Assembly: GCA_951406725.2 (NCBI GenBank)
Contig: OX597823.1
Coordinates: 37,820,001-37,884,000 of the forward strand
DNA: 64,000 nucleotides
Direction of reading: 5' to 3'
Source of the DNA: Octopus vulgaris
Taxonomy: Eukaryota
Below the pieces are notes generated by a model. The model searched no databases, was not told where the DNA came from, and saw only the letters and a program-made list of their open reading frames with translations. Positions 1 to 64,000 of this stretch are shown here, one piece after another (within the stretch, counting starts at the first letter, position 1; every line of letters begins with the position of its first letter). A program made the translations under genes and the position numbers.

Positions 1-380
1 CATCCAGCAATAGAAACACTGCCAGATCTGACTGGGCCTGACGAAGCCTTCCAGCTCCACAGACCCCAGTTGACCCGTCCAACCCATGCTAGCATGGAAA
101 GCGGACGCTAAATGATGATGATGATGATGATGATATATTTCAATACATCTCAACGCCTCTAAAAAAAAAAGCAAACTTTGTTTACATATATCGTAATTTC
201 ACATACACACACACACACATGAATCGATAAAAAGAGAAAGAGAGACATACTTATATACTCATACATGCTTGCAAACATGCACACATGCATGCATACACAC
301 ACACACACTCAGAGTTGCTATTACACAGTGTTGCCAGGAGTTGCATTAATAATGAAGATCATCGAGTAAGAATCATCATA

Positions 381-1662
381 CGAGGGACGTTCAATAAGTA
401 ATGGCCCTGACCCACTTGCAGTTGTTTGATCTAAGTGAAACTTTGCATGTGCAATTATTTATATCTCTATAGATTAAGTGGTAAATTACAGCTCTGAACT
501 AATTGTGGTTTCTGATTTACAGGTATTTTAACTGAGTCAAGTGTAAAATGGAGCCAGTTGAGTGTCAAGCAGTGATCCGGTTTTTGTATTTGAAAGGACG
601 CACACCTCGGGAGACTTTTGATGAAATGAAAGTAACTTATGCCCCATCATATGACCTTGTAAAACGCTGGCATCGTGAATTTAAACATGGTCGGAACCCT
701 GTGGAAACAGCTCCCAGATCTGGTCGCCCCCTTCTGCCATTGATGAGGCATCTGTCCGTCAAGTTGAGGCTGCCATTTTGGAAGATCAATGCATAACTAT
801 TCGCCAAATAGCCCATGAGGTCAAGATTAGTACCGGGTCTGTGGAAACTATTATTCATGACCATTTGCATATGCAAAAGGTGTCTGCCAGATGGATTCCC
901 AGGTTGCTCACACCTTTCCAGAAGCAAGAACGCGTCGAGTGCTCGAGGATGAATTTGGAGATGTGCCAAGAAGATGAGTCAAAATTTTTCAGAAGACTGA
1001 TTACACAGGATGAAATCTGGGTCCATCACTATGATCCAGAGACCAAAGCCCAGTCAATTCAGTGGAAGCACCGTGACTCATCTCCTCCAAAGAAGGCAAG
1101 GGTGCAGCCCTCCGCTGGCAAGGTTATGCTCACAGTCTTCTGGGACCAGGACGGAGTAGTGATGACAGATTTCCTGGCAAAGGGTACCACGATTACAGGA
1201 GCCTATTATGCTTCACTTTTGAGGAAATTAAGAGAAGCTATCAAAATCAAGAGGCGGGGCAAGATCAGCAAAGCATCCTCCTCCTGCAGAACAACGCTCC
1301 GATCCACAACTCGCGTGTCGCCAGATCAGAAGCACAGGCATGTGGCTATCAACTCCTCTCCCATCCCCCCTACTCTCCTGACCTTGCACCCTCTGAGTTT
1401 CACCTCTTCCCAGCCATGAAGTTGTTTTTTGAAAGGAAAGTGTTTCCCAGATGATGCAGCCTTGATTTCTGAAGTCACGTCGTGTTGGAGGACCAAACTG
1501 GGGTCTTCTACAAAAACGGTCTCCAGAGCTGCATCAAACAATGAGATAAATGTGTAACTCTGGATGGTTCCTATGTAGAAAAAGACTAATAACTGTGCCA
1601 AGTTTCGTTGCTCTACTGCTATGTGAAGTGGGTCAGGGGCATTACTTATTGAACGCCCCTCG
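381..1662 (+). mobile_element. Full-length mariner (Tc1/mariner) transposon, frameshifted transposase, in an intron of P4HA paralog B
   Basis: TIRs cgagggacgttcaataagtaatg / cattacttattgaacgcccctcg with TA on both sides; ORF pieces 548-796 and 778-1419 give an HTH region, WIPRLL, ITQDEIWVHHY; YSPDLAPSEFHLF lies in another frame; second catalytic D reads as N (QNNA). Confidence 0.93.
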
Positions 1663-1909
1663 TACATATAATAATATACAGCAACTAAATATAACAACTA
1701 TAAATAACATGTATATAACAAGCAAATATATAACAAATATATACAGCAAATTATTTATAACAAATATATACAACAGTTATGTATAGTAAGTATATATAAC
1801 AGCTATTTATAACAAGTATATATAACAGCTATATATGATAACTATATATAACAACCATGTATAGCAAAAATAACAATAATGATTAAACAATAACAAAGTA
1901 AATACAAAC

Positions 1910-1990
1910 GTAAAGTATAACTGTTGCAATTCTATCACCAGAATTTTGAAAAAGTGGAACGTCTTCGAATTTTGCTTTTCTGTAGTAACT
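1910..1990 (-). CDS. P4HA: P4HA-like paralog B exon SYYRKAKFEDVPLFQNSGDRIATVILY (last B exon in window)
   Basis: tttctacag acceptor, GTTTGT donor, 81 nt, same length and phase as paralog A exon 39707-39787; GDRIAT motif of the 2OG-Fe(II) domain. Confidence 0.88.
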
Positions 1991-3438
1991 CTGTAGAAAA
2001 AAACAGATCAAAGAAAAATATTTGTTGAAGTTAAGGAATTAATATATTAACCCTTTAGTATTCAGATTATACTATCAAATGTTTTGAATTAATCACACTT
2101 TATCTTGTAGCTTCAAGATTTCATTGGTGTGATTGTTTCTTTTTACAATGACATTGTAAGGTAGGTGAGAGAGCCTGGATCTGACCAGTGTGAACATAAA
2201 ATAGGTAGAATATTTTGGCCGGATATGGCTTTACAGAGAGTACTGAGTACTTAAGGGCTGAATCATAGAAGAGCTATTTTAGTCATTGAAAAATACATCA
2301 GGTCTCTGTGGAATTGTACCAGTGATAAGGTCACCATAGTGCAATGGAAATTTTGTCAGCTCAAGAAATAAATGAAAGAAAAAAATTAATAATTTTTATA
2401 TGTCATTAGTTGGTTACAATGGTTCTTCCATAATGTAACTGTAGACATTCTCAGAACAAGTTATTTTCTTGAAAATAAGTACAACTGCTGAATTATTCAA
2501 ATCATTTCTTAACTTCATATTTCTTAGAACACAATACAATGTTTAGAATTAATTATAAAATTCAAAACAAAGAAGTCAAAAGGCTGATCACCATCATCAT
2601 CAGCAGCAGTAGTATTTAATGTCCATCTCCCATGCTGGCATGGGTTGGACAGTGGCTAGGCAAGCTGGAGAACTGCATCAGGTTCCATTGTCTGCTGTGG
2701 TTATCTACAACTAGATGCTCTTCCTAACACCAACCACTTTACAGTGTATATTGGGTGCTTTTTATGTGGCACCAACATTAGGACATTTTAAGTGACACCA
2801 CTTGTGGGGTTACCAAGTAACTTGTGAAATAATGACTTCTCAACTGGGAGAGGGAGTGGAGGCAAAGGCTTTTGATTTTTTAACTTGATAGGTATCTTTC
2901 ATCTTTCTTTCCTAGATAGAGAAATTTAAGTGAATTGCTTGAATATAGAATTCCCATGCACATACAAGTTGAAAGCATTGAATCCTTCAATCTGGTATCT
3001 TTGGGTGTCGTGACCAGGTATTTAACTGGCAATTCCTCTCAACCATGGATTTATTTCAAGTGGAGCTGACTGAAGATAGAGAATGACAAAGCAACAGTAG
3101 CAACAATAATTTCTAAATGACTGTACACTAATAGAAATATAGAAAATAGTTTAGTCATTTTGAATTAGAATTCCACTTTGATTCAGTTGTTCACTGCTAG
3201 GAAGAATTATACAGGAAACAAATAGCTCAGATGCAATATATCAATCTAGATGTTGGACTAACTGGTACAATGGTTCAATTTCAATTCTTCAGTCTAGAAT
3301 TGTCTCAGAATAAGAGAACTTTAATTGATCTAGAATACTTTTAGAAGTTGGGAGAGCAGAAAATATTGCATTTGGCCACAAAACTCTCATGCTTCAGTAA
3401 AATCGTTAATTAAATAAGTATAATTGCTATTAAATTAA

Positions 3439-3660
3439 CCCTTTTGCTACAATATTTCTGCTGAAATACACTACCTTTGTTTCAATAGATTTTGACAATG
3501 ATGAAGAATTTACTAAAATAACTTTGTCATCATTAACTGGTGTTTAAAACATAAATTAACATGAAGTTTTAAAGGAAGATTTTAATTTAGATCACTTTTA
3601 AAACATAGAGTCTGTTCCTTAAAACCAAAGTATATTTTGGGTAATTTGGTATCAGAAGGG
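3439..3660. mobile_element. piggyBac-like MITE
   Basis: TTAA on both sides; imperfect TIRs cccttttgctac / gtatcagaaggg; no ORF. Confidence 0.65.
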
Positions 3661-3946
3661 TTAAAGTAAGAAATTTTAGGATTTCTTCACATTAAAATGA
3701 GAATATGATAAACATTTATTTATTCTGTGCACAATTGTAGTACATTTTAATTACTTGCCATCTAGGGGTCAGGGGTAATCAACCAGTACAATTAATTTTA
3801 GGAAATAGAAGAACGGGCTTTGAGGCATTCTTGGTGTTTTTTCCTCAAAGACATCAGTGGAATAAGTAAAATAGTAGTAATTAGGAATTGAACCATAATG
3901 CTAGCGACTTGCCAGGGCTCAACTTCTTTCACCATGAACCTTAATA

Positions 3947-4777
3947 CGAGGGGTACCCAAAAGTAACCGGAAACATTCTCTGTGGAACAAACTCGTAGTT
4001 CAGGTTTCTGCCACTAGAAATCACTTGATGTAACCCTCAGGCATCAGTATACCAACTAGCAGTGTTGAATATAGTTGTACTGCCACATGGTGCATCTTTG
4101 CTTTGCAGTGCTTCTCCCCAGTTCATCAGTTTTTGTGATGGTTTCCACAAAATTCTGTTTTCTGTTGGGAAAAATGGCAACCAAAACATAAGTTTACAAG
4201 TGGTATCTATGTTTTAGGAATGGTCACTTGTCACTCGAAGATCAATCTTGTTCAGGATAACTATCAACCTCCAAGATAAATGGAAAATATGAAAGTTCAT
4301 GAACTGATCTTGGAGGACCATCTCCAAACAATTGACAAACTTGTTGATATAACTAGTGTAACCTGGAGCTCCTGAAAACGAATTTTGAGCAAGGAATTGC
4401 GAATGAAAAGAGTTGCAGCAAAATTTGTGCCTCATTTGCTCATGGAAGATCAAAAGCAGTCATGACTGAATGCATGTTGTGAACTGAAAGAACAGTTGGA
4501 AGTTGATCTGGACCTTTTTTCGAAGGTCATCACTGGTGGCGAAAGCCGATGCTATGGAATTTGCAGATGTGGAAGAGGTGAAGAAAAAAACGATGGAGTC
4601 ATTGAAAGGCATCCCTTTACAAGAGTTCCAGTACTTCTTCAAACAGTGGAAACTGTGTCTGAGCCAATGCATTGCTTCAAATGGAGAATACTTCAAAGGC
4701 AATAAAAGTGTAAACATATAAAACTAAGTGAATAAAATAATATTGCAAATTTCTGGTTCCTTTTGGGTACCCTCTTG
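3947..4777 (+). mobile_element. Internally deleted non-autonomous mariner
   Basis: TIRs cgaggggtacccaaaag / cttttgggtaccctcttg with flanking TA; transposase remnants (AKFVPHLL, ITGGES, FADVEEVK, CIASNGEYF). Confidence 0.8.
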
Positions 4778-5793
4778 TATATCTTCACATAACAGGCATT
4801 AAATGTTTCCTGCCTGAGAATTCTGTTCAATAAGGTTGCTTTCTTGCACATAAAAAATTTCCAAATCGTCATGTTCTACATTAAATACCTGACTTCATTT
4901 TTATCTATTGATCCCCAAATGACCTCAGTATATACAGGAAACATTCTGTTTCCACTTACACAATAAAACCTAGCAACAATATATATCTATATCTATATAT
5001 AAAGTGGACTACCAGCTGTAAACACCATAGCTCCAAAATAACAAATGGGGTAAGAGGACCAGTATTTGTCTGCATCATCATCATCATCAGCAGCAGCAGC
5101 CTCATTTAATGCCTGTGTTCCATACTGGCATGGGTTAGATGGTTTGACAGCATCTGGTGGATTCAAGGACTGCATTGTGCTCCAGTATTTGCTTTGATAT
5201 GGTTTCTATGGCTGGCTGCCTTTCATAATACCAGTAATTTTACAGCATGTACTACATGCTTATTTCATGGTACTAGCACTAGTGATGTCGCCCTGCAACT
5301 TGCATGACTTGGAAATCCAAGAAGGAGTGGGTCAGCTTTATGTGAGGAGATGAGGGGTTAAAGTATGAGAGAAGGGAGAAGGAGTCGAGGAAGTTCTTGT
5401 TGTTGAAGAGCAACATGGTTACTCATATTTAGAAGAGGAGTGAGAACAATCAGACAGAGCTGGAAGTCCAAGAGGTTCCTCAAGGTACAAAGTGCGTACA
5501 AGTGTGTGGGAACAGAGGAATTGACAGTGTGGGTCAGTGTGTTGGTGTTTGCAAGTGTGTATGGGGGAGCAAGAGATAGGGAAATGAGAGGTAGGTAACA
5601 ACATACATATAACATATACAGACAAATGTATATACTTCTTAGTATATACATTACAAACAGTACAATAGACATTACAGACGTTATAATATCAGTAATATAA
5701 TACACAAACAACAGCAAGAATTATATTTGTATATGATGCATTATGATGACAGTAGCAAAAATAGCAAGAATTGGAGAATAAGATTCTACTTAC

Positions 5794-5844
5794 CACATAA
5801 TCATGGTGTGGTAGATGGAGGCCACCAATGCCATAGTTTATCAC
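5794..5844 (-). CDS. P4HA: P4HA-like paralog B exon VINYGIGGLHLPHHDYV (intact HxD iron ligands)
   Basis: atcctcag acceptor, GTAAGT donor, 51 nt, phase 0-0; matches canonical VANYGxGGxYxPHxD. Confidence 0.92.
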
Positions 5845-6459
5845 CTGAGGATGAAGGGGTATAAGATGACAGATAGGTAAGAGGAGGAAGATGAAGAAGT
5901 GGAGAAGTTATGATAATAGTAATGATTTTATTTATTTATACAACTAAGTGCAAATGTGTTGAGAGAAAAGTTAGGCATTAGAGGAATCAGATGATGCATG
6001 CAAGAGAGAAGACTACAATGGTTTGGACATGTGTGATGTGCATAAATGAGAACAGCGTATAAAGAAGTGCCAATTGCTTAAAGTGGAGGGAACCTGTAGA
6101 AGAGGGAGACCCAAGAAGACATGGGTTAATGTAGCGAGGGCTAATCTTAAGATACTGAGCATCATGGAGGAGATGACAATAGACTCAGATGTCTGACAAT
6201 ATAAGGTTCTCGAGAAGCCCTGTGCACCTCAGTCCACTCTGTAAGGTGGTTGATGTTAGGAAGGGTATCCAACCATGGAAAGCATACCATAGCTGATAGT
6301 AGAGCCTGGTGCAGTCCCTTGGCTTGCCAGCCCCTGTCAAGCCATTCAACCCATACTAGCATGGAAAACAGACATTAAATGGTGAAGCTGATGATGATGA
6401 TGATGACAATGATGATGAAGATGATAACAATGATGCTGATGCTGATGAAGATGAAGATA

Positions 6460-6506
<47 letters not shown>

Positions 6507-6952
6507 TGATTTTATTTACCAACACAGTGACTCTGACATTGAAGTATTGAATCAATGGTTTGTGTCCCTGAACAAGGAATACCATGCTTGTTGTGTGAAT
6601 TAACCTGAGGGATTACTTCACCAACACCACCACCACCAACAACACCAACACCACCACCACCACCTCCACCACCACCACCACTATTACCAAAATCATCACA
6701 ACCAACAAAAACAAATCATCATCCTCATCTTTGTTGTTGTCATCTTCATCGTCATCATAATCATCAGTCATCATCCTCATCGTTGCTGTGATTATCATCA
6801 TCGTCGTCATCGTCATTGTCTTTGTCATCGTCATCATCATCATCATTATCATTATTGGTAGCAGTAACGAAACCAACATCAGCTGCTTCAATATCCATAT
6901 AATCAAACTATCATTGAGACTCAACACACTTTTTCCTCCTCGCCCTCCCCTC

Positions 6953-7049
<97 letters not shown>

Positions 7050-7143
7050 ACAGATGCAACAGCAGCAACGTTTTCTTTCCTAACATCATTAAGTAACATA
7101 ATATTCATTAGTATTCATAGTTAGTAAGTGTGAAAGACATGTA

Positions 7144-7655
7144 CCGTAAATCCTCGAGCATAATCCGCACTTTTTTCCCAAAATTTAAAGGTCAAAATCC
7201 CTAGTGCGTACTATATACGAGGTTAAAAATGAAAATTATTTTCTAAGCAGTGCCCGAGGCTCTATTTGCTGTCCAGCAATGTTTATTCAGAAGCATTTTG
7301 TGATGTCGGGCGCGAAAATACCTTAAGCTAAACCTGAAAGCAATGAAGTCATAAAAGAATCATCCATAACTTGCAGTAAGCAACATTTATTAAACGCTAT
7401 TACTGTTATTTCTTTATTTTCTGCAAACAAAATGCACAAAAAAGCTACACGTTTGCATTATGTTATATATACAATAATAATAAAGGACGTTACCAGATAC
7501 AGTTTTACAAATGAAGAACGTTATATAGACCTCCTTGACTCAAGTTAGAGAAGGGGGTGCGTATAATAATCAAGGTTTAAGTTTTTCAGAGTTACAGCCC
7601 CTAAAAATCCCCTGCGTATTATACTCAAGGGTGGACTATACTCAAGGATTTACGG
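7144..7655. mobile_element. pogo/Tc2-like MITE
   Basis: TIRs ccgtaaatcctcgagcataatcc / ggactatactcaaggatttacgg, flanked by TA. Confidence 0.75.
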
Positions 7656-7768
7656 TAAATACTTCACAAATATTAAGAAACAAACCCCTTTCTTTTGTAT
7701 TTGTTAATTTTATTATTTATTATTGTGTGTGTGTGTGTGTGTGAACAAGTATGTGCACCTATTCTTAC

Positions 7769-7883
7769 CTGAAATAACTCGCTGTTGGTGTCTTTAAGTT
7801 TGAAATCAGTCTGCAATCCTGTAATCAGTTTGATCCGTCGACACAAGACTTCACTCATTTTATCTTCAGCTGGAAGCCATGTG
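7769..7883 (-). CDS. P4HA: P4HA-like paralog B exon (S)TWLPAEDKMSEVLCRRIKLITGLQTDFKLKDTNSELFQ
   Basis: catccag acceptor, CAG|GTAAGA donor, 115 nt, phase 2-0; WL...RRI..ITGL...E.LQ motif. Confidence 0.92.
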
Positions 7884-8820
7884 CTGGATGATGACACAGT
7901 GATTGAAAAGGAAAAACAGAAACAAAGAATTTCAAGATTCCATAATCTTGTTAGTGGTATAGTGAATAAGAACAGTATTACCATTCCTTTTGAAATAAAA
8001 CTTTTCAAGATGAATTCAATGCTCTTGTTATCATGATATTCCAGAGATACACAACATATACACACACACACACACAATATATATACATATATATGACGGG
8101 CTTCTTTCAGTTTCTGTCTACCAAATCTACTCACAAGGCTTTGGTCGGCCCGAGGCTATAGTACAAGACACTTGCCCAAGATGCCACACAGTGGGACTGA
8201 ACCCAGAACCATGTGGTTCATATGCAAGTTACTTACCACACAGCCACTCCTACGCCTATATACACATATACATATAAATAAATTATCATCATTTAACGTC
8301 CGCTTTTCATGCTTGCATGGGTTTGACAATTTGACTGAGGACTGGTGAGCCAGAAGGCTGCACCAGCCTCAATCTGATCTGGCAAAGTTTCTACAGGTGG
8401 ATGCCCTTCCTAACACCAACCACTCTGAGAGTGTAGTGGATGTTTTTATGTGCCACCAGCATGAGGGCCAGTCAGGCGGTTCTGGCAACGACCACGCTCA
8501 AAAGTTGCTTTTTACGTGCTACCTGCATGGAAGCCAGTCTGGCAGCACTGGCAACAACGACACTCGAATGTTGTTTTTCACGTACCACTGGCATATGTAC
8601 TGGTAAGGCAATGCTGGCAATGATCACACTCAAATGGTGCTTTTTATATGCCACTGGTATGGGAGCCAATCCATGGCCCTGGCAAAGATCATGCTCAGAT
8701 GTGCTTTTAACGTTCCACTGGCATGAGTGCCAATCAAGCAGTAGTGTCATCGGCCACGTCGGTGATTTTGATTTTGATTTCACTTGCCTCAATAGGTCTT
8801 ATATGTATGTATGTATGTAT

Positions 8821-8860
<40 letters not shown>

Positions 8861-8928
8861 GTGTGCATGTGTTAAAGATGATTTTTCCTATTAAGAATGC
8901 TGTCAATAACATTCCAGATTTATCTTAC

Positions 8929-8999
8929 CTTTGGCTGATCCTAGCATTACTTTTAGTTGTTCCTTTGGAGTCCTTGCTTCCAACATCTGACCGTGTCAG
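8929..8999 (-). CDS. P4HA: P4HA-like paralog B exon LTRSDVGSKDSKGTTKSNARISQ(S)
   Basis: ttgcag acceptor, AG|GTAAGA donor, 71 nt, phase 0-2; conserved RIS motif. Confidence 0.88.
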
Positions 9000-11900
9000 C
9001 TGCAATATATATATGCAAACTAATTTTTTTTTTAAAAATAATTTTTTTTTTTTTGTAATTGAGTGTTGGTTATGAGAGTGGTTGTTGTTGCTGTGGTGGT
9101 GGTGGTTGTGGGGATTATCTTGAAGGTAATATGTGAAGTAGTGGTGCTTATTTAAGATTATAGTGATATTTGATGGTGGTGATGGTAGGATGAATAGTGA
9201 TTAATATTTAAATGTCTGTAGTGAAGGATGTTGTGATAGTGGTGGTTGTGGTTGTGATGATGGTAGTGGCGGATGTTATGATGGTGATAATTGTTGAAAT
9301 GATAGTGCTTGTTGTGATGAAGATGATTGTGGTAGTGGTGATGGTGATGATAGTGGTTGTGGTTATGGTGGTAATAGTTGTGAGTGTAGTGGTGGTAGTA
9401 GTTGTTATGATAGTGATTATTGTGATGGTAGTGTTTGTGGTAATGATAGTGGTTTTGTGATGGTAGTAGCTGTGGTGATAGTAGTCATTGTTGTTTTGGT
9501 GGTTGTGATGGTGTTAACTGTTGTTGTTGTGCTGATGGTAGTAGTTTTCTTATACTTAAATTTAAAAAAATGGTAAAGTTTCTATTCAAAGGAGACCATA
9601 TGGCATGAATCAATCACTACAGGGTAATATACAGAGAAGTCAGTGTTTCCAATCTTTGAATACCATTTTGTGTCTAAGAACCCAACATTTAACACTCAAC
9701 AACTGATTCAACTTTACTCAAATTCCAGGACATAGCTCATTTTTGTAAACATAATCCTCATCATTGTTCGACCGTGGTTGAGACAATGGAATTTACTATG
9801 TTACGCCAGACTTCACGGTCCATCATAGCATTACAGAGGTCCTGTTGCTGGATGCCTGTATCCCTGGAGATTACATCAGGGTAGGAGAGTGTGTGCCCTC
9901 TGGTATCACGAGCAGATGGCTTCCAGAGGAGAAGAGTAGAATTTACCTAGTTTTCAGCTCTACAACAATGTCCATCAAACTGGACTCTTCTACCTTTCAC
10001 AACATTCTGGAACTATTCATTATTATGTTGGCTGAAAGTGGTTGGCTCAGTTCCTGTGTAACAAAACAACATCATCATTATTATCATCGTTTAACATCCA
10101 GTTTCCATACTGGTATGGATTTGACTGTTTGACAGGAGTTGGCCAGCTGGAGAATTGCCTGGGCTCATTTGTCTGTTTTGATTTCAAAATGTTGATGATA
10201 CTACTATAACTGTCATATAGGCAGTGAGCTGACAGAAACATTAGCACGCCGGGTGAAATGTGTAGCCGTATTTCGTCTGTCGTTACTTTCTGAGTTCAAA
10301 TTCTGCCGAGGTCAACTTTGCCTTTCATCCTTTTGGTTAACATCCATTTTCCATGCTGGTATGGATTTGACTGTTTGACAGGAGCTGGCCAGCTGGAGAA
10401 TTGCCTGGGCTCCATTTGTCTGTTTTGGCATGGTTTCCCTTAATGCCCTTCCTAATGCCAATCACTTTACAGAGTGGGCTGGGTGCTCTTTACATAGCTT
10501 CAGCATGGATGCTTTTCAATGTGGTGCTGGCACGAATGCATTTTAAGTGGTGCCAGCTCAAGTGCTTTGCATGTGGTGCTGGCACAAATGCTTTGTACAT
10601 AGTGCCAGCATGAGTGAAATTTATGTGGCACCAGTACGAGACTGATTTAAATGGTCACCTTGTCTCTATTTGATTTTTGTTAAGCATTCATCATCATCAT
10701 CGTTTAACGTCCACTTTCCATGCTAGCATGGGTTGGACGGTTCAACTGGGGTCTGGCAAGCTCGAAGGCTGCACCAGGCCAGTCAGATCTGGCAGTGTTT
10801 CTACAGCTGGATGCCCTTCCTAATGCCAACCACTCCGAGATAATAATATTTGCTTCTCTGCAATACATGAATAATTTTGATTGATTTAAGTGATTGTGCT
10901 CATTACATGAGCTGTGCTTGGACTTCATTATCAAGGACTTTGTTATCAGATCAAAGCTATGGAAACTGGAGATAACTACATTTCAGCCTCAATAATCTAA
11001 ACATTAATTATCTATATTTCAGATTACCCAAACAAGATTTCAAAGTTTGTGAATAATCTAATTCACCATAACGCAAACTCAAGAATAATACTGGTGCTAT
11101 CATATCGTATTTTGTTTACAATAATTAAAGTGAATTTGAATTACTGATGAACATGTAAAAATGTAGCACCAAAGGGGTATTACAGACACTATTGCAACAA
11201 TTATCAAAAGTACCTTATGTCTGTTGGTTTTCTTGGTCATCTTATTTGGGTTCCGTTGGTCACTTACAACAGTGTTAAAAAAAATATAAACATGCAAAGC
11301 AGTGACAATATACAAACTTAAGATTAATTCAAATATCTTTAGAGATATTTGAATTCATTACAGGTTTCTCACTGCAGTTAGTCATGAAGAAAAAATTCTC
11401 ACTTAAGACAAAAAAAAAAAAATGTCGGTTCACATCACTCTCTATTGGACGGAAGGATGTGTTTTTATCTTAGGTGAGAAATTTTCCCCTGCAACAACAT
11501 GCAGTGAAAAGCCTTTTCAGATTTAAATATTTTTCTAATATACTTGAACTGATCATAAAACATTGGAACCATGTTAACTTGTTTTTGATAGTAAGAGTAC
11601 TTTATGGAATAGTGGATAGGGATAAAAATATGTTTGAGTTATTATTTGTCTATCTTTTATCCTTTATCTTTTACTTGTTTCAGCCATTAGACTGCGGCCA
11701 TGCTGGGGCACTACCTTGAAGAATTTTTAGTCAAATGAATCAACCCCAGTACCTTTTTTTTTAAACCTGGTACTTATTCTATCAACCTCTTATGCTGATT
11801 GCTAAGTTACAGGGACATAAACACACTGATACCAATTATCAGGAAGTGAAGGGGGACAAACACAGACATAAAGACACACACCCATAGATTTACATATATA

Positions 11901-12442
11901 TATATCGGGCTTCTTTCAGTTTTTGTCTACCAAATTTACTCACAAGACTTTGGTTGGCCAAAGACTATAGGAGAAGACACTTGCCTAAGGTGCCACATAG
12001 TAGGACTGATCCCAGAACCATGTGGTTGGGAAGCAAACTTCTTACCACAGTCACACATGTGCCTACATAACTTGGGCATGCTGATTTCAGCCAATTTTAA
12101 CAAATTAATTATTGGTATGTTGGTATACAAAAGCTTAATCAGTGCAGTAATTATGTTCAGTCTGGCTTCTTTGTCTATGTTCATATCAATTATCTGAAGA
12201 ATTATTTATTTAAACAAAATATTTCTCTTTTGTTTTATGTAGATACTCAAGATCTAAATGTATAGGATTTATAAGAGTCTTGACTTTCAGAAAAAGGTAA
12301 GTGTTACATGTATTTTAAGACAGACGATAGATAGAGCATTGTAGATATAAACTCTTAAACATTTCCTAGTTTTTATTTTCTATAAAAATCCTGTAAAAAT
12401 GGTTTAACTTATAAAAAAATGAATGTACACAATAGTATTTAC

Positions 12443-12604
12443 CTTGCGAACTGTTGTATTCTTTATAGAAGACATTTCTGAATCTGTGACGACATCATGA
12501 TAGAGAACCACCAGAGGGTCATAGTGTAGTATTTCTCGTTTGAAATTCAAATAAGGTACAAGTCTCTCATGGAATGAGCAGACAACATTGTTGGAGATTT
12601 GTGG
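12443..12604 (-). CDS. P4HA: P4HA-like paralog B exon PQISNNVVCSFHERLVPYLNFKREILHYDPLVVLYHDVVTDSEMSSIKNTTVRK
   Basis: AAG|GTAAAT donor; E....DP.VVLYHDV.TD.E motif aligns without gaps to paralog A exon 48113-48277; acceptor is a weak A-rich AAG. Confidence 0.82.
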
Positions 12605-13042
12605 CTTTTTTCATTTTTTTTTGTAGAAAATGTTTAAAAAATAAAAACAAATACAAATAAGAAACAATGTGTACCTGTGTATATATGAAGGTATGTATGC
12701 ATTTTTGATGTACATGCATGATTGTGTGTGTGTGTATAAAAATATACACACATAAACATATATGTGGTTGTATTTACATGCAACTGCTAGGATGACATTT
12801 CTGAATCTGTGACGACATCATGATAGAGAACCACCAGAGGGTCATAGTGTAATATTTCTTGTTTGAAATTCAAATAAGGTACAAGTCTCTCATGGAATGA
12901 GCAGACAACATTGTTGGAGATTTGTGGCTTTTTTCATTTTTTTTTGTAGAAAATGTTTAAAAAATAAAAACAAATACAAATAAGAAACAATGTGTACCTG
13001 TGTATATATGAAGGTATGTATGCATTTTTGATGTACATGCAT

Positions 13043-13077
<35 letters not shown>

Positions 13078-13132
13078 AAAATATACACACATAAACATAT
13101 ATATGGTTGTATTTACATGCAACTGCTAGGAT
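12471..13132. repeat. Near-identical tandem duplication (12471-12793 / 12794-13132) containing the acceptor and most of the exon
   Basis: Both copies run gacatttctgaatc...caactgctaggat; they differ by a few substitutions and TG-repeat length. Confidence 0.92.
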
Positions 13133-14343
13133 GATTTTTCATTATCCAATAATATATTTAAATGAATTCTAGTTTCTAACTTTTGAAGGCTCAACATCTT
13201 ATTAAATATTTTTCTGTAAAACAACAATTTGTTTTAGAAAAATTTAAAATTTGAGCATTTTGGTGAACCCTTTTTCTGTAAAACAGGAAATTTTTTCCAT
13301 TTAAATTTCTTGTTTTTTAAGATTACAGTATATAATTTATTATTTAGATCATCGTTCAAGTACCATTGCCATCGTTAGCCCAATTTTTTGTTCACCTCCA
13401 TACTACATTGAGGTGATTGTTGGTTTTTATTGGGGGAAAAGGTCACCACTGATTTTTAATTTATATTTTATAATGTACAGACAACATATCTGATTATTTA
13501 GCCTCAGATTACTCCTGAGCAAGCAGACCTATGATCAAAGATGTTTCAGCTTGACCAGCCATTCTGTATTTCTGATACAGTATGTCTAGAAATACATCAT
13601 CAAATGTATCTTTTCTAAGAGACAATAGGTAGAGATTTGAGGACAATCTGGCTGCTATTTCTAACAGGTTGAGTGATCATGCTGTCTCACATAATAACAC
13701 CTGTACCTCCTTCAGTTCATGCTATTTGGGTTACCCCTGAGCTCAGCGAAAAGGAAGAAAAGTACTAATTTAATGAATTAACAAGAATTCGGACAGTGTT
13801 AATTAAATTTGCCCTGGCAATGATTACCGGAAAGAAGAGACAAGACATAACCAGAGAGAAGTCATGACCCGGTGGATGGTTTAACTTCTCTAGTGTTGTG
13901 AGATAGAGAGGAAAAGGTAGAGTAGACAGGAAAGAAAGGGTAGGAGGAAGAGTGTAAAAGAGACAGCTGAACGAAATGTGAATATGAAGAGGTTCTTGAG
14001 AAGATAATGTTTAAAAAATTTTATCATTATTATAATTATAATTATTAATTATTATGTTATAAAACTTATATGAAAATAAAGGTTATAATATAATGAATAT
14101 TTTAACATAAAGTATATGCAATTTTAAACAAGTTTAAGAAATGGAAATTAAAAAATTTTTAAAAATGATATTTCTAATGCACGGCAAGGTTATGGAATTA
14201 CAGTCAAGGCCTGATTGAGCTTGACTCAACATTTTGCTGGGTCAAGCACGTTTAGTGCTTGACCAATATTGTATTTTTAAACACAGCCTGTCCATAAGAG
14301 ATTTTAACTTCAGACTAAAATTGCAGTAACTTGCCTGCCAACA

Positions 14344-14377
<34 letters not shown>

Positions 14378-14426
14378 TAACAATAAAGATGACAATGACT
14401 TTTGCATGTCTGTTAACTTTAAGTAC

Positions 14427-14650
14427 TTTTTCAGTTGCGTACAGCTGATGATTCACCAGACACAAACTTATATCAGCTGTAGGTATTAATTTCAGCAGAA
14501 TATTTGATTCCTCTGAACAATGATCATTTGGCCAATATGTGCTAGAATCTTCTAGAAACGGCTCCTGTGATAATTTGGTTTCTTATCAAAGGGATTTTTC
14601 ATCTGATATATCTGATTTATTCTTTTTAAATCTACTGAATATTTTAGTAT
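14427..14650 (-). pseudogene. Putative decayed duplicate of the P4HA-B LCR exon
   Basis: Pyrimidine-rich cattcag acceptor in phase 1, AAA|GTACTT donor in phase 0; frame reads DTKIFSRFKKNKSDISDEKSL**ETK...SLCLVNHQLYATEK with TGA TAA at 14583-14588; shares a ~35 bp downstream intronic motif with the 15434-15597 exon. Confidence 0.4.
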
Positions 14651-15433
14651 CTGAATGGATGTAGGAGGTGGACATGATGGACGGTTAGGCAAGAAGTCAA
14701 GGTAAGTGGAGCATTAAGTAAAGAGATAAGGCATACCTTATGTCTTTAGTGCACACATTAGATATATATATTGCAAGTAGGGGGAAAACAATATATGGGA
14801 GGGTTGAATTCTTTACAAAACTAGATCTGATGTAGGATTGAGACACTAACAGTGACAACAATGATGATGATGATGATGGCACTGAAGACAGCAACAGTCT
14901 CTACAATGGAGAGAACTGGAACTGGAAACTCTAATGATGACAATGATGATTATGAAGATAATGATGAAGATGGGGATGACTATATTGGAAAGAACTGGAA
15001 AATGTAAGGATGATGATGATGATGATGATGAAGGTAATGATGGTGGTGATGATGGTGATAATGAAGAGGATAAAAATGACAATGACAGTGATGATAACAA
15101 TGAAAATGCCAAGAACAATGACAATGCTGATAATAGTAATAATGATTTCAAATGTTTTTTCAAGGGCAGTTTGGGAGAGGGGATAAAGTCATAGTCATGG
15201 CCAATGCTAGTCACTGTCTGACTGACCCAGAAAGGATGCAAGGCAAAGTCAACCTTGGCAGGATTTGAACTCAGAATGCAGTGACAGGTGAAATACTGCT
15301 AAGTATTCCATCTAGTGTGCTAGCAATTCTGCCAGCTCGCCACCTGCTGATGATAGCAATAATGATAATTATAATTATGAATATAATCATAACAATAAAG
15401 ATGACAATGTTGTTGCATGCCGATACCAGTGAC

Positions 15434-15597
15434 ATCTAACTGAGCCCGGCACAATTTCTCAAAGTTATAGTAACCTATCCATTTTGGTGGTGGGCGAATC
15501 AATGGATGCAAAACTGGTTTGTTACTAGATTTCTGAAGATAATTCCGTAATTCTGTCTGCAACTGATTGTCATGGATACCACTCCCGTTCTTCTTGA
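15434..15597 (-). CDS. P4HA: P4HA-like paralog B exon (V)KKNGSGIHDNQLQTELRNYLQKSSNKPVLHPLIRPPPKWIGYYNFEKLCRAQLD; 3' boundary uncertain
   Basis: tttttcag acceptor in phase 1; FEKLCR matches the YExLCRG hallmark; donor is either weak phase-0 GAT|GTCACT (15434) or phase-1 G|GTATCG (15427). Confidence 0.75.
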
Positions 15598-16489
15598 CTG
15601 AAAAATATCAACTCTTTAATTCCTTAGGAAGTTCTGATGATGCCAAAATCATCACCATAACTTTGACAAAGTTGTTTATTTCAATACATTGCTGTTGTTG
15701 TTGTTGTTTATTTGTCATTTCTCTAATTGTAGGGGTTAGTAATGTTACTATTGTGTTGTTTGATACACAAGGGGATGCTGAAAAGTTCCTGGCTTTAAGG
15801 GTATGGGGAAAGGCTTGGTTGGAGGCCTAACCTTCTGAGTTCTTTTACTGGGCTTAGTAAAACTGAAGGACTGCTGCAATAAGTGAGTGAATCTGAGAGG
15901 CAAATACTTTGAATGATTAATTATCTTCATGTATTATCTTTTGCCCAAAGCCAAGGATGAGGTGGGGAAGAACGATCTTTGAATGTTGGGCTTCACAGAA
16001 GCAATGACATATGCCGTGCTTGAGAAGGACCTGTTAAGCCAAGTGAGATTGTAGTCATGGCCAATGCCAGTGTTGTTTAACTGGTCCATTAAAAGTACCC
16101 TTCAGTTGTTGGACAATATGCTGTGCATGTGAATACCTGTTGAATAGGATGAAATCATAGTCGTGGCCAATGCTAGTGCTGTCTGACTGGCACCCATACT
16201 GGTGGCATGTAAAGAGTACTCTTCGAGTGTTAGGCCTCATGGAGATAGTGATGTCAAGCTGAGTGAGATCATAGTCATGGCCAATGCCAGTGTAGCATAA
16301 CTGGCCTGTTAAAAGCACCCTTCAATCGTTGGGTCATATGCTATGCTTGTGAAGATCTGTTGGACCAAATGAAATTGTTGTTGTGGCCGATACCAGTGCC
16401 ATCTAACTGGCACCTGCGCCAGTGACACGTAAAAAGCCCTAAGAAAGCATTGGGTAGTGAAAGTTGACCAAGACTCTTGATATTATACC

Positions 16490-17000
16490 AATGGTCACTT
16501 GTTGCCTAAAGATCAACCTCGTCCAAGGCATCTGTTGACCCCTCCCCACTCAAACAAATGGAAACATCATGAAAATTCATGGACTGATCTCGGAGGACCA
16601 CCACTGAACAATTGATGAACTTGTCGATATAACTGGTATGTCCAGGAGCTCCTGCCAACGAATTTTGAGTTATGAATTGTGAATGGAAAGAGTTGTAGCA
16701 AAATTTGTGCCTCACTTGCTCATGGAAGATCAAAAGCAGTCACAACTGAATGCATGTTGTGAACTGAAAGAACAGTTGGAAGTTGATCTGGGCCTTTTTC
16801 GAAGGTCATCACTGGTGATGAAAGCTGGTGCTGCAGAATTTGCATATGTAGAAGAGGTGAAAAAAAACAACAGTGGCATTGAAAGGCATCACTTCACAAG
16901 AGTTCCAGAACTGCTCCGAAAAGTGGAAAACACATCTAGACTGACGCATTGCTTCAAATGGATAATACTCTGAAGGCAATAAAAGTGTAAACATGTAAAA
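16490..17000 (+). mobile_element. Partial second copy of the deleted mariner family seen at 3947-4777
   Basis: Colinear high similarity to about 4220-4720, including the same internal deletion junction. Confidence 0.78.
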
Positions 17001-17325
17001 CTCTCTTCTGCTTTTAATTATCTGAAATCTTCTTTTGAGAAAGGAAATGGTTTCTAACAAAGATACAAAGCTCCTCATCAGAATGTAAATAAAAAAACAA
17101 ATTCACATTTTAAACTTGAGAAAAGTCTTGTATATTTTCACTGTTCCACTTATAGATAGTATTTTTAATGTATGAATTAGCTAGTTGATTTCATTTTATA
17201 AAAACCCTAGCTTATATGTATGCATGTGTGTCTATAAATGTGTGTGTGTGTGTGTGTGTGTAAAACAACTTTTCCCTAAAATTTTTTTATTAGGTTTTCA
17301 TCAATTCATTCAAAATTGTACTCAC

Positions 17326-17371
17326 CAATCAACTGTTGGATAGAATCAGCTGATAGATCTGGTCTTCCAAG
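17326..17371 (-). CDS. P4HA: P4HA-like paralog B small exon LGRPDLSADSIQQLI
   Basis: ttttgtag acceptor, G|GTGAGT donor, 46 nt, phase 0-1; positional counterpart of paralog A exon 53486-53537. Confidence 0.75.
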
Positions 17372-19280
17372 CTACAAAATAATGTAAAAATCAGCCAAAT
17401 ATTTTCATTGAATCCATTCCATCACATACTGTACTATTTAAGAAAGCACATCTCTATCATTTTATACATCTCTAATGTTAATCTTAAGTTATTCTTTTCA
17501 GATAATGATGGCCATGATTTAAAATAGCTTCATCTTGGGCAGACATCTTAATCTTGGATTCTGAGGCAGAGATCTTGATCCTGTGACTTATATATCTTGA
17601 GCATTACCAGTGGATTAGTTGAATTGGTTGAGTATCAGACAAAAGGCAGCTCCATCAAAGAGATGAGCTTCAGGAAAACAAACTTCACAAATGGCAATCA
17701 CACAAACTAACATGCTCTAGGTACTGCAGCATTGATACATGCCTATGTGCCACCTACCCAACTATACTGATCCCTCTACACAGAAGATATTAGCAGAATG
17801 TGGGTTTTATATCTAAAGTAGTTCATCCATTCCACAACAAAAGACCAAGCACTCTAACCTGGTCAAATAAAAAAGCATTATGGCAGGTGTTGTATGTGTT
17901 GCTAACATAGCACACACTTTTAGGGATCACTTCCTCTCATCTCATTTCTGGGTGAGGTTTACCATACTGCTCATTAACTATTTCAATTCCTCTCTACTGG
18001 GAGATTTGGACCAATTCAGACCCAATTGTTTTAACAGGCACTAAGGGTCCATCACCCTGGATGCTAGCTGGTGTGGGTATGTCTCTCCAGGTGCCAAGTA
18101 GCAAATCTTCTGACTTGTGGCTGATCAAACTGAGGATTTCAGATTGATCCAAATAGACCAGAACTCCATCACAGCCACATTCATTATCTACCTCTTCTAT
18201 GATGTAGAGGTTGTCATAGATAGATTGCCAAGAATCACACAGGCCTGCATGCTTCTGGTCACACTATATCAATGGTAAGTGTCAATCTCTTCATGAGCAC
18301 CTTGGCCAACATTTTAAATTCTACATGCTTTGCAGAATAATAAACCAGAAATAGTCAATGATATCACCTTTGTTTGCAGCCTTCTTCAACTGCACCACCA
18401 CTACCTGGTTAACACAACTGGAAATGTCCCCAGTCTCTTAGTAATTGTGATAGATGTCTGCTAAAATACATGTATCCTTAAAACTAACAACAGACAAACA
18501 ATCCAAACAAAGTGATTTATTTTTTTTTACACCTGCCACTCACTAGCAAATGTACCTCAGCTACTGTAATTGTTTTTTGTAAGATTCCACCTCTTCTACT
18601 AAGAATTATGGAAGGCTGTTGAAATAGGTGCCAATGTCCACCATTTCCAGTTCACAACTACTCCCTGTTAGACACCAGCATACATCTACTTAGAATCAAG
18701 TAAATGTTTGTTGCTGCCCACCAAAAATATAACTGTGTCTTTGTTGTCATGTGACATCTCTATCATCAGGACCTATTGAATATCATTCCCACCTTCAGGT
18801 ATAAGAGTACACATCTTATCTTTGGTAAAGCAACTTTTGAGCTTTACATAGGAAAAATTCCACAGTGTCATTTTCACTACTAGTACATTGTTTACCTTAT
18901 TTGATGCTTTTTTAAGGTCTCCTCTTTTAATTAGGTAATTCCTTCTCTAATCTGTTGCTATGCTGGATTGGGAAAATCTCCCCAAAGCCCACTATTTATA
19001 TAAAGCTTTCACCCTTTTTCTCATTTTTTTGTAACTTTATTAAGTCCACTACCACATGTATTGTAACCCTTATTTATATACCGTTGTAAGTTTGAAAGGG
19101 TCTTGGTACCGATAATAAAGAAATTTATGTTGTTTTTTTACTACTGTCCTCATTGTTTTTGAGTCCTTGTGGCCAATAAAAAGACAATTATTATTATTGT
19201 TAATGTTGTTGTTGTTACTGTTATGTGTGAATTCTTGACAAACAAACAAATAAAAAAAGACAAAATTGCTGCACAATTAC

Positions 19281-19609
19281 CTTATAAAGTATGGCTGCCA
19301 TTGACATATGGGCTTTAGTGAGTAAATGTTGTGATGCTGTGTCTGTACCAAGTATGCTAATGGTATAATTATACCATTTCACAGCTTCCCAGTCCATTTC
19401 CATGTCCTGGGCCACATCAGCAATGCTAAGACATTGTGTCGTCTCTAAAGCCATAGTTCTCTTTCCCAGCAGATTCCCTCTTGCCAGTTGATACAGTGGT
19501 ACTTGGTATATTTCTACAATCCGTAGAAGTCCAAGTGATGCCCCCTGAAGGTCGTCTGTGTCTGGCCACATTTCTGAGTCTTGTATGAATTTGGCAGTGT
19601 GTAAGAATT
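19281..19609 (-). CDS. P4HA: P4HA-like paralog B exon (K)FLHTAK...WPDTDDLQGASLGLLRIVEIYQV...WEAVKWY...AAILYK
   Basis: gttatag acceptor, AAG|GTAATT donor, 329 nt, phase 1-0; P..DL.GA..LLR...Y motif of the N-terminal/peptide-binding region. Confidence 0.9.
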
Positions 19610-20656
19610 CTATAACAGAAGAATATGTTAAGTAATGGCATTGCTCCAGCATGGCATCACCCAGTGACTGGAACCAGTAAAATAGTAAATGCAAAATATG
19701 TAAATAAGCTGGATATTTAAGAATTTTAAGTAGTGGCAGGATTAGAAAATAAAGCTACTTGGTTTAATATTGGTTTCAAATTTTGGCACTAGGTCATCAA
19801 TTTTAGGGGAAGAAAAGTCGATTATATTGGCCCCAGCATACAACTGATACTTATTTTATCAACCCCAAAAAGATGAACGGCAAAGTCAACCTTGGCAGCA
19901 TTTGAACTTAAAATGTAAACATGGATGAAATAATACTAAACATTTTGTTTGGCAAGCTAATGATTCTGCCAGCGTGCTGCCTTTATGTCCAGTAACATAA
20001 TCAAGAATGATGCGGAGTTACTTCTTTTAACTTCTCCTCTCATACTGATATTTACTATCAACTACACCACCCTTGCACATCCTTCACTACATAACCTTCT
20101 TCACTCATCTCCAACCACTTATTACTCTCCTCCCAATCTCCTATGAATTCATCCAGCCAACCCTCCTCATCCTCAGTCTGTATTCTCTCTTATAATCATC
20201 TTCTTGCACCTCGAGAGTATACTCTGACATCTACCAACTTATCTTCTTCCCAGATATCCACATTGCCCTTACATAATGCAGGGTAGCCATGTATTTCTTC
20301 TATAACAAGACACTTGTACCTGTCCCACTGTTATACTTTGACCTCTCCACACTTGGCATAAAGCCACCCCATCCTCCCCTACAACCCCCCTCAGCTGAGG
20401 GGATTTCTTCTTTCTCTTTGTTTTGCAAGTTACTTGGTAACCTCGCTAGTGCTGGTGTCATAGCAAAAACAAAAACAAAAAAACTGCTCTATACATTCTG
20501 TAAGGTGGTTGGTAATAGCAAGGGCATCCAGCCATAGAAACCATACCTGAGCATATTTTGGAGCTTTACTCAGTCCTCCTGCTTGTTGGATCCTATCAAA
20601 CAATTCAATCCATACTAGTATGGAAAATAGTCATTAAATGATGATGATGATGATAT

Positions 20657-20891
20657 ACCTATTTCTTTACTACTCACAAGGGGCTAAACACAGAGAGGAC
20701 AAACGAGGACAGACAAACGTATTAAGTCGATTATATTGACCCCAGTGTGTAACTGGTACTTAATTTATCAACCCCAAAAGGATGAAAGGCAAAGTCGACC
20801 TCGGTGGAATTTGAACTCAGAACGTAGCGGCAGACGAAATACTGCTAAGCATTTCACCCAGCGTGCTAATGTTTCTGCCAGCTCGCCGCCT
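20657..20891 (-). mobile_element. tRNA-derived SINE (abundant family; other copies near 10219, 32605, 35637, 43897-44137)
   Basis: Head aggcggcgagctggcagaa...gttctgagttcaaattcc and core ctttgcctttcatccttt(c/t)ggggt(c/t)gataaa recur many times in the window. Confidence 0.8.
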
Positions 20892-21897
20892 GAATAATGA
20901 TGATACACTATCAGCTACCATAGCTGGTGTGGCACCTCATGAAAATGTAGGAGGACATAATTGTTTTTTTTAGCTAAGCAGCACATTCCCCACCAACTTA
21001 AACTGTTAATGAATTTGTTATATATTATTAAGACGAACCCTACACATTCTTTATCATTATTTACCATAATACATTCAAATATTAAATCTATTTATCTATA
21101 TTTACTGTAAACAATGGTGACATTGGAGATTCCACTTTCCAAATGTACATTCAAATGACAATATACAACCAATCACAAAAATGATAAGGACAACTGATTA
21201 AAAATAGAATATACAAAATTATAATGTTCAACTCATTTGCAATTCAGTTGCATTCCTCAACATTTTGTGTTCAAATTCTACTGGTGTCAACTCAGACTAT
21301 CATCTTTATTTTGGTTCAATAAAATGAACATACATGTCAGTCATGTTGTCATCATTATCATCATCACCATTGTCATTATCATCATCATAAGCATTGGCAT
21401 CCTTCTGTGTTCAGAATCTGATTCCACTGAATTTATATCCACATTGTCTAAATTGACTGGATAAGCCTACATGTAACCTGACTTTGAGGACATGAGAAAT
21501 GGGCCCACAGTTGTGTTCAGGAATCCTTGTTTGTTGGCCTCCATCCTGTCCATGTACCATTTGTTAGCCTCCTCATTATTGCTACTTTCAAAGAAATCAC
21601 ACCCAACATGGCATTTTCTTTTGTAGAGTTGACTATCTGCTACATCAATTGACCAACTTTAGTTGATCTTTGTATCGCTACCTTAGTACTGTTGCTTTTA
21701 CTATTTAGATTTAAAGACAAGATCTGCTTCTAACTGTAATGTCTTTCTTTCCTCAACATTTGAGTCTGCTGATGTTAGTTATTTCTCTTGCTTGCTGGTT
21801 TGAAATACCCTCAAGAGATTTATTTGTCTTCTAATTAGAAGGATAATCTCAGTTATTTGAAGTTTTTCAATCCTAATATTATGTATGTGACACTCTA

Positions 21898-21971
<74 letters not shown>

Positions 21972-21976
21972 AGTAT

Positions 21977-22230
21977 AGGAAAGAATGGAGCTGAGCGAAG
22001 ATTTAACAAAATTCCTTTATTTTATTTTCGACATATGTTTCGAAGTCTGCAAAATTCTAATTCCGAATGAATAAGGAGTCCATTATGCAGCTTTCTCTTC
22101 AGGAAAATCCAGGAACTGCATAATGGACTCCTTATTCATTCGGAATTAGGAATTTTGCAGACTTTGAAACATATGTCGAAAATAAAATAAAGGAATTTTG
22201 TTAAATCTTCGCTCAGCTTCATTCTTTCCT
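21977..22230. repeat. Long inverted repeat (114/115 bp arms, 25 nt spacer), Penelope-like terminus, next to (TA)n
   Basis: Arms 21977-22090 and 22116-22230 are reverse complements with about 2 mismatches and 1 indel. Confidence 0.92.
22024..22108 (-). ncRNA. Type I hammerhead ribozyme (Penelope-like minimal/dimeric type)
   Basis: Minus strand reads attttc-CTGAAGA-gaaagctgca...tgcagacttc-GAAA-catatg-TC-gaaaat: 6-bp stem I, intact core, palindromic stem III acatatgt, GUC cleavage triplet. Confidence 0.72.
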
Positions 22231-23558
22231 TGCCCTATGGTTGTAACAAATATATATATATATATGCTGCAATGCTGAAATGAATTGATAGATTCACATA
22301 TAACACATATATACATCTTTCTTTTTTTTTTTCCTCTGATGAAATTATACTCATGTTACATAAGTGTAAATTTAATGTACAAATTTATAATTAAATCATT
22401 GAGTATTAATTGAAATGGCTGCAAGAAGTGAAGATGACCAATTTGTTAATAATAAGCAATTATTAACTTCCTTATCTCCATTTTCTTTTAAATGGATATA
22501 AACTATATTCTTAATACATACCTATTGTTTTAAGGGAATTTCATTCCCCCAAAACACTAAGTATTGAACGAGTATCTCCTTTGATGCAACCATCCCTTCA
22601 TGAGGTTAACATATCTTCTAATTAGATACACACATACGCACACACACACACACACACTAACAGTATTTTCCAGCATACAAGCTGATGTAGTATATAGTGT
22701 AAATATTCAAACATTCTCACTAACTTTCCAAACTCTGCTACTTTTCACATGAAATTTTTGATCCTGCTAAGTCATCTTGGTGTATAAGTCAATCTACTCA
22801 TTCTGACTGTAAATTTTGGTCTGAAAAAGTTCAACTTGTATGCTAGACAATTCGATATGTGTATGTATATATGCACATATTTTTGAAAGCAAAGTTTTTA
22901 TTTTTTCATCACATATTTAATCTTATTTAATTAAAACTAAACAAAATTTTTTACAAAATCCATCATTGACCTTAGTAGGATTTGAACTTGTAACACAGAG
23001 AGCTGGAGCAAATACCACAAGTTATTCTATCTGATGCAGTAATAACTTTGCCAGTTTGCTGTTATCATATTATAATTAATAAAAGACAGATGGAAAGATG
23101 GTTAGAAGTATTATGGATCCTTGGTTACATTTCACCATCTTAGTCTCATTTATTTGTGGCTTAGTCTGAATAAGGTCTTTGGGGATAGAGAACAGAGGGG
23201 AAGAAACCACAACCCATGGCTTGTGGATAAGTGGTGTACTCATATATTGAGTTATCTCTAGAGTGGTTGATCTGTCTAAATGTCTTGCAATAGAGTGGAA
23301 TCTACTAAAGGTACTCAGTGGTAAAAAGGTTGTGTTAAGTCAGGCAATAGTCTACTACTCAAAAATATGCACACTTATATAGGCTTAAGCACTGTTTTTG
23401 TCTAACCAATTTTGCTCATGATGCTTGGGTTGATCTAGGGTCATACGAAAATACATATACATAGTGTTGTGCTGTGGGATTGAATCTGGATTGACATTAT
23501 TGCAAACTAAAGTTCTTAAGCACATGAAACTAAATGTCAATTTTATTGTGGTACTTAC

Positions 23559-23734
23559 TGTTTGCAAATGTTTCTGACTCTGGTGTAACATGTTCAGTCC
23601 TTAATATCATTTTTAATATATCCTTTATTTGGCGCCATTCATACAAGAATCTGTGAACAAGCTGATAACTATTCACTGGATTTCCTACTTGTCTGCCTTC
23701 TTGGGACAACTTGTGTTCAGTTTCCACAACAAAT
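23559..23734 (-). CDS. P4HA: P4HA-like paralog B coding exon 2 (R)FVVETEHKLSQEGRQVGNPVNSYQLVHRFLYEWRQI...FAN
   Basis: cactgcag acceptor, A|GTAAGT donor, 176 nt, phase 2-1; NPVN.Y.L..R...W motif. Confidence 0.9.
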
Positions 23735-24769
23735 CTGCAGTGAATTATTATGTTACATAATGGATGGAATCAGAAAAATCATGTTTTATTTATCTGTTTA
23801 TAAACTTAATGTAACGAAATGCTGGGTTAGATACTGTTAGTTTCATTTGTCTACTTTCTGAGTTCAAATCACACTGAGATTGATTATCTCTTTCACCTCT
23901 TCAGCATTGTTAATATAAATATTTGTCCCCACTTAAACATGGATTATCTGTTAGAACAAACTGTACTGTGGTAGATACCATGAGAGAAACTCTCATATTG
24001 GCTTTTGGTGCAAAATGCGCTCTTGTTTATATTGCTAGCAGGGAGATAAATTCATACCCTCTCCAGTGCTGAGACCATCAGATCACGTGATTTTGACCTT
24101 TCTTGGTCTTGTCAATAATGGATGCTTGACCACTGGAGATAGGAGTAACTCATCTCTAGCCAGCAATATATAGACAACAGTGCCAGAACAGGCACTGCTG
24201 TTGTGATTAACCAGTGAGCTTGTTAAAAATATATATATTAGTGACAAAGGCAATATAAATACTGAGAGGTAATATTTATCCCCACATGAATGTGAATGAT
24301 CTGTTAAAACAAACTTTACTGTGGTAGATAATACGAAAGACACTCTTATATTTTGCTTTTGGTGCAAAATACACACTTCTTTATATCACTAGTGAGGAGA
24401 TAAATCCCTAAAGTATCAAAATGATAAATTATCATGTTCATGGATAACAGTGACTATCAAATCAATGATTTTGATATTAATTCTTAATGCCTTCCTGAAG
24501 ATTTGAAAGTAAATATATTACTGACTGTTGAATTTTGTCTTCTGATTAATGTGTGTTGATAATACACTTAATACATTGAGGTAAAGGGACTCTGACACTC
24601 CTGTACTAGCACTAGGCTTGTACTCATTTTCAGCTGAGAGAGACACACACACACAAACACAGACAGAGGAAGAGAGGATGGATAGCTAGATAGATACAGA
24701 TGGAGAGAGAGAGAGAATAGATAGAAAGATAGATAGATAGATAGATATAGAGAGACACAGACAGACAGA

Positions 24770-24819
<50 letters not shown>

Positions 24820-24934
24820 GAATAAAAATTTATATATAAAGAATGTGAAATACACGAAGGGACGAACACGGAAAACAGACAAGTCATTCGAAGCCTTCAA
24901 TCTTCAGTCAGAAACCGAATCATCATGGCATATT

Positions 24935-25085
<151 letters not shown>

Positions 25086-25271
25086 GGGGATAAATAGATA
25101 GATAGATAAATAGATAGATAGTAGACAAATAGACAGGCTGACAAAATAGACTGATACACAGATAAACAGGTGGATAAAAAGGTAGTTAAACAGAAAGACA
25201 GAAAGAGAGGGATAGATGGACAGACAAGACTGACAGACAGATAAATAAATATGTGGACAGGTTAGGAGAGA

Positions 25272-25312
<41 letters not shown>

Positions 25313-25413
25313 AGGTTGGTAGATAAGGGAGGAGTGGAAAGAAAATGTGTGTTTGGATGTTTATAAATATTTCCCGGTCAGTAAAATGAATTAAGCAAAT
25401 TTTTTTTTCTTAC

Positions 25414-25625
25414 CTGATAATATCGTTCATATTTTGGCCACCAATATCTCGAGATTCAATACCATTTTGACTTTGAATGAATTTCCCGAGAGAACTCAAT
25501 AAAACCAATTCTAGATTGGCTAAAACTTTCAGTTTCACAACAGACGAGAAGACCTCAGCATTGATATTCAAGGCTATTTGTGAGGACCACACCAGTAAAA
25601 AAGCAGTGACTGTCTGCTTGAACAT
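25414..25625 (-). CDS. P4HA: P4HA-like paralog B first coding exon: signal peptide + EVFSSVVKLKVLANLE
   Basis: ATG at 25625, hydrophobic leader ending INA|E, E.FSS...L..L...E motif, AG|GTAAGA phase-2 donor. Confidence 0.88.
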
Positions 25626-26665
25626 GATGTGTGTGCATATATATATATATATGTGTGTGTGTGTGTTAGTGTGTTAATATATTCATGTATAAGTATATTT
25701 ATATATATAATGTGTATGTATCTGTGTATTTTTGTATAATGTGTGCTTGCCTGTTGCTGTATCTGTCTTCTGTATGTTTCTATTTATGTATGTATGTTTC
25801 TATTTATGTATGTATGTATGTATGTGTGTGTGTGTGTATGAAAGATATTTGTAACTGTATTGTTAATTTCAACTTTCCAGTCTTAGATATTGTAAATCCT
25901 TAAATCCTTAAAAATGTTTTAACCCGAAGGCCGCGGCCATGCTGGGTCATGTAAAATATATCAGCACAAACACAACATGATCCAATATATATTGCTTGTA
26001 CAGTATATCTGTACATTATTTATGTATATCAACACAAATACAAGAAGGATCCGGTCAAAAGAATCAAAGCTACTGAAGTATTTTCAAATGAGTGTGCATG
26101 TATGGTGTATGTGTGTACATGTGTGTGTGTGTGTGTATGTGTGTGCTCAGTTACTTTTTCTTTCCCTCCTGAATCTAGAATCCAGTAAAGACAAGTCATG
26201 ATTAACCAAGGGAGGAAGAGACAAATCTCTATTGATTTTTAGCAAGTATGTTGTTTTTACATGCTTGCTTAATAAATCACATCTTTTTGGTGATTTGTGT
26301 TTGGACAAGTCAGAGAAAGCTATCTGTCAGACACATTTAGTGAATCTGAACATTAGTTTCCTTGGTCAGTTCTTTTCTGCTGAGATGCAGTGAAATGTTT
26401 GAAAGAATGCTGATAGCATCACTTTTAACCTGGCTTCTGTGTCACATTAATAGCAACATCCTATGCTTTTCCTTCCAATATATTCCATTGATTTTTGAAG
26501 TGAATCTCTGAAACATTTATGTGACTATATGTATGTTTGACCGTCCATTTGTCCATCCAGCCATCAATTCATTTATCTATATATCTATCTGTCCATCTAA
26601 TCAATCTAGCTTGAGATAAGTATCATTTAATAAATAAAGGGTTATCAAGTTTCATACTCAGATAA

Positions 26666-28842
26666 CATTGGTAGTCAGCTAACTACTGTTGGATGTTATA
26701 CAGGGATGAACCTGAGACAAAACACCATAGAAATTCCAAATCCCAAAGATTTTAAGTTGTTATGCATTTGAGTGTGTTCTAACTTATTTGTATACAATAA
26801 TTTTAATTTTGTACAATAAAAAGCCATGAAATTATCGTATTTTGTATTCAATATACTTTATATAGACATGCTTTATGTATCCTATAAATGAAAACAGCAG
26901 GTATCATTAACATGAAAATGTGACCTGATAGAGGAAATTGGACTTCAGATTCATAAATAGCATCAAAAATTAATCCAGAAAAGTCAATCAGCAACTCTGA
27001 TGATTAAAAAAGTTTCATTTGTTAACCAGTGTTATCTGAGTATGAAACTTGATAACCCTGCATTCCAAAATCCTTGATAATGTTGTTTTATTGATGCAAT
27101 ATCTTGATGAAAGTGTTCCCCTTGCTCATCAGACACTGCTCCAAGGTTCTCTGCAAAAAAGTCCAGATGTGAATCAAGGAAATGGACTTTTAGTGACATC
27201 CAACAGTCCATTGCAGCATAGGAGTCTAGAAGACATTTCACTCCATTTCTAAATTCTAGAGATCTCTTGTTGCCTGGGAAATTTTCACAGAGCCATTTAA
27301 AGGATTCCCAGGCTTTAAGCTCAATCTCATCCAGTGCTGTGAGGAAGTGGTTGTCCTTCAGGAGTTCTTTTATCTTCAAACCTATGAATACGCCCTCCTT
27401 CAGTTTTGCCTTGGGGATTTTTGGAAATTTGGCCTTCACATATTCAAAAGCTTTTGAGCTTTTCCTGGCAAGTGTCTTCACGAATTGTTTCATGGGGCCA
27501 AGCTTTATGTGAAGAGAGGGAAGGAGAACATTTTCTGGATTTAAAAGTGGCTTACTCTGGATGCTAGAAACTCCTGGCTCATATGATTTTCGCAAAGGCC
27601 ACTCTGATTGCACATAGTGTTTGTTAGTTGCACAACTGTCCTATAGGCATAAAAAGCAACAATATTTGGTGAACCCAGATTGCATTCCCATCAACATTCC
27701 AATCACCTTCAAGTCTCCACATATTTTCCAGCTGTAGTTTTTATACTTTATGGCATTGAGGAGTACTTGTATGTATTCATAACACTCCTTCATGTACACT
27801 GAATGCCTTATGGGAATGGATGGTTTCTTATTGCCGTTGTGTAGTAGTACTGCTTTGAGGCTTCTCTTAGATGAATCAATGAATAAGTGCCATTCAGCAG
27901 GAACATGCTCTTGGAACAAACAGTGAAATAACTCATCAGTGTTATTACTGAAACAAAGTGGTCCATCAACAGAGAAGCATGAAGTCTGACCCCTATTTCT
28001 TTTCCTGAAATGAGTAATACAAACAGAGTAATACAAACAGAGTAATACAAAGCAGACACTTTTCTTGTAGCTTTATCCTTCGACAATGACAAGTCTCTAA
28101 CTAAATCATTTAACTCTCCTTGAGAAAATTTCTGTGGTACGTCTTCATTTTCAATCGTGAAATCTGCACCCACTTCAGTGTCTTCGATAGCAGTAATATT
28201 TTCTTCAGGAAATACTTCTTCGTCAGACATCTGAAGGCCATTTTCTGATGGTATTGGAATAGGAAGATCATCATCGTTGTGTGGTACTCGTCTTCTTGCT
28301 GATTCCAAGGTGGGATACACAATCTTATGCTTGGTCTTTACAGTAAACCCACATACATTAATGTTGCAGAAATAACAGTCCAAGAAATGATCCTTTGGCT
28401 CTCTCCATATCATAGGTATTGCAAGCAGCATTGCTCTCTTCCTCTTATTTAGCCAATCCCTTCGTCCATTTGAACAAACTAAGCAGATGATATGTGGGGC
28501 CCAACTCTTATCTTGTTCCCCGAGAGAACAGCCAAAGTATAACTGGCAGATCTTCTTGATTTTACTTGTGATGGCACGTTGCTGAGCTTTGGTGGTAAAT
28601 GAACAACAGACATGACAAAATATATCAGGACTGTTCTTGCAATGCTTTGACATAGTCAGAATTTACCTGTATAAGACGTTTACGTGTAGCGATACTGCTG
28701 ATGAGAGTTATATACCCCTCTTATCTCATCAGAAAAACTGTGCCTGATAGAAGGAAACCAATTACGTTTTTGAAATCGGCAGACAAAACTACATATAAAA
28801 CACTATATAATATCCCTGATGAAAATTGGCTGTTGACCAGTG
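26666..28842 (-). mobile_element. Chapaev3-type (CMC) DNA transposon, frameshifted, with inverted 3' end
   Basis: Terminus CACTGGTCAACA at 28842, TAA on both sides; transposase pieces 27808-28653 (FCHVC, WAPHIIC, WREPKDH..DCYFC), 27641-28036 (FIDSS, CGDLKV), 27032-27613 (LHIKLG, SDEQGE.FHQ). Confidence 0.82.
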
Positions 28843-28982
28843 TAATTGGATGGGCTTCTGTATAGCGTATTATGCATTATGCAGCAATCATTCACATGGT
28901 ACGCTATACCAGACTGTTGGATTACTGCATTATTTGAGCATGAAACTTGAAATAGATCACATATATTCTATTCATTAAACAA

Positions 28983-29013
<31 letters not shown>

Positions 29014-29628
29014 TCATATATATATATATATATATATATATTTATTTATGTGTTTGTGTGGGTGTATGTGCATATGGGTGTATCTGTTTTAAGTGTGTGC
29101 AAATCAATTAGATGCAGCCTAATGTCTTTGTAACATTCCAACAGAATCTCCATTACTTCTCTTCCCTTTTCCTTCCAATTCTTCCTCCTTCTCCTCATCA
29201 TTAGAATCCACTTCATCCTCTTCAATATCATTACATCCATTTTGGGTTTTGTTACTATCATCCTAACAAATACCCCACCCCCATCTCATCAATACTTCTA
29301 CTCTACTCTGATAGACTTTTCCATTGTCTGTTACAATTTCATCTCTTTTACTCTTTTACTAGCTTCAGTCATTTGACTGCAGCCATGCTGGAGCACCACC
29401 CTTAGATGAACAAGTTGACCCCAGGACTTATTCTATTGGTCTTTTTCAGTGAACCGCTGAGTTACAAGGATGTAAACACTCCAACATCAGTTGTCAAGTG
29501 ATGGTGGGGGAGGCAAACACAGACCTAAAAACATATATATATATATATATATATATATGTAGGTCCCGGGTTGATTCGGGGTTAACCACAGTAAATAAGG
29601 TACTCAATACATAGCAGAGTAAAATTAA

Positions 29629-29758
29629 TTTATTATATAGAAGGAGCTTCTACAGGACTAGAACTGTTTCATTCAAGAGAAATCTTCAGGAAGCTTCCTG
29701 AAGATTTCTCTTGAATGAAACAGTTCTAGTCCTGTAGAAGCTCCTTCTATATAATAAA
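29629..29758. repeat. Perfect 130-bp palindrome with a hammerhead-like core on each strand, Penelope-like terminus within (TA)n
   Basis: Exact mirror about aagctt at 29691-29696; each arm reads CTGAAGA-tttctcttgaat-GAAAC-agttcta-GTC...aataaa. Confidence 0.9.
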
Positions 29759-29781
29759 ATATATATATATATATATATATA

Positions 29782-31403
29782 CAGTTGCGGCCAAAATGTT
29801 CAGAACAGCATTGTTTTCGTCAGAAAAGTAGATATAATTTTTTATCAAAGTTGTTTTATATTCTATAATTTTCACAGACAATAAATACGATATTATTTGT
29901 TATTGCCTGAGATTTTGGTGTAATTTGAGAGGATAATACAAAAGTTATGGATGATTTAGTGATTTACTGCAAAACCCATGGCAGCCAAAATGATCAGAAT
30001 GGTTGCTTTTACTCCGTGTTTTAGTATATTTAACCGGCGAACTCTAATGTTTTGAATTTGTTTACGTGACGGTTCGTTTACTAAACATTAGTAAGAATAT
30101 TTGCAGTGTACTTTGTTAATATAATGCCACTTACTCCGTTACCAATTCGTCAGCAGATTATTAAGCTTCGAAGGAAGGATAATTTAAGTATTGAATCTAT
30201 TGCAAAGATTGTTAACAAGTCAAAAAGTGTTGTACACGGTATTCTTAAGGTCTACGATGATCGTGGTTCGTGTGAAGGAAGAAAGTTTACAGGTAGGCCA
30301 AGAAAAACGACCAAGAGAGAAGATCGTGCTATGGTAAAGTTGGTTAAAAAGGACAGATTTAAAACTGCAGCTGCTGTTTCTCGGAAAATGAGCATTGTAT
30401 TGAAGAAAAATTTATCTCCAAAAACTGTGTCTCATCATTTAGTTGAACATGACCTACAAGCAAGAGCACCTGCAGTGAAGCCACTGATCAGCTCCAAGAA
30501 TAAAAAGTGTCGTCTTACCTTTGCAACCGAACATGTGTTGTGGTCTCAAGAAAAATGGCAAACAGTGCATTTCAGTGATGAATCTAAGTTTATGCTATTT
30601 GGCTCAGATGGGAAAAGGTACGTTTGTAGAAAAGTAGGTGTAAAATTGTTGCCTAAATGCCTTAAGACTAGTGTTAAATTCGGTGGAGGAAGTGTCATGG
30701 TTTGGGGAATGATATCTGGAGATGGTGTAGGCCCTTTGGTGCGATTACATGGAGTTTATGCAGGAGTTTATAAACAACTTGTAAAAGATCATGTCTTGCC
30801 TGTGCTGAGAAATTCAACTAAGCGACCACCCATATTCATGCAGGACAATACCCCATGTCACAAGGCTAAGGTGGTCATGAACTTCCTCAAGGCTGAAAAG
30901 GTTATTGCTATGGATTGGCCAGCTCAAAGCCCAGATCTCAATCCTATTGAAAATGTGTGGAATATTCTAGGAGAACGTTTGAAAGCCAGAAATCCTAAAA
31001 CAACTGAGCAATTATGGAATGCCCTTCAGGAAGAATGGAATAAGATCACCCAGCAAGAAATTGAAAATTTAATTTCCTCATGCAGTCGAAGATGTCAGAA
31101 GGTGATTGAAGCTAAAGGGCTTAACACTAAATATTAAATAATTCCAGTATTCTCTGTCATTTTTGATTATTTTGTTATTTTTTCAACCGTTCTGATTATT
31201 TTGGCCGCCATGGGTTTTGCAGTAAATCACTAAATCATCCATAACTTTTTTATCCTCTCAAATTACACCAAAATCTCAGACAATAACAATTAATATTGTA
31301 TTTATTGTCTGTGAAAATTATAGAATATAAAACAACTTTGATAAAAAATTATATCTACTTTTCTGACGAAACAATGCCGTTCTGAACATTTTGACCGCAA
31401 CTG
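29782..31403 (+). mobile_element. Full-length IR/DR-type Tc1 transposon
   Basis: About 220 bp TIRs starting cagttgcggccaaaatgttcagaac, an inner direct repeat gccaaaatgatcagaa, and TA flanks inside a TA microsatellite. Confidence 0.95.
30124..31137 (+). CDS. Tc1 DD34E transposase, uninterrupted ORF (337 aa)
   Basis: Paired-like HTH with GRPRK, FSDESKF, QDN...(34 aa)...SPDLNPIE. Confidence 0.92.
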   Translation: MPLTPLPIRQQIIKLRRKDNLSIESIAKIVNKSKSVVHGILKVYDDRGSCEGRKFTGRPRKTTKREDRAMVKLVKKDRFKTAAAVSRKMSIVLKKNLSPKTVSHHLVEHDLQARAPAVKPLISSKNKKCRLTFATEHVLWSQEKWQTVHFSDESKFMLFGSDGKRYVCRKVGVKLLPKCLKTSVKFGGGSVMVWGMISGDGVGPLVRLHGVYAGVYKQLVKDHVLPVLRNSTKRPPIFMQDNTPCHKAKVVMNFLKAEKVIAMDWPAQSPDLNPIENVWNILGERLKARNPKTTEQLWNALQEEWNKITQQEIENLISSCSRRCQKVIEAKGLNTKY

Positions 31404-31418
31404 TATATATATACATAA

Positions 31419-31451
<33 letters not shown>

Positions 31452-31477
31452 TGTATGTATGTATGTATGTATGTATG

Positions 31478-31543
<66 letters not shown>

Positions 31544-31561
31544 CTTTTGTAAACCTTCCCG

Positions 31562-31600
<39 letters not shown>

Positions 31601-33575
31601 GCTTCTTTCAGTTTCCCTCTACTAAATCCACTCACAAGGCTTTGGTTAGCCGAAGGCTATAGTAGAAGACACTTGCCCAAGGTGCCATGCAGTGAGGCTG
31701 AACCTGGAACCATGTGGTTGGGAAGCAAGCTTCTTTATTTCATCAAATTTGCCGTAAAGACATTACATAGATAGAAACAAGTGCAGACTGGACATCAACA
31801 CAAATGAATGAATGATGAGCAAAATAAGGAGCAAAAAAGAAAATTTTTTTGAAAGTGGCTGGTTGCCGGTACCCAGTGATTCTTGAGGGATCCCCTTCCC
31901 CAAGTGTCACCTGTGCCTGGAAAAAAAAAATTGGTGAGAGAAGCAGATAACGCCTGCCTATCGATGCTTATCGAGAACATTGTTCTTTTTTTTTAAAAAC
32001 ACAAATGAGGTGTTGAACCTCTTACAATAATTACAAATTGAGGTGCTGAGCCTCTTATCAATCAAAAAAGTTCAGAAAATATTCAACTTGAGGTGCTAAG
32101 CCTCTTACCAATGTCCAAGTTCCAATTGAGGCACGAAGACCTCTCACGCTGCCTCCCGATTAAGTCTCTTGCTGCATGCAGGTAATCCTTCAGTCGCAAG
32201 CTGGAGTCCCAAAAAAGATAATTATATTCTTCTTTAGTAAAGGAATCCATTATCTTATAGAAGTAATCCGGGCTATCAATGCAGGTCAGGACTGCCTGTT
32301 CTCGACCTTCAAAATTCCTTACATAGTTCTCTACAGCCCCTCCCTTAAGAAAGGAAATCACAAATTGCTCATTTATTATACTGGGAAGGGCCACAGTTTC
32401 CTCCATTGGTGACACAATTCCCACCGACGAGGTCACGGGGACATGCTGGCAGTGTACTGCAAACTGCTGGCACTGTCCCATTCTTTTTCTTTTTTTTTGT
32501 CCTTGGTATGGGAGGGGGTGGTTCCTTTGCCTTAACCGGAGGATCATTGCTCCCTCCCACAGCTTTAGAGCCCTTCAGTGAGCAACCATTGTTGCCCACC
32601 TTCTTCCTGGCAGAAACATTAGCACGCCAGACAAAATGCTTAGCGATATTTTGTCTGCCATTACGTTCTGAGTTCAAATTCTGCCGAGGTCGACTTTGCC
32701 TTTCATCCTTCCAGGGTCGATTAAATAAGTACACTGGGGTCGATATAATCGACTTAATCCATTTGTCTGTCCTTGTTTGTCCTCTCTGTGTTTAGCCCTT
32801 TGTGGGTAGTATAGAAATAGGTATCTAGAATTGAAGAACTTCTGTCAATTTTAATAATGAAGAATGAGTTGTTCAAACAACTGAATTATTGATTGATTGA
32901 ATTAATTTTATGAAGTGGTTAAGTATTTTACAGACACATGTACCCTTAATGTAATTCTCAGGCAGAATCAGTGACTCAGATTGTCCAAGATGGATTTTTA
33001 AATGACAGGTACAATCCATCCAGAGGCTTCTTCACAGTTTCCAGGTCTATCTACTTTCATCCACAAGTATGATTTGACTCAAGACTATAATCCAAGATTC
33101 TTCATGGCAGACTCAGACCCACAGTCTTGTGATTGTGAAGTGAACTTAGATAATATAGTAGTTCCTGTGCCAGATATCTACTTCATAAAAATAATGGCCA
33201 TAACTAGGATGATTCTGATCACAGATCTCCTTAAACATGATTGACTTGGGGCTAAATAATACAAAACAAAAAAACAATAACGACAAACCACATTTCTGTT
33301 TTATTGTAGTTTTCTAAAAAAACGTCCATCAAATGATATTTTAATTTTTATCCAAAGCTGTATCTTGATACATCTAGTTTAGTCCAAGTTACTCTGAATT
33401 ACACTGAGTTTGCTGCTCCTGATTTCATCACCTGATCAATCATATTAATTATTATTTCACTTAATTGCAGACTGGAACATTGAATCATGTTTGACTCAAA
33501 TGATATTTCACATACTTTATTCATGGTATCATGCATATTACTATAGCATTAATAATAATTTTAAAATGATGATGG

Positions 33576-33608
<33 letters not shown>

Positions 33609-33639
33609 GTGTGTGTGTGTGTGTGTGTGTTTGTGTGTG

Positions 33640-33771
<132 letters not shown>

Positions 33772-33819
33772 TGTATGTATGTATGTATGTATGTATGTAT
33801 ATGTATATGTTTTATTGTT

Positions 33820-33899
33820 TTAGATATCTTCAGCATTTATTTTTAATCCACATGGTCGTTGGAACACCTGGTCTACTTCATGAATCCATTTATTGGCAA
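33820..33899 (-). CDS. P4HA: P4HA-like paralog A last coding exon (V)[25 protein letters not shown]
   Basis: tttctag acceptor in phase 1; NKWIHE..Q.F.RPC motif; TAA at 33820-33822. Confidence 0.93.
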
Positions 33900-33935
33900 C
33901 TAGAAATGAAAACAAAGACAGAAATATTGTCAAAT

Positions 33936-34001
<66 letters not shown>

Positions 34002-34024
34002 AATAAATAATAATAATAATAACA

Positions 34025-34064
<40 letters not shown>

Positions 34065-34067
34065 GTA

Positions 34068-34625
34068 AATGCCCTGATGCAATACCAGGCAGTGGCTCTC
34101 ATGGCTTCTGATCTTAACTGATTGGAAGTGTTATCATGTACATTGTTTTGTCTTGGTATAAAAGATGGGCTACAGCAAATATTCTGCTCAATACCACAGA
34201 TTTGCTTGTCAGTTGTTTGACTTTAACCAGTTGAGCATGTCCCTTAGTGGCTGGCGATATGTGCATCTCTGATCACGAGCAGAAGTAGTGGGGGAGCATC
34301 ATAGCCATGTGTTGAGAAGGATTCTTTGGGGTTTGAATAATTCACCTCTGGAAACATGGGTGGTTCTTTCAACATCCTTAAACAACTCTTATTCAGGGAC
34401 CTTTTGAGTGGGATGGGCTACTCAACCAGAAGAAAATTCTAACTGGGCCCCACCTGCAAGGTCATGTGCTGTTTATCTTTTTATGAGATCACCATGTCGC
34501 ACACATATGGTTGTGATGCATGTGCCTGGTGTACCCTTATCAGACGGGTAGTCATGATGGGTATATTGGGCTTCATATATTTTACCCCAGTGTCACTTTG
34601 ATGGCATGAACTGCTCTCTCACTCA
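34068..34625. mobile_element. ~560 bp non-coding interspersed repeat embedded in (AAT)n; second copy about 59600-60092, fragment about 43055-43220
   Basis: Colinear high-identity copies ending ctctctcactcaataataat next to AAT runs. Confidence 0.75.
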
Positions 34626-34652
34626 ATAATAGTAATAATAATAATAATGATG

Positions 34653-34695
<43 letters not shown>

Positions 34696-36669
34696 TAATA
34701 ATAATCATGATGAGGATAATAATGGTTTCAAATTTTGGCACAGGACCAGTAAGTTTGGGGTGGGGAGTCAAATCAAGTACATCAACCCCAGTACTCAACT
34801 GGTACTTATTTTATCGACCCCGAAAGGATGAAAAGCAAAGTCAACCTTGGCAACATTTGAACTCAGAATGTAAAAGACAGATGAAATGCTAAAAGCATTT
34901 TGCCCAGCATGCTAATGATTCTACCAGCTTGAATAATAACAACAGTTTTTGTGCAGTTAAAAAGATATCTGGTGTGGCATCTGGTGAGATGTGTTGTACA
35001 AGAAAACAGAGGTAAAAGAAGTATTTGAAAGAAACATCTAGACGAGGATATTTTATGGCTGATTTCAATTTAATGAAAAATATTTAATGAGATATTTAAC
35101 GAAACTGCAACAGTGATAACATTAAGAACAGCAAATTAATCGTGTCTGTTTTATAATGCAATAAACTTCTGAAATAGTAACGACAACTCCAATGGTTTGA
35201 GATGCTGTTATTTTGAATATTGCATTGTCAAGGAAGTTTGTTTTAGATGCCTCTATTACACAAATAAAGGGAACAGTAAATAAGAAATAGAGTTACTGTA
35301 TAATTAATAACTCTATTAAAGGAAGAAGCATTTGCACATCCCTTCATCCAGAAAAATTAATTTTAATATAAAAAGAAAATCATTTTCAAAATGCCAAAAA
35401 GTAAATAGTCTGAAAAACCTTCAGTTAATTCAATATCATTGTTAACTGTTAACCAATTATTTGTCAGGATCACCAATTGTAACCATAATGGAATAAATTA
35501 TGTTTATGAACATAATTTATTGTTACATTAATATAGGAGGTGTTAACACAATACAAGTAAATAAACATTCAAATAAAACAATGGATATGACAAAAGCAAG
35601 AAAGTCTTCATTGGGAATTCAATATTTAAGCTAATTAAGGCGGCAAGCTGGCAGAATCGTTAGCACATCGGGCAAAATGCTTAGCGTTATTTCGTCTGCG
35701 TTACGTTGTGAGTTCAAATTCCGCTGAGGTCGACTTTGCCTTTCACCCTTTCAGTGTCTATTAAATAAGTACCAGTTACGGACTGGGGTCGATGTAATCG
35801 ACTTAATACCTATGTCTGTCCTTGTTTGTCCTCTCTGTGTTTAGCCCCTTGTGGGTAGTAAAGAAATAGGTATTTCAGCTGTCTTTACGTTCTGAGTTCA
35901 AATTCCGCTGAGGTCGATTTTGCCGTTCATCCTTTCGGGGTCGATAAATTAAATACCAGTTGTGTACTGGCGTCAATGTAATTGACTGGCCCCCCTACCC
36001 AAAAATTTTGGGCCTTGTGCTTACAGTAGAAAAGAATATTTAAGCTAATTTCCACACATTAATTCATATTCTTGATGCCATGATGTGTCTTCTTCAGTTG
36101 TTCCAGGTTGAATATGTAGCTATGAAGACATCTATATGTGGAGAGTGAACATCACCAGAATCCAAATCACTCTGGTGTTTTGATGATCAGTTGAGCTGTA
36201 TTTGTTGGTTATGTTCATGGAAGGTTTTAGTCATACCACCAAACTATCCCATGAACAACAGCTGGGTTTGTGCACATGATCAAATTGTGATTTTTATGTG
36301 GTCAAATGTGGGATGTAGTCCAATTGTTACAAACGTAATCAAATACTATAAAACTGTGAAAAACTTAGAATCACAGAGATGAGCAGCAGACATAAACAAA
36401 CTAACTTGTTTACTGTGTCACAATTGCAAAACTGCCACTAGCTTGGGTTTTCCTTATTCCTGGGACCATTATTGTATAGAGGTGTGCACAACACAGAGGG
36501 ATTCAATGGTAGAGTGTCAGACTAAACATCTTGGTACTTCATTTCAAATGTTTACATTTTGTGTTCAAATTCTTGCACATTTTACTTTGCTTTACCTTCT
36601 TCCAGTCCATAATGACAGATACTTTGTCATTCTTGTAGTAATTTGCTGTAGTTGCAAGTGAATTCTTAC

Positions 36670-36766
36670 CCCATTTTGATCCTACCGCAACTGGACAATT
36701 AGCATGTAATGTCCTGGGATCTCGGCGCTGGTTTCTTTTCAAATTGTACCAAAAGACTGCTGAACC
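36670..36766 (-). CDS. P4HA: P4HA-like paralog A exon GSAVFWYNLKRNQRRDPRTLHANCPVAVGSKW
   Basis: gtttcag acceptor, G|GTAAGA donor, 97 nt; distal His and 2OG-binding Lys retained. Confidence 0.94.
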
Positions 36767-36901
36767 CTGAAACAGAAACACAATAATCACTTTAGGTGAG
36801 TTAGAGAACAAAACAAAAATAGTTCTGAATCCATGATGTTAATAGTACGGGATGGAAACTAATGTAATAACAATAAGAGGCTACGGTAATAGCAACTATA
36901 G

Positions 36902-36934
<33 letters not shown>

Positions 36935-37902
36935 CAACGACGATGATGATGATGACGACGACGACGATGATGACTACGATGATGATGATGATGACGACGA
37001 TGATGATGACTATGATGATGATGATGATGATGACGACGACGACGATGATGATGATGATGACTACGATGATGATGATGATGATGATGATGATGACGACGAC
37101 AACAATGATGATGATGATGGGGCTGTACTGGTTCTGACTTCTATAAACATAATAAAAAAACAATGCTGTCTTAACCTCCAGAAAGCTTTCAGTTCTTGGT
37201 ACTGTAGAGAGGTGAAGGGTATTTAATGAATAAATGATGTGTATCTTCATGGATGGATCTACCTCTTATGGTTAGATACTGATTCTACAGTGAAAGGTGA
37301 ACTGAGAAACAAGATTAACAATAATGTCTACATACAAAACACAATGTCCAAAGAAGAATTCAACTGAAGAACTGCTTCACCCAATATAATGTCCATTTAG
37401 AGTCCCATGGTCTAGTACTGCAGACACTGGGACACTTCATTTCTTCTTTTAACTATTACTTGTTTCAGTCAATGGATCACAGCCATGCTGGAGCATCACC
37501 TTGATGGGTTCAGTCAAATAACTTAACCCCAGTACTTATTTTTAAGTCTGGTACTTATTCTATCAGTCTCTTCTGTCAAACCACTAAGTTATTGGTTAAA
37601 CAAACTAGCACTGGCTGTCAAGTGGATGGGAGATACAAACACAAACACACAAACACACACACACACATGCACACACAAAATGGGCTTCCACATAGTTTCC
37701 ATCTACCAAATTCACTCATAAGGGTATGGTCAGTTCAGGATTATAGTAGAAGACATTTACCCAAGTTTACATGCATGGAACTGAACTCAAAACCGTATGG
37801 TTACAAGCTAGCTTCTTAACCACGCAACGAATCTAAAAGAAATTTTTTAAATATATTTCTTCCATCTCTAAAACATTTTTGACAAAACAGAGTAAGACCC
37901 AC

Positions 37903-37971
37903 CTTTATTACAGGTATCTGCACATTAATCCTTGGAAAAATTGTGGCTCCTCCAAGAGTAACATTGGACAT
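37903..37971 (-). CDS. P4HA: P4HA-like paralog A exon MSNVTLGGATIFPRINVQIPVIK
   Basis: cttctag acceptor, AAG|GTGGGT donor, 69 nt; MS.V..GGAT.FP motif. Confidence 0.93.
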
Positions 37972-39706
37972 CTAGAAGAGAGAAAGAAAAATGGTAAAAG
38001 AAGCAGGAGAAAAAAAAAGAAAAAGAAAATTGTGAATATTTCATTGAAGAATTTAGGGGTTATTTCTAGTAGTCATTTTTAGTAGTTGTTGCAGAAAGGA
38101 TGTGGTGATATTCGTGATACTGGGTGGGGGGTAGGGTGGGGGTGATGGTACTAGTGGTGATGACGGTGCTGGCGGTGGTGGTGGTGGGGTGGGGCTGGTG
38201 CTGGTGATGGTAATGGTGGTGGTGCTGATGGTGGTGATGGTGGCAGTTGTATACACACCAGGTCATTTATTAAGTGTGTGTTTAACCCTAGTGATTGTCA
38301 CACCTATTTTACTTCTTTAATTAAAGACTGGACAACCAAAACAAACCAATGTGATTGCTGTTAGTACACATCCACTAGATACAACAAACTCAATGTTATA
38401 GAAATGGTACATTCCTGAAAATATTGGTTTTAAATTTTGGTACAAGGTCAGCAAATTAGGGGTGGGGTTCAAATGGTACTTATTTTATCAACCCCAAAAA
38501 GGAGGAAAAGCAAAGTTGACCCCAGCAGCATTTGAACCCAGAATGTAAAAACATGAAATGCAGCTAAGAATTTTTGTCTGGCATGCTAATGATTTTGCCA
38601 GCTTGCTGCCTTAAACATTCTTCAAAATATTATGGTAACATTGAATTCCATAATTTGAAAGATCCTTCTCATCAACTTCCATTTTACATAGATTACTAGG
38701 AAATAGGTTTGGTATCATAGACTTCAAGATTTTCAGGAATACATTTTCACAATTGAGGTGACGTCTATCTGTGACAATTATTCTTGACAATTTTGGTAAT
38801 CTCATCGGAAGAAGTTTTAATTTTGTGCTTTTAGTTATGCAGGTATTTTGAAAATACCTCACGTAGTGATGACTGTGCCCTGCATAGTTTCAGGTTGCTC
38901 TTAGGCAAGGCATAGCACCCATTCAGCCACCCTTAATGGTGAAGTCATGGGACTGCAGCATGGCAGATTGTGAAGAGGTAGCAGAAGAACTCAACTGAGC
39001 CAGTGGTGCTTCTTACATTGATACTGATCAGAGGAATCCTAGAAGATTAAAGGTCAGGATCACCAAACCCTATCAAGAGAGTAACTGTAATGCATCCACA
39101 GGGGTGGTATCCATGGTTGTGTAATCAGCTAATAAAAGAGTAACGCTTTTACTCAAGCTCCCAATTCAAATTCATAATAATGGAATTGGATGGTGACAGA
39201 GAGTCATGGAAATCTGTGAAAGCAATGAAAAAGTTTTAAATAACAAGAGGGGTAAAAAAAAAAGGTTGTTGACTGCATTTTGTAAGGAAAATGTATCTTT
39301 TTTATTTGTAACATAAACTATTTAACATTTTCACCTTCTTTGACATCTTCAAGGTGTCACAAACCAATGGGAGGCATCTCAAGGGGAACACTTGACCTGT
39401 TAGAAATATCAGCCAAAATTTTCCACAAATCACACCCATCTGGAAGGAAGGTTCATCCAATGATGTGCTTTTACAAATCTCTAAAATATAGGGTGACCAC
39501 AGCTGGAGTACTTTTGATCATAGGTCTGTTTGATAAGAGCTAAAATGGGTCTAAGCACCCCACCACCATCACCACAACAAATAACAACAACAGCAGCAAC
39601 AACAACAATGGCAATAACAACAACCACAAAGTATTTTCAAAGCTTATTATTAAGTATTTAATTACTCTATCCAACCCAAAAAATGTCTATTAAAGCTGTG
39701 ACTCAC

Positions 39707-39787
39707 ATAAAGCATCCATGTAGCTATACGATCTCCAGAACCAATGAGGAATTGACTGGCAGATTTTTCCAACTGTTCCTTGGATTC
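39707..39787 (-). CDS. P4HA: P4HA-like paralog A exon ESKEQLEKSASQFLIGSGDRIATWMLY
   Basis: tatccag acceptor, GTGAGT donor, 81 nt; GDRIATW..Y motif. Confidence 0.93.
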
Positions 39788-40258
39788 CTGGATAATGAAT
39801 TTAAAAAAAAGTCATGCTAGATAGATATACCAAATGATATAAACACACACACACACACACACATGACTGGCTCCTTTCAATTTCCATTTACTAAATCCAC
39901 TCACAAGACTTTGTTCAGTAGTGGGACTAAAGTAGAAGACACTTTAAGATTCCATGTAGTGGGACTGAACCTGAAACCATGTGGGAAGCAAACTTCTTAA
40001 CTACACAGCCCTGCCAGTGCCTTCATTGTATAATTTTATTCTTCTACATCTTACATCTAAATGATGTTGAGGCTGACTTCCTTATTGATCAGTAAGCATC
40101 ATTAATAATTTAATTTGTTTCAGTCAGTCAACTATGTCCCTTCTCTATAAGTGTTGGCCATGTGTGTCAGGTATGGAAGATATCTTTAAACAGATCTAGA
40201 TGAACAACTGCTTTGAAATATTTGAAGAAAATGAAAACAAAACCAGTCAAATACTTAC

Positions 40259-40309
40259 AAAATAATCAACACGTGGCTCATGCATTCCTCCTAGACCATA
40301 ATTCAGAAC
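40259..40309 (-). CDS. P4HA: P4HA-like paralog A exon VLNYGLGGMHEPRVDYF (HxD changed to RxD)
   Basis: gttctcag acceptor, GTAAGT donor, 51 nt; CGT codon at 40271-40273 where paralog B has CAC. Confidence 0.92.
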
Positions 40310-40539
40310 CTGAGAACAAAACATCAACCAAAAGCATTAATATATATATACTTTAAAGATTGAAGTTGTGTAAAGCTGGAGCAATGCAAGAATGTACAAA
40401 GTAAATTAGAAAAGGAAAAGAAAACAGAACAAAGTTGCAATTTTACCTTGTATTTCTATATTTCGGGTTGAAGACCCTTTCTTCTGATCATTTGGAAAAA
40501 CAGTAGTTGGAAAAGGCTGTTGCTCAGATGAGGGGTAAA

Positions 40540-40985
40540 GGATCATTAGTGCCTCCCTTCATCTTCCCACATGGCCTCAGACTCAACACAGAGGCTTACA
40601 TCAAGTGGCTAGAGGAGGTAGTGCTGCACTGGGTCAAGAGGGTAGCTGCTGGAAGACCCTGCATCTGGCAACAGGACTTTGCACCATGCCACACAAGCAG
40701 GAGAACCCAGTAATGGCTGTCAGATAATTTCTGCCACCATATCACACCTAACATCTGGTCACCTAGCTCCCCAGACTGCAACCTCCTTGATTATCATGTA
40801 TGAGTGCAACTGAGTGAGAGACCAACAAAACTCCTTGTAACACCAAAAATGAACTGAAGGTAAGGATTATGGCAACATTCACCAATTTAAACAAGAAGAC
40901 AGTCCAGAAGAGTTGTGGGATATTCTGAAGTCATCTGAGGCCGTGGTTGAAGCCAATAGCGATTTTATTGAATAAATTTACTCTT
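40540..40985 (+). mobile_element. Degenerate Tc1/mariner-superfamily transposase 3' fragment
   Basis: WQQDFAPCH ... WSPSSPDCNLLDY remnants with stops. Confidence 0.65.
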
Positions 40986-41489
40986 TAGTTTTTAAAGATA
41001 TTTGAAATGGTATAGTGTGTCATAGAAACTGTCCATATGTACAAAGTAGTAAGAGAATAAAAGGGTGTATGTATATTATTTTTCATGGAGAATAACATCA
41101 AACATTATATATATTTCACACACACACGTACACACATACACACATACAAGCATACATACAAACATGTACATATGGTGGTGCTCCAACATGACCACAGCTA
41201 CATGGTTGAAATGAGTAAAGGAGTAAAAGAGTATATGTGCAAACATACATACACACACACATATGTGCATATATATACACACATATGTGCATATACACAC
41301 ACGCATACATACACAGACATACACATACATGCATATATAACTATATACATATTGACATTCATACATACATATATCTATAAATATACATACATACATACAT
41401 ACACACATATGTACATATAAACATATATATACTTATGTACATGCAGGCATACATATTTACACACATATGTATGTACACACATCCAATAC

Positions 41490-42090
41490 ATTGGGACAGA
41501 CATGAAAAAGTATGTACTGTCATCGATTTCAGCTGCCCTGATGATGTGAATATCCCTTTGAAAATCAAAGAGAAAGAGGATAATTATGGACAACTGCTTC
41601 GAAACCTCCAGCTTCCATATCCAGATTATAAAATCACATTTATACCAATAATAATTGGTGTACTTGGTTTTGTGAGTAAATGCCCAAGTGACAAGCTGGA
41701 TAAGCTAGAGTAGTTGTTCTCAACCATTTTTTATCTGTGGACTCCTTTGATTACTAATCTATTGTGGTTGACTCCTAAAGCTATTTGAAGTGTAAAAACT
41801 AATTTTACAGACACTCATTTCTAAATTCCTATTTTGTTTTTCACACAATAACTTGTGTTCAGTTGATCTATGTAAAATGTTTGGGAAAGAAACCTAACTG
41901 TTTCTTCAATAAATACATATAAAGCAAAAGTTTTTCATGGACCCTTACAATACTATTGTGGATCCCTAGTTTACTATTTTGCTTGTATGGACCCTCCTCC
42001 ACCCCCAATTTTATACAGACCCTGGTTGAAAATCACCGAGCTAGAGTTTTCAGAAAAAGAAATCAACCAGCTAATTCACATATTACAAAG
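41490..42090 (+). mobile_element. Dong/R4-like restriction-like endonuclease fragment interrupted by a hAT MITE (41711-42038)
   Basis: WDRHEKVCTVIDFSCP...PIIIGVLG...DKLE then FSEKEINQL after the insert; 8-bp TSD agctagag at 41703-41710 and 42039-42046. Confidence 0.7.
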
Positions 42091-42310
42091 ATGACATATT
42101 GAATATTGTGGTCTTAGATAGAAATTTCTTGAAGAAAAAAAATGGAAGAGTTGTGGCTTCAATATTTGACCCGGGGCTCAACAACAACAACAATAACAGC
42201 AACAACAATATCATCAACAACAACAACAGTGAACATGTATGAATATAGAAAGAGACTAATTCTAAGAGTAATAATGAATGTTACAAGAATCTGTGTTAAG
42301 TTGTCCTTGC

Positions 42311-42425
42311 CTGGAGTGGTTCTGCATTCGAAACAAAAACTTTAAGCTGAGTGTTTAATCCAGTGATACTTCCAATTCTGTGGGATAACCTGCGTAAAAC
42401 TGGGTCTGAATCCCATAACCAAGCA
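42311..42425 (-). CDS. P4HA: P4HA-like paralog A exon (R)AWLWDSDPVLRRLSHRIGSITGLNTQLKVFVSNAEPLQ, GC donor
   Basis: gttgcag acceptor; 115 nt, same as paralog B exon 7769-7883; ends CAG|GCAAGG. Confidence 0.9.
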
Positions 42426-43409
42426 CTGCAACATATACCATCAATATTAAAAAAAAACAGGATTATACACAATCAACTTAAAATACTGGATTATACAGAG
42501 TCATTATATAAACTAGATTATACAGGATTAACATAATACTAGAATATACAGGATTAACATAAAACTGGATTATATAGGATCAACATGAAAGCTGGATTAC
42601 AGAGGACAAAAAGAAGTGATCATTTGTACCACATGAGAATATGCACACACACACATGCAAGTACATGCATACACACATACACACAAGCACATGCACGTGC
42701 ACAAATGCACGTACACACATGCACACACACACACAAACACACGTACACACACACATGTGCATACATGCACACTTGTAACTCTGGTAGAATGTGTTTGATG
42801 TAGGCACAGCCTGCTACCTAACTAATTCAATATATTAATTAATAACACTGTAACAAAATTTTAATTTTTTTTTTTGTCTTTGGTCAGTAAGTGTTATTTC
42901 ATATTTGATTCTAACTAGAATTCAAAGGAATTGACTACTATTCCATTCAAGCTTCATTTTCGTGATCTAGACATCAATGTTTTGAAACTGACCTATTTTC
43001 CATTACATTTCACACAAATTCATCACTGAGTTACTGAAGCAGAAAAATCTTTACAGCAAATATTCTGCTCAATATCATAGATTTGCTAATCAGTTGCTTG
43101 ATCTTATTCACTGGAGCATGTCCCTCGGTGGCTGATAATATGTGCATCTCTGATCACAAGTAGAAGTGGTAGGGGAAGTACTATAGCCATGTGTTGAGAA
43201 GGATTCTTTGAGGTTTGAATGAATTTTGTAACAAAAGCAAAGTTTGAAGGAAATGATGGCCATTTTTCATACTTTTTAGGGGTATGCAAATAGGAAATAA
43301 CAGTTGCTACCCAAGGACAAAAACATGTTACACAGTGTAATATCGTACTTAGGAGGTGCATTGCCCCAGGATTATTAAACCGATTAAATGGATAAAAATT
43401 GTTTTTTAC

Positions 43410-43477
43410 CGTTGACTTATAATGTCTGTTTTCATGCCCTGAATGATGTCATCATCACCAACTTTGGAGCTGTAAAA
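43410..43477 (-). CDS. P4HA: P4HA-like paralog A exon FYSSKVGDDDIIQGMKTDIISQ(R)
   Basis: atctttag acceptor, CG|GTAAAA donor, 68 nt, phase 0-2; aligns with paralog B exon 8929-8999 (S.VG..D...ISQ). Confidence 0.82.
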
Positions 43478-44139
43478 CTAAAGATAAAAACAATTTCCTA
43501 AATTATTACATGTTTACAAACTTCTTGGGGAAGTATCTCATTGATTTAACTGTCCCCACCCCACTCCAGCTACCATCAATACTTGATTGGGATTTATTTG
43601 ATCAAACTCCAGAAAAATATTAAAAGACATACTAAACCTATGTGGGATTTAAACTCAATACTGCAAATAATTCTGTCCAAGCTTGACCCGTTTTGCCAAC
43701 TATTGCCTTATATTACTACTACTACTACTAATAATAATAATGATTTCAATTTTTTGGTCACAAGGGCAAATTGGGGGAAGGGATTAAGTTGATTACATTG
43801 ATCCCAGTGAATAACTGGTTCTTATTTAATCGACCCCAATGAAAGGCAAAGTCAACCTTGGCAGAATTTGAACTCAGAACATAAAGATGGACAAAATACC
43901 TATTTCTTTACTACCCACAAGGGGCTAAAAACAAAAGAGACAAACAAGGACAGACAAACGGATTAAGTCGATTATATCGCCCCCCTCCCAGTGCATAACT
44001 GGTACTTAATTTATCGACTCCAAAAGGATGAAAGGCAAAGTTGACTTCGGCGGAATTTGGACTCAGAACGTAACGGCAGACAAAATACGGCTACGCATTT
44101 CGCCCGGCATGCTAACGATTCTGCCAGCTTGCTGCCTTG

Positions 44140-44209
<70 letters not shown>

Positions 44210-46558
44210 TTTCTTTTATTTGCCACCAAGGCAAAGGATGAGGGGACAATACAAAGACAAACATAAAGTGTGGGGGTTTACATATAATGGCATGATACAA
44301 TAAAAAGTATACATAGTATACATTAGAAGAAGGGAAGTATACATAGTATAAGACACTAGAAAAAGATGGGGAAAAAAAAGGATTATGATATAATCCCCCT
44401 GATTCAGGAGGACCTCTAGGGATAGTCAAGGAACCCCACCATCCAAGTGAAACTTGTAAAAGTCGATGAGGGTTTTACCAAAGAGGAAAGTTTCTGTCCT
44501 CATTCCTTTCAGCCTCGTCCACCAGATAACCTATTTCACCACAGCCACCAAGCTGACTTGCCAGCCTGATTAAAGGAGTGCAGTGGCACAATCATCATTA
44601 GGGACTCAGATAACAAACTGATCTGTCCTACATGTGACAGCAGCCATTTGACATAACTCCACAAGTCAGCAATACCTGGACACTGAACGAGTGCATGCAG
44701 AATGGGTTTGTCACTCTGCGAGCACCTTGGACAAGCTCAACTGACAGTACATTCGTACCTGTAGAATTTATCTCAAACCATTAGCACCCCACCTATAGCA
44801 CCCCCTCCCATAACAGTCCTCGATTGGAAAGTCGTTGCACTTCTCCACCAATCCTGCTGCCCGATTTGTAGAGGACAGTGAGTGCTAGACAACATTCTAA
44901 GTGCCAGGCACCCAGTCTCGGCCTATCCTTTACCCATGACTGCAGCTCCATCAAGGAGATGAGCTGCGGAAAGGTGTGTCTCACAAATGGAGCCCACACA
45001 CATTCACCTTCTAAAAATCACTGCAGGTGTTGCAACCCAAGTGAGTGCCTGCACATTAAAATCCATGGCATGCCTAAGCTGCCAAGCAAAGGAAGTTGGC
45101 AGCAGATCAACCGCCTGACCATTGGAACACATCCTTTCCACAAGAAAATAAACAGGATATACTCCAATCTAATCAAGCAGTAACTGGGGCAAGGCACAGC
45201 AGTCAGAAATAAATAATGACAGAGATGATGTAGGCATTTACTACTGCTGCCCAACCTTTCAGGGACAACTTCCTCTCTGCCCATTTCTAGTTAAGAATAG
45301 TCACCCTGTTCATCACCTCTTCCCAATTCAACTGATCTAAATTGATTAAGGCCCCACCAAAGCCAGCTTTAGTCTCAGCCCTCTCTATGATGTATCACAT
45401 AAGGTGGAGGTTGTCGTGGATAGACCTGCTCAGAATTGCGCATGTTTGTGCTTCCCTGACCAGACTACCAATGACAAACTGCAACCTTGATTTTGCAGCT
45501 ATTGATCTTGTTCTTGCAGTTTTTATTGGAGTGGTTGTGAATTGTGTTGCAGTTGTGGTTTCAGAATAAGATTTTGTTGATTTCTTGGAGTAGGGCTATG
45601 TACACTCCTCCTCTTTCACCTACCCCCTTTTGTCACTGTGATCCATTGATCATTCAGCTCTTCCCTCTCCATGTCATTGCAGTTGATGTTGGTTTGGTGA
45701 GAAAAGCATTCAGGAGAAACTTGCTTTTTTGTGGCAACCAGGGGTAGACTCCTTCTTTGTCTTGGTTTGGGAGTGGGTGTGCGCGTGGGTGTGGGAGAAG
45801 GAGTAGGAGTCTTTTACACTTGCTTATGATTTAGCACTTGTGGTACTTGTAATGTTAGTTGTGGTAAGACTTTATTTTTCTTTGTTTCAGAGCAGGAAAC
45901 CTTTGAGTATTTTACAGATTCAAGGGCTCATACGGCTGTAAAGATCAGCTACAGATCATTAAAGCCATAACTGAAGACTGCTGCAGAAAAAAGAAGAGTC
46001 TAAGTATGGCCTGGATCGATTACTGAATGGCTTTTGATAGTATTTCCCACACACGAATCCTAGAAACACTAGCCATGAACAAGGTAGCACCAATAATCAT
46101 AAAATATATAAAACATTCCATAAATAAATGGCAGACAGTGCTACAGCTCCAGACGAAGCAGTTTGTTGGGAGCTCTGAAGATCACACCAGTCCATCAAAC
46201 TTAATGATAACAGCAACAACAACACTAAGAAAATCATAATAATCAACCAGGTGTAAGTGAAATACATAATAGAATATATTAAACATTTTGTACAAAAAAA
46301 ACAAAACAATTACAGACAACTTCCCAACAAAGATGTGAGAACCGACATCCTGGTGAGAATTAATGTACCCCCACCATCCCAACCATCCTCTGCTTACAGA
46401 CCTTTCCATTTGGTATTTTCAAATGTGTTTGTGAACATCTTCAGTGTTGGCCATGTTGAGAAAGAATCCTACATCCTTTTGAAAGATGAACTTTAGCTGT
46501 TGACTTTTGCCATTTATAAACAATTGGTTCACCCCTCCCAATAATCTATCATCTAGGT

Positions 46559-46819
46559 CAGTGGTTATCAAGCATTTTTTGCCTATGGACCCCTTTGACT
46601 TCTATTTTACTAAGGGAGCAGGGACCCTTATAGCTGTTTGTTATCTAAAATCTCCTCCTTATATCTTTATGCTTAAATATTATTAGGAACTGTGTAAAAA
46701 TATTATTAAATTATTTTATGTATCATTGAAATTAAACCAGTTTTATTGTTCATAAATTTTAAGAACAAAATCTTATATGGACTCCCTAGGGCCATATTGA
46801 TCCCAGTTGAAAACCATCA
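46559..46819. mobile_element. hAT-like MITE
   Basis: 8-bp TSD atctaggt on both sides; termini cagtggttatcaa / ttgaaaaccatca. Confidence 0.7.
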
Positions 46820-47884
46820 ATCTAGGTTTTCAATAACTTCAAATGCCATCTCTTCTTCAGTCAGCCCTATATTTCTTTTGTCTTCCTGTGAGTTATTCAG
46901 CAAATTCACCAGGTTATCATTGATGCTTCAGAGAACTGTGAATCTCAAGCAATCTGGGAAATTGAATGTCTCCTTATGAAAGACTTCCAACTTCTGGGCC
47001 TACTTTTAATCTGCCCTGCTTTTTTTTTGGTTACTGGTCCTGACACTTACTCACCATCCCCACATTTCTCTTGTCTCTATCTCCTACCTAATGCCACAAG
47101 ATGATGGAGTGCTACTACAGCTCATAGTCCCTGGTCTGTCCTGTGGTGGAGGAAACTTCTTGGCTTCTAAGTATTCTACTTCAGCATTGACTCCTTGGTG
47201 CTGGTGGCACTGAGGAGGAGAGGAATTCATTTGCCTTCACTCTGTTTATATTCGCTGGTGCTCAAGAAACAACAGCTGCATTCATTTCTATTTCTGACAT
47301 ATGTTGTCGGTGTTGTTGTTGTTGCTGTTGTCTCTGCTGCTTTGTCATCCTTGATTTTTGTTGACTTTTGGGTTGAAGGTTCTCAGGTAGTCTTTAATAC
47401 CATTCTTGTCGCAAATGAACTTTCTGCCCTACATCACTACTGTGATTGCCCCACCTCTTCTCCACTCCACTACTCCAGTATTGTTCAGCTCTGGGATTGC
47501 TTTATGGTCTTCAGGGGTCATTAGGATACATCAAGACCTGGAATCCTTTAACAAACTCTAGCAAACCACATACTGTCACAGGCTCTCTCCACATAAATAT
47601 CTCAGTAAAGGTGACGATAAGTAGCAAGTTGACATCACTACAAATATTTCAAGCACTGACCCTTGTATTCTTATCCCTTATGTACTGCAGCGCCAATCTG
47701 CAAGCAGGTGTTTAGAGACCCAAATGCCTGCTTACTGTGTGAAACTTCTTCCTGGCTTCTAGCCTTATTCTTGGTCTTAAAGACTACCCAGACACTTCCT
47801 TGTGTCTTCTTTTCATTGACAGAACATACATCTTGTCTCACTTTCACCATTGTCAGGGCTTCTTCATACCATTTTCATTGGTGT

Positions 47885-47946
<62 letters not shown>

Positions 47947-48112
47947 ATGTGTGAGAAAGAAAGAAGAGAAGAAAAAAGGAAAGGAAAGAAAGAAGAGAAA
48001 AAAAGGGAAAAAGGAAGGAAAGAAAGAAAGAAGAAAAGAAAAAGGAAAGAAGGAAGGAAAGAAAAAAACAAGAAAGAAAGGATATAAAGAAGATTAAGCC
48101 AAAATTCTTTGC

Positions 48113-48277
48113 CTTTTGCTGAGATTCTTCCAGGATGTATTCGATTTCTTCATCTGTAATGACATCATGGAAAACAACAATTTTGGGTTTATAACTCATG
48201 ATCTCCTCTTTTACTCTGGAATAATGGTTCTCTGTTGGCCGCCAGATACATTTCAGTTGGGCTCTTCTAGAACTTGA
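48113..48277 (-). CDS. P4HA: P4HA-like paralog A exon SSSRRAQLKCIWRPTENHYSRVKEEIMSYKPKIVVFHDVITDEEIEYILEESQQK, GC donor
   Basis: aattacag acceptor; LKC...KEE....P.IVVFHDVI.D.EIE motif; ends AAG|GCAAAG at the codon where paralog B has AAG|GTAAAT. Confidence 0.9.
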
Positions 48278-48737
48278 CTGTAATTATTGAAAACCAAAAA
48301 AATTATCGTTTATGAATTCAACATTATAAGGTAAACAAATGACAAAAATCACACACACCCAAATTTTCTTTTGTACAAGCCTTGCATCATTTACCTTCCT
48401 TCTTCCACACATTTAATGATAGACTACTGGACAATAGATTCTCTACCAAAACTAAATGCCATCCACAATACAAGCTTTTGTGTTTACTTCCAACTCGTTA
48501 CAGTTGTGTCATTACATAACAATGGAATAAAACCTGTAATAATTATAGACTATTTTTGGTCAATTCATTCTACATCCAGAAATTATTAACTTGTCATACT
48601 CAGCCTTTTCTAAATGGTCCCATCCCCACATGTCACACCTTACTTGTATTGAATGCGGGGCTAAACGACAACAACAGCAACAACAGTAATTATTGCTTCT
48701 AGTCAGTCCAGACGAGCTGTAAAACACACTCATATAT

Positions 48738-48903
48738 AGGCGCAGGAGTGGCTGTGTGGTGAGTAGCTTGCTTACAAACCACATGGTTCCAGGTTCAGTC
48801 CCACTGCGTGGCATCTTGGGCAAGTGTCTTCTACTATAGCCTCGGGCCAACCAAAGCCTTGTGAGTGGATTTGGTAGACGGAAACTGAAAGAAGCCTGTC
48901 ATA

Positions 48904-48934
<31 letters not shown>

Positions 48935-49145
48935 CAATGTGTGTGTATATGTTTGTGTGTCTGTGTTTGTCCTCCCAACATCACTGGTGTGTTTACGTCC
49001 CCGTCACTTAGTGGTTCGGCAAAAGAAACCGATAGAATAAGTACTGGGCTTACAAAGAATAAGTCCCGGGGTCGATTTGCTCGACTAAAGGCAGTGCTCT
49101 AGCATGGCCGCAGTCAAATGACTGAAACAAGTAAAAGAGAGAAAA
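48738..49145 (+). mobile_element. Second tRNA-derived SINE family with internal microsatellite (other copies near 8095, 11905, 31597, 49548 on the minus strand)
   Basis: ggcgcaggagtggctgtgtgg...ggttcagtcccactgcgtggc...gaaactgaaagaagcc recurring; tRNA-like A/B boxes. Confidence 0.8.
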
Positions 49146-49514
49146 GAACTATAGACAGCCTCATTAAACATCTTAACTCTAAACACTATGCTGAGATGTG
49201 ACCCATCAATGATAAAGGCAGAGGAACAGAAATTGTAATGTTCCCACTGAACCCATCTTTACTGCCAATTGTGACCCCCACAACTGGCTAGTATTTTTAT
49301 CTTTTATATTTTACTTGTTTTAGTTGTTAAGCTGCAGTCATGCTGGGGTATCACCTTGAAGAATTTATAGTCAAACCCAGTACTTATTTAAAACTCTTTT
49401 TTAACCTTGGCACTTATTCTATCTGCTAAGTTATGGGAACATAAACACACCAACACTGATTGTCAAGTGGTGGTGGGGGACAAACTCAGACATAAACACA
49501 CTCACACACACACA

Positions 49515-49549
<35 letters not shown>

Positions 49550-50262
49550 GCTTCTTTCAGTTTCCATCTACCAAATCCACTCATAAGGCTGTGGCTGGCT
49601 TGAGACTATAGTGGAAGATACTTGCTCAAGGTGCTACACAGTGGGACTGAACCGAAGACCATGTGATTAGGAAGCAAGTTTTTTTCTACACAGCCATACC
49701 TGCACCCGTATAAAAGTAATTTTCTCAGCCCACTATTCTGTACACCATACAATGAACCACCCTGTGAAGAGTACAATATGGTCCTCTATCAGTTGGGGGT
49801 GATGCATGTCTAGAACAATAGATATGTGAATTGCACCCAGTCACTTGATTAGTTACCTCTGTGCCATGGTTCTAAACAAGATCTAAACTACAATAATGAC
49901 TTTGTCAAAGTATTAGTTACTCTCTGACAGATTCATGGTCGAGCCTGTGTTAATGGAGACTTCCACTGTTCTTGGCCCCCAGACCATATCCCTGTTCACT
50001 GCTATGAGGGCAGAGATTGCAATCTGCAAGTGCAAGCCCCATGATTTAGAGTAGCTAATCCAGCACATCTCATTTGCCATCCTCTGAGGCAATGCCTTTT
50101 CCATTTTGTCTGCTGAGACTAGGAGGTGGTCTGAATTACAGGAAATTGTACATTCCACTCTTTAATGTAAAGTTACTCCAAATAATAGTTGAGAACAAAC
50201 AATAACAACAGCTACAGATTATAAACAAGGCTAATTGGAGAAAACAAAGTGAAGAAAATTAC

Positions 50263-50414
50263 CAATAGATCTTCCCCTCGACATAACGCTTCATATTGGC
50301 TGCTGGTGGAATTGATAGGTTTTTCAAATATTTTAGTTCTTTTGCTCTCAGGAATACTTTTCAACTTCTTTTTCAAAAATGCCTTTTCTCTTTGACAACC
50401 TTTGTCATTTGTTT
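50263..50414 (-). CDS. P4HA: P4HA-like paralog A exon (K)TNDKGCQREKAFLKKK...SSQYEALCRGEDLL
   Basis: ctcattcag acceptor, TTG|GTAATT donor, 152 nt, phase 1-0; YEALCRG hallmark. Confidence 0.93.
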
Positions 50415-51194
50415 CTGAATGAGAATGATCAAACTTTATAAATATTTATTACAATGGGCCACTAAAGGAAAAATACAGTTAAACAAGTGGAAGAGTGGAG
50501 TGGGGTTTAAAGAGATTGACGTAAAAATTTGACAATGAATGTTTTTCTGTTACAATAATCTCTTTCCATGAACCTCTGTATGTGAGTGGTCATGTGTCTA
50601 ATGAACATTTTGTGGTGTGATGGAAGTATCACTGAAGACTTAATCTGGTGAAGAGGTTCTTAAACTTCTTTGTTCAGTGCCTCCTTTAAAATATTTGTAA
50701 ACCTAATTGTTTCATTAATTAATTTAACAAGTTAATGATTTAATTATTATAGAATACCGGCCAATACTCAACACTTCGAGGACAAAATATTTTTGAGAAA
50801 GCAAGGCTTTACAGAGGAACATCATATAGATAAAGGAACCATTATTCATTGCTGTAGACGTCGTCTTTGACACTGACTTTGCAAAAAGTGAATTCCTGAA
50901 GTTGAGAAGTAATTACATGTCACCAGTAGCACATGTGATATAACACACACACATACACATACACACACGCGTGTGCGTGTGCACACACACACACACATGC
51001 ATGCATAAAAATATAGAATTTATATATAAATAAATATATATAATATATATATCTTCATATCCATACATATGTTCATAAAATATATAATGTTATATACACA
51101 CATACACAGACATAAATACGATGTGTATATATAAATAAACCATCGTACTTTGGCCGAGAATAAACTATTGTACTTTAGCCAAGAATAAATCAAT

Positions 51195-52125
51195 GTACTT
51201 GGTATTGGTTGGCTTAGAGAAAGCATTTGACAGTGTACTCCACTGTGTGATATGGTGGGATCTGAGGAAGTTAGGGGTAGATGAAAGGCTTGTGAAAGCT
51301 ATACAAGCCATATGCAGATGTTCTGTCAGTAGGGTGAGAGTTAATCATGAGTATAGTGATGAATTTAGTGTAGAGGTGGGCATTCATCAGAGTTGGTTCT
51401 CAGTCCCCTCTTATTCATCATTGTCCTCCAAACCATAACAGAAAGTTAAGACTGGCTACTCCCAGGAACTGTTATATGCTGATGATCTTGCTCTTATAGC
51501 AGATTCTGTCACAAAAGTAGAAAAGAAATTCCAGGTGTGAAAGAAAAATCTGGAATGTAAGGGCCTTAAGATTATCTTAATATAGACTAAGGTTCTAGTA
51601 AGCAAGAAGACAGACAGACAAACTGCTCAATATGTAGAAAAGGGGTAGGAATTCCATATGGAATACCCAGTGCAAGCTAAAGACAAATAAGAGGTGCAGT
51701 GGAATAATAGGAAGGTTATAAGAGAAAGTAGTGTTTGTATGTGGAAGATGCACAGTAGCAATAAAAGCTACAGATACTTGGGAAATTGATTTTCTCAAAT
51801 TCCCTGGAGGCTCTTTGGAGGCAGTGGACAATTTCTGCTACCTAGGAACCTAATTAGTGGTGGGAGAGTGCATGGAAAGTATAATTGCTGGAATAAGAAT
51901 AAAATGGAGAAAATTCAGAGAGCTTTTACCTCTGTTGGCAACCAAAGGTCTCTCTGTCCGAGTGACAGGAAGATTCTGTGATACATGTATACAAACAACA
52001 ATGTTACATGGTAGTGAGGCGTGGGCCTTGAATACAGAAGATATGGGAAGATTAGAGAGGATAAAGTTAGTATGCTCCACTGGATGTGCAATGTCAGTGT
52101 ACATGTGTGACAGAGCCTTACAAAG
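51195..52125 (+). mobile_element. Degenerate RTE-like LINE reverse transcriptase fragment
   Basis: LEKAFDSV...LRKLGV, GIHQ..., LLYADDL, LHGSEAW remnants with frameshifts and stops. Confidence 0.78.
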
Positions 52126-52759
52126 AAGATAACTAAAGACTGAGATATCTAGTTCATTGCTGTACTTGAGAAGACCATAGGAGAATTGATACTGGTGCTC
52201 ATGCGTCATAAAAAAACTCTTGTGCTGGTGCCACATAAAAAGCACCCAGTACACTCAGAGGAGTAGCTGGCATTAGGAAGGACATCTAGCTATAGAAACC
52301 ATAGTAAAACAGACCATGGAGCCTGATGCAGCTCCTGGCCTTTCCAGCTCTGGTCAAACCATCCAATCCATGCCAGCATGGAAAATGGACATTCAATGAT
52401 GATGATAATGATGACGAAGACAACATACAAATATAGAATTTATATATCAATTTTTACATGTCTTATGTTTATCTATATATACATACATGCATACATACAT
52501 ACACACATACATACATATATATATCATCATCATCGTTTAACGTCCACTTTCTATGCTAGCGTGGGTTGGACGGTTCAACTGGGGTCTGGGAAGCCAGTCT
52601 GATCTGGCAGTGTTTCTACAGCTGGATGCCCTTCCTAATGCCAACCACTCCGTGAGTGTAGTGGGTGCTTTTTACATGCCACCGGTACAGGTGCCAGACG
52701 AGGCTGGCAAACGGCCACGATCGGATGGTGCTTTTTATGTGCCACCGGAAACACACATA

Positions 52760-52799
<40 letters not shown>

Positions 52800-53485
52800 C
52801 ATATGATACCATCGTCATCATCATCATCATCATGTAATGTCCATTTTCCATGCTGTCACAGGCTGGAGAGTTTAACAGGAGTTGGCCAGATGGAGAGCTG
52901 CCCAGGCTCCAATTGTCTGTTTTGGCATGATTTCTATGGCTGGATTCTCTTCCTAACACAAACCATTTTATGGAGTGTACTGGGTGTCTGTTACAAGGTA
53001 CTAGCAAGGGTGCTCTCACATGGCTCCAGCTCATGAGTGTTTACATGGCACCAGCATGGGTGCTCTTTATGTAGTGCTGACATGGGTACTTTTTATGTGG
53101 CGCCAGCACCCGCAAGCTCACAATACAAAGACCTCTTGGCTGAGAGAGGGAGTGGTGGGCATGGCCACAAAGGACATGCTTGTATGTATGGATGGCTACA
53201 ATTTTACTTAGCTTGCAAAGTCTTATCAAGCACAGTAAATTGCCAGAACTCTTGGTCACTTGTCATCTTTGTGAAGCCTAATATCTGAAGATCTTTTCTC
53301 TACTTCATTCCACATCTTCCTGAGTCTACCCCTTTCACAAGTTCCCTCCACAATTAGAGATTAGCACTTGCTTATGCAGTTGTCTTTGTCCATATGCATC
53401 ACGTGACTATACAAGCACAGTCTTCACTCTTGCACACTACAACTGATGCGTCTACTACAAACAGATATTAAAAATAGCAACTTAC

Positions 53486-53537
53486 TTATTTTCAGACACT
53501 TCTCAATGTAATCCAGTGAAACCCATGGCATTCCATA
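53486..53537 (-). CDS. P4HA: P4HA-like paralog A small exon YGMPWVSLDYIEKCLKI
   Basis: tttttag acceptor, A|GTAAGT donor, 52 nt; phase 0-1 links the flanking exons in frame. Confidence 0.83.
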
Positions 53538-54509
53538 CTAAAAATTCAATAAGAGAAAAAAAAAAAGTAATTTTTTGAAATTCTAGTCCACTGTTTTATC
53601 ATCATCATCCTGATCATCATCATCAATATGAATATTCTCATTTTCATAATCATCATTTAACATCCTCATTCAATTTTTCATGCTAACATGCATCAGACAG
53701 AGTATATTGAGGCAGATTTTCTACAGCTGAATACCTGTCTTGTCACTAATTTTCACCTGTTTCCAAGCAAGGTAATATTTCCTCATGGCCAGACAATGTT
53801 TTTAACAGAAGACTAGAAACAATGAACATCGCTTGTATGATGATGATGATGCTTGTTCAGAGCCATTACATGATGTCAAAGCAAGAGTACACACAGTCAC
53901 ACATACAAGTACACACACAGACACACTGACACACACATGCACACACACACATACGTACACACACATGTACACTCACACATATGTACATACATACATACAT
54001 ACATAATGTTCATCCATCATTGTCAATGATGACCAGAACATCACATGGCACATCCAGCCATGGCCGATCAAGGCCAATGTTTGCTTGTAAAGTTCTGTTG
54101 CAGATCTGGCACTGGTGGTCTGCTGGGAATGAAGGCAATGAGTTGCCTCTGGACTTGTGCAGCTCATGTTTTCTTTGTGGTCCTGCAATCTTGCAACCCT
54201 GTTCTGTTCGTAGGAGGTGGTACCTCTATTGGTGCAGCTACAGCAGGCAGGGCAGACCTGTGCCTACATTTTCCAGGAGCCTTGGCTGAGCTGAAAGCAC
54301 TTAAGTGAGACTTTAAGTGTATCTTTGAAGCACTTTTTTAAAAAAAAAGCCGGAAAAAAACCTACGTATATACATACATACATACATACATACATACATA
54401 CATGCATGCATACATATATACATACATGTTGTGCAGTGTCCATTTATATCCTCAGTGTAGCAAACATTTCTAAAGTATGCTAGAATGAATGAGGCTTCTA
54501 TTTATTTAC

Positions 54510-54756
54510 CATTGAATAAGCACTGGCAATTGTTCGATATATTTGGTTCTGTTCTACAGTTCCTTTCTCAATTTTTGACTTTCTGTAAAGTTCATCCAGT
54601 GCCAAAAGCCATAATATTTCTTCATAAGCCATATCGTGCTCATTAGCTATTTCAATTAACTTTAGAGCATCATTAGCTGTCATTGGTTCTGTTTGAGTGT
54701 TGGCAATACGACCCTGTAGCAGCTCAGTTAAATTCAGAGAATAAATATTTTGTAAT
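54510..54756 (-). CDS. P4HA: P4HA-like paralog A exon (R)LQNIYSLNLTELLQGRI...IASAYSM
   Basis: ctttcag acceptor, ATG|GTAAAT donor, 247 nt, phase 2-0; RLQ..Y.L....L..G motif. Confidence 0.92.
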
Positions 54757-55065
54757 CTGAAAGTTATAATAACATTATCATTATCATCATCAACAACAAC
54801 AACAACAACAATAATAATAGTTTCAAATTTTGGCACAAGGCCAGCAAATGTAGGGGAGGGATAAGTTGATTACATCAACCCCAGTTTTCAACTGGCACTT
54901 ATTTTAATGACCCCGAGAGGATGAAAAGGCAAAGGTGACAGTGGCAGAATTTGGACTCAGAATGTGAAGACTGAGATAAAATGCTTCAAAGCATTTTGTT
55001 CAGTGTGCTAATGATTCTGCTAGTTCACCACCTTAATGATGATGATGATGATGATGATGATGATC

Positions 55066-55144
<79 letters not shown>

Positions 55145-55422
55145 TAATAATAAACCTTTCTACTGTAGGCAAAGGCCTGGATTTTGTGGGAAGGGGGACA
55201 GTCGATCACATCAACCCCAATATTCAACTGGTACTTATTTCAGCGACCCTGAATGGACGAAAGGCAAAGTCGACCTCAGTAGAATCTTAATTCAGAATCT
55301 AGCAGCAGATGAAATACCACTCAGCATGTTAATGATTCTGCCAGTTTGCCACCTTTATAATAATAATAGTAATAATAATAATAATGATAATAGTAATAAT
55401 AATAATAATAATAGTAAAAATT

Positions 55423-55453
<31 letters not shown>

Positions 55454-55468
55454 TAATAATAATAATAA

Positions 55469-56203
55469 AACGACTTTACCTGCCAAGAAAAGAGGGTGGC
55501 CATGGACTTTTATAACTGGAATTAACAATGAAGATTGCCACAATTGGCCTAAACAACTACCCGAAAAACTCTGATGACTGTTAAACTTGTCTTAAAGCAT
55601 GAAAACAAGAAAGCATCATAATCAGTAACAAAACAGGCAAATGAATGTCTAATATCTAAGTGAATTCCAAATACAACAAATCCCAGAATTAGACGTACTG
55701 GAAACAAGCCCAGAAAAAGCTAAGCATATGTAAACCCGTGCTAAAACTGCTGCCTTAGATATTTTTACGGATAAGTGGCAAGAAAAACCTCTCAATGGCA
55801 ATACCCAAAGAGAGCTAATAATGCTGATATTGACAAAGCCCTTACTCATCAATGATTAGTGTCTTCTGGCTTAAAATTAGAAACAGAAGGGTTTATCACA
55901 GCAGCCCAAAATCAATGCCTACCTACAAGGAACTACCAGCCAACATATTAAAGAATGACAATAGCCCAACATGTCATGTATATCAACAACAAAATGAAGC
56001 CATTGATCATGTTGTCTCCATGTGCAGTCTTCTTGTGCCTACAGAGTAACAGGCTTGATAGAGCAGCACAATATATTCACTGGGTAATTGGCAAAAACCT
56101 GGACCTGCCCCATGATAAAAACCAGTGGGAACACAAACCACTTCCAGTGCTTGAAAATGATCACATCTCACTCCTCTGGAACTTCACCATTCAAACTGAC
56201 AGA
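55469..56203 (+). mobile_element. Degenerate 5'-truncated Dong/R4-like LINE fragment after an (AAT)n run
   Basis: RLYLPR..., W.EKPL.G, GLK.ETEGFI.AAQ, zinc knuckle C.VY...EAIDHVVSMC, LLWNFTIQTDR. Confidence 0.75.
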
Positions 56204-56253
56204 AAGGAGGAGGAGGAGGGGTAGGATGATGATGATGATAATGATGATGATGG

Positions 56254-56286
<33 letters not shown>

Positions 56287-58187
56287 CGATGATGATGATG
56301 ATGACGATGATGATGATGATGATGATGATGATGAAATTGCAAGAATGTGAGCAATGAGGAGTGTAACTTAGTTGTTGTTGGGGTACTCAGAGAACTAACA
56401 ACGTTTGAGAAATATATCAGAGAAATTGGAATTGACATGAGGGCAGAGCAGGCCCGAAAATTTGTTCTGTTGGGGACAGCTAGGATTTTGAGATTGCTGT
56501 TTGGGTGTTTAGAGTCTTCCATGATAAGTTGACATCCATGTACCAAAGCTTATGATCTGCAGAAACAGACCCAGTGAGACCTCTGACAACAGGTTGCTGT
56601 CCACTCTCACAAAATCAACCAGAGCAAGTTAGACCAAGAGCTCTGAGAAGTAAAATAATTATGATAATAAAAATAACAGTAATAACAGCAACAACAATAG
56701 TTTTAACATAAACACAAAAACACAAATGTACAATATTTCAGAAGAGAGTAAATTGATTTTATTGATCTCAGTACTTCACTGGTATTTTATTTATTAATTC
56801 TTGAAGGACGAAATACAATGTTGACTTTGGCGAAAGGGAATATATTTAAATACCACAAAGTATCTTTACCAACTCTGTTAACCACCACTCTAACAATATT
56901 GATTTCAAAAGAGACACAAGTGTATACATTTAATGGGAGGGTATAGTTGATTATTTTGATTCCAGTACTTGACTGGTACTTCGTTTTATCATCTTGGAAA
57001 GATGAAGGACAAAGTTCACCTCAGTCAGATTTGAACTCAGAATGTGAAGAGATGTTTATAAATACATAAAGGCATTTTTCTCAAGCTACAATGATTCTGA
57101 CAATCAATAGTTCTTTAATAATAATAAGTGTCTCTAATTAAAACACAAAACAAAATGTTTTTAAGTTGATAGGCTTAGTCAGTTGCACTAAGTCTTTATA
57201 GAATATAAAATGTTTGACTTACCATTGACTCCCATTGATCAACTTGTAGAGAACTGTGAATATTTGAGAATATTCTAGGAGCCAGACACCTAATCTTTGC
57301 CATCTTTTCATGAGTATCAGGGGAAATGTGCTTCAGAAACAGTGACCACACATTCTTACTATCTAGATATCTGTGCAGATGCTGCAGTCACTTTAGCAGT
57401 TTAGTCCACTATGGCTGATGATATCATATCACCAGACACAAAATGCTGAGTCTTCAGTGCAGAAGGTGTGGATAGTAGATGGACCTTCCAGTGAAATATG
57501 TTCCTTCTACATGAAGCAAAGATAGTGATGCTTCCCCATAGCCATAGAAAAAAAAAGGATCATGGGCCTATGGTTGGGGGTGTAATAAATAATGGAAGTG
57601 ATGTATGTGTTTGCTACCTTTGCTCAACATTTCAGAGATAACCTCATACTAGTCCATTTCTGATTAAGATTGACTACCATGCTCATAATCTTATCCCAGT
57701 TCCTATCCTTGAATGTTCAGCTTGACCCAGACTGCAAGTATCTTAAGATATTCAGTCTTGCAATCCATGATGCTAGCTTGCATGGATATACCCATTCAGG
57801 TGCCAAGCTGCAAGTGCACAAGCTTATATCCCTACCTCAATTTATTACCATAGTGACCATCTTGATTTCCATGGTGACTCAAAAAATCATGGTGATATTG
57901 TCCATGGATTGCAATATGGATGTCTCCACTTCTAAGTTAAAGTGGAATGTCCCATCTCAAACAGCTCCAGCTTCTCAGCAATGGTTCGAGAATGATGTAA
58001 AAAGACACTTTCTTCCACTCACCAACTGTGAGATTCAAAATGGTTCTGACAAGTTGCTATTTGACTGTTTAGTAGATGCTGCTGTATAATAAATACCACG
58101 AGGCATTTTGTCTGGAATTCTAACAACTCTGTGTGATATCCAATATAACATTTTTTTCACTCAAAATATAATGGATAAAAATCTTAC

Positions 58188-58272
58188 CTAAACAAGCCTA
58201 AAGCTGCTTCAGTAACATCTTTTTTAGTTGGCCACAATTGTTCTTGAACCATTTTGTATTCTTTGATAAATT
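58188..58272 (-). CDS. P4HA: P4HA-like paralog A exon (E)FIKEYKMVQEQLWPTKKDVTEAALGLF(R)
   Basis: gtgacag acceptor, AG|GTAAGA donor, 85 nt, phase 1-2; PT..D...AA..L.R motif. Confidence 0.9.
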
Positions 58273-58488
58273 CTGTCACAAACACATAGAAATATTAACA
58301 AAACATATATAAGTCATTCAAAGTACAATTTTTATATCTTTGTTCAAATAAGTGGGCTCTGTACTTTTGCTGATTTTTATTTTCTATTCATTTACTGCAG
58401 TCTCCCACTTTGTCAGCCATTTTATCTACTTATACCACAAATTCTCCCCACAACACCTACTTTAACAAGTATCAGAATAGAGACTAAC

Positions 58489-58655
58489 CTTTAGTGTTGT
58501 TATTGTGTTCGCAGTTGTCACAGTCTAATTTCACCATCATCTCACTCCATCTATTGTGAATCCGATATAACATGCGATATGCATTCAATGGGTTAGTTGT
58601 GTAGTTTGTCATATTTCCCAACTTTGTGTTTTGTGTTTGTGTTTCATTCAAGAAG
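58489..58655 (-). CDS. P4HA: P4HA-like paralog A coding exon 2 FLNETQ...NYTTNPLNAYRMLYRIHNRWSEM...; first coding exon not found in window
   Basis: tatttcag acceptor, AAG|GTTAGT donor, 167 nt, phase 2-1; NPLNAY...R....W motif. Confidence 0.9.
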
Positions 58656-59151
58656 CTGAAATAAAACAAAGTCTTTCCAGGTATATTGCTAATACAAACA
58701 AACATCATTTATAATTCGTTTTTTACTGTAAATAAAGATGTAAAAAAACAGCATCTAAATACTGGCTTAAAATTCTTTTTGGCTAGAAAAAGACAAAGAC
58801 TACACATGTGACACAAGTTCACATCCTCTCAAAAAGTTAACAGACGTTCTACCACTGGACCAAAGCAATACTTTGATATTCACCAATTAGGAGCTTTGTT
58901 CATACCAGCAAGAATTGTATGTTGTTTACGTCATCAGAATTCAGAAAAATTTGAAAAAACTTGAAATAATCCACTTTTAACTGTAGAACTCAAAGTAGAT
59001 AAAGCTAAAAATAATAGCATTTACATATTGGGTCAAAACTCCATTTGGATAGAAATGTCGAAGGCTAAGGATTAAATGGAGTCATGCATATTGCACTTAG
59101 AGGTTATATTGTTCAATTCACTAACACACATTTACATATGTACACACACAT

Positions 59152-59204
<53 letters not shown>

Positions 59205-60104
59205 AATAAGAATATATAAATATTTAATATATGATGTGTGTGTGTGTAGGGGCAAGATTTAATGAAGTTTTTCTTTCCTTAGCAGAACTCAGGCTGGTCT
59301 CTAACAAAGACAGGTGTTTAGTCTAGTGAATCTTTTTTTTGTTCAACCACTATATTATAGAGTCTTAAACAAACTAACACCAGTTGTAAAGTAATAGGAC
59401 ACACACACATCTCTCTCTATCTCCCTTATTTCTCCCTCTCTCTCTCCCTCCCTCTCCCTCTCATTCCTTCTCTCTCTCCCTCCTTCTCCCTCTCATTCCT
59501 TCTCTCTCTCCCTCCCTCTCTCTCCACCCTCTCTCCCCCATCCCCCCTCTCCCATATATATCTTTTTTATTCCAGACACAAGGCCCTATGGCTTTTTACC
59601 TTAACCGATTGGAAGTGTTACCATGTACATTGTTTTGTCTTGGTATAAAAGATGGGCTAAATATTCTCCTCAGTATCACAGATTTGCTTGTCAGTTGTTT
59701 GACCATAACCAGTTGAGCATGTCTCTTATTGGCTGATGATATGTGCATCTCTGATCATGAGCAGAAGTAGTGGGGGAGCATCACAGCCATGTGTCGAGAG
59801 GAATTCTTTGGAGTTTGGATAATTCACCCCTGGAAACATGGGTGTTTCATTCAACATCTTTAAACAACCCTTATTCAGAGACCTTTTGAGCGGGATGGGC
59901 TACTGGACCTGAAGAAAATTCTAACTGGGCCCAATTTGCAAGGCCATGCACTGTTTATCTTGATATGAGATCACCATGTCGTGCACATGTGGTTGTGATG
60001 CCTGTGCCTGGTGTACTGTTATCAAACAGGTAGTCATAATTGGTATATTTTACCCCAGTGTCATTTTGATAGCATGCACTGCTCTCTCACTCAATAATAA
60101 TAAC

Positions 60105-60184
<80 letters not shown>

Positions 60185-61887
60185 GTAAAGACAATAATGA
60201 ACTTGAAGGCCTATTGCGCACTGTGAAAGCATTCAGCGATAACATCGGGATGGAGTTTGGACTTGAGAAGTGTGCCAAGGCCACTTTCCAGAAAGGGAAA
60301 GTGAAGACCACAAATTCAGTCGTGTTAGATGTTGACACAGTCATAAGGGAGCTTGAGCAAGAACAAACATACAAATATTTAGGGATAAATGAAGGCTCTG
60401 GTATTCAGCATGCAAGCATGAAAGAGAAGATCAGGAAGGAATGTTATAGGAGAGTTCGTGCAGTCCTGAAATCTGAACTAAATGCACGTAACAAGGTGTT
60501 AGCTATAAATTCCTTAGCAGTTCCAGTTGTTACTTATAGCTACAATGTGTTGAACTGGAATATGAGTGAAGTAAAGAATATAGATAGGAAAATACGCAAG
60601 CTGCTGAGTTGTAATAGGATGCACCACCCAAAGGCAGACGTAGATCGCCTTTACCTTCCCAGAGCCCAAGGAGGTCGAGGCCTGATCCAATTTGAACTAG
60701 CTTACAAAACAACCACAATTGGACTGGCCAAATATCTCGAAATATCGAATGACTGGATGCTAAAGCTCATGGAAAATCACGAGAGACGAAAGAAGCTTCA
60801 TTTTATCATAAAGGAAAGCAAAAAATTTGCTATTGATCTCGTGCAGGATACCCAAACAGAACAACCCGAGGGAAGTACGGCAACTATTGTTGCAAAGAAG
60901 GTGAAAATGATGGCAATGAAAAAAGCGCACGAGCAATTGGCTGATAGGTGGGAGGAGAAACCTCTGCACGGCAAATATGTGACCCGCAGCAAACAAGCTG
61001 ATGTTGACCAGAAGCAAACCCATCAGTGGCTACGGAGCTCAGGGCTAAAAGCAGAGAGCGAAGGTTTCATCCTGGCTGCTCAAGATCAAAGCCTATTAAC
61101 CCGGAACTACCAGGCCAATTGTGATGAAAAATGGGGCAGACCCAAAATGCCGATTCTGCAACGACATGATTGAAACAGTGGACCACCTAATCTCTGGATG
61201 TAAAGTCTTAGCTCCAGTGGAGTATAAATTAAGACATGACAGAGTTGGCCAATATCTACACTGGCTAATAAGTCGGCATTACAATATCAAAACTGCCGAC
61301 AAGTGGTATAATCACCACCCTGAGGCTGTAACTGAAGGAGAAAATGTAACCATTCTGTGGGACTTTCCAGTACATACAGACCGAACCATCAAGGCCAATA
61401 AACCAGATATTGTTGTGAAAGACCAAAACAATAAAGTTTGCTTATTGATCGACATGAGCATCCCCTGTGATCATAATATCTCAGCAAAGAGTTTGACAAG
61501 CTCAGAAAATATAAAGACCTGCTCATTGAAATTGAGAAAATGTGGCATCTCAAGGCGGTTACAATACCAGTGATCGTAGGAGCACTAGGAATGATCAAGA
61601 AGGGAACCGAAAATTATATGAGAATGATCCCTGGCTTACCATCCCTGCAAGAAGTGCAAAAGATTGTCTTAACTGGTACATCACACGTATTGAGAAGAGC
61701 ATTGTCAATGTGAGAACTGTTGCTGCTCATGTATTTTAATTTAACTTAAAAAAAAAAAAAAAAAATGAACGAACTATTGAGTTTGGTTTAATGGCCTACC
61801 ATTGTATACTATGAGTTTCTTTGCCCTAGGAGTCGGGAAGACACTCAGCAAGAAATGGAAGCAAATTTGAAAGAGGAAAAAAAAAAG
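60185..61887 (+). mobile_element. 5'-truncated Dong/R4-clade non-LTR retrotransposon within (AAT)n
   Basis: RT thumb (FGLEKC, YKYLG), zinc knuckle CRFC..ETVDHLISGC, restriction-like endonuclease RHD...KPDIVV...IDMS; two frameshifts; AAT repeats on both sides. Confidence 0.88.
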
Positions 61888-62164
61888 TAATAATAATAAT
61901 AATAATAGTTTCAAGTTTTGGCACAAGGTTATTAAGTTCGGGGATGTGGGCAAAATGATTATATTAGCCTTAGTGCACAAGTAGTACTTATTTTATTGAC
62001 CCTGAAAAGATGAATGGCAAAGTTGACTTTGGTGGAATTTGAACCCACATTGTAAAGACAAACAAAATATCACTAAGCATTTTCCCCCACGTGTCATCAA
62101 TTGTGCCAACTCATTGATTTAATAACAACAACAACAACAACAACAACAACAATAATAATAAAAC

Positions 62165-62223
<59 letters not shown>

Positions 62224-64000
62224 TACGCAGCAGCCACTGCAGCCACAAAAGAAGCTGGATACTCACCCAAACCCGCCCAAACAGGAGTACCACCACCCAA
62301 ACAAACCCTGTGGATAAATAACATCCAAAACAAAATAAAAAAAATTAGAAAAGACCTGTCGATTCTTAATGAAATCAGCAAACAATCAACGCTACTGAGC
62401 AACAAAAAGAGAACAAAAATGCTCCGCAAATATAACATCACAGAAAAAGATTTGCCGGAGATAAAAGAAAAGCTGAAGCAAGATATCCTTGCCAAAGCTC
62501 AAAGGATCCGCCGGTACGAGAAACGCCAACGCTTCTTTGAACAGAACAAAAAGTTCAACTCCAACCCCAAAAGTTCTACCAAGAACTGAGAAAAAATAAA
62601 ATAGAAGTCACTGCAGCACCAACGGCAGAAGAATTGGAAGAATTCTGGAGAGAAATATGGTCGGCGAACGAACAGCCAAAAAAAGGACTATCAAAATAAC
62701 AAACTCGGCATCTGAACAACTTTGGACCCCCATAACAACTGAAGAGGTCACCCAGGCACTGCAAAAACTAAGCAACTGGAAGGCACCTGGGCATGACAAG
62801 ATCCCCAACTTCTGGTTGAAATATCTAACAGGAATGCACAAAAAGCTGGCTGAAAACTTTAACAGCATACTAGCAGAGCCAGAGATAATGCCTGAATGGC
62901 TCACGAAGGGGAAAACCATCTTAATTCCCAAATCAAATGAAACAGCAAAACCAGAAAACTACAGACCAATAACCTGCCTCCCTACTATGTTCAAGGCATT
63001 TACTGCAGTGATATCGCAAAGGCTGAACAAGCACCTGGACGAAAACAAACTGTTCCCAGAAGAGCAGAAAGGATGCCGCAAAGGCTCATATGGCTGTAAA
63101 GATCAACTAATGATTAATAAAGCTGTAACTGAAGACAGCCACAGAAAGAAGAAAGGCCTCAGTATGGCCTGGATTGACTACAAAAAGGCGTTTGATAGCA
63201 TCCCCCACACATGGATCCTCGAAACACTAGCCATTAACAAAGTAGCACCAACAATCATAAAATTCATAGAGCACTCTATGAATAAATGGCAAACAGTCCT
63301 ACACCGCCAAACAAAAGAGGGACTCATGAAAACCAAAGACATCCCCATTAGAAGAGGAATATTCCAGGGAGACACGCTCTCTCCACTCCTTTTCTGCTTG
63401 GCACTGTCACCTCTATCTGATATGCTAAATAGAACTGGATGCGGATATAAATGTTACGGCAAAACGATCAGCCACCTTTTATATATGGATGACCTAAAAC
63501 TATACGCTGCAAATGACAAACAGCTGGAAACACTATTAAAGACAGTTCATGGATTTACCAAAGAAATAGATATGAAATTTGGATTAGAAAAATGCGCCAA
63601 AGTAACCATGAAAAGAGGAAAACTAGTTAAGAGTAACAACATCACACTAGATAAAACCAATGAAATAAAAGAATTAGACCAAAGCCAAACTTACAAATAC
63701 TTAGGAATCCATGAACTAGATAAGACACAACACACACAAATGAAAGAGAAAATAAAAAAAGAATATTATAGACGAGTTAGATCAATACTAAAAACAGAGC
63801 TCAATGCTAAAAACAAGATAATAGGTATCAACACTTTAGCTGTCCCAGTTATAAGTTATAGCTACAATATCCTTAACTGGACACGAAATGAACTGTCCAC
63901 AATAGATAGGAAAACAAGAAAAATACTGACAGGATCTAGGATGCATCACCCAAAATCTGACATAGAAAGACTATATATACAACGTATAGAAGGTGGTAGA
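62224..64000 (+). mobile_element. Dong/R4-clade LINE (different subfamily), RT domain, continues past the window edge
   Basis: NWKAPGHD, NYRPITCL, QKGC, WIDYKKAFDS, GIFQGDTLSP, YMDDLKL; begins right after an (AAT)n run; frameshifts near 62575-62700. Confidence 0.9.

Follow-up and report, generated by a model that had tools for sequence, protein, structure and literature searches.

Two described systems come closest to a collagen hydroxylase chain that sits in a complex without catalysing. CRTAP and SC65/P3H4 are non-catalytic partners of the prolyl 3-hydroxylases and have no oxygenase domain, and the mixed PHY-1/PHY-2/PDI tetramers of C. elegans hold a second alpha chain in the complex, PHY-1 and PHY-2 both being active. 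For the prolyl 4-hydroxylases (P4H) themselves the iron-binding motif is His-x-Asp...His, and in the structure 7ZSC the residues Cys311 and Cys529 of P4HA2 are bonded to the active sites of PDI, with Cys294 and Cys504 forming an internal pair (PMC9676403). The target proline is surrounded by Arg93, Tyr140, Arg161 and Trp243 in the algal enzyme (PMC2847220), and the peptide groove of the human P4HA1 PSB domain is made of ten residues and is of the Tyr type (PMC12433258). Human P4H is inactive as the H412E and H412D/D414H variants, and the triad variants tested (Table 1 of that paper) keep their affinity for poly(proline) (PMC2767507); human AspH, by comparison, is still active after a His ligand is changed to Ala (PMC8252765).

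We report a P4H alpha gene of Octopus vulgaris, here gene A, in which the first of the Fe(II)-binding residues is Arg. The gene lies in a window of 64,000 nucleotides (assembly GCA_951406725.2, contig OX597823.1, positions 37,820,001 to 37,884,000 of the forward strand), in which a second P4H alpha gene, paralog B, is also found; the features of both are collected in the table. Among the open-access papers, as judged by their listings, we found none that deals with this gene or with a P4H alpha chain that is naturally dead, and the database label of the Octopus A proteins is 'procollagen-proline 4-dioxygenase'.

Table. Features of gene A and paralog B in the 64,000-nucleotide window (position 1 is its first letter).
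Feature	Positions	Strand	Basis and content
Gene A exon 1 in window (N-terminal dimerisation domain)	58489..58655	-	splice reconstruction
Gene A exon 2	58188..58272	-	splice reconstruction
Gene A exon 3 (PSB/TPR-like region begins)	54510..54756	-	splice reconstruction
Gene A exon 4	53486..53537	-	splice reconstruction
Gene A exon 5 (Cys294 equivalent)	50263..50414	-	splice reconstruction and cysteine mapping
Gene A exon 6 (Cys311 equivalent, PDI a' contact; GC donor)	48113..48277	-	splice reconstruction and cysteine mapping
Gene A exon 7 (hairpin loop)	43410..43477	-	splice reconstruction
Hairpin Arg site, gene A (algal Arg93)	43421..43423	-	ATT = Ile; Ser in Argonauta, Arg in cuttlefish; counted from exon start
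Gene A exon 8 (GC donor)	42311..42425	-	splice reconstruction
Gene A exon with the first-ligand Arg, between exons 8 and 10	40259..40309	-	translation VLNYGLGGMHEPRVDYF
Catalytic-loop Tyr site, gene A (algal Tyr140)	40280..40282	-	CAT = His; Tyr in O. bimaculoides
First Fe(II) ligand site, gene A	40271..40273	-	CGT = Arg; aligns with human P4HA1 His412, P4HA2 His430, algal His143
Gene A exon 10 (Arg161 equivalent kept)	39707..39787	-	splice reconstruction
Gene A exon 11	37903..37971	-	splice reconstruction
Gene A exon 12	36670..36766	-	splice reconstruction; distal His 36704-36706 and 2OG-binding Lys 36674-36676, both kept
Gene A last exon (Cys529 equivalent, PDI a contact; stop codon)	33820..33899	-	splice reconstruction and cysteine mapping
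Paralog B, exons between	1907..25601	-	3' end outside window
Paralog B HxD exon	5794..5844	-	51 nt; VINYGIGGLHLPHHDYV; HxD intact, His at Tyr140 position

The substitution had been noted in a first-pass annotation made from the letters alone, and both the codons and the homologs bear it out. Gene A reads GGA GGA ATG CAT GAG CCA CGT GTT GAT at this site, that is GGMHEPRVD, and a phmmer search of the PDB aligns the Arg with the first ligand His, which lies in YEPHFD of human P4HA2 (7ZSC) and in YEPHYD of the algal P4H (2JIG). In an alignment of 196 of 233 proteins, those of alignable length, 191 rows besides those of the three Octopus species have a residue in the column, and in 188 of them it is His. 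When the 64-kb window was scanned on both strands with a profile, two exons of the HxD type came up, that of gene A and that of paralog B, and no alternative His-bearing exon for gene A. Reads of four of the 24 listed runs were compared over 38250-41110: contigs of X6 (39953-40587, 635 letters of which 4 differ) and of X12 (40011-40369, with 11 differing letters) bridge the CGT codon, the sites listed for them not including 40272, so that they carry no weight for that base, and run X15, guessed to be RNA, has no coverage of the exon 40259-40309.

The thirteen exons of gene A run from 58655 down to 33820 on the minus strand and have a single in-frame splice solution of 475 amino acids with no internal stop, so that the annotated open frame stands, as do the distal His (in TLHANCPV) and the Lys (in GSKW) that it had listed as kept. 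All acceptors are AG and the donors are GT except for two GC donors, at 48113 and 42311 (-), among the 12 introns in the window. The translation is identical to residues 36-510 of the O. vulgaris protein CAI9728978.1 (P0003), and the first exons gave no match at 58001-64000 and lie past the window end. The model of CAI9728978.1 begins 32 residues after the start of the O. sinensis model and has no hydrophobic N-terminal stretch, a later start that is probably an annotation truncation. Three long open reading frames, at 30085-31137 (+), 27032-28662 (-) and 60073-61713 (+), lie between genes A and B and upstream of the first in-window exon of A; the first looks to us like a transposase of the Tc1/mariner kind, the second like a different DNA transposase and the third like the reverse transcriptase of a LINE.

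The product has the domains of a P4H alpha chain, with PF08336 (P4Ha_N) at 75.2 bits against a cut-off of 25.3, a phmmer match to 2YQ8 at E 1.4e-11, and the 2OG-FeII_Oxy_3 double-stranded beta-helix domain PF13640 at 36.5 bits against a cut-off of 27. Its best PDB match, by sequence and by fold, is 7ZSC; an AlphaFold model made for the 99% identical A protein of O. sinensis has a pLDDT of 82.5 and a pTM of 0.81 and matches 7ZSC at E 9.9e-22 with a TM score by target of 0.89, and A is thus predicted to fold normally. All four conserved cysteines, the two that bond PDI and the internal pair, are kept in each of the five cephalopod A rows. Human P4HA1, P4HA2 and P4HA3 (7ZSC, 2YQ8) share with Octopus A the domains, the catalytic fold, these cysteines, the Asp, the distal His and the Lys, Tyr and Thr that bind 2OG; they differ from it in that Octopus A has Arg for the first iron ligand, Ile for the hairpin Arg, His for the catalytic-loop Tyr in two species and no Tyr groove in the PSB domain.

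The same Arg is present in O. sinensis (XP_029640955.1, GGMHEPRVD) and in O. bimaculoides (XP_014787034.1, GAMYEPRVD, with Tyr three residues upstream), the two sequences being gene models. His is kept in Argonauta hians (GAB1603014.1, GGITKPHVD) and in the cuttlefish cluster P0005, in which all five of the proteins that cover the site, out of seven members, read GGMYEPHVD. A quick tree built on 54 hand-picked rows joins the Octopus A proteins and their Argonauta and cuttlefish orthologs in one clade (SH-aLRT 100) with Argonauta sister to Octopus, and the A protein P0001 is 62% identical to the Argonauta protein and 47% to the cuttlefish cluster. On this distribution the His-to-Arg change is derived and common to the three Octopus species. 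Because Argonauta and cuttlefish have His, the Arg arose in the interval between the split of Octopus from Argonauta and that of O. bimaculoides, the latter dated at about 34 My (PMC10700109). The comparison of orthologs in other octopods, which had been put forward as a check, therefore separates Octopus from Argonauta and cuttlefish, and the option of a null allele in gene A falls with it. A sequencing or assembly error, or an allele private to this genome, is likewise ruled out by the O. sinensis and O. bimaculoides records. No further octopod ortholog of A was present among 23 shorter-protein matches, the best identities being 35-62%, and no close relative of A among the 45 loci of a metagenome scan.

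The iron ligand is not the only active-site residue to have changed. With algal numbering counted on the 2JIG alignments, the positions of Arg93 and Tyr140 hold Ile and His in O. vulgaris and O. sinensis, Ile and Tyr in O. bimaculoides, Ser and Thr in Argonauta, and Arg and Tyr in cuttlefish. The hairpin Arg is thus lost in all four octopod sequences, and of the four residues that cage the proline O. vulgaris and O. sinensis retain two each and O. bimaculoides three. The iron triad reads Arg-x-Asp...His in all three Octopus A proteins in place of the HxD...H of an active collagen P4H, and the Tyr, Thr and Lys that bind 2OG are all kept. Over 11 catalytic and substrate sites, counted in the 187 of 196 rows with every site filled, O. 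vulgaris and O. sinensis deviate at three each and O. bimaculoides and Argonauta at two each, and among the 183 non-octopod rows 169 have no deviation, five have one and nine have two or more. Judged by its sequence, Octopus A is therefore a member of the P4H alpha family that does not qualify as an active collagen P4H (EC 1.14.11.2). Erosion has reached all four octopod sequences, by different changes, and this points to an ancestor that could already do without catalysis. Outside the cephalopods, a P4HA2-like protein of the fish Misgurnus anguillicaudatus (P0034) has lost the hairpin Arg and has His for the loop Tyr, as in O. vulgaris A, with its triad intact.

The cephalopod orthologs provide a graded series for comparison, in which cuttlefish are intact, Argonauta has an eroded cage with an intact triad and Octopus has a broken triad. 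The cuttlefish cluster, which includes Acanthosepion pharaonis CAE1278078.1, keeps all 12 tabulated catalytic positions, unlike Octopus A. The triad of the Argonauta protein (P0002) is also intact, unlike that of Octopus A, and hides the changes of the hairpin Arg to Ser and of the loop Tyr to Thr, so that it is possibly a cryptic pseudoenzyme of a kind that motif checks would miss.

Since mutants of human P4H at the same site are inactive, we infer that A is without hydroxylase activity, and we consider it probable that A is an enzyme-dead P4H alpha chain conserved for a non-catalytic role. If A is dead and kept for such a role, we would expect with good confidence that it is bound to PDI. 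A would then fold and be held soluble by PDI in the ER through its kept cysteines, and may act as a structural or regulatory PDI-bound partner; it could fill one alpha slot in mixed alpha/alpha'/PDI tetramers with an active alpha chain, or it could hold a lineage-specific client.

The alternative that best survives, though we think it unlikely, is that A retains a weak or altered 2OG-oxygenase activity, with iron held by two ligands, the Asp and the distal His, and a substrate other than collagen. The equivalents of Asp145, His227, Lys237, Tyr134, Thr, Glu127, Arg161 and Trp243 are unchanged in all octopod rows, the catalytic part of the protein is constrained as much as the rest (a ratio of 0.25 to the neutral expectation, see below), and a nemertean homolog, P0101, has the His-to-Arg change as its sole deviation at the 11 sites; the active His-to-Ala variants of AspH (PMC8252765) show what a 2OG oxygenase can tolerate. 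Set against this, keeping eight given residues has a chance of about 0.25 at the neutral per-codon rate and so is weakly informative, and human P4H tolerates little at this site, both H412E and the ligand swaps being dead (PMC2767507). Moreover, Arg differs from Ala in its length and positive charge and should either occupy the metal site or repel the metal, and Arg93 has gone as well, with Tyr140 gone in two species.

How far A is still under selection bears on the pseudoenzyme reading and on the next alternative alike. Between O. vulgaris and O. bimaculoides the A protein shows 21 differences over 510 positions, 20 of them in the 475 residues covered by the window, where about 76 would be expected if the gene were neutral. 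This expectation comes from mutating the coding sequence of the window at d = 0.08 in 1000 runs, and is a count of protein differences against a genome-wide proxy, not a codon model; across their genomes the two species are 92.4% similar (PMC6472339). The constraint is spread over the protein, with 5 differences against 14.6 neutral in the N part (ratio 0.34), 5 against 21.1 in the PSB part (0.24) and 10 against 40.6 in the catalytic part (0.25); for the protein as a whole the dN/dS-like ratio is about 0.25 by this proxy with genome-wide neutral divergence. The result stands for any d from 0.04 upwards and is lost at d = 0.02, where 20 differences would be neutral. Relative-rate tests find no acceleration of Octopus A, whether against Argonauta (39 and 45 private changes, p 0.59) or in nine further comparisons (p 0.08-1.0), with p 0.42-0.67 against cuttlefish over three outgroups. 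Running counter to this, the 53 columns of highest conservation contain two of the 21 differences, about 2.2 being expected, so that these columns are not depleted of change; the two, however, are both next to the lost His in the catalytic loop, the other 43 conserved columns of the catalytic domain being identical between the two species. By the proxy, gene A is likely to have been under purifying selection after the loss of the His.

That A is a functionless gene in slow decay, its open frame owed to chance or to a recent loss, therefore appears quite unlikely. The active site has eroded separately in each lineage, with Y140H and a Ser-to-Asn change beside the distal His in O. vulgaris and a Gly-to-Ala change in O. 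bimaculoides, as decay would have it. Expression of A is also putative: Logan is not among the sources of the three Octopus A proteins, and accounts for six of the seven members of the cuttlefish cluster, and no RNA data set was listed as carrying the sequence. Yet a stop-free frame was left in 0.3% of the neutral runs at d = 0.08, every domain has a quarter to a third of the neutral change, and no indel separates the three Octopus proteins over their shared span. The first-pass suggestion of a pseudoenzyme gains from an Arg present in three species, an open frame, purifying selection as read by proxy and kept PDI cysteines.

A third alternative is that A serves as a collagen-binding chaperone through its PSB domain, as the first-pass annotation had also proposed. 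The human triad variants that keep poly(proline) binding (PMC2767507) and the constraint on the PSB region are in its favour. By the approximate mapping that a low-identity alignment allows, however, none of the ten groove residues of human P4HA1 (PMC12433258) is kept in Octopus A and one of the ten in cuttlefish, and PF23558, listed for the canonical P4HA rows, is not listed for the A protein P0001. The proposal is weakened by this to the point of being very unlikely, and collagen binding by A through the usual Tyr groove is itself unlikely. The degeneracy of the groove is shared by the cuttlefish and Argonauta orthologs, and in the same approximate mapping the groove is absent too in the triad-intact mollusc relatives of A, which places its loss before that of the His. 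The whole A clade probably does not engage collagen in the vertebrate manner.

Hardly credible is the earlier idea that the His three residues upstream, present in O. vulgaris and O. sinensis, replaces the lost ligand. In O. bimaculoides the same Arg goes with Tyr at that position, so that the Arg came first and the later His cannot have made the loss possible; in paralog B the upstream His stands next to an intact HxD, and in human P4H the ligands cannot be swapped between positions (PMC2767507).

As to the origin of the codon itself, the change from CAT to CGT is one of A to G, and might be a once-edited codon that has become genomic, for which we find no support. The five cuttlefish proteins that read His are Logan sequences, which makes majority editing unlikely there if the short contigs are transcripts. 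Editing of the A-to-I type cannot restore A from G, so the first-pass remark that editing could not turn this base back follows from ADAR chemistry. Neither 'P4HA' nor 'prolyl' was found in the extract of the editing supplement of PMC8382921.

Paralog B has an exon of the same length with an intact HxD, as annotated; the description of B as a twin of A is misleading. Its full-length ortholog P0234, on which the identity was measured, is 32% identical to A, its ortholog P0039 falls outside the clade of A in the quick tree of 54 picked rows, and the exon borders of A and B match in the catalytic region. On identity and tree position, B is an old neighbouring paralog and not a recent twin. It keeps the hairpin Arg as well as the HxD, and the positions of its distal His and Lys lie before window position 1. 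The catalytic-loop Tyr is replaced by His in B, whereas its ortholog P0234 has Tyr, and the activity of B may thus be altered too. A truncated tandem copy of an exon, at about 12741-12960, lies upstream of the full exon 12418-12637 (-) of B, is identical to it at 185 of 220 bases and ends in a stop.

Loss of the triad has occurred elsewhere in the family, with broken triads in five of 183 other homologs: Lineus longissimus XP_064639928.1 (P0101), Argopecten XP_069140090.1 (P0120), Potamilus KAK3609794.1 (P0121), Ostrea XP_048770312.1 (P0122) and P0153. The nemertean Lineus has the same His-to-Arg change as Octopus A, and in the scallop (Argopecten), freshwater mussel (Potamilus) and oyster (Ostrea) proteins the triad is broken by other changes. 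Each of the five is a single record, and they keep the conserved cysteines as Octopus A does (one row being gapped at the last Cys) and are placed elsewhere in the tree than Octopus A; the losses look independent. A wider scenario, which we offer as tentative and think doubtful as a whole, is that in octopods a mollusc-type P4H alpha paralog became a PDI-bound pseudo-subunit, catalysis having begun to fail before Octopus and Argonauta parted, since the hairpin Arg is lost in both, the lineages then shedding different residues and the dead chain setting proline hydroxylation in mixed tetramers, a course that would have been repeated in molluscs and nemerteans.

Pseudoenzymes are common in expanded families, and the surprise in meeting one here is moderate. 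As proposed for A, CRTAP and SC65/P3H4 are non-catalytic relatives within a hydroxylase complex; they are without the oxygenase domain, whereas in A the domain is complete and carries point changes. The PHY-1/PHY-2 pair of C. elegans likewise places two alpha chains in one complex, both of them active there. The alpha chains of collagen P4H are regarded as enzymes, so that a constrained chain that has been without an iron ligand since before the split of about 34 My (PMC10700109) is a natural test of the use of an alpha chain as a non-catalytic scaffold. If the wider scenario, with its repeated conversions, is true, dead P4H alpha chains would form an unrecognised regulatory class.
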